Assembly (NCBI GenBank): GCA_965112735.1
Contig: OZ218951.1
Location: forward strand, 3,968,001-4,032,000
From: Phaeosaccion multiseriatum
Lineage: Eukaryota > Protista > Ochrophyta, other classes
Length of the DNA: 64,000 nucleotides
Direction of reading: 5' to 3'
Shown here one piece after another: positions 1-64,000 of this stretch (position 1 is the first letter of the stretch; every line of letters begins with the position of its first letter). The notes below the pieces were generated by a model. The model did no database searches and had not been told where the DNA came from. It saw only the letters and a list, made by a program, of their open reading frames with translations. The translations under genes and the position numbers were made by a program.

Positions 1-329
1 GGGCCCTCCAGTAAGCTTGGGCAGCACTAGCAGTATGGGCAGCTTGCTGGCGACAGAGGACAGAAGAAGCGGTGCCCCCGCAGTCATGGCCGGGCACAAG
101 AGATTGCGAGGGGACGGATTGGTGGAGGGAGGCATGGCTGCGGCTTCGCACCCCCCTCCTCCTCCACCTCCTCCTCCTGCTCCTGCTCCTGCTCTGACAG
201 GGGCGGAGGGGTCTTCCAAGGGGGCTGGCAGCAGCGGGGCCGCGCAGGTGGATACCGGCCTGAGCGAGGCGTGGCGCCTCAGGCAGCAGGAGCTGTTGCA
301 GCAGCACCAGGTACAGCAGCAGCACCAGC

Positions 330-378
<49 letters not shown>

Positions 379-943
379 GACCGAGCAGGAGCAGAAGCAG
401 CAGCAGCGGGACTTCTCCTTGGAAAGGCACCACTCTCGTCGGGATCCCAAGAATGCGCCTCCTGTGGGACGAACACGAGCACCAGTGCTGACTGGAGAAA
501 CGGGAGGGGTGGGGAGGGTGGGCTCCGAGGGGGTCAAAGGGCGGCGAAAGCAGCCATCCACAGGCGGTGCAGCAGGAATGGCAGCAACAGGAGGAGGAGG
601 AGGAGGAGGAGGAGGAGGAGGAGGAGGTGTGGTGTCGCTGGGAGGGGGCAGTGGAGGAGGAGGAGGAGGAGGAGGAGTAGGGACAGGCCTGCGCGATGGA
701 GGCCTCGGTGGCGAGGAGCTGCTGCTGGCGATGGACCGCTTGCTCACCGACAAGATGGGCAGTGTGCGGGCAGACTTGGAGAGGGATGTGCAGAGCCTCC
801 ATGTGGACATGTTGAGGCTCTTCCAGGAGCAGAGGGAGGACACCAAGGTGTTGCTGGGGGAGCTGCAGAGAGAGATGAGCGGGCTGGTGGAGGAGAACAG
901 GGCATTACGGGAGGAGCTGGACTCTCTCAAGCAGATTTATTGA
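1..943 (+). CDS. 3' terminal exon of a NEDD1/GCP-WD-like protein (partial; 5' part lies outside the window)
   Basis: Low-complexity linker followed by the C-terminal coiled coil ...RADLERDVQSLHVDMLRLFQEQ...LVEENRALREELDSLKQIY*, which resembles the NEDD1 C-terminus (NLHVEMLRQF...EENKRLR). The WD40 part is not in the window. Confidence 0.6.
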
Positions 944-1329
944 TTTGAAAAGTAAAAACAAATCGAAGCAGTACGTACGCATTACGTAACGGCGTCCTGA
1001 CACCCCCTCGTCTGTTCTCTGTGTTTTGATGACAAAGCGCGCAGCAATTAATTAGAGGACCATCGTCGAGGCTGTGACCTCGACAGCCGTGCGGGGAGCC
1101 GAGGAGAACTGTGCTGATTAACTTCTCCTAATGAGAACACAGACGTAAACCTGGGCAAGGAAGGCCCTCATAGGCGCCACCCACCCCCTGTGTTGTCTCT
1201 CTCCTCCTTGGCTCATCCTCATAGGCTTCCCTTTCCCGGTAGAAGCGGCTCATCCCACTGGGCAATCAAGAGAAGTGTGCTTTGAGCCTGTAGGCTGGAC
1301 TGGACGAGTGTTGGGGAGGGGCGCCAAGT

Positions 1330-2581
1330 ATGCAGAAGAACGTCGAGGTGTGGGTCCGGGACAACCAGGGCGACCAGGCGTGGATCCCAGGAACCATCTT
1401 GGAGAACCGCGGGGAGAGCATCCTCGTGGAGGTAGCAAGTGACTTCAGCAATGAACCGCTCGTTTTCAAGACGAACACAGGAGGTGAGGCCTTCTGGGGC
1501 GTAGAGGTGTCCTTGTTCGTGGTGGAGTTGGGAAATTGGGAGGGGAACATACAGCGAGGAGGAGGAGGAGGAGGCCAACACACTGAGCCCTAGGGCACAG
1601 CTGAGGGGCATTGACCGGAAAGAAGGGTAGAAGCTGCTGCTTGAAGAAGCATGCAGAAAAGAAGACGTAGCAAAAACGCCGTACTCCGCGAGCGACCCAG
1701 CCAAGGCCCTGTCTGGACTTTCGGCGAGCTCCTCTCCTCGGCCTCTCTCTCCCTACCTCTCCCAGACTCTACTCACCTACCTACTTACTCTCTTCTCTCC
1801 ACTCATCATCTGCCCTGCCCTTGTCCATCCGTCCTGTTCCCTCCATCCTCTCTTCCTCTCTCAGAGTCCGAGCTCGAGGACGTAAAGCTGGCCAACGACC
1901 CGGAGCAAAACACGGTAGATGACTTAATCCAGCTGCCGCATCTCCACGAGGCTGCCATCCTCCACTCGCTCACCTTGCGCTTCGACGAAGGCACCATCTA
2001 CACATTCACAGCCAATGCCATTCTCTTGGCCGTCAACCCCTTCCGGAGTCTTCCCCTCTACACCGAGGAAACCCTCCAAGAGTACTTTAATCAGGGATAC
2101 ATGCGCCGACAAGGCATCGAGCCCGGTGTGCCTCTAGGCCCTCATGTCTATGCCATTGCCGACTCCGCCTACCGCGCAATGATGAGAGGTATCCATGCCA
2201 GTCGCGGAGGGGGTGGGGTCGGGGCAGGGGGTGGAGACGGTGTGTCGATAACCAACCAGAGCATCCTCATATCCGGAGAGAGCGGGGCGGGTAAGACCGA
2301 GTCCACTAAGTATGTCATGAAGTATCTCACTACGGTGGGCTCTGGAGACAGCTCCGCAGCCACTGAGGTGAGTGGTGCGGAAGGGAGGGAGGGAGGGAGT
2401 TGGGGAGGGAGAGAGGAAGGGAGGGAGAGAGGGAGGGGGTGCGCGCTGGCTCTCGCTATTGGTACTTCCGCTATTCCCTCCTCCTCTTCCACCACCACCA
2501 CCACTACCACCACCACCACCACCACCACCTCCTAGCGTTCTCCTCCTCCTCATCCTTCTCCTTCTCCCCCTCCTCCTTCCC

Positions 2582-2612
<31 letters not shown>

Positions 2613-4684
2613 TCCTCCTCCTCGTCCTCCTCCTCCTCCTCCTCATGCCCCTCATGCTCCTCCTCCTCCTCCTACTTGCGCAGAACGAGACCGAGAAGGC
2701 TGAAACCGACAACAGCATCATGATGCGAGTGATGGAGTCCAACCCCATTTTAGAGGCCTTTGGTAACGCCAGAACCATCCGAAACGACAACTCCTCTCGC
2801 TTTGGAAAGTTCATCGAGCTTCTCTTCGACAAGAGGGGGCGTTTGCTGGGGGCCAGCATCGAGACGTATCTGCTGGAGAAGGTGAGTCAGATACAGAGAG
2901 AGGGAGGGGGGCGTGTCTATCTATTCGTTTGTGTGTGCGTGTGTGCGTGTGTGCGTGTGCGTAGGGCCAAGGCAGACTGTGCCTGCTCGGCTCTTAGCTT
3001 ATACGCTGGCCCCAACAGCAGAGCTTTGCTCGGCCTTAGCTCGGCTTGGCTTTGGTTTGGTTTGGGGCCATGCCTTTGGGGCCGTACCTCCCATCCACAT
3101 GCACAACCAAGTGCTTCTACCAACACCCAAACACCAAAAAACCCCACAACGTCACAACCCGCCCACCCCAAACCACCCCTACCCAAACAACAGGTCCGAC
3201 TGCCCAACCAAAGTGAGAATGAGAGGAACTTCCACATCTTCTACCAAATGACCAAAGGCGCCAACGACGAGCAGCGCAAGCGGTGGGGCATCTCGGCCCC
3301 TGACGAGCATCGATACACCTCGCAAGGTGACTGCTACGACCTACGCAACGTGGAGGACGAGGATCAGTTTGAGGAGATGCTTACTGCCATGGAGGTCATG
3401 GGCTTTTCGCAAGAGGACCGTGACTCGGCGCTGGATATTACCGCAGCGGTGTTGCACTTGGGAGAGCTGGAGTTTACCATGAATGATGAGGATAAGGCCA
3501 TGCTGGTAGATAATCACGCGATGGATCATGTCTTGACCTTGGCACATCTCACTAAGGAGAGGCTGGAGAACGCGCTGACGACCAAGACCATTGAAGTGAG
3601 GGGGGAGAAAACGACGGTGCTGCTGAAGGACTATCAAGCCAATGACGCCAAGGACGCCCTTGCCAAGGCGCTCTACGGCAGTCTCTTTGACTTTATCGTC
3701 CGCAGCATCAACGTGCACATTGCTTGTCAGAAGAAGCATGTCAAGGCCAGTGTGGGTGTGTTGGATATCTTTGGTTTCGAGGTGTTCAAGCACAACTCGT
3801 TTGAGCAGTTGTGCATCAACTACACCAACGAGACGCTGCAGCAGCAGTTCAACCAGTTTGTGTTCAAGATGGAGCAGAAGGAGTACAAGCGCGAGGGCAT
3901 TGAGTGGAGCTTTATTGAGTTCCCAGACAATCAGGTACGCGTAACATCCCATCGGAGGCCTATCGGAGGCCTACCCTTTGGATGGGAGGGATGCATCCGG
4001 AAGAGGACATCGGCAGTCGAGTGTCCAACAAAGGATCAAAGGGTCGGACTGAGCTTTCCTTCCCCTCCAAACACAGACACGGAAGCGAGAAGGGGAGGGA
4101 GAGAGAGAGACAGAGAGAGAGGAAGAGGTCCGGGGGTGGAGTTTGAGCCTTGAGAGCAAGAGACGCACCTCATTACACGTCCCCCCGTCGCTTCATACCC
4201 GCACCCACCCCAGACGTATTGGATTGTACTGAAGTGACCTCACATGAATGTGGGCATACCGTTATCCCTCCCTCACTCACTCACTCCCTCCCTTCCTCCC
4301 TCCCTCACTCCCTCCCTCCCTCCCTCCCTCCCTCCCTCCCTCCCTCCCTCCTTCCCTCCCTCCCTCCCTCCCATCCCTCCCTCCCTCCCTCCTTCCTTCC
4401 CTCCCTCCCTCCATCCCTCCCTCCTTCCTTCCTTCCCTCCTCCCTCCCTCCCTCCCCCTCTCCATCCCTCCCTCCCTCCCTCCCTCCACCTCCTCAGGAT
4501 TGCCTCGACCTGATTGAGTCCCGCCCCCTGGGGCTGCTGGCCATGCTCGACGACGAGTGCCGCATGGGCGTGAGGGGCAGCGATCGCAATTACGCACTTC
4601 GGCTCTACAAGACGCACGAGAACACGCACCGCTTCGTGTTTGACGACCACTACAAGGCGGCGCAGGTGTGTCTGTCTGTCTGTG

Positions 4685-4719
<35 letters not shown>

Positions 4720-7700
4720 GCGTGTGTGTATATGTGTTCGTGTGTGGGGGTATGTGTGTGCGGGTAAGTGCGTGTGAGTGGGTGTATGTGTGTGTTGAGG
4801 AGTGCTTTTGTGTTTGGTTCGATTACCAAGGTGCGCACTTGAGCACTGACCCTGACGTATCTGCCGCCACTCTTCCTCCCCCCCCTTCCCTCCAGACATT
4901 CGGTGTGCGCCACTACGCCGGCCAAGTAGTGTATTCCGTGGTGACCTTCCTGGAGAAGAACAAGGACGACTTACCCAAGGAGACGGACGAGCTCTTCATG
5001 TCATCTTCAAGCCCCTTTGTGGCCGGGCTGTTCAAGGAGGACAAGAAGAAGAAGAAGGCCGCAGCCGCTGCGACTTCTCCGAAGAGAGGGGGTGGGGGAG
5101 GGGCCGGAGGAGCAGGGGGTCTTGCCAACCGTAAACCAACCGTGGCCAACGGTTTCAAGGAGCAGCTGCACGCGCTGATGGAGGTCATTGCAAAGACCCG
5201 ACCACACTACATCCGCTGCATCAAGCCCAATGACAACGCCGCACCTAACGAGGTGAACCGCGTGAGAGTGATGGAGCAGCTGCGGTGTGGAGGTGTGCTG
5301 GAGGCGGTGAGGGTGGCGCGCAGTGGCTTCCCTGTGCGTATGCCGCACATTGACTTTTACGGGCGGTACCGCCTCTTGCTGGCGCTGGAGACGTCTGTCT
5401 CGGCCAAGACTTTCCCAGTGCACATGAGGAACAAGAGTAAGGAGGTTGCCAAGCAGAAGACGGAGGAGCTCGTGTCCAGGGTGCTCTGCCCGGCCATTGC
5501 CAAACAGAAGGATATTCCGTCCAACACCATTCAGTTTGGCAAAACCAAGGTCTTTCTGCGCAAGAACGCGCACGATACTCTGGAAATGCTGCGCTCGGAT
5601 TCCCTCACCACCGCCGTGCTCTCTCTGCAGCGCTACGGCCGCGGTTACGTGTATCGGAGGGTGTTTGTAGCACGCATGCATGCAGTGAGACTCATCCAGC
5701 GGATGAGCCGCGGCTTGTTGGGCCGTAAGAAGGCCATCGGGGTGCGGAGGGAGCGGGCAGCAGGGCTCCTGCAGAGGGTCACGCGCTGCTACCTCTGCTG
5801 GCTCAGATTCAACGTGGCCAAGAGTGGTGCCGTGCGCCTCCAATCGAGGTTTAGGGGGTGGCAGGCTCGAGAGACGGTGGCGGAGATGCGCAGGGATCGG
5901 GCGGTGGGCATGCTCCAGCGCTGGGGGAGAGGGACGCCGGCCAAGAGGCAGTTCGCCAGGCTCAGGCGGGCGGTGCTGGCGTTACAGTGCGCGCATCGAG
6001 TGGCAGGGGCCAAGGGACAGCTCAAGAAACTCAAGGCAGAGGCGAGGGATGTGGGCAATCTCAAGGAGGTGAGTGGGTGACTGAGAGAAGGAGTGAGAGG
6101 GAGGGAAGGAGGGAGGGAGGGGGCTGTTGCTCTTGTCGCCTTTTTTTTTTATGACCATGGTACCTCATCATCATCATCATCCTCCCCTCTCCTCCTTCCT
6201 CCTTCCTCCGCCTCCTCCTCCTCCTCCTCCTCCTCCTCCTCCTCCTCCTCCTCCTCCTCCTCCTCCTCCTCCTCCTCCTCTTTCTTCTCCTCCTCCTCTC
6301 AGGTGAACGAGAAGTTGAAGGAGGAGATGAAGACGCTGAGGGAGCAGGCGGTGCAGAAAGCCGCGGAGGCGGGGAGGCAGGAGGCAGAGAGGGCCAAGAA
6401 GGAGGCAGACATGGCAAGGGCGGAGGCAGAGGCCGTCAGGGAGGAGATGAAGCGGCTGCAGGAGACGCAGGAGAAGCAGCAGCAAGTAAGTGGGGGTTTG
6501 TGGGGGGGGGGGGGGGTGCGTGGGTGTGGGGGTGGGGGGAAAGAAGAGGAAAGGGTGTGTGCGTGTGGACGTGAGTAAGGATTGCTTGGGTCTGGGGTTG
6601 TGGGTGTACATGTGCTTCAATTGCTGCAGCTGCAGCTGTGCTTTTTGTTTGTTTGTTGTGTTGGTGGGGCCTGAAACTCACTCTCGACATGTGTTTATGC
6701 TGTGCAATGTGTCGTTCCATACTTGGTATGTTGTTGTCAATGTTTGTCGTTTAATGTGCTGTCTTTTCTCGTTCTTCCTTATGCTTTTGTGCCCTTGTGG
6801 TGCAAGGACTCGTCCGGAGAGGCGTCGGAGACTCAGCACGCCCTCGACGCAGCCCTCGCCTCTGTGGACCTGCTCAAGGGCAGGAACGTTGACCTGGAGG
6901 CCAGGGTAGAGGAGCTCGAGCAGGAGCTGGAGAGGGCACTCATGGACACTGAGGTGAGTGAGTGGGTGGGTGAATGGATGTGGGTGAGTGAGTGGGTGAA
7001 TGGGTGAATGGGTGAGTGGGTGGGTGGGTGGGTGGGTGGGTGATGGGTGGGTGGGTGGGTGGGTGGGCAGTACAGTGTGGGCAGTACAGTGTGGGCAGTA
7101 CAGTGTGGGCAGTACAGTGTGGGCATTACAGTGTGGGCAGTACAGTGTGGGCAGTACAGTGTGGGCAGTACAGTGTGGGCAGTGCAGTGTGGGCATTACA
7201 GTGTGGGCATTACAGTGTGGGCAGTAGGGGCTCGGGGCTCAGCAGAGAGTGTGGGAGAATGGGGGGGTGGGGAGGGGCCAAGAGGCAGGATGTGTGGGGT
7301 TCGGATTTTAGCGCAGGAATACGGGGTACTGGGGAGAGAGAGGATGGGCGGGTGGGAGGAGAACAGGCAGGAGAGGAAGAGACGACGACGCAAGAGAGGA
7401 GAGTAAAAAAAAACTGGTGGGGACGGGTTTCTCTTCCGCCTCTCGAGCTTTGCACTGTCAGAGTGTGGTAGATTCCAACATGCCTGCGAGAATACTAAAA
7501 CTTGGTGCTTACTGACATATCTTCTTCCCTTTTCCCATCGGCAGTCGGCCCAAAGAGAGGCCAGCATCGCTCGAGAGGAAGCAGCAGCGGCAGCAACAGC
7601 AGCAGCAGCAGCAGCAGCGGCAGGAGGCAGCGCGCTCGCTCCTCCAGCGCCCCCTTCGACAGAGAGAGAGAGACAGAGCAGCGCAGCAGGACGAGCGGAC

Positions 7701-10700
7701 CTCAGCGGAAAGTGAGTGAAGTGACGTGCAGTGCAGTGTGTTGCCTCCGTCCCTCCCTCCCTCCCTCCCTCCCTCCCTCTCTCCCTCTCTCCCTCCCTCC
7801 CTCCCTCCCTCCCTCCCTCTCTCCCTCCCTCCCTCCCTCCCTCCCTCCCTCTCTCCCTCCCTCCCTCCCTCCCTCCCTCCCTCTCTCCCTCCCTCCCTGC
7901 CTCCCTCCCCCCCTCCTCCCGCCCCCCCTTCTTCCCCTCCCCCCGTCCCCCCTTCTTCCCCTCCCCTTCCTCCCTCCCTTGCTCTCTCCCCTCCCTCCCC
8001 TCCTCCCTCTTCTCCTCTATTGTAAGCCGTGTGCTGCCCTGATACGGTAGCACTGAACGCAGGCGGAGGAGGATTGGATTGGATTTTCATGTCGTGTGCA
8101 GACTGCCCCACCGCACCTCTGTGCAGTCTTTACACTCTCACACACGCACACACACACACGCACACACACACACACACACACCCGCGCGCGCACACACACC
8201 CACACGCACAGGGTTGCAGCGGAGAAGAAGCTGCGAGAGGAAGCCGAGGAGAGAGAAGTCAAGTCCAATGCCGCTCTGAAGCAGGTTAAGACAGCGTTGG
8301 CCAAGGCAGAGGATAGAGCCGATAAGGCAGAGAAGGAGCGCCAGACGGCGGAGGAGATGATAGTGCTCATGGGCAATCGAACGGCCAAGGCCAAGGCCAG
8401 GGGAGGGAGTGGGAGCGTCAGTCTGGCCTCTACACAACCAACGGGGGAGAATGAGGAGAGTGGAGGGGAGAAGCGAGGGGAGGGTGGGGAGGGAGACAAT
8501 GGTGGAGCGACAGGCGGGGGGGCTTTTTCCTCAGAGGAGCAGACGATGAAAGAGCAGGGAGTGGGAGCGCAGCCTATACTTCACACACAAAGTGAGGAGG
8601 CAGACCTCGGGCTGGGCTTGGCCAATGACGATATTATGATCCAAAAGCTTTTGGACTCGCTGCAGGAGGAGAAGACGAGCAGGAGGACACTGGAGGATGA
8701 GATGGAGGAGCTGAGGCAGGAGCTCACGATACTAAGGAAGGCAGCAAGCAGCCCCAAAATGGTGCGAGCGTGTGTGCGTGCGTGGATCAAAGTATTGCTT
8801 GTGTGTGTTGGGGGGGGGGGGGTGTCGGGAGGGTGGAGATTCGGGGGATAGGGAAGGAGAGGAGAGGAGAGGAGAGGAGGGGAAGGGGTGTTGTTGTTAA
8901 AAGAATATCCCGCCCATCTCGCTGCGTACACTCACGCCTTTCCCTTTCCCTCCCCTCCTCTCTTTCCCTTTCTCCCCCCCCCCCTCCCCTCCCCTCCCCT
9001 CCTCTCCCTCTCCCTCTCCCTCTTGATGTGTCTCTGCTCTGCTCTGAACCTTGAACCGCAGCACGGGAGCTCAACCTCGAGCCTCAGCGTGCGGCAGCAA
9101 AGATCCAGCAGCGCCAACGGCACCGGCAACAGCGACGGCATGCGGCTGCCTGAGCGGGACGATCCGACAGACATGCTCGCCTCCACCTTTGGTACCTTTG
9201 GTAGCACAGGAGGGGCAGGAGGAGGAAGCACCCGGAATCGACCGCGTCGCAGCTTGTTGTCCCCTGGAGTGAGCCCGCGCTCCTTCGCTGCTTCGGGCGA
9301 CTTCAGTGGGAGCCTCAACAGCAGCATGAATGTGCTGCGCCGCCAGAACAGCGTGGAGGTGCCCGGTGAGTTGTTGATGGAAAGAGGGGATAGATAGGAG
9401 GGTGTTGTTTGCGATCCATCTATTCACTCCTTCACATGAGTGTGTTGTTTGCGATCCATCCATTCGCTCCTTCACACGCTCACCCACACGCCTCTCCACC
9501 CACTCTCCCTTCCTCCCTCCCTCCCTCCCTCCCTCCCTCCCGCCCGCCCGCCCGCCTGCCCGCCCGTGCTATTGTCGCCTCTCCGCTTTGGGTGCGCTCC
9601 TCCCTGCTTGCTGCCCCACCCCTCCCCTTACCTTGGCGTTGCTCTTTGTGGCTGTTTTGTCTCTGACGCCGACGGAACAACAACAACCACAACTTACAAC
9701 AAAACAGAGAAAACACAGCAACAAATCTCGTCCCATCTCGATGCCCGCATCAACGGAGGAGTGGAATCCAGCGCCAACAAGCAGCACACTTCACAAATGG
9801 CGCATCTGGAGCCCATGCAGGAGTTCGAAGAGAGGATCCGCCACATCAAGCAGCAGCTCACCGAGGGCGTCGAGACACGCCTGTGGGAGGGCACCACGCA
9901 GAACAGCCACACCACGCTCAAACTCTCCACCCGAGAAAGCGGTAAGTGAAACACGCACTCACGCACACACGCACGCACACACGCACACACGGGGTCAGGG
10001 TTAGGAATCAGGGTTGGGGTTAGTTACGGGTTAGGGGTGAGGGATCAGGGGAGTTGGTACATACTCAACAAAGAGAAGGAGGGAATGAATGTACATACTC
10101 AACAAAGGGAAGGAGGAATGAATGTACTTACTCAACATACTCAACAAAGAGAAGGAGGGAATGAATGGATCAATCGACCGCTCGCGACCCCTCCTGCTTC
10201 CCCCTCTGATGTTCGCGCCCTCTCTCTCTCTCTCTCTCTGACGTGTATATCTCTCTCTCTGTCTCTCTCTTTGGTTTTCTCTCGCTCTTCTCTCCTCTGT
10301 CCTCCTACTCCCTTCTCCCAGGCCCGAACGCCAAGCCTGGGCAGCAGACGCTATGCTTCCAAAGCGTCAAATCGAGTATGATCTGGCGCAGCTCCGTGGC
10401 CGAGCCCCTGCCCCTCACGGAGGGGGTGACTGTTCAGCTTGGACACGACGGCAAGTACGGGCTGAGGGCCTCGACCAAGGACGAGCAGTTCCTTACCCTG
10501 GGCACCTCATCACCAAAGGGGCGGACCATTGTGCTGCAGCTATGCAAGGGGGACAAGGCGCTGCGCAACGAGCTGGTGTCAGGACTCAGGAAGCTGATTT
10601 CGCAGGTGGGAGAGAGGAGGAGAGGGGGGGGGGGGAGGAGAGGAGAGAGAAAGGGGAGGAGAGGAGAGGGGAGGGGAGGAGGAGGAGAGGAGAGGGGAGG

Positions 10701-11221
10701 GGAGGAGAGACCATTCACTGTCCAAGGGGATCCCCTCTCAGAGCTCTCAGAGGAGTGTGTGGGGGGGCGGCACCAGTCATGAGGGGAGAGCTGACGCCGC
10801 GCTGCCTCCTGTCTGCCCTGTGCGCTTCTTGCTTACTTGGCGATACGCCTTTTGTTTTGTCCTTGCGGCGTTGTACTTCAGGCGGAGATGGGCGTGGCGT
10901 CCGTGTCTGTGACCCGATCGTCTGAGCTCTTCCTACCGAGCGTGGCCATTGGGCATGGTGGAGGAGGAGGAGACTCAACGAGGGCGCTGTCTCCCCTGTC
11001 TCCGCTGTCTCCTGGAGGGGCACCTGGTGAAGTGACCGTCTCTTCTACCCCTGGCCACGAGGCGATGGAGAAGAAGGTAAGGGAGGGGGGGAAGCATGGA
11101 AGGGAGGAAGGAGGAAGGAAGGGAGGGAGAGAGAGAGAGAGGGGGCGAGGGGAGGGAGGGAGCGAGGAAGGAAGGAGGGAAGGAGGGAGGGAGGGCCTTG
11201 CACCGTGAATGAATGTCTAAA

Positions 11222-11261
<40 letters not shown>

Positions 11262-11944
11262 CCCATCCCCCCCCCCCAGATCGTGGTGCTGGAGGAAGAG
11301 AACAGGCGCCTGGTGGAGGAGAGGGCGCACATCTTGGAGGAGCTCGTGCGCATGGGGGAGAACCACGGCTTGGTGCAGGTGTGTGGGAAAGCTTGATACT
11401 TGCTTGACACTGCGCTTGCTCTTACACGTGCTTGACAATCATTGTGATGTGGATGGGATGTACTGATTTTTGACTTTTGGACAAGAGGTGTCTATGGCAA
11501 CTTTGCGCCTCTAAATACATGACCTCAAATTCAAATTCCACACCCACTCTTTAGGTGCGAGAGCTGGAGCTACGCAACGCCTGCAACGACAAGGACGACC
11601 TCGTTCGGGCAATGGCCAAGGAGAACCAGGCCTTGAAGGACGACATCACAGAGCTAAGGAGAGTGCAGAAGGATAACCAGGCACTGAGTATGCAAATATT
11701 CACCAAGATGGAGGCACTGGAGTTTGACAACGATGAGCTCAAGCAGGAGAACCGGCTCATGAAACAGCGGTACAAGATGGCAGTCAATGCGGACTCCGCG
11801 ATGGGGTCCATGCCCACTTCCCCCTCCTCCCCCTCTGTTTCGGGCTTGTCGGGCTTTTCTCCGGAACCCTCTCCTTCGAGGGGCTTTGGAGCATCACGGG
11901 AGAAGCCCTCTTCGACAGGGTCGGACAAGGGTGACGACGATTGA
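1330..11944 (+). CDS. Unconventional myosin heavy chain (SH3-like N-terminus, motor, about 6 IQ motifs, coiled coil, globular tail), 16 exons
   Basis: P-loop [74 protein letters not shown] and IQ repeats. Frame-consistent GT-AG exons: 1330-1483, 1865-2367, 2684-2881, 3194-3934, 4498-4665, 4896-6068, 6303-6485, 6807-6953, 7545-7711, 8212-8761, 9062-9365, 9708-9941, 10322-10605, 10882-11076, 11280-11378, 11555-11944. Confidence 0.95.
7067..7225. repeat. Intronic 14-bp minisatellite (GCAGTACAGTGTGG)n, about 11 copies
   Basis: Directly visible tandem unit in myosin intron 8. Confidence 0.9.
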
Positions 11945-12516
11945 GATGATGATGATGGGTTTGTTTGGGGTTGTCGCATTTATATTTAGGGGAGGAAGGT
12001 GGGTTCGTTTGTTTGTTTGGGGTTGTCGTAGTTGACGTATAGGATAGGAATCAACCGAAGATGGGTGCGCGGCAGGAGTGAGGGGTGGGTGGGTGTAGTG
12101 CTTTGCTTTGATTTGGGCCTTTTCATTGTTCATTTGTCGTTGAGATGCAGCGGATACAGCGCGAGAGCAACGACAAGAGAGAGAGAGAGAGAGAGAGAGA
12201 GGGATGTTTCCTTCCTTGGCTTGCTGGCGCCGATTCACGGCAACGCGCAAAGGGGAGGAGGAGGAGGAGGAGGAGGAGGAGGAGGAGGAGGAGAAGGAAC
12301 AGAGGGGGGCTCGAGAGTCATGACTGTGGCACGTGCATTCATGTACGTAGGGACCCTCTATTTCACACGTCATATCGACACATCGATGTCGAATTGATTC
12401 ATTCATCGTCCAAGCAACAGTTGTTATTGTAGGTTAAAAACATTGCCTTAGGGAAGGGAGTCACTTGAAGTCTGATTGTAAGATTATATACATGTATTGC
12501 GTTTCTGCAACCCAGC

Positions 12517-12548
<32 letters not shown>

Positions 12549-12919
12549 GTGTGTGTGTGTTGATGCGCTCGTCCCCGCTTCCCCGCCTCTCTTTCGATTC
12601 ATCTCATTCCTCTTCCCTCCCTTGCCGGGCGAGAGGCGTACGGCGTAAGGCGTAAGACTCGAGACATGGGGACAGAAATACGTGAGAGCATGAAGGGCAT
12701 GGGGTTCAAGACCTACCTGAGGCGGCGTCTGAGGAGACCCTCTCAGAGCATGAAGGGCATGGGGTTCAAGACCTACCTGAGGCGTCTGAGACCCTCTCCA
12801 CCCTCCCCGTCCCGCCCCTCCATACGTAAATCTTCGGTGGATTCCTGTAAGTCAATAAAGCTCCCGCCCCTCCCTGGCCGTGGAGCTCTTGCCTACCCTG
12901 CGACACTCCAGGCTCCTCC

Positions 12920-13150
12920 TCTCCCTTACGACAAGGCCGCTCCCTCTTCGCTTACGACAAGGCCGCCCCCTCTTCGCTTACGACAGGGCCCTCCCCTCTC
13001 GCTCAAGAAAAGGGCCCTCCCTCTCGCTTACGACAAGGCCCTCCCCTCTCGCTTACGACAAGGCCCTCCCCTCTTCTCTTCGCTTACGACAAGGCCGCTC
13101 CCTCTTCGCTTACGACAGGGCCCTCCCCTCTCGCTTACGACAAGGCCCCT
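12920..13150. repeat. Degenerate tandem repeat with core CGCTTACGACAAGGCC
   Basis: The core recurs about 8 times, separated by C/T-rich linkers. Confidence 0.85.
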
Positions 13151-13252
13151 CCCTCTCTCTGGGCGCTCCTCCCTACGCACCTCAGCAGCATCAGTCGCAG
13201 TTGGTGATACTAAAGCAGTGGCAGAGATGAGAGTGCCCACACGCTCGCACCG

Positions 13253-13940
13253 AGGAAGGGGGGGGAGGTTCATCCCCTGCTGCTCCTACTGCTCCTCCTC
13301 TTCCCTCCTCTCTTCCCTCCTCTTTGAAGGGGGGGGAGGTTCATCCCCTGCTGCTCCTACTGCTCCTCCTCTTCCCTCCTCTATTCCCTCCTCTTTGAAG
13401 GGGGGGAGGTTCATCCCCTGCTGCTCCTACTGCTCCTCCTCTTCCCTCCTCTATTCCCTCCTCTTTGAAGGGGGGGGAGCTTAATCCCCTGCTGCTCCTA
13501 CTGCTCCTCCTCTTCCCTCCTCTATTCCCTCCTCTTTGAAGGGGGGGGAGGTTCATCCCCTGCTGCTCCTAGTGCTCCTCCTCTTCCCTCCTCTATTCCC
13601 TCCTCTTTGAAGGGGGGGGAGGTTCATCCCCTGCTGCTCCTACTGCTCCTCCTCTTCCCTCCTCTCTTCCCTCCTCTTTGAAGGGGGGGGAGGTTCATCC
13701 CCTGCTGCTCCTACTGCTCCTCCTCTTCCCTCCTCTATTCCCTCCTCTTTGAAGGGGGGGAGGTTCATCCCCTGCTGCTCCAACTGCTCCTCCTCTTCCC
13801 TCCTCTATTCCCTCCTCTTTGAAGGGGGGGGAGGTTCATCCCCTGCTGCTCCTACTGCTCCTCCTCTTCCCTCCTCTATTCCCTCCTCTTTGAAGGGGGG
13901 GGAGGTTCATCCCCTGCTGCTCCTACTGCTCCTCCTTTTC
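13253..13940. repeat. About 70-bp tandem repeat (GAAGGGGGGGGAGGTTCATCCCCTGCTGCTCCTACTGCTCCTCCTCTTCCCTCCTCTATTCCCTCCTCTTT), about 10 copies
   Basis: Near-identical units between the convergent myosin and cysteine synthase genes. Confidence 0.95.
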
Positions 13941-14303
13941 CTCTTCCCCCCTCGTTAGGCCTGCCCTGAGGGCCGGGCATGTTGACAAAGGGCTCTCCCT
14001 CGACCCAGCCTCTGCCCTGTTGCATTGGCCTGTTGCTGACCTGTTGCTGACCTGGTGCTGACCTGTTGCTGACCTGTTGTGGTCTGTTGCATGGCTGACA
14101 GGCAGGCGACACACCCCGTCCGTTGCGGCGTTGCGAGAGAAGCTTTCGCCCTTACGCTCGTTGCCCCTCCTTCGCCCTCCACAGCACAGCGCCAGTGCCT
14201 CTGCCTGGACAGGACGAATTGTACGATGGGTGGGGAGGGGGAGGAGGGAGGGGCAGGGCGGATGTCGCCGCCGCTACTCCTGCTGCTCCTGTCATCCTCA
14301 TCC

Positions 14304-15858
14304 TCATCCTTCTCCTCCTGGTGTCACCAATTGCTCTTGCTGCTCCTGCTGCTGTTGCTGTTGCCTATACTTGCGAATGAAGCGGAGCACCTGTGGGCCT
14401 GAAATGACCGCTTCCAGCCCGCGCGGCCCCTCCGCCCCCTCCTCTGTGCCCTCCTCTGTGCGCTCCCCCCTCCCCTCCTTCTCCTCCCCTCCCTCAGCTG
14501 CTTGCCGCGCACCTCCCTCTGTTGCTTGTTGTCCTGCTCTTTGTGACGGTGGCCACACCAGCCCGCGGGCCTCGATGAAGGGTTGGTGCCAAAAGCGAGA
14601 CAGAGACCTGGACCAGGTATATAGGTAGGCAGGCAAGCAGGCAGGCATACGGGTAGGCAGGGAGATAGACAGGTATGTATAAGACGGGCCGGGGGGCAGA
14701 CAGACAGACAGGCAGGTAGACACACGTCGATCCCCTCACCCCTCCTTCTCTCTCTCTCCCCTCAACCACCGCCTACCCCCTCCCTCCCTCCCTCCCTCGC
14801 TCCCTCCCTCCGTCTCTCCCTCCCTCCCTCCCTCCCTCCCTCTCTCCCTCTCTCCCTCTCTCCCTCGCTCCCTCTCTCCGTCCCTCCTTCCCTCCCTCCC
14901 TCTCTCCCTCCCTCCCCTGCCTCCGTACCTCCCTCCCTCACCTCTGTCCGCTGTCGCACAGCACAGTAACCACGGAATGCCCGGGTCCCATCCTCCTTGC
15001 CGCCTCCACCGCCCCCACGAGGTTCATGGCCGAGCTGCACCCCACAAAGAGTCCCTCCTCTTGCAGCAGGAAGTGCGCCATGTGCACTGCTGCTTGATCG
15101 CTCACAGTCAGGGCACAGTCAATCAGGCAGCCCCTGCTGCTGTGGCTACTACTGCTGCCCGACAAGCTCTGCTTGACACTCTGATTGAAGCTCTGATCGA
15201 AGCTCTGGTTGAAGTTGTGCGTAATCCTGTCCAGCCCGATGCCCTCTGCGATGGTGTCGTAGCGGTGTCTACGCACCTTACGCTCGGCCTGCTCGTCAGT
15301 GTAGCACACGCCGTAGTTGACCTGCTCCCTCCGGCACAGCAAAGAGGGAAGGAAAGGTACAGAGGGAAGGGGGGAGAGGGAAGAGGATGGCAGCCGAGGA
15401 AAGGGAGGGCGGAAGGAAGAGGGTAGAGAGAGGGAGGGGGTGCGGGGACGGTGCGATGATGCGAAGGGCGGATGGCAGAGGGCAGGACACATGGCAGCAG
15501 ATGGCAGCCCATGGCAGCACATGGCAGCAGATGGCAGCAGAGGGCAGAGGGCGTGATCTGCCCCCCTGTATCCCCCCCCAAGCGCTGCTGCTGCACCCCC
15601 TGCAACTACGACAACAACAACACGTACTGTACCTTATTGGCCAGGCCGGAGCCCGGGGGGTCGACCAAGTACACTTGGGTCTGTGGTTTCCGCTCCTTGA
15701 GGAAGCGAGAGACGCCTGAGATGGTGCCTCCGGTGCCCGCCCCCATGACAAAGGCGTCAAGCCTTCCCTCGCTCTGCTGCCACACCTCGGGCCCCGTATT
15801 CTCGTAGTGGGCCTGTATGCAGTAAGTGTGTTTGTGCGTCATGTGTGCGTGTGGGTAC

Positions 15859-15891
<33 letters not shown>

Positions 15892-17322
15892 CGAAGCGAG
15901 AGGAAGAGCATCAGATCAAAACAAGGGTTCATCGAATGTAGCCGGGCGGCTATGCGTGCAGTGCGTCTGTCTGCCCCACCCAGCGAGCTGAGTGGGCGGC
16001 CCAAAAGGGTCGTCGATAGTGTTTGACTAGAGCGACCCTGCGCAGCTTGCTTTGTTGCTCTCCTCTGACACCTTGTGCCCTCTGTCCCTCTGAAGACTCT
16101 GAATCTCCGCTCTTCCGAGTCTCTTTCGATCACTCCTCCCCTCTAATAAACTGAACCTGAAAACTGACCTGGACGTTGGCTTCGTTCTCGAACTGGTCCA
16201 TAAACACAGCTCCAGGCGTCTCCCTTGCAAGGGTGGCGGCGACATTGACATAATGCCCCGGATTGGAGATAGATGCCGTTCGCACCTAAAGCAGAGCAAA
16301 CACGCCCGACAAGACACGACACGACGAATAGGTCGGGTCACTCAAACCAAAGGCCCGGCCCTACTGAGCCTGCGTCTGGCCTTTGGAAGAGGTAGAAGGC
16401 GGGGGGCGAGGAGGCTGGAGAATACGGTCTATTCGATCGAGGAGGGAGGGATCGAGGCGGCTGTCTCTACCTTTCCATTTATCTATTCATGGATGCTTTG
16501 CATGGCTCTTTACTTACTTTGACGACTTGGGCTCCAAACATCTCCAGCAGGGTCACCTTCTCGTCGGCCTGGTCGTCAGGCATGGTGATGACACATCTAC
16601 ATGAGTAGAATCGGCCGCGAGGCGAAGAATGACGCAACAAACAAAGGCAAATGAGGGAGGCAAGGAAAAGCTTCTTTTGCAGCTGCTGAGGAGACACAGG
16701 GCCTCATGCCTTCACCTCCTGGCACCCCTCTTCTCTCCCCTCTCTCTCTGTGACCCACCTGTAGCCCCTCGCTCTGCACAAGGCCGCGAGAGCTATGCCT
16801 GTACTACCTGACGTGCCCTCTACTACGGTCCCTCCGGGCTTGAGCTTCCCGCTTCTCTCCGCGGCGCGCATCATACCCAAAGCAATACGGTCCTTGCCGG
16901 TGCCTCCAGGGTTCAGAAACTCCACCTGAGCAGGATAGGACAAAGGGAAATCAATAGGCGAGCAGTATACGCAATGTTAGTAGAGCGTGCGTCTGTGCGA
17001 GCACGAACACCAGTTGTTGGAGTGCGATCAAAGTCGCATTGAAGTCTCTCACCTTGACCAGAATGTCGCACCCGGTGGCCTCCGATAAGCTCTTCAACCG
17101 AATCATTGGGGTGTTTCCTACCAGCCCTATGTAGCCAGACTGGATCCTGAGAGGCTGAAATTCTGCTTCTTTTGTTTCTTGTTCCTTCTCCTCCTCCCCT
17201 CCTCCTGCTGCTCTCTTCTCCTGTCGTCCACAGGACACGTAGGCCGCCAGTAAGGCCGCAAACGCCGCCCCCGCCAAAGCGGACGCTGTACAGCAGGTAC
17301 AGAGGCGGATGTCGAGACCCAT
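14304..17322 (-). CDS. Cysteine synthase-like PLP enzyme (O-acetylserine thiol-lyase family), 7 exons
   Basis: [25 protein letters not shown]|[13 protein letters not shown] (PLP Lys), [64 protein letters not shown]|SLSRFW. Approximate exons: 17322-17053, 16925-16759, 16596-16518, 16285-16169, 15812-15633, 15322-14942, 14607-14304. Hydrophobic N-terminal segment. Confidence 0.92.
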
Positions 17323-17876
17323 ACGGCCCTATGGGAAGGAAGGGCTCCCCTAAGAGAATGAGAGGGGCCTCTCCCGGATTCGACCCTCTAATGGCGGGGG
17401 GATCTGTGAGTCTCGTTGACTTAGGAGGGCGTCACACCATCCCGTGGGTAAAACGAACCGGAGAGAACATCTCACGGCAAAGAGCAGAAAGAGGCCCGTA
17501 ACGAGAGAAGTAAATAGGTGAGGAGTGGTGATGAGCGGATGCAATGACTGCTACCCCTGTCTCCGTCGTGAATCGAATGGCAAAGGCGTCGCTGACCTGC
17601 CCCCCTCCCCAAAAAATACCTGCCCATCTTTCCCCACTTGCCTTTCGGCTCTCGCCCGGCACTGCTTGCTAAGGCACCTCTAATCTGTGGTCTGTGTGGC
17701 TCTATAGACTCGGTAGGCACTGCTGCTGCTCCTGTCAGCCTTGTTGTTGCGTTTGCCCAAGCCTTGTGGATTGCGCCCAAACCTTTGTTCCTTTGTTCAT
17801 CGGCCCCCCTGCCCCCCCCCAACGTCCATCTCTCGCCCCGTGCTGTCCTACGGCCTCCGCGCCCCCTCAGATTAGG

Positions 17877-20731
17877 ATGGGGGACGACAACGGAGGCGGG
17901 TCATGCCAGACCAAGAACAGGACGGAGGACGACGACGAGGAGGAGCCCCCTCCCCCAGTATTGGACGAGGAGGATATTGCTTTGCTCAAGACGTACGGCC
18001 TGGGCCCTTACACAACCAGGATAAAGACTGTGGAGAAGGAGATTGAGAACGCAAAGGATAAGGTACGTCGAGTTGGAGCCGACTCGGAGTCACGAGACAA
18101 TGTGGACAAACCACTTGCTCTGTGCCCCTGCGGGCTGTCACTCAGCGGCGGGCGACTGTGGTGGTGGGAAAGTGTGGTTGCGCTTTCAGCGAAAGGAAGG
18201 AACGCGCATATCTGTGGGCCGGTGTTAGAGGCCCTTTGTCGAGAGCGAAGCGGAACTGGAGTGACCACTCTTCGCTCCAGAAGCTATGGTGTCGAGAAAG
18301 CCTCGAGCCTGCACGGGAGGAGCGATGAAGAGGGGTTTGGTGCCATTTGCATTGCCTGGGAGCAGAGCAGGGGTGAAGAGACGACGAACGAAGTCGATGG
18401 CCGGGCGTTTGCAAAGCCCCTGGCACAGAAGGTCGACAGACCATACTCCGAAGGAGATTAGACCGAACCCAACGGCCCGCGTACCGGCGCGTGGCGGAAG
18501 GGGGGGGGGCAGAGTATACATACCTTCGGAGCTCCTCCTCCTCCTCCTCCTCCTCCTCCCCCTCCTCCTCCTCCTCCCCTCCTCCTCCTCCTCCTCCTCC
18601 CCCTCCTCCTCCTCCCCCTCCTCCTCCTCCTCCCCCTCCCCCCCCTCCTCCTCCTCCTCCTCCTCCTCCTCCTCCTCCTCCTCCTCCTCCTCCTCCTCCT
18701 TCTGCTACCGCTGCCGCCTCGCTTCTTGACTAACCGGTAACTCTCCTCTTTCTCTCTTTCTCTCTGCCTCTCTGCCTTGCCCTTCCCTCCTCACTGATGG
18801 GCACTGAGCAGGTGAAGGAGATCATAGGCATCAAGGAGAGCGACACAGGTCTGTCTCAGCCCAGCCAGTGGGACCTCGTGTCAGACAAGCAGATGATGCA
18901 GGAGGAGCAGCCGCTGCAGGTGAGGGAGAAGGACGGGGTAGAGGAAGAGGAGGAGGAGGAGGAGGAGGAGGAGGAGGAGGAGGAGGAGCCGCTGCAGATG
19001 AGGGCAAGAGAGGCCCCCCCTGTCTCGGTGCTTGCTCTAGGCTCTAGGCTCTAGGCTCTAGGCTCTAGGCTCTACGAGGTGCTTTCCCTCTTGCTGCTGA
19101 TGGGAGGGCATAGTGAGGGAAATTGGGGCCTCATGTGCTGCGTCCACACTTGGGGGGGGGGGGGTGTCTGGACAAGGGCAGACAGACACACCAAAATAGA
19201 GTCAGCAGAGGGAGAGAGACAGACACAGAGAGAGAGAAAGGCAGCAGAGACAGACAGAAAGAGAGATACAACAGAGAGAGAGTGACAAACGGACGGACGA
19301 ACAGCAGACACAGAGAGAGAGATAGAGGCATAGAGCCTTCCTTAACCGTAACGCTTGTAACGCTTGAATCGAACTCTTGATTAACCCTGAACACTTGACC
19401 TGAACCCTGCCCACCTACCCCCCCTCAAGCCTTAACGGTAACGCTTGAATCGAACTCTTGATTAACCCTGAACACTTGAGCTGAACCCTGCCCACCCACC
19501 CCCCCTCACTCAGGTGGCACGCTGCACGAAGATCATTAACGCGGCGCAGGAGGACGCAAAGTACGTCATCAACGTGCGCCAGATCGCCAAGTTCGTGGTG
19601 GCCCTCGGGGAGAAGGTGTGTGCTTGACACAAGTGTGCTTGACACAAGTGTGCTTGACACAAGTGTGCTTGACACAAGTGTGCTTGACACAAGTGTGCTT
19701 GACACAAGTGTGCTTGACACAAGTGTGCTTGACACTGTGAGACTGGACCGGTGTGGAGAGGGAGAGCTCCGTCTCCCTCTGGAGGGTGCGCGTGTGTTAC
19801 CATCACCATCACCATCACCACCACCACCACCACCACCACCACACACTCACCCACTCACTTACTCACAATCATCATCACAATCGCTCACAGATGTCGCCCA
19901 CGGATGTGGAGGAGGGCATGCGTGTGGGCGTGGACCGAACCAAGTACAGCATCCAGATCCCCATGCCGCCCCGCATCGACCCCACTGTCTCTCTCATGAC
20001 GGTGGAGGACAAGCCGGACGTGACATACGACAATGTAGGAGGTGCCAAGGACGCGTTGGAGAAGCTCAGGGAGGTGGTGGAGTTGCCCCTGCTGCATCCA
20101 GAGGTAAGGAAGGAAGGAGGGGAAGAGTAAGGTGGTCATTGTAAGATGGTCATTGTAAGATGGCTACTGCTCTGCTCTGCTCTCTCTCCCTCTCTTTCAC
20201 CCCCCTAAATCTTCTATTTTTCTTCTCTTTTTGTCCTTTTCCTTTTCCTTTTCCCTTTCCTGCTCCTTTGCCATCCTTCCCTCCCCCCTCCCCCCTCCCT
20301 CAGCGATTCGTAACGTTGGGAATCGACCCCCCCAAGGGAGTGCTCCTGTTCGGCCCCCCCGGAACGGGCAAGACGCTGTCGGCAAGGGCCGTGGCCAACC
20401 GCACAGACGCGTGCTTCATTCGAGTCATCGGCTCCGAGCTCGTGCAGAAATACGTCGGAGAGGGTAAGTTGCAGTTGCGTTGTTTGTTATTATGTACATG
20501 TATATATACTTGCTCTCTCTCTCTCCCTCTCTCATCTCTCCCCCCCTCTCGCCGTGTGTATGGACGCCCTCTCTCTCTCCCTCTCTCGCCGTGTGTATGG
20601 ACGCCCCCCCTCTCTCTCTTTGTGTGTGTGTGTGTGCGTGTGTGTACCCTTGTCTGTCAGGTGGACGTATGGTGCGAGAGCTCTTCACCATGGCACGCTC
20701 CAAGAAGGCTTGCATCGTCTTCTTCGACGAG

Positions 20732-20763
<32 letters not shown>

Positions 20764-21734
20764 GTCAGTCAGTCCGTCAGTTAGTCAGTCAGTCAGTCAG
20801 TCCGTCAGTTAGTCAGTCCGTCAGTCAGTCAGTCCGTCAGTTAGTCATTCAGTCAGTCAGTCCGTCGGTTAGTCAGTCAGTCCGTACCCTGACACAGTAC
20901 CCTGCGTCAGTGCCCAACGGGAGGGTCCAAGGGAGGGAGGGACGAAAACACATGGTGTCAGGACAGAGAGTGGTGGGGCAGAGGCTTGAAGATGGGGGGG
21001 GGGGGTCACGACAGGGGGGGGAGAGGCAACGAGGAGTGCAAGGTGTCAGGACAGGAAATACCCTTTCCTTCCCTTCCCTGCCCTCTCACGATTTCCATCC
21101 ATCCATCAGGGCACGCCGCGTGTCACACGAAGGCTCTCTCTCTCCCTCTCAGGGAAAGAGTGTGTACCTTGATCCTCCTCCCTGCCCCCCTGCATGCCTG
21201 ACGGGGGTGCCTTTCTCTCACTGTAGTCGTCACACGCAAACCCCTCCTTTCAGCGCCTTTTGTCTCGATCATTCCAGCCGCTCACCCGTCCTCCGTCACT
21301 ACTGCCCGCCCCCTCTAATCTCCTCAACCCCTCCCTCCGCCCCTCCCTTCCCCCCCCTCCCGTCAGATCGATGCCATCGGAGGCTCACGCACATCCGAGG
21401 GCGGCGACAATGAGGTGCAGAGGACAATGCTTCAGATCGTCACGGAGCTCGACGGATTCGACCCCCGGGGGAACATCAAGGTACGTTGGCCAGACCCAGG
21501 GGTAGACACAGGGAGGTAGAGGCCCAACGGGGCAGGCCATAGGCCGAGGGGGCGAAAGCCGAGGGGGCGAAATAGCACAAGGCTTGCTCTTCAAGGAGCG
21601 CCGCCTCTAGTGGTGGAGCGAATGCCAGTGTGTGTGTGTCTGTGTGTGTGTGTGTGTGTGTCCTTGCGTGTGTGTGTGTGTGTCTCTGTGTGTGTGTGTG
21701 TCTTTGTGTGTGTGTGTCTCTGTGTGTGTGTGTG

Positions 21735-21765
<31 letters not shown>

Positions 21766-22131
21766 TTGTGTCTCTCTCTGTGTGTGTCTCTCTCTCTCTC
21801 TCTGTGTGTCTCTCTGTGTGTGTGTGTCTCTCTCTCTCTGTGTGTGTGTCTCTCTCTCTGTGTGTGTCTCTCTGTGTGTGTGTGTCTCTCTCTCTCTCTG
21901 TGTGTGTCCCGTGTCCTCGCCCCATGGTTCTCTCCTCTCTTTTTTTTCTTTGTGATCTCTCCTTACCCCCCTTGGCCTCTGCTTGAACTTGCTTTGCTTG
22001 ACCTTTTGGTTCCTCTTCTTGACCTTTTGACCCCCCGCCCCCCACCCCCTCTCCCTTCCGTGGTGTGATGTGCTCTCCGTGCTCCCCTTTTCTGTGTCTC
22101 TCGCTCTCTTGTCTCTCTCCTCTCTGCCCTT

Positions 22132-22165
<34 letters not shown>

Positions 22166-23293
22166 CCTACCTCTCTCTCTCTCTCTCTCTTGCCCTTTCT
22201 CTCTCTCTCTATCTCTCTCTACCTGTGCTTTCTACAGGTTCTCATGGCCACAAACAGGCCCGACACACTTGACCCTGCCCTGCTCCGACCGGGCCGCCTG
22301 GACAGGAAGGTGGAGTTCGGCCTCCCTGACCTCGACGGAAGGGCACATATCCTCAAGATTCACAGCAAGTCCATGAACGTAGACAGGTGTGTGGTAGGGA
22401 AGGACGGAGGGAGGGAGGGAGAGGGAGAAAAAACGGACACTCAAGCAGAGGCGGCTATTGACTTAACTTCCATTTTGTGAGGGGCCGCTCGGCTCTCTCT
22501 CTCTCCCTCTCCCTCTCCCTCTTCCTCTCCCTCACCCTCTCCCTCTCTCTCACCCTCACCCTCTCCCTCACCCTCTCTCCCTCACCCTCTCCTTCTCCCA
22601 GCCCTCTCCTCACTCCTCTTTACTCCATCCGTCTCCGCTTACATCTCTTGCTCACCCCCCCCCCCCTCCCACTCCTGCCCCCCCTCCCCCTCCCCCTCCC
22701 ACAGGGACATTCGTTACGAGCTCATCGCGCGGCTCTGTCCGAACACGACGGGTGCCGAGCTGCGCAGCGTGTGCACGGAAGCGGGCATGTACGCCATCCG
22801 AGCGAGGAAGAAGAGCATCAGTGAGAAGGACTTTTTGGAGAGTGTCACTAAGGTCATCAAGGGCTATCAGAAATTCTCCTCCACACCCAAGTACCTGGTG
22901 AGTTGGTGGTACACAAGGAGAGGGAGGAAGGTGGGGGGGGAGGGAGGGAGGGGAGGGAGAAAGGGGGGAAGGGGGAGAGGAGGGAGGGAGGGAGGGAGGG
23001 GAGGGGAGGAAGGTAGAGGGGGGGGGAGAGGGAGGGAGAGGGAGGGAGGGGAGAGAGGGGAAGGGGGGAGGGGGGGAGAGATGTTGTGGGCTGCCCGTCT
23101 TCCTCAAGGCAAAGGAGGGACTTTGAGGAGGGAGCATGTGAAGAAGCTTGCCGAACCCTTCCTCCTCCTGTTGCTGCTACTGTTGCATCACCAACTGCTG
23201 CTGCTATCCTGACCTCCTCTTCCTCTCCCTCCCTCCCTCCCTCCATCCCTCCCTCTCTTGTCGGCATTCTGTTCTTGTCAGGTATACAACTAA
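17877..23293 (+). CDS. RPT1: 26S proteasome AAA-ATPase subunit RPT1 (regulatory subunit 7), 10 exons
   Basis: [73 protein letters not shown]|[41 protein letters not shown]-terminus FSSTPKYL|VYN*. The start codon is uncertain. Confidence 0.95.
19616..19736. repeat. 15-bp intronic minisatellite (GTGTGCTTGACACAA)n, about 8 copies, starting at a 5' splice site
   Basis: Visible tandem unit immediately after the RPT1 exon 3 donor. Confidence 0.9.
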
Positions 23294-23870
23294 AGTGCTC
23301 AGCGTGCGTATCATATCTATCACATCGTACTGCTGTAGTGCTGTCGTTGCAGTGCTGTTGTTGCAGTGCCGTTGTGGCAGTGCCCCTCTACGCACGGCTC
23401 CACCTCCCCTCTCCCCCTCTCCTGGACATGAGCGGAGGGGAGGCCGCTGCAGTGAGTACCATCGAAGCTTGCTGCTATGCAAGGAAGGCGTGTAGAGAAG
23501 ACAGGGGGGGCAAGGAAGGTGGTAAAGAAGACAGGAGAGGCTCACCTCAAGCCACATGTATTTGCACACAGCACACCCAGTGCCTTCCTTCACTTGGGAT
23601 GCTTTGGACACTTGAGGGGCTCCACGGGCTTGCTTTGGGGCAGATGATGATGCAGAAGTAGTTAGCGAAGCCCATGCCAGGACGCGCTGGAGGTCTTCGC
23701 TTGTGCATCATACCACATATAATGACAGCAGACCTGACGACTTACATCATTCATGCCTCGTGCCATACAAGTTGTAGCTAATGTAATCGATCAATCCATG
23801 AGCTGAAACTAAAACTTTTAAAATTGGAGAGGGGCCGCCTCGCCCAGCCCCACCAAAAAGAGAAACGAGG

Positions 23871-26800
23871 ATGATCGCCTCCTCGCTGAGGACTCAGGCA
23901 AGGTCAAGGATTCGGAGGAGGGCCAGATCAACTGTAGAAGGAGGAGGAGGCAAGGGAGGCGGGCTCTCTCGTTGGCAAGAGGATGTGCCTCCAAGATTTG
24001 GGGCGTGCTTTTCCTCTTTCTCTCCATTCTCCTCCGGTGCTGCCACTGTAGATGCCGACCGATGTTCCTCATCTCCGTCCACTAGACCAGGGCCGGTACC
24101 TACACCATCAGTGCGGGGCTTGGTGGGACGGCGATCCTATTCGGGTGCAAGGAGAGGCGGGGGTGACGAAGAAGGTATAGTCTCCCGCCATCTACGGCCA
24201 CTACCCCCTCAGCAGCAGCAGACGCGGCAGGTCTTTTCTTGGTTCCTTAAGAAGAATCCGGAGTTGGAGGCAGCGAATGAAAGGAGGGCGGAGCTCGTGC
24301 CGTCGGACGAAGAGAGAGAGGCAGAGAGGAATAAGCGGCTGAAGAGAATCCAGTCCCTGAGTGAGCAGATGGAGTACGTGGAGGACCAGGTAGACGACCA
24401 GCATGAGGACTGTGTGGAGGTGAGCGTAGTGAGTAAGAGTGACAAAGGGTACAAGGCCTTCAACGCCGCCTTGAAGCTGGTGAGTGAGTGAGGGAGGCAG
24501 GGAGGGAATGATGAGGGAGGGAGGGAAGGAGGGAGGGAGGTAAGGAGAGATTGAGTGAGTGAGTAAGTGAAGGAAGGATGGAGGAAAATTGAGTATGAGT
24601 AAGTGAGGGAGGGAGGGAGGGAGGGAGGGAGTGCAGAATCGGCTTGATACCGCTGCAACCTGCACTGTGTCAATGAATGAATGGATGTTGCTTTTGTTCA
24701 TATCACTCTCCTGTGGGTTCACCTGCATCCCCCCCACCCCCCCCCACACACGCACATTCACGAGCAGTTCCTCAAGTCCAGTCCGGGTGCCCTGAGCGGT
24801 TTCCGAGACTGCGTTTCTCTGGACCCCTCCTGCTGCATGGCGCACTGCATGATCGGCATGATGCAGCTGCTCACTGTGGCGGTGCCCAGAAATGACAGAG
24901 AGCTTGTGCAGGTGGGCTTAAGAGGAAGCGGTTGGGATCAAGGAAGGAGAGGAGGGGGAGGAGGAGGAGAGGGGAGGAGGAGGAAGAGGAGGAGGAGGAG
25001 CAGGAGGAGGAGGAGGGTGGAGGAGGAGGACCGGGGGGGGGAGGAGGAGGAGTGGGGGAGGAGGAGGACGAGGAGGAGGAGGAAGAGGAGGGGGGGGGGC
25101 AAGGGAGAAGAGGAGAGGTGGAGGGGGAGTGGGGAATTGGCAGGGACGGCCACGGTGTTCCATCCTTTGTCAAGCAGACGGAGCGGCGTAGGCGGATACT
25201 TCAGATGCAAACGCAGACTCGACTATGCGTGTGTGTCCCCTCACCCTTCCTCCCTTTCCCTCCTCCCTCCGATCACCCCCCCCCCCCTCATCCCTGCGGC
25301 ACCTGACAGCTTGCACCTTCCTGTCCAATTGCTTTGCTTTGCCTCCCCTCCACCCCCGCCAGAGCCTGTCAGCTGCGTCCTCCTTCTGCAAAGAGTACAG
25401 GGACGCCTTCGGACGCATTGCCCCTCCGAGAGAGAGAGCCTTCACCGCTGCGCTGCAAGTGAGTGCGTTCGTGCCCCCGCCCCACCCCACCCCACCCCAC
25501 CCCACCGCACTCCGCCCCATCACACATCAATTTATCAAACCGCTTCCATCCTCGTACCGCCGCTCCTTATCACGCACTTGCCCTTACTCGCTCTACTCCA
25601 CCCTCCCCTGCCTCCCCTCCCCTCCCCTCCCCTCCCCTCCCCTCCCCTCCCCTCCCCTCCCCTCCCCTCCCCTCCCCTCCCCTCCCCTCCCCTCCCCTCC
25701 CCTCCCCTCCCCTCCCCTCCCCTCCCCTCCCCTCCCCTCCCCTCCCCTCCCCTCCCCTCCCCTCCCCTCCCCTCCCCTCCCCTCCCCTCCCCTCCCCTCC
25801 CCTCCCCTCCCCTCCCCTCCCCTCCCCTCCCCTCCCCTCCCCTCCCCTCCCCTCCCTTCCCCTCCCCTCCCCTCCCCTCCCCTCCCCTCCCCTCCCCTCC
25901 CCCTCGCAGCACTGGATGGAGGGGCATTGGCTGCTCGGCGTCCAGTCCCTCGAACGCTACCTTCTACACGCCCCCACCGACGTGCTTGCCGTGCGTCTTG
26001 TCCACGAGGCCTTACTCCTCCTTGGCATGACGAGGCCCGCGAGGGATGTCGTGGCCAGGAGTATGCAACGATTCACAACGGGTGCGTGCGTGCGTGCGTG
26101 CGTGGGTGGGTGCGTGCGTGGGTGTTGGATGAGTGCGTGCGAGTGTGGGTGCGTGGGTGTTCTCCCCCCCTAAGCTCTTGCTCCCTCCCTCTCTCCCTCT
26201 CTCCCTCTCTCTCTCTCTCCCTCTCTCCCTCTCCCTCCCTCCCCTTTAGCGGAGTGGGCGTGGCCGTTGATGGAGAGCATGGGGGCTATGGGTCTCGCTC
26301 ACCTCAATGAGTTCGTAGCGGCGGAGACAGGAGCCTCTAAGGCCATGTACAACGCTAAAGACCCTTGGGCCATGTATGCACAGGCAGTAGCTTACGAGAA
26401 GCAGGTGGGTGTTGATGTGGGTGCGGGTGTGGGTGTGGGTGCGGGTGTGGGTGTGGGTGTGGGTGTGGGTGCGGGTGTGGGTGTGGGTGTGGGTGTGAGT
26501 GAGTGAGTGGGTGGATGGATGGGTGGATGGGTGGATGGGTGGGTGGATGGGTGGATGGGTGGATGGGTGGATGGGTGGATGGATGGGTGGGTGGGTGGGT
26601 GGATGGGTGGGTGGATGGGTGGATGGATGGGTGGGTGGGTGGATGGGCGGGTGAGGTCCTGCGTGCGTGGGTCCCTTCGATTCTCGTATCTTGCTCTGCT
26701 GCGCTGACCCCGTCCGTCCCCCTCCCCCTTCTCTGCTCCTATGGATCTTCTCTTCTCTTCTTCCAAAACACCTCCTCCTCCTCCTCCTCCTCCTCCTCCT

Positions 26801-28975
26801 CCTCCTCCTCCTCCTCCTCCTCCTCCTCCTCCTCCTCCTCCTCCTCCTCCCTCCTTCTCTCCTGCTGCCTTGTCAGGCCCGCTCGAGCGAGACGGTGGGC
26901 ACTCTGAAGAGCTATCAGAAGCACTGGCTGCAGGCCTGCGTGCCCGTGCGCAGCAAGATTGCATGGCACTACGGGAGGGCCTTGTTGGAGAGGGGGCAGG
27001 TGGGGGATGCGAGGAGGGCTTATGACGCTTACCTCAAGCCTTGTGTGGATGACAAGGACGAGGACATCACGCCCTCCACGCTGGCCGGTGAGTGAGTGAG
27101 TCAGTCAATCTGTCAGTCAGTCAGTCAGTAGTCAGTCAGTCAGTCAGTGAGTGGGTGAGTCAGTCAGTCAGTCAGTCAGTCAGTCAGTCAGTCAGTCAGT
27201 CAGTCAGTCAGTCAGTGAGTGGGTGAGTCAGTCAGTCAGTCAGTGAGTGAGTGGATGGGTGGGTGGGTGAGTGAGTGAGTGAGTCAGTCAGTCAGTCAGT
27301 GGGTGGGTGGGTGAGTGGGTGAGTCAGTCAGTCAGTGGGTCGGTGGGTTGATGGGTGGGCGGGTGAGTGAGTTAGTGAAAGTGAGTGAGTGGGTGAGTGA
27401 GTGAGTGGATGAGTGAGTAAGTGTATGGGTGCGTGAGTGAGTGGGTGAGTGAGTGAGGGAGTGAGTGAGTGAGTGGTGGGACCGAATGAGCTGGTGAGTT
27501 CTTACAGCTCACACCGTCCACCGGACACATCTGACACCGCAACAACAACATCAAACATCCTACAGACGCCACGAGCCTGCTGTGGATGTTCGATCTCTGC
27601 GGCGAGAGTCACCACGTCGGGCTACAGAGGTGGGAGGCACTGGGCAGCTACTGGGGCCGCTTCGACTACCTGCAGCTCTCCAGTGTGCATGATATACACG
27701 CAATGATGGCGTATGCGACGCTTGCCAATATGGGGCAGGAAGGGGCGATGGCGGACGAGTGGAGGGGCAAGGCGGAGCAGCTGCTAGAGAGGATGCACAT
27801 CTCCGTGTGGGGCAACTTCCACCGCGGCAGTCATATGGGCAGCGACAGTAGCAGCGGTAGCGTGGAGTCTTATGGGGGAAGAGAGGCAGGAGGGGGAGGG
27901 GAGGGTACCGGCGACATGCGGAGGAGGGGGATGGGGGGGGGGGAGGGCAGGGGGGGGAGGAGGCACGCCAGGGACCCTTTGAACGACGTGAAGGTATTTC
28001 CACTGCTCAACAAGATGGATGCCACTCGGCACAGCCTTTACGTGCCGTTGGAAGAAGAAGGACAAGAGCAAGAGCAGGGGGCGGCGGCAGGGGCAGGGGG
28101 GGGGGGAGGGAAGGCGACAAGGCGGTGGAGGAGCGGGAGCGGACAGGAGGCGGAGAATAGAGCCGAGCTCAGAGCCAGGGCTGAGCAGGCATTGAAGAAG
28201 GCAGAGGAGGAAGAGGAGAGGAAAGGTGGCAGTGGACGACAACACGGCGGCGGCTCTCCTCCTCACCCGTACCCAGGCATACCCATCAGCTCCTTCCCTC
28301 CGGACCGGGCCTACAGCACCCCTCCGCTGGCCTCTGACGACGCTTGGGTCATGCGACACATTGGCATACCCGTGTGCGAGGCGTTGCTTGCCTACCGCAG
28401 CGACGAGTTGGACAAGGCTGTTGACTTACTGTTGAAGATGAAGCCGCATTGGAGTGCGTTGGGGGGTGACGTGGCACAAATCGAGGTGCTCGAGTTTACG
28501 CTCATGGTGGCGAGTATGGAGGTGCGTGTGTCTGTGAGTGTGTGTGTGTGTGCGTGTGTGCGTGTGTGTGTGAGTATGACCATACGATCCATGTGGAGCA
28601 GTGGAGAGGCTTTGCGTGTGTGGCGCTTTCTCTCTCGCACCACCCTCCCGCACTGTCTGCTGCCTTGTCTCGTTCTTTCTCGATTGCAAGTGGCGCTTTG
28701 TCTCTCCCACTCTCTCCCACACACACTCTCCCACCCCTGTCTCGTTGTTTGCCTCTCCTCTCTTTTTCTTCTTCTGTGCCATGCAGGTCTCCGATCGGAG
28801 CCTGGCCCTTGGGCTGGTGGAGGATTGGGTGTGGAGGAAGCCCAACGGGGGGCAGGGCTGGTGCCTGTATGCCTTGTTGCTCGAGTGGGAGGGCCTGTAC
28901 GACAAGAGTCTTGAGGCCAGGGAGAAGGCTTACAACATGGGCATCGGACAGGGCGGGCATAGGGGAGAGCTTTAG
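23871..28975 (+). CDS. TTC38-like tetratricopeptide-repeat protein, multi-exon
   Basis: Spliced pieces [68 protein letters not shown] and [13 protein letters not shown] follow the order of TTC38-family motifs (DAWAVHAVAH, HNYWHWAL, DASSLLYRL, LGGSNAQRDV). Internal exon edges are approximate. Confidence 0.75.
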
Positions 28976-29340
28976 AGAGAGCTGTGGAGCTGGGGGGAGC
29001 TGTTGACAGGGGGGGCGAAGGGGGAGAGGATGAGGAGCTGTGGAGCTGTAGAGCTGTACAAGACAGGAGGACTGAAGGGGGGGGGGCTGTGGAGTCGCCC
29101 AGGGTGGCGGAGGGTAGGGCATGGGGCACACGGCAGCACCACGCACTGCAGGACAATGTAACGGTTCAAAGCCTCAATTGCTTTTGAAGCGGTACTTTGT
29201 ATTTACAGGCGCGGCGAAGAAGGGAGCTAGTCAACAAACACACCCAGGGGGGCGGGTGATTGACGGACTCGCCCGCTTCGCGACTGAACGAATTAATCTT
29301 ACAGTACTGTGAGTTTTCCAACATTGCAACAACATGTGTC

Positions 29341-29565
29341 GTATGGCACTCGATGGCACTCCGTAGCATTCGATGGCACTCGATGGCACTCGATGGCACT
29401 CCGTAGCATTCGATGGCACTCGATGGCACTCGATGGTGCTCGATGGCACTCGATGGCACTCGATGGCACTCGATGGTGCTCGATGGCATTCGATGGTGCT
29501 CGATGGCACTCGATGGTGCTCGATGGCATTCGATGGCACTCGATGGCGCTCAATGGCACTCGACA
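29341..29565. repeat. 10-bp minisatellite (CGATGGCACT)n
   Basis: About 22 slightly varied copies between the convergent TTC38-like and D-LDH genes. Confidence 0.9.
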
Positions 29566-29647
29566 GCACGCGATAACAGTCAGCCGCCCTTTCCTCCCTC
29601 CTCCTCCCTCCGTGTACCGAAGTAAGTCAGTGAGAGCCTCAGCGAGC

Positions 29648-32131
29648 TCAGCCGCAGAGCACGAGCTTTCCCGTCTTGGGATCCCTCCTGTGGGGCAGCA
29701 CCTTGCCGGGATTCATCATGTTGGTAGGGTCGATCTGATGGCATACACAAGTGTGGCAGTTGGAGATACAGAAGCAGCAGTTGGTGGTACAGAGAGCTTA
29801 GAAAAACCCAGGGAGAAGCCAAGGCCAATACAACATACAGAGACACAGACTGTACTCTCGCTTTCTCTTTCTCAGCAAGGCAAAGGGAGTAAAGCACGGG
29901 AGAGGCCGCTCCCTTGCATCCCGCTCGACTCCCTCCCTCCCTCCCTCCCTCCCTCCCTCCCCCCCGCTCCCCCGCTCCCTCCCTCCCTCCCTCCCTCCCC
30001 CGCTCCCCCCCTCCCTCTATCCCTTGCCTCCCCTCCCCCGCTCCCTCCCTCCCCTCCCCTCCCTCCCTCCCTCCCTCCCTCCCTCCCTCCCGCTTTCTAT
30101 CTCTCCCTGCCTCCCTCCCTCCTTCCCTCCCTCCCTCCCTCCCTCCCTCCCTCCGTCCCTCCCTCCCTCTCTCCCTCTCCCTCCCTCCCTCCCTCCCTCC
30201 CTCCCTCCCGCTTTCTATCTCTCCCTGCCTCCCTCCCTCCTTCCCTCCCTGCCTCCATCCCTCCCTCCCTCCCTCCCTCCCTCCCTCCGTCCGTCCCTCC
30301 GTCCCTCCCTCCCTCCCTCCCTCCCTCCCTCCCTCCCTCCCTCCCTCCCTCCCTCCCTCCCTCCCTCGCTCCCTCCCTCCCTCCCTGCCTCGCTCCCTCC
30401 CTCCCTCCGTGCACGCACCGCCCTCTTGATGGTGGCCATGAGGCTCACAGATGGCTGTCCAAGTTCGTGCACCAAGTAGTCCACCTTGGCAACACGTGTC
30501 AAGAGAGTCAGGAATGTCAGGACAGTGGCGTGAGGAGTGTCAGCAGTGTCAGGACAGAGGAGTGAGGAGTGTCAGGACAGAGGGGTGAGCAGTGTCAGGA
30601 CAGAGAGGTGAGCAGTGTCAGGACAGAGGAGTGAGGAGTGTCAGGACAGAGGGGTGAGGAGTGTCAGGACAGAGGGGTGAGCAGTGTCAGGACAGAGGGG
30701 TGAGGAGTGTCAGGACAGAGGAGTGAGCAGTGTCAGTACAGAGGGGTGAGGAGTGTCAGGACAGAGGAGTGAGCAGTGTCAGGACAGAGGGGTGAGGAGT
30801 GTCAGGACAGAGGAGTGAGCAGTGTCAGGACAGAGGGGTGAGGAGTGTCAGGACAGAGGAGTGAGCAGTGTCAGGACAGAGGGGTGAGGAGTATCAGGAC
30901 AGAGGGGTGAGGAGTGTCAGGACAAAGGGGTGAGGAGTGTCAAGATAGAAGGGCGAGAAGTGTCAGGACAGAGGAGTGAGCAGTGTCAGGACAGAGGAGT
31001 GAGGAGTGTCAGGACAGAGGCTCGTACCTTGCCTACACCGACGCCGTGCTCGCCCGTACATGTGCCGCCCATCGACTGCGCCAAGTGCACCATGAGCTGA
31101 GAAGGCACGTGGGCAGGCGGGGAGGAGGCATATGGGCAGGCAGGGAGGAGGGAGGAAGGGAGAGAGGGAGGGGGGGAGGGAAGGAAGGAGGGAAGGAGGG
31201 AGGGAGAGAAGGAGGAGGAGGGAGATGAGAAGGCGTTTCCGATGGCAGAGCGGGGCCTGCTGCTCTTGCCAAGCTTCTCTATACCCCGGTCCTCACAGCC
31301 CCCCCTCCCCCCCCCCAGGGCCCCCCCAGGGTGCTCGGGCTCTCCTGTCTGGGAGGCACCGCTGCTGTACCAACAACTGCTGCTGTATCACCAACTGCTG
31401 CTGTATCACCAACGGCTGTATCACCGCATCACCAACTGCCGCATCACCGTATCACCAACTGCTCACCTTGGACAGGCGTTTTGCCTCTTGCACCTGCTCT
31501 GGATCCTCTTTATCGAACATTAAAAACGCATGGAAGTTTCCATCCCCGGCGTGAGCCACAATCGGGCCGGCGAGGGGGGAGGCGTCAAGAGCACGCTTGG
31601 ACTTGCCAATGAGCTCGGGTAGGCGAGAGAGAGGCACGCACTGGGGAAGGGAAAGAAAGAGAGACGGGTGGGAGGGAGGGAGGGAGGGAGGGAGAGGAGA
31701 GGCAGGGGGGGATGGATGGGAGGGGAGGGAGGGAGGGAAGGATGGGAGGGGAGGGAGGGATGGGAGGGGAGGGGAGGGAGGGAAGGATGGGAGGGAGGGA
31801 GGGAGGGAGTGAGAGATGGGAGGGAGGGAGGGAGGGGGGGAGAGATGCGCGGCACAGGGAGAGGGACAGGATAGATGGGATAGGATGGAATGGCAGTGGA
31901 TGGGAGGGGGGGAGAGATGCGCGGCGCAGGGAGAGGGACAGGATAGATGGGATAGGATGGAATGGCAGTGGATGGGAGGGGATGGCAGTGGATGGGATGG
32001 GAGGGGATGGCAGTGGACGTGACGGGAGGGGATGGCAGTGAATGGGATGGGATGGTTGGAGGTGGAGAGGTCGTCAGTGGGACACACAAAGGAGAGGAGA
32101 GAGAGAGAGAAAGAGAGAAAGAAAGAAGGAA

Positions 32132-32166
<35 letters not shown>

Positions 32167-34166
32167 GAGAGAGAGAGGGTTACTACTTCCCGTGTCCGTG
32201 ATCATACGGAGGCGAAGGGAGAGGAGGGGGTAATAGTCGTGCTACTACTTGCACTGACCGTGTCTGTGATCATGCAGGAGAGGGAGGGATAGCGCGCCTG
32301 AGTGCTCCACAGGGCCTCCTTGCGCTCCCTCCACATGGCCGAGCAGGCCTGTGGGGAGAGGGGAGAGGGGTATGAAGGGGGAGGCTCACTTACTCACTCA
32401 CTCACTCACTCACTCAAGCACTCCTCCCTCCCTCACCCCCTCACTCACTCACTCACTCCCTCACTCACTCAAGCACTCCTCCCTCCCTCACCCCATTCCT
32501 CACCCCCTCGCTCACTCACTCACCCTTTCACTCACTCACTCACTCACTCACTCACTCACTCACTATCTCGCCTCGTTGTCCTCTACGAGCTCTCACTCCC
32601 TCCCTCCCTCCCTCCCACCCTCCCTCCCTCCCTTCCTGCCTCTCTCCCTCCCTCCCTCCCTCCCTCCCTCCCTCCCTCCCTCTCTCCCTCCCTCCCTCTC
32701 TCCCCCTCCCTCCCTCCCTCCCTTCCTGCCTCTCTCCCTCCCTCCCTCCCTCCCTCCCTCCCTCTCTCCCTCCCTCCCTTCCTGCCTCTCTCCCTCCCTC
32801 CCTCTCTCCCTCCCTCCCTCCCTCCCTCCCTTCTTGCCTCTCTCCCTCCCTCCCTCCCTCCCTCCCTCCCCCCCTCCCTCCCTCCCTCCCTCCCTCCCTC
32901 CCTCCCTCCCTCCCTCCCTTCCCCCCGGCCTCACCTCCTTGTCCTCTCCGAGTTCTATGTGCCTTCCTCCATGTTCGGCCACAACGCCCGCCACGGCCTC
33001 CTGTACTGACTTCACTTCGCTCTGAAATGGGGTAGGCATGGGCAGGCATATGGGCAGGCATATGGGCAGGCATATGGGCAGGCATATGGGCAGGCAGGCA
33101 GGCAGGCAGGCAGACAGGCCGGCAGACATGGCGGCGGAGCAAAGCAACTCAATCAATCTCGAGTGAGTTGTGAAAAGCACTATTCTTCACCACTACACAC
33201 ACTCTTCACGCCTTCTCCTCCAACCCACTACCCCCCCCACGGTACAAGCCAGCTAGACTCAGCTTCAAGGGTTAGGGTTTTGAGTGCTATACGGACGGTG
33301 TGCTGGCTTTGCAAGCTTCGTACTCTACTTCTTTCAGAACAACAAGTACTTGGAGCACTGCATTGTTGAGAGTAGTGCTGCTGCGAAGGGAGTGCCGTTG
33401 TGACGTATTGCTATGTCCTTACGTATCCTTACGTGGCTGTCCCCCGCGAACTCGAAGAGAAGGGTGGAGAGCTTGGGCTTTACGTCCCCCAATTGGCGAT
33501 TGTCGTTGCAAATGTCCACCATCGTGTCGTCCATGATCTTGGGGGGAGTGGAAAAGAGGGGAGCAGGGAGGACAGAGAGGATAAAGGGCAAGGTCAGACA
33601 GGGTCTCTTACTGCGCGTATCTGCCTTTCTCCACCCCCCCCCCTCCCTTACTCCTCCCCTCCTCCCCTCTCCCTCTCCCTCCCCTCCCCTCGAGCCCCTC
33701 CTCCCCTTCCTCCTCACCTCTGCCCTCCCCAGAGGCAACCCCCTGGCCAGCAGTTCGGCCACTACCTCGGCGCAGTCCTCCAACTTGTCAAAGCAGCAGC
33801 GCATGGCGAGGCTATGCCGAGGTATCCGATGCACCCTCAGCGTCACCTGTTTCAGTTTCAGTTCCCGTCCCAGTTTGAGTTTCAGCTCCAGTTCCACTTC
33901 CACTGCAACTAGATCCTACCGACTGCGTTCGTTCCCTTTATCGTGCCCCTCTATCGTTTAAGTTTTAGTTCGACTCTACACACCTCGGTTGTGACCCCGA
34001 GTGTGCCCTCGCTGCCCACGAAGAGACGAGTAAGGTCGTAGCCAGCTGCGCTCTTCTTCGCACGAGTCCCTGTCTGCTTGTTTGGTGTGTGGCAGTGGAT
34101 GGCAGTGGACGGCAGTACGTGGGTGAGTGGGTTGCAGTGGACGGATGGCTGGGTGACCCCTTTCCC

Positions 34167-34213
<47 letters not shown>

Positions 34214-35755
34214 CGTGTGTGCCCCTCTCATACACACATACACACACACGACATAGCACACACCTCAACTACTTCCCCCGAGGGCAGCACGACGATGGCG
34301 CTGATGACGTTTTCCCTCATCGTTCCGTACTTGACAGCGGTGCTTCCCGAGCAGCGACACGCCATCATCCCGCCGATGGTTGCGCCAGGGCCAGGGTCCT
34401 GCTCAGTGGACAGCGATGCGGGGGCACGAAGGAGTGAGGGAGGTAGAGAGAGGGGGGGGGGGGAGGAGGAAGTGAGTGAGTGAGTGGGTGAGGGACGGAC
34501 GGAGGGAGGGAGGGAGGGAGGGGGAGGGAGGGTAAAGGGTAGAGCCGCGTAGGCCCTCCTCGCAGGGAGCGAGCGACGACGGGACTGACTGACTCACCAG
34601 CGGGAACCAGAGGCCGTGCTCCTTAAGCAATTCGTTGAGGTCCAGGTAGCCTAGGCCGGGTTGAACAGTGATGTCAAAGTCCTTCTTGGAGAAGCGCAGC
34701 ACCTTGGTCATTTCTGTCATGTCAATGCTCACACCTCCGTCAGGGCACAGCAGCTGGCCCTCAAGGGATGTCCCTGAGAGAAAGGGGAAGTCGTTGGTAC
34801 ACACAGGCACGAGCGCAGACAAAGTAAACTTTACATGCTTTCTAAAGTATGTTGAAGAAGTACATATAGTGAGTCCTTGGTCAAAGAGGGCAAAGAGGAA
34901 GTTGAAGAAGCAATGCCTTGATAGGCCTCCCCTCTCTCCTGAAGGACATGGAAGTGTCCAGCATGGCGTGGCATTGCGTCAGGCGTCAGGATGGGCATTC
35001 ATTCTCCTCCCCCTACCTACCTCCTCCGTACGGAACGACAGGAACCCCATGTTTGGCGCACAGCCGCACAACCTGGGACACCTGAGGAAACACAAACACA
35101 ATTTGAGAATGTATTTGACTCACAAGCTCAGCATCAGGGGAGCAGCGAGAAGAGCCAAGGTGCCACCCGCTGAGGTGTAGCAGTGGTCGATGCTCACCTG
35201 CTCTGTGCTGTTGGGCCGCACGATAACATCTGGGGTCCGCTTGCATGTGTGGTAACTGCTCGCCGGCTTGCCTCGCTCCTGTCAGGAAAACCAACTCAGT
35301 CCTTGATTTCGCACGCCGCCTCAATGGGAGATGCAAGTTGCGCAACAAAAAAGCAACTGCCTCTTCCCCTCCAAACGCACCTCAAGATCATCGCTGTCGA
35401 CAGATATGTTATCTTCTCCCAGCAGCGTGATCAGCTCCCCCACGAAGGCCTCATGCTCCCTCTCCTTTAGCTGCTGTTGTGGGCCCTGGTCCGCTTCGCA
35501 CGTGCTTTGCTGCTGAGTGGAACACCCAAAGAGGGCAGCCGCTGCAGCTGCAGCAGCTACAGCACCAGCATCGAGCTTTGCGTTCGTCCGCCTTTGCCCT
35601 CCATCATGCGAGTACCGCTGGCGAAGCGAAGATCCCTGCCTTCTGGATCCCCCCCCTTCGCTGCCAGTTCTGCTGCTCCGGCCTGCAGCGGCTGCTACTG
35701 CAGCTGTGCGCACCACGGGAAGCCTCCGCAGCAGACCATTTACCCGGAACAGCAT
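29648..35755 (-). CDS. FAD-dependent D-lactate dehydrogenase (cytochrome), mitochondrial type, multi-exon
   Basis: R/A-rich presequence, PVVPYGG|[96 protein letters not shown]|[12 protein letters not shown]. Confidence 0.92.
30505..31020. repeat. 22-bp intronic minisatellite (GAGTGTCAGGACAGAGGGGTGA)n, about 22 copies
   Basis: Fills almost an entire D-LDH intron. Confidence 0.92.
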
Positions 35756-35929
35756 GGAGACAAGAAGGTGGAGACGGGAGGGAAAGAAGAAAGAGAGGGA
35801 AGAAGGACGGAACAGAGGGGTAAAAGTAAAGGGATGGCACTTCAGGGTGTTTATTACCCGGCCCCTCGCGATCGCGACGCTTAACAAGTCTGCCCAGCGC
35901 GACGAAAGACAGAGCATCAGACAGAGAAG
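35756..35929. promoter_or_regulatory. Probable bidirectional promoter (D-LDH / TBCA)
   Basis: Only 174 bp separate the divergent start codons; contains the palindrome TCGCGATCGCGA. Confidence 0.5.
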
Positions 35930-36712
35930 ATGGCAGAGCGACAGCTCAAGATAAAAGTGGGGGTGTGCACCAGGTGAGAGAAGGGTAAGTGGGACTCCTT
36001 TTCTTCCATTCGCTCCTCCCTAACCCACCCCGACGTACTTGCGCTGCACCAGGCTAGGCAAGGAGGTGGCGGCCTATGAGAAGGAGGCCAAGGACAACGA
36101 GGCAAAGGTTCAGAAGATGCGGGATGACGAAAAGGACCCTTACGATATTAGAAAACAAGAGGTGGGTGGAAAGCCTGCGCACGCAACCGTCCCACTTTCT
36201 CTCTCGCGCTCTCTCTGCCCGCACCCCTCCCAGTCTGTCGATAGCCCTGATATCCCCTTCCTGCCTTTCGCCCACTACCCTCCCCACGTCTGATTAAGCT
36301 CTTTGTGGGGCAGCTCTCCTTTCCACCCCTTCTGATCCAATCTCTTTCATGGGGCTGCAACACGCTGGTCCAAAGACGTTGGCAGTCCAAAGGGGGGATG
36401 TCCCTGCTACTACACTACTCCCGCTGCTGTCTTGCACCGCTGACTTTGGCCCTGGACTTTGACTGCTCCTACGCCCCAAAACGTAATGAACGGCGCCCCC
36501 CCTTGCTCTCCTCCTCCCACTCGGCGTGGGCTGTGGTCGTGGAGCAGGAGGTACTCCAAGAGAGCTGCATGATGATTCCGGACTCCAAGGCTCGGCAGCA
36601 GGATGCGCTAGAGGACCTCAAGAGCTTTCTCGACACAAGCGAGGCCGAGCTCAAGGGCAGCGGAGACTTGTTGAAGACGGCAAAGCAGCTCGTGGAGGAA
36701 GGGGGCGTGTGA
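35930..36712 (+). CDS. TBCA: Tubulin-specific chaperone A (cofactor A), 3 exons
   Basis: MAERQLKIKVGVCTR|LGKEVAAYEKE...DPYDIRKQE|EVLQESCMMIPD matches the TBCA pattern. Exons 35930-35973, 36053-36161, 36548-36712. Confidence 0.92.
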
Positions 36713-37619
36713 GGGAGAGGGGAGAAGGGGGAGGGCAGACGGAAAGAAGGCGGCGGTCTCCCGGTCACGCACTCAACGTCCAACGATTGATTATTGGCCC
36801 AAATTCCATCGAGGGGACGGATGACGGAGGCAAAGCAAACAAGCCCTCCATACATCTTCATGGGTTCGTTGACGAGGGTGATGGAAGGACGCTCGCTCCT
36901 CTTCAATGGCGCAGCGCAGTTGAATTAGTGCTTCTTATCTCTTCCCATCTCTTCCTCGGAGGCGGTGGTATTTAGCTGCAGCGTTTGCAGAGAGGCAGCA
37001 CAGCATCTCTGTCCTCCATCTCTCGGACTCTCTGGAGCGGTGCTGGTGGGGCAAATGGGGCGTCGAGCGACAGGGTGAGGCGACAGAGAGCAGAGGGGCA
37101 TAAGCGGCGCATTCAGTCGCAAGGGGCAGGGAAGCTCAGCACAACAACAGACAACAGACAGCGGGACCCCTTGCAAGTACTAGTACTGTAGAGAAGGGAG
37201 AGAGAAAATGAATCACACTTCTCAGCCGCGCGTGGCCACCAGCAGTTGTAGAGACGTCCCTCGTCCCAGCCTCAGGCAGGCATGATGTCATTGATGAGGT
37301 GGGTGGTGGGGGCTCGGGGGGTTGGATGTATTGACTTGAGTGAGTAAGTATATTTGGGTGCAGTCTCTTGAGATGATCATCTGTGACTCTGGATGAAGAG
37401 GCCACGCAGATGGTGATAAGCGCGCCGCGTTTTTCGTTTTGTTTTGTTTTGGTCTCGAAATTGGAGGATTCCCGCATTTCTCAGTGTGTTGAAGTATCCC
37501 CGAGAGCTGGTTGAAGCTCAAGTTTGAGGGCCCGGAAAAATTAACTAACTCGCTTTACTCAAATTTGTGTGTAATTGCCGCATTGCGGAGGAGGAGGAGG
37601 AGGAGGATGAGGAGGAGGA

Positions 37620-37691
37620 GCATCCTTTTGCTAGGCTGACAGCTATCCACTGAATATTCACGGGGGTAGCTGTCAGCCTACAAAAGGATGC
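37620..37691. repeat. 72-bp near-perfect palindrome
   Basis: GCATCCTTTTG(C)TAGGCTGACAGCTA...TGAATATTCA...TAGCTGTCAGCCTACAAAAGGATGC. Confidence 0.9.
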
Positions 37692-37974
37692 CTTCTTACA
37701 TGCCTGTCAGTAAGGTCGGGGAGAGGAGCCAGGCGTCGCCGGGCAATACATGCGGCCCTCTAGTGACTAATAAGCTAGCGCCTAGACTAATAAGCAAGCA
37801 AGTGGTGGTGTCAATAGGCCTTGAACTTAACGGGCCTGGCTGGTGCTGATCCATCAGCCAACCTTCGAGTGCCATCCACTTTGTTGGTACTACTCTGCGC
37901 CATTGCATCGACTTTGTACCGATGGGGAGCGAGGACTACTAGGCTAGAGCTACTGACCTGTCCAGTCCCTGTGT

Positions 37975-38102
37975 GTCGACCCCTGACGCACTATCGCCCA
38001 CATTCTCGATAGCGCGCTATTGGTTAGCGGATAGCGGATCGGCTGGCGCCAGCGATAGCGGATAGGCGCCAGGCAGGGGTGGGCGAAACGTTACTTTTAG
38101 AC
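37975..38102. mobile_element. Degenerate copy of the small TIR (MITE-like) element seen at 55012-55126
   Basis: GTCGACCCCTGACGCACTATCGCCCACATTCTCGATAGCGCGCTAT...GGCTGGCGCCAGCGATAGCGGATAG aligns with 55012-55126. Confidence 0.7.
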
Positions 38103-38353
38103 GTTCCTTTTTTTTTTTCTTTCCCTTTTTTTCCCCTTTCTTTCTTCACTGTCATGGACCTGCATGAGTAAATGAGGGGCGAGCACAGCGCTTCCGGACT
38201 TGCATCGACCTGCATGAGTAAACGAGAGGGCGATAAACAAGAAGGTGCATATGGTTAGCCTCTTGAGAAACCAACTCTTGCGCCAGTACACCACCATTAG
38301 GGGGAGGAGTTTAAGCCTTCGGCGGGTGAAGGGGGTAGAGGCTTCGTCCAGGA

Positions 38354-39367
38354 ATGCCAAGCATGCAGCGACCTAATCTTGAGCAAGCGCTGTCGGTGTA
38401 CAATTTCGAGTACCTTACGCCTGAAACGAAAGAGTGGACGGCCTACTGTGAGCAAAATCATCTGTCGGAGATTCAGGCAGAAGCTTTTGCAGTGTATCCT
38501 TCGACTCAGTCCCGTGCCGACACGCTTAGAGCTACGCGGTACCGCTTGCCGGTCTACTTTGGAGGTGATATGAGCAGCATGTACGACGCCCACAAACTGG
38601 AGAGCGTGCATGGCTACAGCAAGACGGACGTGCCTGCGCCGAGACCGGGCCATCGTCGCCCGCAGGTGATCATCGCGGCCCCCGTGTGGTGTTCGCGTGC
38701 ACCGGACATCAAGTTTCACGTGATTCATGCGTACGGGGTGAACCTTGAAACACCACACACCGCTGATTATTCGGTCATGGTGGATGCCACGGGGAATTTG
38801 CGTGTCGGCGAGTACAAGCTTGCGGTGCACTCACTACTGTCAGGCATTGTGGAGGCTACCCAGACCATCATTGCCCGAAACGCCGGCGGTGATTCTTGCC
38901 CAGCGCAATGGACCTTACGTATGCCCATGATTGGAATGGGTGCCTACCTCTCGTCCGTGCTCGCTGAGGACAGAGTCCAGGCAATGCGGGTATTTGCCGA
39001 GTGTCTCACAAACGCAGCCGTCGAGCTTTTGGGAGCTGCTGTTCGCCTCCAGATCTGCGATTTTACAGGATGCAGCCTTGCAGACGGGGATGTGGTTGGA
39101 TGGGAGGTGTGTAAGGGGCGTACAGAGGGAGACTTGTTCAATGTCACACCAGAGCCGGGGCTGATCATGGTGAATGCGTGGGATGATGTGAGCTTCATCG
39201 GAAACGGCGGCCAAAGAGACGACACGATTGATGGGTATATGATCGCCGGACACGGTCCTGGCGGTAAGCTCGTAAATTGTAGCTATTTGCACAATCCATG
39301 CTTTCTACCCGCCCTCTTACGCGAGGACTCGACGCCGTCGGACAGTTGCGCGGAAGTGCTTTCTTGA
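38354..39367 (+). CDS. Intronless 337-aa protein, putative divergent macrodomain (MavL/Larg1/DUF4804-like) ADP-ribosylhydrolase
   Basis: Uninterrupted, non-repetitive ORF with motifs HVIHAYG (38717), LRMPMIGMGAY (about 38915) and VNAWDDVSFIGNGGQRDDTIDG (39170). The ORF is solid; the family call is from motif memory. Confidence 0.6.
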   Translation: MPSMQRPNLEQALSVYNFEYLTPETKEWTAYCEQNHLSEIQAEAFAVYPSTQSRADTLRATRYRLPVYFGGDMSSMYDAHKLESVHGYSKTDVPAPRPGHRRPQVIIAAPVWCSRAPDIKFHVIHAYGVNLETPHTADYSVMVDATGNLRVGEYKLAVHSLLSGIVEATQTIIARNAGGDSCPAQWTLRMPMIGMGAYLSSVLAEDRVQAMRVFAECLTNAAVELLGAAVRLQICDFTGCSLADGDVVGWEVCKGRTEGDLFNVTPEPGLIMVNAWDDVSFIGNGGQRDDTIDGYMIAGHGPGGKLVNCSYLHNPCFLPALLREDSTPSDSCAEVLS

Positions 39368-39675
39368 GACAAACGGCGACCACGCTCGTGAGAAGAGCAC
39401 CCACGCCACTTCTGCAGACTCTCGCGTATGCCGGACCGGAAGTACTCATCTGCTGCTGTGATGTATTACCAGGGAACAATCGCCCCCTGACAAGGTTCTG
39501 AGCGACCCAGGTTCCAGGTTCTGGCCAACCCTAGCCGGCCTGGTTCCAGGTTCTGGCCATGAGTGCTTGCAAAGACGCATGACCCGGCGGGAGCTTCGGT
39601 GCAGCCTTAGGCAAAGGGCACGCGACCATCACACGATATGTAGTGTATAGTGAGGGGTGAGAAAAAATTATGGGT

Positions 39676-39901
39676 GTCTAAAAGTAGTGGCTCACCGCCC
39701 CGGGGAACTTAGCCCCCGAGGTCGTATCCCTCCGATGCGTGCTTGTCAGTTCTCCCCATCGGAATAAAGTTGATACCAGCCAGGATCCTGTGGCGAATGA
39801 TTCAATCTTTCGTGTCGGGCCCGCTGGAGCACAACGGCCAATCGCCGCCGAATGACGCAAACAGCCCTCGCATAAGCCCTCATGTCCAAATGTTCGTGCC
39901 C
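39676..39901 (-). repeat. About 220-bp dispersed repeat, copy 1 (inverted relative to 58751-58962)
   Basis: The reverse complement aligns end to end with 58751-58962, with scattered substitutions and small indels. Confidence 0.9.
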
Positions 39902-40041
39902 CCCAGCCATGTGGGTGGCGAGTGCAGTAGGCAAAAGGCAAAAGGGTGGGGTGATATGTGAAATGTGTACACATTGTGTCTCCAGTGCTCGGTCACAAAT
40001 GTCGATTTCGCAAGCCCCCCTTTTTTTCTTTATCTGTTTCC

Positions 40042-41336
40042 ATGGAGAAACAGGGAGGTAACGAAGGGGGAGGGGACAGGGGGGAAGATGGGATAGCATC
40101 AGTGGGCGGCGTGGCAAAGGAGACCAAGCTGGTGAGTGAAGCACCTGAGCCAAAGGAGAAAGAAAGGAAAGGAAATATGTGTTGCCTCACCTCTAACCTT
40201 ACCAAGCCCTCTTGCAGCCTGTGCTCGTCATAAAGGATCGCGTGCTCTTCCCGGGAGGACTGATGCGACTCAGCGTGAGCCGTCCCAAGAGTATCGGCCT
40301 CGTGGAGATGCTTGTCACGAGAGACGGCAACATGTCGGTCAGGCACCCCAACTCCATCGCTCTCGCCATCTTCACCTTGAAGCCGGCGGTGGCCGAAGCG
40401 GAGGAGAGAGAGCAGGGCTTTGGGCCAGGAGGAGTGGCAGAAGCGCGATCGGTAGAGAGTAGGCGAATGGTCACAGGTGCCGACAAGAAGAAGGGTGGTA
40501 GCAGCAGCAGCATCAGCAGCAGTAGCACGTCTTACGGCACATTTCTCGATCGCATCTACAAGACAGGCTGCGCGGCTCAGCTGCTGCAGGTTTCTCGCTC
40601 ACGATCGAGTACGGGGGGAGGGGGCGGGGAGTACACCTACTCTGTGCTGGTGCAGGGTATGGGTCGAGTGCGTCTGGTGGACCAACCATGGGGCGAGAAC
40701 CCCTCCAGCAAGGGTGCGGAGGGCAGGGAGGGCGGTGGCAGTCCCAGCCCCAGCCCCAGCCCCAGCAGCACTTTTCTGGGAGCCCCCCCACTCACTGCTC
40801 GGGTCATGTTTCTCGAGGACCGGGGGTCGCCACACGACGCAGGGGTGAGTGAGGGAGCGCTTGCCGGAGAGGGGGCAGCCAGAGGTGAAGAGGTCGACCG
40901 ACCGACCGACCGACCGACCGAGACACGGCAAGATGATGATACTCGCTTTGTCCGACACCAAGGGAGGCTGGCTGTGGTCAAGCCTCTGTTTCTCTTGCGT
41001 GCGATATATAGAGCTGGGCAGCGGCACCCTAAATCACCTACCTACCTGCCTGACTGCCAACCTACCTGCCTATCTGCCTGTCTGCCTACCTGCCTGCCTA
41101 CCTGTCTACCGGCCGGATTATCCTGCGGTACCTTACCTGCCTGGCGGCTCGGTCGGATGCTGACGGGCAAGCTGACACCCCACCCTTGTTGTCCTCGTCC
41201 TCGTCCTCGGCCTCGGCGTGGCAGGTGCAGGCCCTGACAGTGGCCTTGAAGGACGCAGTCAGGGACCTCGTGGATGCCGTGAATGTGCGCCTCGGTACCA
41301 CTGTAGGTACCGGACCTTCCAGCAACAGCAGTAGTG

Positions 41337-41368
<32 letters not shown>

Positions 41369-43247
41369 CGTAGTAGTAGTGGTCGTGGGGGAAGGAGGGC
41401 AGGGGCAGCAAACAGAGTCTTGAACAGCGGCAGGGGGAGCGGCAGGATGGGAGGAGGAGGAGGAGGAGGAGGACGAGGAGGAGGACGAGGAGGAGCAGGA
41501 GGAAGCAGCGCGGAGCAGCAGCTGCTGCAGCACATTCGAGCGGTGAGCACTCGCGAGCTAATGGACGCGTTGGCTCAGGCCAGTCCTGCGGCCCTCGCTG
41601 ACTTGCTGATGGGGCATCTCAACGCGCCTGTGGAAGGCAAGCAAAGGGTGCTGGAGGAGCTTGAGCTAGCGGCAAGGGTGAGGATGGTGCTCCACATCGT
41701 CAAGGAGCAGGCCGAGGTGCGTGGGAGGGAGGGAGGGAGGGGAGATAAAGGTGGGAGAGATGGAAATGTATAAATGTATAGGAGGGAGATGGTGCGGAGA
41801 GAGGTCGAGAAAAGGATAGGAAGAGAGGGCAGATGGAGACGGAAAGATGAGAGAGGGAGGAGGACATCCACTTCAAGTACGGCGTCTCTCCCCTTTAGAG
41901 AGGGAGGGTATGTCCTTCGATGGCCTCTCTGTCCTGTGAGAGGATCCCCTGCCGTTCAATCATGGCCCTGCGGCGGCTTTCCCCTTCCCTTCCCTTCTCC
42001 TTTGCTTTCCCCTTCCCTTCTCTTCCCCCTCTGCTTTCCCCTTCCCTTCCCTTCCCTTCCCCTCTGCTTTCCCTTTCCCTTCCCTTCCCCTCTGCTTTCC
42101 CCTTCCGTTCCCTTCCCTTCCCCCTCTGCTTTCCCCTTCCCCCTCTGCTCCTCCTCCTCATGTCTCTCTCTCTCCTCTCTCTGTGTGTGTTTTTGGGGGG
42201 TGCCTCACCTCCATCCACTGCCATATACTGCCCACAGGTGCTCACCCTGGCCACCAAGATCGACAAGGAGGTGGCGAGCAGCATCAGCTCGAGGCAGAGA
42301 GAGTTCTATCTGAGGCAGCAACTCAAGGCCATACGAAACGAGCTCGGGGAGGGACAAGGGGGCAGGACGGGGCGGGGGGAGGGGGAGGGGGAGGGAGAGG
42401 GGGAGGACGGAGGAGACATGGCTGAGCTGCAACAGATGCTCGACGACGCTGGACTGTCTGCAGAGGTGAGTGGAAAGGTGGGTGGGGGTGGCTACGGAGT
42501 GCGCAGTAGGCAGTTCCAAGTAGGTGGGCAGAGAGGGTGCAGTTCCAAGAAGATGGGTAAAGGGTGGGCGTTGGTAGTTCGAAGTATATGATGTCTTTTC
42601 TTCTCAGCCCCCCCCCCCCCCTTCACCCCTGCGTGGTTGGTGCTTCAGGCTGCCAAGGTAGCGGCGCGGGACATGCGTCGTCTGAAGCGTATGCAGCCCT
42701 CGCAGCCCGAGTACACCGTCATTCGCAACTATTTGGAGGTCTTGGCGGATCTGCCTTGGAGGGACGACAAGCACCAGCGCCAGCACAAGCAGAACAAGGA
42801 GAAGGGAGGCAGTAGTAGCAGTAGTAGTAGCAGCAGTAGCACCACCAGCAAGGATAATGTCGGTGAAGAAGCAGAAAGGGGCGAAGCCGCTCCTCCTCCT
42901 GCACAACAGGCACAGCAGGAAGGAGGCTTTATTGAGGTGGCGGAGGGGGAGGGGCAGGGGGAGGGTGGGGCAAGGCAGCGGCAGCAGCAGGAGGGGGAGG
43001 AGAAGGAGGACAGAGGGTACGACATGAGGAAGGTGCAGAGACGGCTTGATGCAGACCACTTCGGTCTAGACAAGGTACGGGCAGGGAGGAAAAGAGCTTG
43101 ATTGGTTAGTCTGTGTAGAGGGAGGCAGGGAGGGGGAGAGAGGGAGAGAGAGAGGGAGGGAGGGAGAGAGAGGAAGAGAGAGAGAAAGGGAGAGAGAGTT
43201 TCATCGCATGACTAACGTCATAGCTTTTCTCCTCCTCCTCCTCCTCC

Positions 43248-43287
<40 letters not shown>

Positions 43288-43298
43288 CATCATCGTCG

Positions 43299-43331
<33 letters not shown>

Positions 43332-43334
43332 CTG

Positions 43335-43365
<31 letters not shown>

Positions 43366-43436
43366 TGCCATCCTCATCATCCTCATCATCGTCATTGCCA
43401 TCGTCATCATCATCATCATCATCATCATCATCACTG

Positions 43437-43473
<37 letters not shown>

Positions 43474-43511
43474 TGCCATCCTCATCATCCTCATCATCGT
43501 CATTGCCATCG

Positions 43512-43554
<43 letters not shown>

Positions 43555-43599
43555 CATCATCATCATTGCCATCATCATCATCCTCATCATCATCATTGC

Positions 43600-43640
<41 letters not shown>

Positions 43641-43643
43641 CTG

Positions 43644-43679
<36 letters not shown>

Positions 43680-43707
43680 CTGTCATCATCATCATCATCA
43701 TCATTGC

Positions 43708-43749
<42 letters not shown>

Positions 43750-44529
43750 TGCCACAGGTCAAGAAGCGCATCGTGCAGTCCATCGCTGTTCGCGCTCTCC
43801 GCGGGGAGTCGAGCGAGGTACGTGTGCACAGCCCCGCAAGAAACACGGCACCACACGAGCCCTCTCTCTTTCCGCCCTGTCCCCCCCTGTCCCTTTTTGT
43901 GTCCCCCCCCCCCCCCCCCTCTCTCTCCCTCTCTCTCTCCCTCTCTCTCTCCCCTGTACGTATCGCAACTGCGATATCCGTCTTGTCCTGTCCCTTTCGC
44001 TCACACCACGCACGCACATACACACACTCATACACTCTTACTCTCTCTCTCAAGACACAAATACGCTCTCTCTCACACACACAACACATCCACGTTCTTT
44101 CTCTCTCTCACGCACACGCACACGCACACACACGCAGGGCTCTATTCTGTGCTTGGTGGGCCCCCCCGGGGTGGGCAAGACTTCACTGGGCAAGAGCGTG
44201 GCGGCCGCGGTGAGTGACGAGCCCCAGGGGGGGGACACTACTCACACTCACGCGCTCACCCACTCACCCACTCACTCACTCACTCACTCACTCACTTACT
44301 CACTCACTGAATCATTCTCTCACTCACCCACTCACTCATTTCCCCCCCCATTCACTCACTCACTCACTCACTCACTCACTCACACGCACTCACTCACTCA
44401 CTCACTCACTCACTCACTCACTCACTCACTCACTACTCTCTGCTTTACGTTGCGGTCTTTACCGGGCCCGACTCCTCTCCTCCCCTCCCCTCCCCTCCTC
44501 TCCCCCACCTCCCTACGTACACACACACA

Positions 44530-44594
<65 letters not shown>

Positions 44595-47500
44595 ACAGCT
44601 CCACCGCCCGTTCCAACGCCTGGCCCTCGGCGGTGTATCGGACGAGGCAGAAATCCGAGGGCATCGGCGGACCTACATCGGCGCCATGCCCGGCTCTGTG
44701 CTTGCCGCCCTCCGTAAGGCCAAGAGCCGCTCACCAGTGGTGCTGCTTGACGAGGTGGACAAGCTGGGGGAGGGCGTGAGGGGCGGGGGGGGGCCGGCCT
44801 CGGCGTTGCTGGAGGTGGGTGGGTGCATGGCAGTGGATGGCAGTGGATGGCAGTGAGTAGGTGGGTGGAGGGGGGGGGCGGCCTCGGCAGTGCTGGAGAT
44901 GGGTGGGTGGGTGGCAGTGGATGGCAGTGGGTAGGTGTGGGTGGGTGTGGGGTGGGTGGATGGCAGTGGATGGCAGTGTTTGGGGTGGATGGCAGTGAGT
45001 AGGTGGGTTTGGGGGGAACCGACTTCGGCGTCACTGGAGGTGGGTGGATGACGTAGATGACAGTGGATGGCATTGGATGGGTGAGTGAGTGGGTGGGTGG
45101 ATGGATGGGTGGTTGGATGGCAGCCACCGAACACACCTCCCCTCCCCCCCCCCCAACGTACCACATCCCTCCCTCTTCCCCTACGCCCCACCCACCCATC
45201 CTCCCACCCATCCTCCCACCCCCCGCAAACCCCCCAGGTGCTGGACCCTGAGCAGAACTGCACCTTCACGGACCATTTCCTCAACGTGCCCTTCGACCTT
45301 TCCTCCGTCCTCTTCGTGGCCACCGCCAACACTTTGGACACCATCCCTCCGCCCCTCTTGGACAGGATGGAGGTGAGTGAGTGTGTGTGTGTATGGGAGT
45401 GAGTGTGTGTGTCTGTGTGTGTCTGTGTGTGTCTGTGTGTGTCTGTGTGTGTGAGAGGGGGGGGGGGGGTGCAAGGAGAGAGGGCACAAGGAGAGACAGA
45501 GATATAAGAGACAGGAACAAAGAGGAGCGAGCATCACAAGAGAGTAGAGAGAGTAGGCCAAGAAGCTGAAACTGTCACACTGTGACATGACATGACATGA
45601 CGTCACAGGTGATCCACCTGCCGGGCTACACGAGTCAGGAGAAGCTTGCCATCGCCACCCGCTTCATCCTGCCCAAGGTCAGTAAGTCAGTCAGTGAGTG
45701 AGTGAGTGAGTGAGTGAGTGAGTCACTTGGGCCACAGAATCCATACTCTTACTGTAAAGCGTTCGACACGGCGACGTTCGACATTCGAAGCTCGAATTTT
45801 TAAACTCGAACTGCAACTGCAAACTGCTTCTGAAGGTGATGCGCGAGTGCGGCATCACAGAGGAGCACCTGCTGCTGCCTTCCAGTGCCATCCTCCAGGT
45901 GGCGCAGTCCTACACAAGAGAGGTAAGCAAGTGGGTGGGTGGGTGCGTGAGTGCGTGGGGGTGTGGGTGGGTGCGTGTGGGTGTGTGCGTGTGGGTGTGT
46001 GCGTGTGGGTGTGTGCGTGTGGGTGTATGACTCTTTGTCGCTCTCTCGTCGTTTTCACCCCCTAATGCTCTACTCTCTGTGCCCCCTCGTGATCGCCCCT
46101 TGACCCCACCCCCACTCGCACGTCATGTGGTGATACAGGCCGGTGTTCGCCAGTTGGAGAGAGAGTTAGCGACGATCTGCAGACACGTTGCGTACATGGT
46201 CGTGGCATGGAGAGAGGACGGCACTGGTAGGGAAGCCTCTTCGGCCAATGCTGCCAATGGGAGTGCCGAGGGAGAAGGAGGAGGTGAGCGTGAGTGAGTG
46301 AGTGGGTGAGCGAGTGAGTGAGTGCGCGGGTGTGGACAGAAGAGAGAGGAGAGAGAAGAGGACAGAGCGTAGAAGGCAGCTGAGAGAGGAAAGGAGAGAG
46401 GGTGAAGCAGCGTCGAGCTCTCTCTCTCTAGTGTGTGTGTGTGTGTGTATATCCTCTGCGCTCACTCACTCTCCCATGTTATTCACTGACGCTCCCTCCC
46501 TCCCTCCCCCTCCCTGTGCCCCTGCGTACAGAGGCGGTGTACACGTACGCTTCGGTGAGTATCGGTGGTGGCGGTGACGCTGATGCTGATGCCATGAATA
46601 GCAGCAACAGCGGCAGCAGCGGGGATAGCGTGGTTCTGCCCCAGGCCCAGGCAATCCCCCTGCCCCTATCCCATGCAATGCCCTTCCCTCGAGTGGTGGT
46701 GACGGCTTCACTGCTGCAGGCGGTGCTTGGCCCTCCTCGTTTCCAGTCTGAGGTGGCGGCGAGGGTTTCCATTGCCGGGGTGTGCACGGGGCTGGCCTAC
46801 ACGCCCCAGGGGGGGGAGCTCCTCTTTATCGAATGCAGCAGTCATGGGGGCAAAGGGAAGGGGGAAGGAGGCAAGTTGACGCTGACGGGCAAGCTCGGAG
46901 AGGTTATGAAAGAGAGCGCTCTCATCGCCCTGACTTTCATCCGCAGCAACGAAGCGGAGGTCAAGCATTGCCTGGGCCTGGGCCCAATCCCCGAGGCGGC
47001 CAGTCCTAGTTGTGGGGAGACGACAACACATGGTGGGGAGCCTCCGGGGGAGCTGCTCTTCGACTACAGTGCCACCGATATCCACCTCCACGTGCCGGCG
47101 GGGGCAGTGCCCAAGGACGGGCCCTCTGCGGGAGTGTCCATCGCGTGTGCGCTCCTCTCTATGATGACGGGGCGCTGTGTGCCTCCTTGCCTCGCCATGA
47201 CGGGGGAGGTGACGCTGCGGGGACTTGTGCTGCCTGTAGGGGGTGTCAAGGACAAGGTGAGGGGGGGTGGGGTGGGGTGGGAGGGGGTGGGGTGGGGTAG
47301 GGCGTTGTGTTTGTTGTGTTGTGCTGTGCTCTTTTTCTCGTTCACTGCGCACCCGACCGCCCCTCCGACTGCCTCCGCCTTCACCTCACTCACTCACTCA
47401 CTCACTCACTAACCTCACTCAGTCACTCACTCACTATTCACTCACTCACTCACTCACTCACTCACTCACTCACTCACTCACTCACTCACTCACTCACTCA

Positions 47501-47808
47501 CTCACTCACTCACTCACTCACTCACTCACTCACTAACCTCACTCACTCACTCACTCACTATTCACTCACTCACTCACTCACTCACTCACTCACTCACCCA
47601 CTCACTCACCCTCCCCTTGAACAGGTGATTGCAGCGCACCGCGGGGGCATCAAGCGAGTGATCCTCCCCCTCCGTAACGAGCGTGACCTTGAGGACATTC
47701 CGCCCTTGGTAAGAAAGGAGATGGCCTTCACCTTTGTCTCCTCCCTTTTGGAGGTGTTTCAGGCGGCCTTCCAGCCCAGCCCAAGCCCAAGCAACAGCAG
47801 TCACATGG

Positions 47809-47845
<37 letters not shown>

Positions 47846-47984
47846 TGGGCAGCTCCCTGCAGAGAGAGAGCGCACCCCCTTGGGGCCTGCTGCTGCTTCT
47901 GCTGCCCGTATGAGTGCAGCCAGGTGTGAAGGCGCTCTGTGTGTGTGCGACTCTGCCGCCCCCGTGCTGAGGAGCAGTCTGTGA
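40042..47984 (+). CDS. Lon protease, peroxisomal type (LONP2-like), multi-exon
   Basis: L|[14 protein letters not shown] (LON_N), [38 protein letters not shown]|VKKRI, Walker [27 protein letters not shown], catalytic PKDGPSAG and GGVKDK, C-terminus ...LRSSL* (PTS1-like). Confidence 0.93.
43248..43750. repeat. About 500-bp imperfect (ATC)n microsatellite in a Lon intron
   Basis: Visible trinucleotide tract ending just before the acceptor at 43757. Confidence 0.95.
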
Positions 47985-49424
47985 AGCTCTGTGAAGCTCT
48001 GTGAAGCTCTGTCAAGGGGGCAGGAGAGGAGAGCAGAGCAGTGCAGGCAGGTGGAGAGCTGCAGTGAACCTCAAATGCGGATGAGCGCAGGAGAGCTTCT
48101 ATGAAGCAGGACAGTAATGGGGTAGGGGGAGGAGGAGGAGGAGGAGGAGGAGGAGCTGTAGTCAAGTCTGCAGCGTCGAGTGAGTTGCGCGGCATGTGCA
48201 TAATTAAAAATCTATAAATACTTGTGTTGGGGGGGTGTAGAGCTGAGAAGACGAAAGCTAACAGTTATTTCAAAGTGCTTTGCTTTGTTATGATGGAAAG
48301 GATGAGAGGATGGATGGATGGAAGGAGCGGCGTGCAAGACAAAATGAAGTAAAGCAGACAATACATAGATGGATGGATAAATACAGTCAAACGAAGGAAG
48401 GAGGGAAAAATACAATCAAACAACAGCACATTGGATCCAGAGACGTATGTGAGCCGCCGATGGCAGTGGATGGATCTCAGTAAGATCTTAAAGGTCCCGG
48501 ACATCATAACTTAGCTACTTACTCAGCTCTTACGTACTTAGCTACATACTCGCTACTTTGCGTCGTCATCCTACCACAGAGGCAAGTACTTGTCACTCAC
48601 ACTCGAGTTTGTGATAACACCATCTCCCCTCCTTGTCAGCACTCTTTGTCCTCCGCGTACACAGATAGCCAACCACATTGTTGAGAGAGCTGTTGAGCAG
48701 AGAGCTTTCCAGAGCTACATCCTCGTCATCCATGCCCCTCCCCTCCATTCCTCCCTGTACGCTCTCTCCACACGGAGCGGCAGCACACCACACCACGCCA
48801 CACCACAGGATAGCACAGCACAGCAGTTGGTGATACAGCACAGCACAGTAGTGACTTCCTTGCACCCCACTCATCAATCTCCTTCCCCCCCTCCCCTGCT
48901 CTCTCCCCTGCCTGCCTCTCCCCTCCTTCCCCTGCCATCCTTTGCCATCCCCCTCCCTCCCCTCCCCTCCCCTCCCCTGCCATCCCCTGCCCTCTCTCTG
49001 TTCTGTCGGGGCAAGATGCGCTTCCCTCCTTCCTCCTCCCTCCTCCCTCCAGCCCCGACTAGGCCCCTGACTGACGCTGCGCCCCTCCCTGCAGGCTCTC
49101 CATCCCCTGTTTCTTGTGCTTCCCCTCCCTCTCCTCCGCCCCCCCACTCTCCCTTGGCCTTCCACCCCGATGTATCGCCCGCTGCTGCTGTAATACCAAC
49201 TGCTGCTGCTGCTGCTGCTGATGCTGCTGCTGCCTGTTGGGCCATTCACAACCTCTTCCTCCCCCCCCCGGACTCCACCCCTGCCCTCTTCCTCAGTCCA
49301 CACACAGAGAGAGAGAGAGAGAGGAGCCGTCGCATTGTCTTGTTGAAACTGCCTTGCTGTCTTGCTGCACCTCCACCCTCCACCTTATAGACCTTAGACC
49401 CCAAGACCTTCGACGTTTCAGGCC

Positions 49425-52359
49425 TTACACAGCTCCGTGTGTGAGCATGACCTCTGCCACTCTCCTGAAGCCCGCGATATCAGCTCCTGCCTGCAGGTCT
49501 CCCCTTGTGTTGTACTCCTTCGCCGTCTGTTTCACCTCGTCTGTGCCGAGTAGCAAGACAGACAAGAGACAATATATACACGAAGAGAGAGAGGGGGGTG
49601 GGTGGGTAATGGAGAGAGGCATGGAGAAAGGGGCATAGAGTCAATAGAGAGTAAACGCCAAGAGAGGAAAGCGGTACAGGACAAAAACGCTCCGGGGCGG
49701 GGTATGACAGGCGGCAAGAAAGCGACGAGCGGAAGGAAGTCATTCTCCAGTGTCGAGGTGAGCTGTCGAGTGACTGTCTAGCAGTAGCAGCCCCTTGACT
49801 GTCAAGGTGAGCTGTCGAGTGACTGTCTAGCAGTAGCAGCCCCTTGACTGTCGAGTCACTGCCCCTTTAAGCCAAACCCTTCCCTCATCCACCCCTCCCC
49901 CCCCTACCCTCGCTCTGACCCATCTCCATATCTATCCCCCCCCCCCCCTCCTCCTCCTCCATCTCCTCCCCGTGACTCACCAAAGATGGCCTGCATCCTG
50001 TCCTTAATGCGTGCCTCCAACATGTCTGCTGTCATGGTCAAGTCTACGCTTGTCTCTGGTCCGCTCACCAACCCTGCTGCAGCCCCTGTGGCCTTGTGCG
50101 GGGCAAACATGATTCCTCTCTTCCTGAACACTGCCTTGGCCTCCTTCGAGCAAGGCTGACAAGAGGAAGAGAGGGAGAGGGAGAGAAGAGAGAGAAAGGA
50201 AGGGAGGGGGGGGGGGAGGTGAAGAGAGAGGGGGAGGAGGGGTGGAGGAGAGGAGAAAAGAAAAGGGAGAATGACGTCACGATACGACGGGTCATGTACG
50301 TGTGCGTCCCCACTGACATATGTTACTCTCCCCCCCCCCCCACCCCTCTCTCTTTGACACCATCTCACTGACTGACCTGGTTGCCCCCCTCGATGACCCC
50401 CATGCATCCGTTGTCAGCAAGGCTTGTTGCTGTGGCGGCGTCGATCTCGTCGCGTTGTGCGCAAGCGAACACCTTTACGAAGGTTTGGCGAGGGGCGAGT
50501 GAGTGGGTGGGTGAGTGAGTGAGAGGGACAAGAGGGAGGGATGGTGGGAGGGAGGGAGGGAGAGAGAGAGAGAGAGATGTACATCACAGCAACAGCAGCT
50601 TTGACTTTGACTCACGAGATCGCAGGGGATGTTGAAGATATTCTCGGGATCGTTGTACTGCGCCGTTGTGGAGGCGATGATGTAACGGCCCAGCCTCGCT
50701 CCTCGCTGCGCAGAGGGAGAGGGGCGGGGGGGGGGCAGAGCACTGCTGAGTGGCAGGCAGGCGGCAGAGGGCAGAGGGCTGTGGCCACCAGAGGCGCGAC
50801 ACACGCAGGCAGGCAGCCGGGCGCCGATAATAGGGGCCCACAGGAACAGCGATACCCAAGCAGAGGGACAAGCACGTGTATGACCTCCTCCTCCTCCTCC
50901 TCCCCCTCCTCCTCCTCCTCCTCCTCCTCCTCCCCCTCCTCCTCCTCCTCCTCCTCCCCCCCTCCTCGTCCTCCTCCTCCTCCTCCTCCCCCTCCTCCTC
51001 CTCCTCCTCCTCCTCCTCCTCCTCCCCCTCCTCGTCCTCCTCGTCCTCCTCCTCCTCCCCCTCCTCCTCCTCCTTCTCCTCCTCCTCCCCCTCCTCCTCC
51101 TCCTCCTCCTCCTCCTCCCCCTCCTCCTCCTCCTCCTCCTCCTCCTCCTCCTCCTCCTCCTCCTCCTCCTCCTCCTCCTCCTCCTCCTCCCCCTCCCCCT
51201 CCTCCTCCTCCCCCTCCTCCTCCTCCCCCTCCTCCTCCTCCCCCTCCTCCTTCTCCTCCTCCTCCCCCCTCCTTCTCCTCCTCCCCCTCCTCCTCCTTCT
51301 CCTCCTCCTCCCCCTCCCCCTCCGTCCTCCTCCTCCTCCTCCTCCTCCTCCTCTCACCTCTGCCTTGATCTTGAGGATGGTCTTCATCTTGGATTGATCA
51401 ATACCCGCCGACTCATAAATGTGGCCACTCTGATCCGTAAAAGTCAACGGAATGGCGCCATACTCCAACAGCTTCTCTGCCACCGCCAAGGCCACCTTGC
51501 CGCTGCCCGTCACGAGACACCGCTTGCCCTTGAGCCCCTCGTTCTTATCTCTCAACATGGCGTCGGCGAAGTGCACCACGCCCGACCCAATGGCCTGCGG
51601 ATAGAGATGCGTTCCTCCCCACAACACGCCCTTGCCCCTCTGCGCAATGTGTTCATTGATCCGCTTGTACTGCCCGTACAGGTAGCCAATCTCGCTGGGG
51701 CCGCATCCGAAGCCGAAGGCAGGCGAGTCCAAATCGGGCCCAATGTATTTGGAAAGCTCCGTCATGAACGACTGACAGAAGCGCTGAATTTCGGCCTCGG
51801 ACTTGTCGTGCGGGTTAAAGTCGGCCCCTCCGACGGCGGCCCCCAGACTGCAGCCCGAGAGCGCGTTGCTGAAGACGGTGTCGAGTCCCTGCGCCTTCAT
51901 GAGGCTCATGTTGACGTTGCCGGAGAAGTGCAAGCTCCCCTCGTAAGGCCCTAGGGCACTCGAGTACTGCACTCGGAAACCCCTGTTTCGCGTATTTTGT
52001 GTGTGTTTTGTGTAGTTTGTGTTGTGTTGTTGTGTTTGATGCGTGGGGGGGGGGGGGGGGTTGAGTTGTAAGACGGTTACATTTGGGACCACACGACATG
52101 ATGGTTAGTCACGTGATGACATGACGGTTACAATGCATAAGGAGTTCGGGACTGCCGGGTACAGAGTACAAGGAGTTAGGGGATCACACTTCACCCCTGC
52201 CACTACCCGGCAAGGAGTGAGTGTCTTCCTGAGTCTTCCTCACTCTCTTCCTACCTGTTCATGCGGCTGTTGCCGTGGTCGTCGAGCCAGGCCACGCGGA
52301 ATTGAATGGCACGCTCGGGCTCGATGAGCTTTGGTTTGGGTTTAGGTTTGTTCGTTTGG

Positions 52360-52404
<45 letters not shown>

Positions 52405-54180
52405 TGTGTGCGCACCACCCAACCAGCGCCGTATGGTGTGCGATGAGATGGCAAGGGGGGGAGGGGGAATGGGTGGATACTTCAGGTACTTGAGGTGTTT
52501 GTCTTGGGGACAGGCAACAAGAGGCGAGAGATGTACGTATTCGGCTCGTCAAAGAAGAGCATAGGAGCAAGGCCGAGGGTAGACAGATGAACAGACAGAC
52601 AGACAAGCTGTTAAGACAGACAGACAGGTAGGTAGACAGCCAGCCAGTAGACAGACAGACTGACAGATAGACAGACAGGTAAGACACACAGACAGGTAGA
52701 CAGACAGACAAATAGACAGACAGACAGATAGACAGACAGGCAGATAGACAGACAGGCAGATAGACAGACTGAAAGATAGACAGACAGACAGACAGACAGA
52801 CAGTCAGACAGGCCAGTAGACAGACTGACAGCAGAAAGACAAGCAGGCAGGTAGACAGACTGACAGCCAGACGGACAGACAGACAGACAGGGAGGAATGC
52901 AGATGTACAGGCCGGCTTACAGGCAGAGAGACTGGCACAGGCTGGCTGCTGCCCACCTTACTTCCCCCCTGTGTATCTGTACGCCCTGAAGGCAGACCGA
53001 CCATCCCTCCCCCTCCCCCTCCCATCCACCTCTCTCCCTCCACTCCCTCCCTCCCTCCTCTCCCTCCCTACCTGCTTGGCAATCCAGGCGGTCTTGGGTT
53101 GCCGGTCGAATACCGGTGCGAGAGAGGGGATGGTGTCCGCTATAGACTCCAAGAAGACGGACTTGTGAGGGTCCTTGCGGCGGGCCTCAGCCACGAGCAT
53201 GTCCGCTGCCTCTGCGCCGGTCTTGAACTGCTGGTCACCCTGTTCATTCATTCAGTCAGTCAGTCGGTCAGTCAGTCAGTCAGTCGGTCAGTCAGTCGGT
53301 CAGTCAGTCAGTCAGTCAGGCAGGCAGGCAGGCAGTCAGTCAGGCAGTCAGCAAGCCAGGCAGGCAGGCAGTCAGCCTTCCTTTCGCTGCGCCGTCGTTC
53401 TCCCACCGTTAGGAACGCAAAGAACAGAACTGGAAGGAGAGATAGAAATGTGTCCCGTGGCCAAAGGACGATTTCAGGAGCAAATCATCGGTCCAAGGAA
53501 TGGGGGGGGGGGGGGTAGAGCGCTACAACACACTCAAAAAGGCTGAAGCATCAATAACTGGAGAGGCAAAGGGCAGCGATGCCAGTAAGGGCGGGCCACG
53601 CCAATAGGTCTGACATACAGGGCGAGTGTCCATCAACTGCCACGATACAGGGCAAGCCGTCGGGGAAAGCAAAACAGCTGCTGCTCCACTACGCCTCAAA
53701 CACGGACTAGCAGGAAGCAGAGCAAAGCTCCAGCAAACGAGTACACCAGGCGCTTCCTCCACTGACCTGTCGTCTAAAAAGAGGCTTATTTCTCCATGTT
53801 TTCTGGCGCGGGGGGAGAGGACGGAGAAGCGAGAGCAGAGGTAGCAGAAGGAGCGAGATGGCAGGCGTAAGAAGAAAAGCGGCAGATGGAGAAAGGAGCA
53901 ACAGCAAAAGCACCACAAACTTCTTAACATAGGCACTGCCACTTACCCCACTGAGTTTGGTGTTACCGTGCACCCCGCCGAACTGGTAGAGGGGAGACAG
54001 GTTGTCCACTGACACCTTGAGAGAGGAGGGTGTCGCATGAAAGCTCCTTCCTTCACCTCGGCCGGTCACCGCTGCTGCCCGGACCAGCCCTTGTCCACCA
54101 CCACTCTGCACCCCTCTCCGCGCTACTGCTGCTAGCGCTCCACGGGCTGCCGCCTTTGTGGGCGTGCAGAGGACTGTCAT
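49425..54180 (-). CDS. NADP-glutamate dehydrogenase-like protein (GdhA fold) with degenerate active site, multi-exon
   Basis: IEPERAIQFRVAWLDD, NR|GFRVQYSSALGPY, DFNPHDKSEAEIQRFCQSFMTEL, EIGYLYGQYKRI, GKRCLVTGSGKVA, VIEGGNQP, GADIAGFRRVAEVMLTHGAV*. R/A-rich presequence. Includes a 36-nt exon at 53802-53767. Confidence 0.9.
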
Positions 54181-54268
54181 GATGAAGAAAATATAGTGGG
54201 GGAAGGGAAAAAAAAAGGAGGAGCCTTGTCCTAAGCAATTTGGTTCGAAAGTTATTAAAAGTCACTCG

Positions 54269-54500
54269 CTATCGACCCCTACTCCACACACACACATTCA
54301 CACACATTCTCATAGCGCCTATCGGGCCCCGGCGATAGGCGATAGCGGATAGCGTGCCGGCTGGCGCCGGCCGAGCGGATAGCGCGCCGGCTGGCGGATA
54401 GCACGCCCCAACAACCCCCCCCCCCCAAAGCCGGCTGGCGCCGGCGATGGCGGGCGATAGCGGATAGTGTATCAGGGGTCGACCCTGACGCGCTACATGT
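54269..54500. repeat. Cluster of palindromic GATAGCG/CGCTATC repeats with TCGACCCCT...AGGGGTCGA ends
   Basis: Same motifs as 55012-55126. Confidence 0.75.
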
Positions 54501-54680
54501 ATTGAGCTGTCGCTATTGCCGGCGTCAGCCGGAACGCTATCAGCTATTCGTCGGCGCAGCGGACGAGCTACCAGCTGCGCCAGCCGGCACGGCATCAGCT
54601 ATTCCCCTCCCAAACCTGCCCCTTCATCTGTTGGACTACTGCGCCCGGCGGGGGGGAGGGGTGGCGCCAGCAGCCGACAC

Positions 54681-54950
54681 GCTATCAGCTATTGATGTGC
54701 GCCAATAGCGCAGCTATCAGCTATTGATGTGTGCCAATAGCGCAGCTATCAGCTATTGATGTGTGCCAATAGCGCAGCTATCAGCTATTGATGTGCGCCA
54801 ATAGCGCAGCTATCAGCTATTGATGTGTGCCAATAGCGCAGCTATCAGCTATTGATGTGTGACAATAGCGCAGCTATCAGCTGTTGATGTGTGCCAATAG
54901 CGCAGCTATCAGCTATTGATGTGTGCCAATAGCGCAGCTATCAGCTGTTG
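54681..54950. repeat. 32-bp tandem repeat (GCTATCAGCTATTGATGTGTGCCAATAGCGCA)n, about 8.5 copies
   Basis: Directly visible; each unit contains the stem GCTATTG/CAATAGC; no unique spacers. Confidence 0.95.
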
Positions 54951-55011
54951 GGCCTTTCTTCCAAGCCGACCCGCTATCAGCTGTTGGGCTCGAAGGGCCA
55001 AGGCTAGCCAA

Positions 55012-55126
55012 TCGACCCCTGACACGCTATCGCCCACTTTCTCGATAGCGCGCTATCGGCCGCCGGCTGATAGCGGATAGCGCGCCGGCTGGCGCCGGCG
55101 ATAGCGGATAGCGTGTCAGGGGTCGA
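55012..55126. mobile_element. 115-bp MITE-like element with perfect 20-bp terminal inverted repeats
   Basis: TCGACCCCTGACACGCTATC (55012-55031) and GATAGCGTGTCAGGGGTCGA (55107-55126); related copies at 37975 and 54269. Confidence 0.75.
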
Positions 55127-55401
55127 CTTGCTCCCTCTCTGCAGATCTGAAAAGATCGAAAGAAGGCAGCAGGAGCCCCCCTTCCCCCCACCTGAGGGGC
55201 CCCGCGACGGGATGATGCGGATGAAGACTTCCGCAGTGGGGACACTTGTCACCCCCTTGCGTGTCCGCCTACAATCCCGCTGTCTCCATGAGCCAGCCGC
55301 ACTTCCTCCTCGCTCCCTCGTCTCGCTCTTCACCCGCCGGCCTTCTCTGCTTGCTTCCCCTCACCGCTCCTCGCCCCCTCTTCTCACTCTTCTTCTCTTC
55401 T

Positions 55402-56915
55402 TCATCCGTCGGCCTCATCTGCTGCTTCCCCTTCCCCTTCACCCTCCTCTTCCCCTTCACCTTCCCAGTCCACTTCCTGGACCATCGGCGCCCCGCCCTC
55501 TCTGAGCCACTCCTCATCCCAATCCATAATGAGGTCTTGCCTATCCGAGCCTTGGAACGGATCCACAGGCATGGGTCTAGGGGCGTCTCCCTTTCGAAGG
55601 CTGCGAATGGCTCCGTTGAAGGCCTTGAGCTCCGCACTGAGGGGACAAGGGCAAGGGGTGGGGGGTTCAATCAGGATGGGTATAGCGACGCTGAGACAGA
55701 CACACACAGATGGATACCCAAACCCTCTTATCGCAGGAGGTGTGGAGTGTCAAACCTGTGGTCAAACCAAAGCCACAGCCACAAGTACCAATCAGGGGCG
55801 GTGCAGGCTCCCGTGAGGGTCAGTCACCCTCCCCCCTCCACCCAACCTCCTGCGGTATTAAGTCAATAAAGTCACCTCCTGCGGTACAGCGTGCAACCAT
55901 GCAACACCCACCGTCCGGCCCTTTCTCTTCCTTCCTTCCTTCCTTCCTTCCTTCAATCAGTGCCTCCTTTCCCTATTTCTATCTCTCTCTCTCTGTCCCT
56001 CACCTCCTCCCTCCGTACACCTCTCCGATCTGCTCTCTGCAGCACTGCGTACTGAAGTTGTCCATGTCCTCCACGGGCACCCCGAACATGTCATTGAAGG
56101 TGAAAGGCGTCACTCGGCAGAAGCGTGGCCGCTCCTCGTAGATGGTGCATGCTCTGAGGGGATGCACACACATAGACATGACAGCACAAAGCAGGGAGTA
56201 GCAAAAATCAGCAGCACAAAAGAAAATGCATTGTCTTAAAGGCATGGGCAAGGACAGGACAAGAGGAGGCTCTCGCTCACCAAAGACGCGCCGTCTTCCT
56301 TCCACCTTCTCCTTCCATCGAGACTTGGACTTAAGAGCGACTTTGGAACGCGCGACAGACTCACCTCTTGTCTTTATCAAAGTGTTTGCACCACCCGTCC
56401 TCCTGCTCCATGGACTTGTACAGCTCAAACTCGTCCTCAGTCAGGTAGTCCGCCAAGTCGGGCCGCTGCTCCGCCTTGAGGAAGCAGCACGCCCCACAGT
56501 TCTTTATGCACGCCCACTCGCTGCTGCGCTTCAGCACCTGCGGCTGCACAGCCTCCACACGCGCCCTCTCCCTCTCCTCCCCCTTGGAGGAAGCGGGGGG
56601 TGCCTTCCTCTTCAACCCTTTGCGCCGAGTATTGCGCGACCCGAATCCTGCCCCCGACCCCACCTCGCTATCCTCAGACCCTGGAATCTTTGGATTCAGC
56701 GCGAGCATCGCCGTTGCTTGCCTATGGGCATTGGTTGTTCGTTGGCCCCACCACAGCCGCTGCTGCACTGGCCGTACATGCACCCACGCCGCTAATGGAA
56801 GCGGCTGAGACTGAACCAGTAAAAAGAGCAAGCCCTGGCTAAGGTGGCCACTGCCTACTGCTGCTGCTGCTGTCGCGGCAGTAGCCAGTCTACTCCTCTT
56901 CCTGCTAGCAGCCAT
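55402..56915 (-). CDS. YkgJ/UPF0153 family CxxCxxCC cysteine-cluster protein, probably plastid-targeted, 3 exons
   Basis: WACIKNCGACC...DGWCKHFDKDKR|ACTIYEERPRFCRV...QCCREQIGEVYGG|SAELKAFN, with a long N-terminal leader containing a hydrophobic stretch. Confidence 0.8.
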
Positions 56916-57207
56916 CAGAAATAAAAGTGGAGGCGGAAGAAGGGAAGCACAGTAAGTCAATTATGGTTTTTAACAGCCCGTCGACCATCGCCTATGGCCT
57001 TACCTGCCCTTCCCCCCCCCCCGAGGGTAGCAACCATGGGAGTAGGCAGAGGTTGCAGGGGGGAACTGGGGGCGCCCCCGCCGTCAACGTTCAAAGAAAT
57101 GGAGCCCACACACGAGACACCGCATCCCACGCGTTGTCCAGTCCAACCACCCCACCTGGACGCAAAGGGAGCAAAGCTCGAAGGCCAGAGCCCAGCCTGA
57201 GTGGGAG

Positions 57208-58560
57208 GTGGTCCTCCACAAGAGGTCTCGAAAGGCGCTCGACAAAGCAGCGAGGGCTTCAGGCAGAAGACAAAGCAACCAGCAGAATGTGACAGGGCCT
57301 GAGCCCAGCCCAGTTCAGAGGAGAGCAGTCAACCTCGCGAGCAAATATGGGGCAATTGAGGTCCCAGTGGCCATGAACGGGGCCTGTCTAGTGCTATCCC
57401 TCAACCTCCATGAACAGCATATGAGTGGTGACATCATCCCGGAGGCAATGACCACCTACACGATCGCCGCCCCCTACGACCTCCCCAAGGCAGACCTCAT
57501 GCTCCTTCGACATTCTCTGGCCAATACCCTCCGTCACTCCTCAGCACAGGTGATGGAAGAGCACCGGGCGGCTCTGGCACAGATGGGTGACCCCCACGCT
57601 CACGGGCAACCAGTGGAGCATGTGGCCCAGCAGCTGGAAACCACATGAGCACTGAGCAAGCCCAAGCAAGGGGCCTTCGGGAATACCAAACCGCCTTGAA
57701 CGAAGGAGCCCTCAACGAGGAGGAATGTGCTCCTCAACCCGCAGCCCCGAGTAGACAGTGGCCACTACAACTATATCAGCATCGCGGACTACGCAGCTCC
57801 AGTCAGCGATGCTGATATAGTTGTAGTGACCACTGTCTACTCGGGGCTGCGGGTTGAGGAGCCGGGCTCGGTCAAAGCCAAGTCTTCGCCGAATGGCACT
57901 CTTGTGCTCGGCGTCTGTGAGGTGGAGTGCTCCCCCTGCCTTCTTGGTCGGCTGAAGGTGGAGCCACGCACCAGCACCCGTCACGCTGTGGCTGAGGGAA
58001 CGGTCACCCCGCGACGAGGGAGAGGGGGGAGCCACGCCGTGAGGAGTGACGCCCACGTGGCCAAGCAGATGGAGATGGACATCGTGACTCCCCCCAGGAT
58101 GTTTGAGCTTCCGTCCGATGATGAATATGGCGACGGCCACAAGTCCCTCATGATCGACGTCACGCTCACAGATGCCACCAACACCATCAACCGGGCCAAG
58201 GCATCGAAGGAGGCACTCGCGGCAGCCAAGAAGGCTGAAGCCACCAAGCGCACCAGGTATGGTGTGCCACATGGCGGCATGGAGGGCCCGGGTGGAGCCA
58301 TCCACTATGACCCCACGAGGTATCATCTCGTCCCTTTTGGGATGGAGCAGCAAGGCGCTTTTGGTCCGTCAGCACAGATGTTTATCAAAACACTCGCCAC
58401 CCACATGGCCGGGGGGCTGATAGCCTCCGAGCCAGGGCAGTGACGACCCTTCCCGGAACAGCTCTCAGTAGCCTCCTAGAGGCCTACCGCTCACTCCAAG
58501 ATATGTGTGTATTGGACTAGTTGAGTAGAGTGTGTATATTCGCTAGACGTTGCTAATGTC
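57208..58560 (+). mobile_element. Decayed 3' fragment of a non-LTR retrotransposon with a restriction-like endonuclease domain
   Basis: TSTRHAVAE...MEMDIV...LMIDVTLTD...AEATKRTRY...LVPFGMEQQGAFGPSAQMFIKTL matches the RH...D...DVT...K..KY...P...E..G pattern of RLE-clade (R2/CRE/NeSL-like) C-termini. No RT motifs; frames are broken. Confidence 0.65.
57729..57862. repeat. 134-nt fold-back: about 62-bp arms with 2 mismatches and a 10-nt loop
   Basis: GCTCCTCAACCCGCAGCCCCGAGTAGACAGTGG...loop ACGCAGCTCC...CCACTGTCTACTCGGGGCTGCGGGTTGAGGAGC. Both strand ORFs read LLNPQPRVDSGHYNYISIAD. Confidence 0.95.
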
Positions 58561-58750
58561 TAATACTACCCCCTCAATGATGTCCTGTCCTCCCCCTTGT
58601 CCCAAATGTCCTGTTTCCCTTTTCCCTTTTCTCCTTTTGCCTACTCCACGGCCTTGTCACTGACCCGATAACCTCCCGCCCACCTTCCCGAATTAGACCG
58701 ATGTCGACCCTCTCGATACCCAAAGTCGATGTCCTGACCATACACCTACA

Positions 58751-58962
58751 GGGCACGAACATCTGGATATGCGAGCTTATGCGCGGGCTGTTTGCGTCAT
58801 TCGGCGGCGTCTAGCCGTTGCGCTCCAGCGGGCTCGATATGATAGATCGATTCGCCATAGGATCCTGGCTGGCATCAACTTTATGCCAATCGGGAGAACG
58901 CATCGGAGGGATACGACCTCGGGGACTAAGTTCCCCGGGGCGATGAGACATTACTTTTAGAC
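58751..58962 (+). repeat. About 210-bp dispersed repeat, copy 2
   Basis: Aligns with the reverse complement of 39676-39901. Confidence 0.9.
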
Positions 58963-58970
58963 AATCATAG

Positions 58971-60674
58971 ATGGCACTTAAGGGTGTAATATTACAAACA
59001 CCCCCTGGTTGCCCTTCCCCTTCCAGCTGTTCTATGAGGACCGTCACCGCACACGAGGGGGAGAGAGGTAGCAACAGTAATAGTGGAAACTACGGAGCGG
59101 TAGCAGACGTGGAGAGGGTTACCGGGCAAGACGAGGAGAGCTACCAGCTCGTGGAGAAAGGCGAGGACATCGATGAGGAGAGCATAAGTGAAGCTCGTAG
59201 TCTGCAGTACCATGAGCAGCGTGTGCAACAAGGATACGATATCGAGAATAGCAAGCGGTGGCAGACGGTGCAGCATGCACTACCCATGGCTTCCATCCTT
59301 GTTGGGTTGGGCACTTATCTCACCTGCAGAATACTCGCGAAGATCAATGGCGTCTTCCTGGGCGGCCTTCCGTGGCCATTCTTCAGGTGAGCATCCTCCT
59401 CCTCCTCCTCTCTCTCTCTCTCTCTCTCTCAGATGGAGTAGATCCTTCTCGGCTTGCTACAGCTCGTTTCTGTATCGGCCAGTCCCGCTGTTGCTTAGAA
59501 AAGTTGCTGGCCCGTGGCCGCGCGTATCTGTATGACTGCTGCTGCGTCTGTACTCACCTTGCCTGCATGCCGTATGTCTGTCTATCCCCTCTATCCGCCA
59601 CCCTACCTACATACCGCGCGTCCTGGCCCACAGCGACACCGGGAGGAGAGGAGACCCTGGATACCCAGTGTTCGTCGCAGGGCTGAGCGTGGAGGCCGTG
59701 TGCTACAGCGTTGCCTGGCTCATGATTTACACGCGTATGAACTCGTGGATGCACACCGTACGGGAGAAGGACCTGCTCGAGATCAGCAGCTGGTGTGGGG
59801 TCTTGGCCAAGGTCTCGGTCTGTTTCGGAGTGCTTGGTAAGAGAGAGCCTCTTGCCTCTTGCTTCTTGCTGGGCAGTCTTGTGGCCTGGCGTGAGTCAGA
59901 CTCTTGCCTCTTGCTGGGCATTCTTGTGGCCTGGCGTGAGTCACACTTTTGCCTCTTGCTGGGCAGTCTTGTGGCCTGGTGTGAGTCAGACTCTTGCCCT
60001 TGCTACTCGGGGGCGCTGTTTGCTGGCAGGGATCAACTTGCTCTTCCACATCGAATGTTGCTTTCCCCTCCGTCTTTCTTATTCCTCCTCTGCCTGCGCT
60101 CTCCCTGCGGCCCCTCTCCCTCTTTCTCCCCCTCTCTCTCCCTCTTTCTCTCTGCCCCTCTCTCTCACCCTTCAATCTCTCAGCTAGCCCGTTCCTTCCC
60201 ACCCTCGCGGTGTTTGATCTGTCGCACCACCCCACTGTCCACGAGTTTTCAGCCAACAGCTTCTTCAGCCTTAGTACTGTCGCGACCTTCTCTTGTGTAA
60301 GTCTAACCCTCTTTCGACGGGGCTGTCGTACAACCCTTCCTCAGGATAGCGCTGCATTTGTATGTCCTCTCTTCCTTCCGCCTCCTTGTCCTCACGCCCC
60401 CCTCTCGCCCTGCCCCCTCCTCCTTGACCTACCCACTCTAACTGGTGTGCGCCATACCCACGCATGCCCACTCATGCCCAACCTTCTGCCCACAGACACT
60501 GTTCTACTGGAAGCTCGCGTCGGCCTACCCCCGTAATGGCCCCCTTCGCTTGTCCAGGAATACCAAGGTGGGCGGGGCTCATGAGGGCGGGTGGGGGTTG
60601 AGGGACATACTTACGTACATACCTACACACATGCACACATACGTACATACACACATACATACATACTTACATAC

Positions 60675-60705
<31 letters not shown>

Positions 60706-61219
60706 CGTACATACATACATACATACGTACATACATACATACATACATACATACATACATACATACATACATACATACATACACACATGTACTTATACAT
60801 AGCCCTCCTTGATCTGCCGAATCCTAGAGTGATTGAGTGTACCCCGAGGTTACGAGGAGTGGCATGGCAGGCATTTTGTGGAGCATGAAACGGCCGCACA
60901 GCGCTCTTACCCTCCCCAATCGCCTCCCCATTGCCCTGTTGGTCTCTCCTTTCATCATCATCCTACGACAAACGTCTCACTGTGATTCCCTCGCTCTCTC
61001 GTGCACGATGCATGCATGAATGTGAAACGCCTTCCTGCATGAACTAGTTGGTGGTGAACGCGCTGTACACCGTCGGCTTCCTTGTGTACATTCCCGTGGG
61101 GAGCGCCTTCTCTTGCCCCGCCCGCCTGCTCTCCATGGAGGAGTGCAAGAACGCCTACGGACTGGGCGACAGGTGAGTGAGCATACAGCATAAGGGTTCT
61201 GTCTGTCTGTCTGTCTGTG

Positions 61220-61262
<43 letters not shown>

Positions 61263-62285
61263 CTGTCTGTCTTGTCGAGCCCAGCCCAGCAGGGAGGGGC
61301 TGGAGCTGACTTGGCGAGAGAAGAGTGCGGCGGCGCGAGGAATCGGGTCGGGGTGAGGGTCGAGAGAGTGCGGGCGTGTATGTGTGTTGCTTTTACTGGT
61401 GCTGGTGCGTGTGCCCTCCTCTCTCTATATATATCTCTCGTGGAGAAGTAGCCTCTAGCTCCCCGTCCCCTCCCATTCCACTGCCATCCACTGCCTTCCC
61501 CTTTGTGGCCCACACGTTCTAAGCTCTCTATCGTGTGTTCGTGTTCGTTTCACTGCACGGCACGGCACAACACTGCACGGCACTGCACTATATATTGCGC
61601 AGGTACTGCGAGACCATGGCCAAGAAGAGCCATCCTGAATGGACGGTGCTGTGGACGTACGAGGACTGCGTCAACATGTTCATGTTGAGGGCGGTGGGAC
61701 AGGTAAGCACAGCAGTCAAGCACAGCAGTCAAGCACAGCCGTCAAGCAGCAGGATGCCGGTCGACTTGCTTCGCTTGCCCAGCGAGAAGAGAAGTGAGAC
61801 TGTGATAGAAGGGGATGATGATGCTCCACATGATTCACGAGCTCCTCTGTTCGACTTAGGACAGGCGGGCGGGGGCGGGGGGGGGGGGGCGGCAGCAGCA
61901 GCGGAGTGAGAGAGATCCCCCTCTCGATGGCTTCTTCTCTCGCAGCATCACGCGCGCACACCCCCACACTGCCCACTGCCCACCGGCCACACACTCTCTC
62001 TATCTCTGGCCGTGTGCGGTCTGAAGAGTATCTTTCTTCTCGATTGCGTTGTGTGCATTCGTCTGGTGTAATTCTGTAGTCTTTCCGCGCTCCTTTTCGG
62101 TCATCTTCTGACCCACTCGATCCATTGCTTCCTCTCCGCAGTTCACGTGCATTATGAGCCTGCTCCTCTACGCGGCCACGTTTGCGCTGGTAAGTCTGGT
62201 ATCTGTCTGACTGTCAGTCTGACTGTCGATCAGCCTATCTGTCTGTCTGTCTGTATGTATGTCTGTCTGCCAGTCACTCTGTCTA

Positions 62286-62316
<31 letters not shown>

Positions 62317-62317
62317 T

Positions 62318-62364
<47 letters not shown>

Positions 62365-62381
62365 GCCTGTCTGCCAGTCAC

Positions 62382-62428
<47 letters not shown>

Positions 62429-62936
62429 GAATGTATGTCTGTCTGTCTGTCCGGCGCGTATCTGATCTGTTCTGTGGCCTGAGCTGCCTACTGCCTGCTG
62501 CCTGCTGCGCATCTGCCTGAGTAGGTAGAGTTTCGTTTGGAAGGCCAACGTGGTGCTCTGCTGGCCAACGTGGCGCTCTGAAGGCCAACGTGGTGCTCTG
62601 CTGGCCGGGGTTGTTGCCTGCTCAGCCCCATGCTTCTCCTCTCCGTGTTCTGTCCAACCAATGGCGTGAAGTGGAACCAAATGAAGCCCTCTCCCTTTAT
62701 CACCATACGTCCATTTCATCTCTTTGCACCACCCCCTCCCCCCCCCCCTCTCCCCCTCCCTGCTCCTCCAGGACTTGCGGTGTGAGCTCCAAACGCTCCG
62801 CAACACCCCACAGACAGTGGGCAAGATGCTGAGCCTTGCGCAGGAGAGGCGACGGGCGGTGTCAGCAGCCAAGAGGGCGGCCAAGCGGGAGGGAGGGGTG
62901 GCGACGCACGAGAATGGCACCTCGAACACGCCGTAG
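58971..62936 (+). CDS. Hypothetical multi-pass membrane protein, about 7 exons
   Basis: Coding-like exons near 58971-59386, 59681-about 59811, 60495-60567, 61049-61172, 61603-61702, 62143-62190 and 62773-62936 contain several hydrophobic segments. No family recognised; some junctions are uncertain. Confidence 0.55.
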
Positions 62937-63299
62937 CGAGCAGCAGGCGAACGCAAAAAGTGGAGACATCTGAGTGCTACTCGACACACGCACACGCACA
63001 CACACTCTCTCTCTCCATCTCATTGAAGTAATTGAGGCGAAAGACCCTCCCTCCCCCCTTCTCTTCCCTCCGTCTCTCTCTCGCCTCCCTCTCTCCCTCC
63101 CTCGATCCATCCCTCTATCCATCCCTCCCTCCCTCCCTCCCTCTCTCTCTCCCTCCTTCCCTCCCGGTGGGGGCTGCCGAAGCGGGCTCGATGGGAGGGG
63201 AGGCGGCACGCTCTTGACTTCGAGAAAGACTTTGTTTTTTTACCGCCTCCAGGGAGCGAGCGCTAACGCCGAGAAAGCTCCTTGACTGACACCCACCCC

Positions 63300-64000
63300 G
63301 GACTCGTGAACAACGCCGTAGACCTCGCCGTGGTGCGCTTCTTTGTGGGCATTATGGGTGCCGTGTTTGTGGCCACCCAGTCGTGGTGCTCGCAGATGTT
63401 CGCCAAGGAGGTGGTCGGAACCGCCAACGCCATTTCGGGAGGCTGGGGCAACCTGGGAGGAGGTGTGACCCAGCTGTTCATGGTGGCCCTGTGGAATGGG
63501 TTCAAGACTAGTATGGGAGACGAGGCGGCGTGGAGAATCTCCTTTGTCGTGCCCGCCACCATGTGCATCTGTGTCGCCTTCCTCACCCTGTCCGTCGCCG
63601 ACGACTGCCCCAAGGGAAACTTTAAGGACCTGATTCGCGAGGGCAGCATGCAGCGCAAGTCGTCCAAGGCCTCCGCCAAGGTGGCGTGGTCGAACCTCAA
63701 CTCCTGGATCATGTTTGTGCAGTACGCGGCCTGCTTCGGCGTCGAGCTCACCATGAACAACACGGCATCCTCCTACTTCAAGGACGACTTTGGTCTCACC
63801 ACCTCCGAGGCTGGGGTCATTGCGTCGCTCTTTGGCCTCATGAACATCTTTGCGCGAGCGTGGGGAGGCATACTGTCCGACTTCTTCAACACCAAGTTCG
63901 GTGGCGGACAGACGGGCATGCGCGGACGGCTCATCGCTCAGATGCTCTGCCTTCTCGGAGAGGGCCTCATGCTCATCACCTTCGCGCAGCAGAGGAAGCT
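63300..64000 (+). CDS. NRT2: High-affinity nitrate transporter NRT2 (MFS), lacking its N-terminal part and running off the window end
   Basis: RFFVGIMGAVFVATQSWCSQMFAKEVVGTANAISGGWGNLGGGVTQ (nitrate signature), DDCPKGN, QYAACFGVELTMNN, FGLMNIFARAWGG, GMRGRL. Confidence 0.9.

Follow-up and report, generated by a model that had tools for sequence, protein, structure and literature searches.

The 64-kb stretch of algal DNA analysed here, hereafter the window, carries an intact and intronless gene whose product is probably a single-domain macrodomain from a separate branch of the MavL/Larg1/DUF4804 class that centres on giant viruses; the alga probably captured and kept this gene. The gene, its conserved parts and its immediate surroundings are located as follows.

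36305..36712, plus strand: upstream neighbour, an ORF with an exon of the host gene for tubulin-binding cofactor A (TBCA; Pfam TBCA, E 6.3e-9).
37976..38065, no strand assigned: dispersed repeat of the host, close upstream of the gene (blastn; copy at 55012-55111, 81% identity).
38354..39367, plus strand: intact intronless gene for a single-domain protein assigned as a MavL-like macrodomain (ORF, alignment of relatives, AF2 model, Foldseek).
38543..38563, plus strand: family-specific N-terminal motif, residues 64-70 (alignments A1 and A2, column shares).
38717..38749, plus strand: motif of residues 122-132, which includes HVIHAYG (family alignments, column shares).
38924..38947, plus strand: predicted diphosphate-binding loop, residues 191-198 (profile-to-chain alignment, position map, residue roles from PMC10951314).
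39170..39235, plus strand: predicted catalytic or distal-ribose loop, residues 273-294 (profile-to-chain alignment, position map, residue roles from PMC10951314).
39275..39298, plus strand: family-specific C-terminal motif, residues 308-315 (alignments A1 and A2, column shares).
39669..39901, no strand assigned: dispersed repeat of the host, close downstream of the gene (blastn; opposite-strand copy at 58751-58969, 83% identity over 233 nt).
40212..47984, plus strand: downstream neighbour, a multi-exon host LON protease gene (Pfam LON_substr_bdg, PDB Lon matches, Lon_C).

The ORF at 38354-39367 starts with ATG, encodes 337 aa and has its stop within these coordinates. The preliminary description had delimited it exactly and quoted three motifs from it, all of which are present: HVIHAYG at residues 122-128 (38717-38737), PMIGMGAY at residues 191-198 (38924-38947) and a 22-residue VNAWD...TIDG stretch at residues 273-294 (39170-39235). 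The alignment of relatives extends, without any splicing, over roughly residues 8 to 323 of the window protein, and the ORF is therefore complete and intronless. There are 249 matching protein clusters (50% identity) with E<=1e-3, of which 146 reach E<=1e-10. Of the 38 columns conserved to at least 80% among 59 other members, the window protein agrees with the family in 35. Given the 249 matching clusters and these preserved columns, the motifs are not a product of chance.

Based on searches of the host genes carried out exon-ORF by exon-ORF and by reference, the myosin, LON, GDH and AAA genes are each split over separate ORFs in the window, and TBCA and an FAD-binding oxidase gave single exon-sized matches. 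Each of the remaining long ORFs is either a low-complexity read-through or a fragment of an exon. Among them, the ORF at 43208-44779 (523 aa) was rejected as an intronless gene because it is a read-through of a LON exon, and P/S/L-rich and D-rich ORFs were discarded for their low complexity. As far as tested, then, the macrodomain gene is the only intronless gene of the window, as originally proposed; the ORF at 27586-28914, which had no Pfam or PDB match, is left without explanation. Neither the Rfam scan nor the tRNA scan gave any match in the window. The proposed shift toward A/T-ending codons was also confirmed, at a modest size: GC3 is 0.623 in the ORF (210/337) and 0.74 in host exons (757/1023, counted over Pfam-matched stretches of neighbouring exons; Fisher p = 5.7e-5). 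Looking up the exact product across the assemblies of the collection returned no identical gene or transcript on record.

Three further conserved motifs lie outside the two loops. In the N-terminal one (residues 64-70), R64, P66, V67, Y68 and G70 are kept in 81-96% of members, and a MavL counterpart could not be assigned. In residues 122-132, H125 is invariant and N130 and E132 are each 94% conserved; the alignment of the family profile to MavL begins downstream of this motif. In the C-terminal one (residues 308-315), N308, S310, L312, H313 and N314 are conserved in 81-96% of members and P315 shows no variation among the 16 sequences of alignment A1. This last motif was reused as a search pattern in the IMG/VR and prokaryotic genome scans described below.

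Single-sequence searches of the window protein against Pfam, NCBIfam and PDB gave no useful match, and matches came only with the family profile and the predicted structure. The 60-sequence profile matched MavL chains with E values of 1.1e-7 to 1.7e-7 over about 155 positions, covering both loops, and gave a weak match to Larg1/Lpg0081 (E 0.016). The AF2 model of the protein (pLDDT 93.9, pTM 0.93) was compared with the PDB using Foldseek, and all 26 matches at E<=1e-3 were MavL, CG3568, CG2909 or Larg1/Lpg0081, the next match below these class members being MAF1B at E 1.3e-2; the TM-scores of the model to the solved class members are low, at 0.45-0.58. On these MavL-type profile and Foldseek matches, the window protein is a MavL-like macrodomain, and the non-canonical class named in the preliminary description is thereby supported. 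We place it in a divergent branch of the MavL/Larg1/DUF4804 class because no Pfam model reaches its own cut-off. The window protein did not match PF16062 or PF24754 even at E<=10; its homolog P0026 scored 25.5 bits against PF16062 "MavL-like", below the gathering cut-off of 27. Across the 60 members, PF24754 "MavL" was touched by four and PF16062 by one, only at E<1. PADLOC defence-system models did not match the window protein and gave one marginal match, on the NADAR part of the relative P0037.

The two loops follow the order of the class, with residues 191-198 before residues 273-294, and are so aligned to MavL, which agrees with the earlier proposal of a diphosphate loop ahead of the catalytic loop. 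In the first loop, G194, G196 and Y198 align with MavL G223, G225 and F227. The class signature of this loop is [V/I/L]xGxGxGx[F/W/Y] (PMC10951314); its second and third glycines are present (G194 and G196, 98% each), Y198 is the closing aromatic and the first glycine is replaced by M192. In the second loop, D277, N284, T291 and D293 align with MavL D315, N322, T331 and D333, and conservation in the family is 100% for D277, 96% for N284, 96% for G285, 98% for D289 and 93% for D293. Of the four residues that MavL cannot lose without being crippled, three are matched here (by Y198, D277 and D293), and N284 and T291 have MavL equivalents too. The window protein departs from the class catalytic-loop signature WDxx[S/A]xPGN[D/E][F/Y][F/W/Y] (PMC10951314), which it fits at W276, D277, S280, G283 and N284. 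The proline of the signature is I282, and the acid and two aromatic positions fall on G285, G286 and Q287. In the profile alignment, the acid and two aromatics of MavL form an insertion relative to the family, which instead carries a conserved G285-G286 pair and, four residues past the pair, D289.

Hydrolysis of mono-ADP-ribosyl-arginine, to the exclusion of other linkages, is known only for MavL, Larg1, CG2909 and CG3568 (PMC10951314). By analogy, the loop of residues 191-198 would bind the ADP-ribose moiety of a modified substrate and the distal ribose would be held by D277, N284 and D293, against Y198. The bond between ribose and substrate could then be cleaved through a substrate-assisted attack by water, as proposed for MavL, and the most likely outcome would be the removal of mono-ADP-ribose from arginine. 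D289 may stand in for the missing acid (MavL D323, Larg1 E380), or the substrate may differ. For the window gene we infer enzyme activity, substrate and expression alike.

The gene family is carried by Nucleocytoviricota. Its members lie mostly on compact giant-virus-like contigs, in neighbourhoods that hold B-family polymerase (PolB), pol X, XPG, a pox-like kinase and mRNA triphosphatase. Three of the four IMG/VR loci with the family pattern are giant-virus MAG (GVMAG) contigs, the best viral structure matches are a ChoanoV1 protein (E 1.5e-14) and then a Sylvanvirus "DUF4804" protein, and the virion proteome of Medusavirus includes a DUF4804 protein (PMC6450098). For the GC-rich relative locus L003, the PolB showed no close relative in IMG/VR, so that the viral nature of this locus rests on gene content and density only. 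When the species genomes of bacteria and archaea, 185,579 in all, were scanned with a two-motif pattern, no relative was found. Accordingly, of the virus- or bacteria-derived origin first suggested, the viral part is supported, with the closest relatives on giant-virus-like contigs, and the bacterial part found no support in the genome scan. The gene had also been called an orphan; this holds insofar as the closest relatives on record are only about 40% identical to the window protein, but not in the sense of a gene without a family. Members also occur in the chytrid Fimicolochytrium jonesii, where a 700-kb contig encodes an annotated protein fused to NADAR, and in the euglenid Jenningsia, as a transcript. 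Several relatives are fusions, namely to NADAR (n=5), endonuclease/exonuclease/phosphatase (n=2), cytidylyltransferase-like (n=1), OTU (n=1) and Ulp1 (n=1) domains. In the loci examined, neither a conserved gene neighbourhood nor an ADP-ribosyltransferase partner was found beside the relatives.

The host GDH is 68-71% identical to the GDHs of brown algae and sister classes, which identifies the host as an ochrophyte alga near the brown algae and bears out the earlier attribution to an algal genome. Inserted giant-virus DNA is abundant in this lineage (PMC11890097). Within the window, the macrodomain gene stands alone between the intron-split TBCA and LON genes, about 1.6 kb downstream of the former and 0.85 kb upstream of the latter; LON was recognized by its N-terminal domain from 40212, a Walker-A exon at about 44.1 kb and Lon_C at 46.4-47.9 kb. 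A tblastn comparison of the window with the ORFs of nine virus-like or related loci gave the ORF at 38354-39367 as the sole match, and the side-by-side viral genes, hallmarks included, that define a giant endogenous viral element were not found in the window, where the gene is surrounded by host TBCA, an FAD-binding oxidase exon and LON. The flanks of the contigs of the nearest relatives (L009 and L012) showed no similarity to the window and so gave no evidence of synteny. A 23-nt inverted repeat that brackets the gene (37907-37929 and 39752-39774, 87% complementary) was considered as a pair of transposon ends and rejected, because blastn revealed no longer inverted similarity between the flanks, which match unrelated dispersed repeats.

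The most likely origin on these comparisons is capture of the gene from a giant virus (Nucleocytoviricota). The alga would have retained this gene and lost any other viral DNA, and the codon usage of the captured gene may have moved part-way toward that of the host. The transfer probably ran from virus to alga, although members also occur in a chytrid and a euglenid. Support in the tree is weak, at 80% for the pairing of the window protein with P0016 and 47% for the clade to which the viral-context proteins belong. It is possible, if somewhat doubtful, that the gene is a silent relic of a past giant-virus insertion, intact by recency or luck, unexpressed and useless to the alga. Such a relic would account for an exact product with neither transcript nor gene call on record, a codon usage short of host-like (GC3 0.62 vs 0.74) and repeats on both sides of the gene, and many viral fragments are inserted in brown-alga-type genomes (PMC11890097). 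However, all 337 codons are open and the 35 of 38 strongly conserved columns that are kept include every mapped active-site residue. Besides, the disappearance of all other viral DNA from the 64-kb window implies a time of decay that the macrodomain gene escaped, and the missing record may only reflect that data for the organism lie outside the collection. Markedly less likely is an old eukaryotic gene, ancestral and mostly lost, that was repeatedly taken up by giant viruses and was inherited vertically by the alga, whose copy shed its introns or never carried them. The cellular-looking members in F. jonesii and Jenningsia would fit such a history, as would the nearest relatives, P0016 and P0017, which lie on short contigs whose long non-coding flanks are unlike dense viral DNA. 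Yet the best identity is about 40% although the collection covers brown-algal and sister-class proteomes, the gene is the sole intronless one found amid intron-split neighbours, its GC3 is below that of host exons and the relatives with enough context are all in compact virus-like DNA. Zoosporic fungi host giant viruses too (PMC13533422), which means that a viral origin is conceivable for the chytrid copy as well. Contamination or misassembly, with viral or other foreign DNA mistakenly attached to the algal sequence, could explain a lone foreign-looking gene of slightly deviant codon usage and is highly improbable: GC is continuous at 0.54-0.56 throughout the gene and its flanks, the repeats at most 400 nt away on both flanks recur elsewhere in the window and intron-split host genes lie on the same contig at the short distances given above.

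With respect to function, it is doubtful that the protein has another job, as an ADP-ribose binder that only reads the mark or as an enzyme acting on a non-arginine target such as ADP-ribosylated nucleic acid or a free NAD-derived metabolite. This idea draws on the replacement, by a conserved glycine pair, of the acid that in MavL touches the C1'' hydroxyl and the arginine, together with the two aromatics that follow it. It also draws on the fusion of relatives to NADAR, an ADP-ribosylation eraser that acts on DNA guanine ADP-ribose (PMC11668277), and to nuclease/phosphatase-fold and nucleotidyltransferase-like domains. Nevertheless, all tested members of the class (MavL, Larg1, CG2909 and CG3568) are arginine-specific (PMC10951314), the window protein retains the ribose-holding aspartates together with the asparagine and the blocking aromatic, and D289 could provide the missing acid. 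An arginine-directed eraser is the reading that we prefer.

The ADP-ribosylation conflict system raised in the preliminary description is a speculation. In its fuller form, giant viruses of protists and algae would possess their own branch of arginine-type erasers, with a rebuilt catalytic loop and often fused to NADAR or ubiquitin-like proteases, that undoes host antiviral ADP-ribosylation, and the alga would have captured one and kept it to serve ADP-ribose signalling of its own or to defend itself against these viruses; we consider this unlikely. If true, it would amount to an as yet undescribed eukaryote-virus ADP-ribosylation conflict. Already on record were this fold, this class and the fact that giant viruses carry "DUF4804" proteins. 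New are a sister branch of 249 clusters centred on protist and algal giant viruses, with chytrid, euglenid transcriptome and ochrophyte members, a consistent change of the catalytic loop across it and the recurrent fusions to NADAR and to further domains linked with ADP-ribose or ubiquitin. These widen the known range of a class of enzymes that remove ADP-ribose from arginine and do not constitute a new kind of system. The window gene offers a concrete candidate for a protein that reverses ADP-ribosylation when viruses and algae interact and appears to be a clean case of a lone virus-type gene retained in an alga after its surroundings were lost.

Compared with known systems, the window protein shares with MacroD- and PARG-type proteins the broad macrodomain superfold, but neither MACROD2 (E about 0.06) nor Deinococcus PARG (E 0.1) was a significant Foldseek match. 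In MacroD the catalytic loop Nx(6)GG[V/L/I] precedes the diphosphate loop G[V/I/A][Y/F]G, whereas this order is reversed in the window protein, where N274 lies 10 residues, not 6, ahead of the GG pair. It differs from PARG in that its 337 aa contain neither GGG nor QEE. The best structural match overall is ChoanoV1 A0A5B8IFM7 (E 1.5e-14, TM 0.69/0.76), and the Sylvanvirus "DUF4804 domain-containing protein" A0A3G5AIH6 matched with E 4.4e-8. Together with the Medusavirus protein, which is packaged in virions (PMC6450098), they show that giant viruses carry the class; however, they are only 10-15% identical to the window protein and are known from predicted structures and automatic names only. 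Drosophila CG3568 and CG2909 (DUF4804; PDB 8dmu and 8dmt), the eukaryotic arginine-specific members of the class (PMC10951314), are similar in fold (E 6e-8 and 2e-6, TMq 0.51-0.56). They differ in length (about 480 aa), in fitting the Pfam DUF4804/MavL-like model and the full catalytic-loop signature and in sequence, with 10-12% identity, and they were undetected by the sequence profile of the family. Larg1/Lpg0081 of Legionella (PDB 7w3s and 7wbk) gave fold E values of 1.5e-6 to 6.7e-6 and the top TMq of the set, 0.58; by spacing, D277 and N284 would correspond to Larg1 D372 and N379 (PMC10951314). Larg1 is about 10% identical, has its catalytic E380 right after the asparagine, where the window protein has a glycine, and is a bigger protein with additional helices and a broader variable region (PMC10951314). 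The best PDB match is MavL, a Legionella pneumophila metaeffector (PDB 8dmr, 8dmp, 6omi, 8ipw and 8xep; profile E 1.1e-7, fold E 1.1e-8), which has the same loop order and whose G223, G225, F227, D315, N322, T331 and D333 all have counterparts. Even so, the two proteins share only about 16% identity, with a TM-score of 0.45-0.49; MavL D323 and the two aromatics after it form an insertion missing from the window family, and the window protein has other residues at two signature positions, the first glycine in the diphosphate loop and the proline in the catalytic loop. The family in turn has three conserved motifs of its own (residues 64-70, 122-132 and 308-315). As a secreted bacterial effector, MavL acts on ADP-ribosyl-ubiquitin, whereas the window gene belongs to a viral-type family and resides in the nuclear genome of an alga.

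The ORF lies exactly where the preliminary description placed it (38354..39367), and the three strings quoted there were found at residues 122-128, 191-198 and 273-294 of the product. Alignment with 16, and then 60, relatives covered residues ~8 to ~323 with no splicing required, so the gene is complete and intronless, as had been proposed. The main features of the window are:

36305-36712: TBCA exon, upstream of the macrodomain gene
38354..39367, + strand: MavL-like macrodomain ORF, ATG start, 337 aa
40212 to ~47984: multi-exon LON gene, downstream of the macrodomain gene
27586-28914, + strand: 442-aa ORF of normal amino-acid complexity, GC3 0.67
43106-44089, minus strand: low-complexity ORF, 46% Asp
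37587-37620, 41450-41503, 50885-51353, 18531-18711, 26771-26850, 6204-6298 and elsewhere: GGA/TCC arrays

Third-position GC was 0.623 in the ORF versus 0.74 in neighbouring host exons (Fisher p 5.7e-5), the codon reference being the Pfam-matched stretches of those exons (myosin, AAA, LON and GDH); the excess of A/T-ending codons noticed earlier is real and modest in size. The trinucleotide arrays recur throughout the window, both within introns and within ORFs that look coding, and yield long low-complexity ORFs that are either P/S/L-rich or 46% Asp. The lowest-GC kilobase of the window (43001-44000, 0.484), with strongly negative GC skew, is inside the LON gene, adjoins its Walker-A exon and overlaps the Asp-rich repeat ORF of the opposite strand. 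For the 442-aa ORF, Pfam and PDB sequence searches gave no match; it might represent one large exon, or else a second gene, so far uncharacterised.

The search for host genes went through the exon ORFs one at a time. The glutamate dehydrogenase exon nearby shares 68-71% identity with its counterparts in Discosporangium, Undaria, Ectocarpus, Chrysoparadoxa and Tribonema. This places the host among the ochrophyte algae, close to the brown algae, in whose genomes inserted giant-virus DNA is abundant (PMC11890097, PMC12993054). The macrodomain gene is the only one in the roughly 3.5 kb that separate the TBCA exon from the LON gene, and is flanked on either side by dispersed host repeats. These flanks of host repeats and host genes rule out contamination, and since no other similarity to virus-like loci was found elsewhere in the 64-kb window, the arrangement shows a single retained gene rather than an integrated viral genome. 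The gene may be expressed in the alga. A 23-nt inverted repeat, 87% complementary, flanks it (arms 37907-37929 and 39752-39774, 1822 nt apart). The arms could not be extended and their flanks match other dispersed repeats; the pair is probably due to chance, though it might conceivably be the trace of a small carrier element. Direct repeats were also observed 125-205 nt 5' of the start codon (38148-38179 and 38198-38229, 32 nt, 84% identity) and 140-190 nt 3' of the stop (39507-39527 and 39539-39559, 21 nt, 95% identity), together with an upstream T/C-rich tract at ~38100-38145; they may be regulatory or repeat debris.

All relatives with enough flanking DNA were found in compact, intron-free, ORFan-rich surroundings of giant-virus type, near genes for B-family DNA polymerase, pol X, XPG, a pox-like kinase, mRNA triphosphatase and RING proteins. 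Of the four IMG/VR loci with family members, three are giant-virus MAGs. The best viral structure match was ChoanoV1 (E 1.5e-14, TM 0.69/0.76); a Sylvanvirus protein already named DUF4804 was also among the best, and the Medusavirus virion proteome includes a DUF4804 protein (PMC6450098). No relative turned up when 185,579 species genomes of bacteria and archaea were scanned by pattern. Members that look cellular were also found, a chytrid NADAR fusion and a euglenid transcript. A neighbour-joining tree was built from 134 domain sequences, delimited by a profile HMM from the 60-member family alignment; in it the window protein paired with P0016 at 80% bootstrap, the contig of P0016 being short and uninformative, and joined the virus-context relatives P0001 and P0002 at only 47%. 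The proposed foreign origin is supported, with a giant virus the most likely source. The nearest relatives, P0016 (locus L009, run ERR5429322) and P0017 (locus L012, run SRR24605825), are on contigs of ~2 kb (GC 56-58%) that carry a 3' non-coding flank of 600-700 nt; in appearance these are closer to transcripts or cellular loci than to dense viral DNA. A virus-like contig of 70% GC (GCA_040384225.1, JAWVHC010005236.1) carries a homolog with GC3 0.92 besides PolB, pol X and an aquaporin-family gene; IMG/VR contains no close relative of this PolB, and the contig could belong either to a giant virus of unusually high GC or to an endogenous element.

Fusions were found in long family members, to NADAR in five, to endonuclease/exonuclease/phosphatase in two, and to cytidylyltransferase-like, OTU, Ulp1 protease and protein kinase domains in one each. 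Since NADAR also erases ADP-ribosylation, from guanine (PMC11668277), the fusions independently link the family to ADP-ribose biology; they connect it weakly to ubiquitin-like modifiers. P0079, P0037, P0051, P0074 and P0077 (690-850 aa) have an N-terminal macrodomain and a C-terminal NADAR, two different ADP-ribose erasers in a single chain; P0079 is annotated in the genome of the chytrid Fimicolochytrium jonesii, on a 700-kb contig. Neither an ADP-ribosyltransferase neighbour nor a conserved neighbourhood was seen at the loci inspected; the family might take part in a conflict system around ADP-ribosylation.

Queried as a single sequence, the window protein matched no entry of Pfam, NCBIfam or the PDB sequence set. 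When 1.84 billion representatives were searched exhaustively with phmmer, 249 clusters came up at E<=1e-3, of which 146 also reached E<=1e-10, and even the best match was only ~40% identical. The 60-member profile matched the solved MavL chains over ~155 positions (E 1.1e-7 to 1.7e-7) and Lpg0081/Larg1 at E 0.016. The AlphaFold2 model built from the same alignment was very confident (pLDDT 93.9, pTM 0.93), and all 26 Foldseek matches in the PDB at E<=1e-3 were MavL, the Drosophila proteins CG3568 and CG2909, or Larg1/Lpg0081, which are the four arginine-specific macrodomains of this class with solved structures; the E-values of the next ones (MAF1B, MACROD2 and bacterial PARG) were non-significant. 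Profile and structure thus bear out the preliminary assignment, and support a divergent MavL/Larg1/DUF4804-like macrodomain. Hydrolase activity and arginine specificity would be expected. For Pfam PF16062 ('ADP-ribosylhydrolase MavL-like') the long relative P0026 reached 25.5 bits, below the cut-off of 27. Because the family falls short of both the Pfam cut-offs and the full catalytic-loop signature, it should be regarded as a new branch within the known class and not filed as a Pfam DUF4804 member.

Residue correspondences were taken from a profile-to-chain alignment with a verified profile-position map, and residue roles from PMC10951314. P191, G194, G196, Y198, D277, N284, T291 and D293 of the window protein align with MavL P220, G223, G225, F227, D315, N322, T331 and D333, respectively. 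Further conserved motifs, with no assigned MavL counterpart, are at residues 64-70, 122-132 and 308-315. Replacement of F227, D315, D323 or D333 strongly lowers MavL activity (PMC10951314), and three of these four are kept in the window protein, the exception being D323. In MavL, D323 and the two aromatic residues after it form an insertion relative to the window family, which has G285 (96%) and then G286 at this site, and an aspartate conserved at 98%, D289, four residues past the glycine pair. By spacing, the catalytic E380 of Larg1 would occupy the position of MavL D323. Judged from sequence, the first half of the catalytic-loop signature is therefore retained and the second half rebuilt in the window family.

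Follow-up and report, generated by a model that had tools for sequence, protein, structure and literature searches.

A maintained glutamate dehydrogenase homologue in Phaeosaccion multiseriatum and other ochrophyte algae that has lost its catalytic residues

What does a gene encode when the fold of a glutamate dehydrogenase (GDH) is kept and the residues that make it an enzyme are replaced? The question is raised by a locus in a 64,000-nucleotide stretch of Phaeosaccion multiseriatum DNA (contig OZ218951.1), called the window here. A first-pass annotation, made from the letters alone, described it as an intact GDH homologue without its catalytic set. The gene lies on the minus strand, with its ATG at 54180 and its stop at 49425 (window coordinates), the limits given in that annotation. 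These limits, the GT-AG sites and the open frame stand; missed was a 36-nt micro-exon, 53802-53767, encoding KTWRNKPLFRRQ (exon 2 in Table 1). A model with eight exons was rejected, as the N-termini of orthologues revealed a motif missing from it. The micro-exon was included because it is required to match all orthologues; therefore, the gene has nine exons and encodes a protein of 537 aa (CDS of 1614 nt), with an open frame and GT-AG at every intron. Exon 2 has AG/GT flanks and phase 0, and the orthologue of the brown alga Discosporangium also contains a 36-nt exon with identical flanking intron phases. The motif is 88-100% conserved in the 108 members of the clade described below.

Table 1. 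Exons of the GDH homologue and the repeat of intron 5, in window coordinates.
Feature	Position	Strand	Content
Exon 1	53947..54180	minus	ATG (54180-54178), basic Ala/Arg-rich presequence, then start of the add-on, SPLYQFGGVHG
Exon 2 (36-nt micro-exon)	53767..53802	minus	KTWRNKPLFRRQ, core of the clade-specific add-on
Exon 3	53072..53239	minus	GDQQFKTGAEA..., end of the add-on and first GDH helices
Exon 4	52255..52328	minus	LIEPERAIQFRVAWLDDHGNSRMN(R), conserved strands of GDH domain I
Exon 5	51358..51982	minus	every replaced motif and the retained GSGKVA (51507-51490)
Microsatellite (GGA)n / (CCT)n filling intron 5	50884..51353	minus	in frame with exon 5
Exon 6	50616..50705	minus	RGARLGRYIIASTTAQYNDPENIFNIPCDL; clade-specific invariants A382, G385, R386, S391, T392
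Exon 7	50377..50472	minus	VFACAQRDE...IEGGNQ; counterpart in GDHs FPCATQNE...AEGANMP
Exon 8	49981..50155	minus	PCSKEAK...HKATGAAAGLVSGPE...; counterpart of the GKAANAGGVAVSGLEM loop
Exon 9	49425..49540	minus	C-terminal helices and TAA stop (49427-49425)

The region is GC-rich and repetitive, and several introns are filled by microsatellites. The array in intron 5 has a period of 3 and 157 copies (TRF), and an ORF of 502 aa (50584-52092) runs across exon 5 and this repeat, which a gene caller could misread as a Glu/Gly/Arg-rich insert. No orthologue contains such an insert, and a coding role for (GGA)n after exon 5 was therefore rejected. Exon 5 is contained in full in four sequencing runs of unspecified type, and a 10% share of it in one metatranscriptome.

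Family membership is clear from exon 5 alone, on which Pfam detects both the dimerisation domain PF02812 (98.4 bits against a gathering score of 25.3; 3.4e-28) and the NAD(P)-binding domain PF00208 (62.1 bits against 23.4; 8.5e-17). Exon 4 retains E, P, R, F, V, W, D and G, which are invariant in canonical GDHs. The two-domain fold was tested on the AF2 model of the orthologue P0001, standing in for the window protein, to which it is 68% identical. This model has a pLDDT of 90.3 and matches 5ijz in Foldseek with an E-value of 1e-41 and a TM-score of 0.81 by query and 0.92 by target. The window protein is thus a member of the Glu/Leu/Phe/Val dehydrogenase superfamily with a class-I (gdhA-type) GDH fold.

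The active site is a different matter. All the replaced motifs listed in the first-pass annotation were found within exon 5, whose exact limits are 51982-51358. In HMMER alignments to solved GDHs (P. falciparum GDH2 3r3j, Babesia 9yis and C. glutamicum 5ijz), GPYEGSLHF, DTVFSN, GAAVGG, DSPAFGFG, YPQAIGSG and GSGKVA lie opposite GPYKGGLRF, EQIFKN, GGGKGG, DVPAGDIG, R.EATGYG and GSGNVA, respectively. In C. symbiosum numbering, E185 (51942-51940) replaces K89, S209 (51870-51868) replaces K113, V221 of GAAVGG (51834-51832) replaces the catalytic K125, and G261 (51714-51712) replaces D165. In the Glu/Leu/Phe/Val dehydrogenase family, the equivalents of K125 and D165 are needed for catalysis. Further positions replaced with respect to class-I GDHs are R93, A163, G164, the Asn of ANMP and the S380 region.

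The same losses are found in the nearest homologues. The 120 best database matches have 50-75% identity, and every named one comes from an ochrophyte; K89, K125 and D165 are gone in 120/120, and K113 is kept in one. The dead-GDH clade is monophyletic (SH-aLRT 100, or 99 with the add-on columns removed) and spans brown algae, xanthophytes, raphidophytes, bolidophytes, diatoms, chrysophytes, dictyochophytes and pelagophyte-like taxa. The window protein groups with brown algae, Tribonema and Chrysoparadoxa (SH-aLRT 99), and the identity of the clade to canonical GDHs is only ~40%. Lysine occupies the K89, K113 and K125 sites in 0%, 1% and 0% of the clade, and the D165 site is G in 99%. The replacements are not due to chance, since they are common to the nearest homologues while the four columns are 100% K/K/K/D in 256 canonical GDHs. 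The invariants of the nicotinamide and substrate side (T of EATGYG, N of GSGN, N of ANMP and the K..N.GGV..S loop) are retained in 0-19% of the clade.

The dinucleotide-binding fingerprint GSGKVA, noted earlier as retained, is indeed present in exon 5, and the window protein keeps it together with the adenosine-side TDQSG (S-D-x-x-G site). In the clade, the fingerprint columns G330, G332 and A335 are conserved at 100%, 73% and 96%, and the adenosine-side columns D354 and G357 at 100% and 99%. The second glycine of GxGxxA is lost in a chrysophyte-like subclade, where the fingerprint is broken because it reads GSNYVA or GSHYVA. The earlier proposal that the protein senses NAD(P)H is, from these residues, possible and only half supported: the conserved adenosine side agrees with it, whereas the nicotinamide side is lost and one subclade lacks the glycine.

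A different NAD(P)-linked reaction on another substrate, performed in a remodelled cleft, would be a second way to account for a retained fingerprint. The charge reversal from K89 to Glu, found in 72% of the clade, would suit a cationic substrate; GxGxxA and S-D-x-x-G are conserved in most members, and many clade-specific polar residues are invariant, including R136, K145, R168, Q237, K249, E361 and R386. However, the equivalents of K125 and D165 are missing in 100% of the clade, the nicotinamide-side contacts are lost, and the fingerprint itself is broken in the chrysophyte-like members. The former pocket behaves in the opposite way to a retuned site. The 256 canonical GDHs have 103 columns with an invariance of 95% or more; the clade keeps 52 of these and has lost 27, with a mean entropy in the clade of 0.21 bits for the kept columns, 2.20 bits for the lost ones and 1.45 bits for all core columns. 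As the lost columns vary more than an average column does, and the former active-site columns are the clade's most variable, the old pocket is relaxed, not retuned, and this variability argues against a retuned enzyme. The retained GSGKVA and S-D-x-x-G, with the frequent Glu at the K89 site, may leave room for some ligand chemistry, and a neofunctionalised enzyme is considered unlikely.

Loss of catalytic residues and microsatellites in several introns are also what an ordinary pseudogene, or a reading-frame artefact over a GC-rich repetitive region, could present. This explanation has almost no probability left and is already contradicted by the nine exons with an open frame and GT-AG introns. 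Furthermore, the protein is 68% identical over its full length to the Discosporangium orthologue, with pN far below pS: a Nei-Gojobori comparison of the two CDSs gives a pN of 0.22, a pS of 0.74 and a dN/dS of ~0.09, a value that is only rough because dS is saturated. Judging from the aligned codons, the gene is under strong purifying selection, and the reading as a decaying pseudogene fails. Orthologues were found in transcriptomes (MMETSP names), and a brown-alga-like orthologue lies on two intron-free contigs; the genomic genes have 8-14 introns. The orthologues are thus transcribed. The earlier view that this GDH homologue is maintained and not decaying, although its catalytic set is gone, is borne out by this conserved clade, whose orthologues share the losses and are transcribed, and by a dN/dS that is not near 1. 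Literature searches turned up neither a dead class-I GDH described from algae or other eukaryotes nor any account of the clade, which is apparently undescribed: an old clade common to ochrophyte algae.

New constraints have appeared as well. An add-on of ~35 aa, GVHG-x-K-x-WRNKPLFRR-x-GD-xx-FKTG-x-EA, precedes the GDH domains, each named position being 88-100% conserved in the clade. It is absent from the 256 canonical GDHs, and the window protein carries it once the 36-nt exon is counted. It is the most conserved new feature and was absent from the first-pass annotation. The AF2 model of the orthologue shows a disordered presequence and, from residue 49 onwards, an ordered add-on. The clade has 43 near-invariant columns of its own, including WRNKPLFRR, and the window protein carries 41 of them, a further point against a pseudogene.

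The mitochondrial-like presequence described earlier was recovered as a basic, Ala/Arg-rich segment, judged from composition. Of the first 40 aa, 5 are basic and 0 acidic, and a hydrophobic core of the signal-peptide kind is absent. The complete N-termini of the clade are likewise basic (58/58), none with such a core, and their 9-residue Kyte-Doolittle maxima have a median of 1.1, with none reaching 2.5. From this composition, the window protein would be imported into mitochondria. A plastid location was rejected on N-terminal composition only. Triparma is the sole named ochrophyte with a canonical class-I GDH among the matches listed, and the N-terminus of that GDH (P0408/P0320) is signal-peptide-like, with Kyte-Doolittle maxima of 2.3-3.0.

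These N-termini bear on another proposal, that of a regulatory subunit tuning an active GDH within a heterohexamer, in the manner of Thermus thermophilus GdhA/GdhB. A precedent exists in the T. thermophilus GDH with a catalytically inactive regulatory subunit (PMC9570180; PDB 3aoe). Domain I forms the hexamer in GDHs, and its scaffold residues have been retained in the clade. Eukaryotic transcript contigs also contain canonical GDHs whose presequences look mitochondrial, one of which (P0415) has a partial add-on. On the other hand, the differing N-termini of the dead clade and of the Triparma canonical GDH predict different compartments, and the matches listed (best 120) include no named brown alga or diatom with a canonical class-I GDH. 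The many clade-specific surface invariants and the ~40% identity to canonical GDHs suggest a partner of its own. The pairing with an active GDH is therefore not supported by the differing N-termini and by the matches listed, and a heterohexamer of this kind seems quite improbable.

The protein is, then, probably a non-catalytic class-I GDH paralogue, ochrophyte-wide and mitochondrial, that acts by binding rather than catalysis. The GDH fold and scaffold residues are kept. Gone are the three lysines for substrate binding and catalysis, the catalytic aspartate and most contacts on the nicotinamide side, and the protein has gained a conserved N-terminal add-on, probably ordered according to the model. 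Glutamate deamination should be impossible for the window protein, given its sequence. It may form homo-oligomers that serve as a scaffold or a sensor, or it may assemble with a second dead paralogue into a hetero-oligomer; brown algae have two dead paralogues. The add-on and residues 376-392 and 505-512, which are newly constrained, probably make up a surface for interaction, and binding of an adenine nucleotide may persist at the dinucleotide site, whose adenosine half is conserved. More speculatively, and with less than even chances, an undescribed mitochondrial family of ochrophytes, in which a dead GDH hexamer provides the scaffold and a new add-on has been acquired, could serve as a sensor of adenine nucleotides or metabolites or as a structural subunit of a mitochondrial assembly, brown algae and diatoms being devoid of canonical class-I GDH.

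Most of what is stated about the nitrogen metabolism of brown algae and diatoms, both major primary producers, is deduced from lists of genes and from transcript abundance. Members of the clade are publicly labelled as active, as 'Glutamate dehydrogenase 1 (NADP-dependent)' in Ectocarpus and Tribonema and as 'glutamate dehydrogenase (NADP+)' in JGI records. Phaeodactylum Phatr2_13951, known here by its gene ID alone, has been reported as an induced NADP-GDH (PMC4588885). If the clade is non-catalytic, metabolic models and expression-based claims of ammonium assimilation by GDH in these algae need re-checking, and if brown algae and diatoms indeed have no canonical class-I GDH, the 'NADP-GDH' transcripts taken in their omics studies as markers of ammonium assimilation would not report GDH activity. 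The clade further offers a clear example of how a pseudoenzyme evolves, with a relaxed active site and with a new add-on and surface positions turned invariant. The reuse of a dead dehydrogenase scaffold is directly testable in the tractable Phaeodactylum and Ectocarpus.

The class-I hexameric NADP-GDHs (C. glutamicum 5ijz/5gud, P. falciparum GDH2 3r3j, Babesia microti 9yis and E. coli 4fcc) have the two Pfam domains in common with the window protein. The solved examples show 40-50% identity and, from the orthologue model, the same fold, and half of the universal invariant columns are kept. Unlike them, the window protein has replaced catalytic residues, an add-on of ~35 aa and a presequence.

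Another lineage with altered residues is the land-plant 'NADP-specific glutamate dehydrogenase' of 637 aa (P0138 cluster), which we take to be the At1g51720 type. Part of the catalytic set is replaced in this class-I GDH homologue, the four key columns being R, K, A and E, and it is still annotated as an NADP-GDH. In the tree it branches off among the canonical GDHs as a lineage separate from the ochrophyte clade; K113 is kept, and the long N-terminal region is different, without the WRNKPLFRR add-on. Judged by title or abstract, the literature mentioning At1g51720 does not have the enzyme as its subject.

T. thermophilus GdhA is the inactive regulatory subunit of a GdhA4-GdhB2 heterohexamer (PMC9570180). 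As is probable for the window protein, it is a catalytically inactive yet maintained member of the GDH family. However, it is bacterial and from another GDH subfamily, 3aoe/3aog having only 23-24% identity to the clade model, and no add-on has been described for it. Its active partner is encoded alongside, whereas none is evident for the window protein among the matches listed.

A further group consists of environmental eukaryote-like proteins (P0198/P0199 and P0157/P0186/P0292-P0296), encoded on compact, gene-dense contigs with eukaryote-type domains. Their catalytic sets are dead or half-dead, like those of the ochrophyte clade, with different replacements (HKHD, QKVG, AQRG and LQFD) and only 36-41% identity. 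They possess an add-on of the same kind, VHG...RPLFRR.G...F..G.EA, and lie with the ochrophyte clade on one side of a branch with an SH-aLRT of 98, even without the add-on columns.

The GDH-like gene starts and stops exactly where the first-pass annotation had placed it, and its "big exon" is right as well; in the spliced model it is exon 5, with exact limits given in the table. The micro-exon was found by comparison with the N-termini of orthologues; the Discosporangium orthologue, spliced from its genomic locus, has an equally long exon (36 nt) in the corresponding position and with identical phases. An eight-exon model of 525 aa was dropped, as it lacks the near-universal WRNKPLFRR when set against orthologue N-termini. 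Long microsatellites occupy introns of the gene. The open frame of exon 5 continues through the (CCT)157 array (502 aa), and this array could hence be mis-annotated as a coding insert.

Features of the GDH-like gene and neighboring repeats in the window
Feature	Position	Strand	Description
GDH-like gene	54180-49425	minus	nine exons, GT-AG introns, 1614-nt open frame, 537 aa
Micro-exon	53802-53767	minus	36 nt, phase 0, encodes WRNKPLFRR motif
Exon 5	51982-51358	minus	spliced gene model
(CCT)157	50884-51353		intron microsatellite
(TG)25	52361-52410		intron microsatellite
(ACAG)75	52591-52890		intron microsatellite
(TCAG)33	53244-53375		intron microsatellite
32-bp unit x8.4	54681-54950		96% identity, ~500 bp upstream of the ATG
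32-bp unit, second array	55044-55113		weaker

Exon 5 alone is recognized by Pfam PF02812 (3.4e-28) and PF00208 (8.5e-17) and matches 56 distinct sequences of solved GDHs, led by P. falciparum GDH2 (3r3j, 4.8e-61) and Babesia microti GDH (9yis). Residue alignment to these bears out the replacement of catalytic motifs described in the first-pass annotation: GPYKGGLRF is aligned to GPYEGSLHF in the window protein, EQIFKN to DTVFSN, GGGKGG to GAAVGG, DVPAGDIG to DSPAFGFG, R.EATGYG to YPQAIGSG and GSGNVA to GSGKVA. The counterparts of K89, K113, K125 and D165 (C. symbiosum numbering) are therefore E185, S209, V221 and G261; the numbering and functional roles of the four canonical residues are well established for the GDH family. 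The window protein very probably has no GDH activity.

The same losses characterize a whole clade. With exon 5 as query, a word-indexed search across 5.8 billion proteins gave 7366 matches at E <= 1e-20. The best 120 of these are 50-75% identical to exon 5, and their named sources are ochrophytes in every case (Discosporangium, Undaria, Ectocarpus, Sphacelaria, Chrysoparadoxa, Tribonema, Phaeothamnion, Heterosigma, Triparma, Ochromonas, Octactis, Chrysophaeum and many diatoms). K89, K125 and D165 are absent in all 120, and K113 is kept in a single one (P0120). Proteins with the full canonical set (KKKD) come directly after the clade when 1.84 billion cluster representatives are ranked. Maximum-likelihood inference unites the ochrophyte proteins in a single clade (SH-aLRT 100), within which the window protein falls together with brown algae, Tribonema and Chrysoparadoxa (SH-aLRT 99), which makes the source organism a relative of brown algae; the outcome is the same without the N-terminal columns (SH-aLRT 99). 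A second, more divergent dead paralogue is present in Ectocarpus, Sphacelaria and Phaeothamnion (P0091, P0113 and P0043). Public records label clade members as active NADP-GDH.

Codon comparison indicates purifying selection on the clade protein. Between the window and Discosporangium coding sequences (511 aligned codons, 68% identity), pN (0.22) is far below pS (0.74), and dN/dS for this one orthologue is ~0.09, a rough value because dS is saturated. It is not near 1, the value associated in the first-pass annotation with a plain pseudogene, a reading that is extremely improbable. The clade evolves faster than canonical GDHs, yet is clearly constrained, since its column entropy is about that of canonical GDHs sampled across all domains of life. 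Orthologues are transcribed: some clade members carry MMETSP transcriptome names, and the brown-alga-like member P0003 is unbroken on two contigs (1.8 and 2.9 kb) from two runs, whereas genomic genes of the clade have 8 and 14 introns.

The clade protein has kept the GDH fold and lost the catalytic and substrate set; its old pocket is relaxed, and both a conserved N-terminal add-on and a set of invariant positions are new. Aligning 256 canonical sequences with 108 from the clade yields 103 columns with an invariance of 95% or more among the canonical ones. Fifty-two of them are kept at >= 80% in the clade, mostly fold-defining Gly, Pro and hydrophobics, together with G330 and A335 of the GxGxxA fingerprint and the S-D-x-x-G after Rossmann strand 2; G332, the second glycine of the fingerprint, is kept in 73%. 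Another 27 are kept in < 20% of the clade, among them K89, R93, Q110, K113, K125, A163, G164, D165, the Thr of EATGYG, the Asn of GSGN, the Asn of ANMP and the K..N.GGV..S loop. Nowhere else does the protein now vary as much as in these lost columns (2.20 bits, vs. 1.45 over all core columns and 0.21 in kept ones), hence the former pocket resembles, from its sequence, a disused site rather than one retuned to a new substrate. That the protein catalyses a different reaction is unlikely. Conversely, there are 43 columns whose residue is at least 85% invariant across the clade but seldom or never seen in canonical GDHs; these cluster in the add-on (consensus GVHG-x(4-7)-K-x-WRNKPLFRR-x-GD-xx-FKTG-x-EA), residues 376-392 and residues 505-512, and the window protein matches 41 of them. 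An AlphaFold2 model of the 68%-identical orthologue P0001 (79-sequence alignment, mean pLDDT 90.3) is disordered at residues 1-48, with the add-on confidently ordered from residue 49, and resembles solved NADP-GDHs (TM-score 0.81 by query, 0.92 by target).

The N-terminus is complete in 58 clade proteins, the window protein among them, and every one of these carries a basic leader of ~45-80 aa with few acidic residues and without a signal-peptide-like hydrophobic core (maximal 9-residue Kyte-Doolittle mean: median 1.1, none >= 2.5). By composition, these leaders fit mitochondrial presequences, in agreement with the first-pass annotation, and the protein is probably mitochondrial. Among the matches listed, the only canonical class-I GDH tied to a named ochrophyte is Triparma strigata P0408 (relative P0320, 84% identical). 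Both have a hydrophobic, signal-peptide-like N-terminal segment (Kyte-Doolittle 2.3-3.0) followed by Phe, the pattern of plastid-directed proteins in ochrophyte algae. The proposed heterohexamer with an active GDH has a real precedent in the catalytically inactive subunit of Thermus (PMC9570180), but is disfavoured, and quite improbable, because the N-termini are unlike and the matches listed (best 120) include no canonical class-I GDH that comes from a named brown alga or diatom. The clade protein would rather act through binding. An independent scaffold or sensor role is the reading rated highest, at slightly better than even; it could include a mixed oligomer of both dead paralogues, and an adenine nucleotide is perhaps bound at the conserved adenosine half-site.

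Two environmental groups (P0198/P0199 and P0157, P0164, P0186, P0292-P0296), on compact contigs with eukaryote-type genes, pair catalytic sets that are dead or half-dead with a related add-on. A branch supported at SH-aLRT 98 places both on the ochrophyte clade's side, also when add-on columns are excluded, although this grouping of fast-evolving dead lineages may reflect long-branch attraction. On environmental contig L005 (3377-4621), P0293 lies ~1 kb upstream of a Fer4_20 + Pyr_redox_2 gene with an architecture like the glutamate synthase small subunit. The add-on may predate the loss of catalysis, since P0415, encoded on a transcript-like Logan contig (1668 nt), combines a canonical KKKD set and a mitochondrial-like leader with a partial add-on (SLFRRGGREVSFVNGEQA). 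In a separate tight clade (P0162, P0175, P0188, P0260), only the catalytic lysine of an otherwise canonical GDH-like protein is replaced (GGAAGG; KKAD/KKAT).

A literature search found no published account of a eukaryotic dead-GDH clade, its add-on or its distribution; pseudoenzymes and the inactive Thermus subunit are already known. The land-plant cluster P0138 (637-aa proteins, 209 members), annotated "NADP-specific glutamate dehydrogenase", has R/K/A/E at the four key columns, so that the catalytic Lys and Asp are absent. On the tree it stands apart from the algal clade, as an independent lineage that is partly dead.
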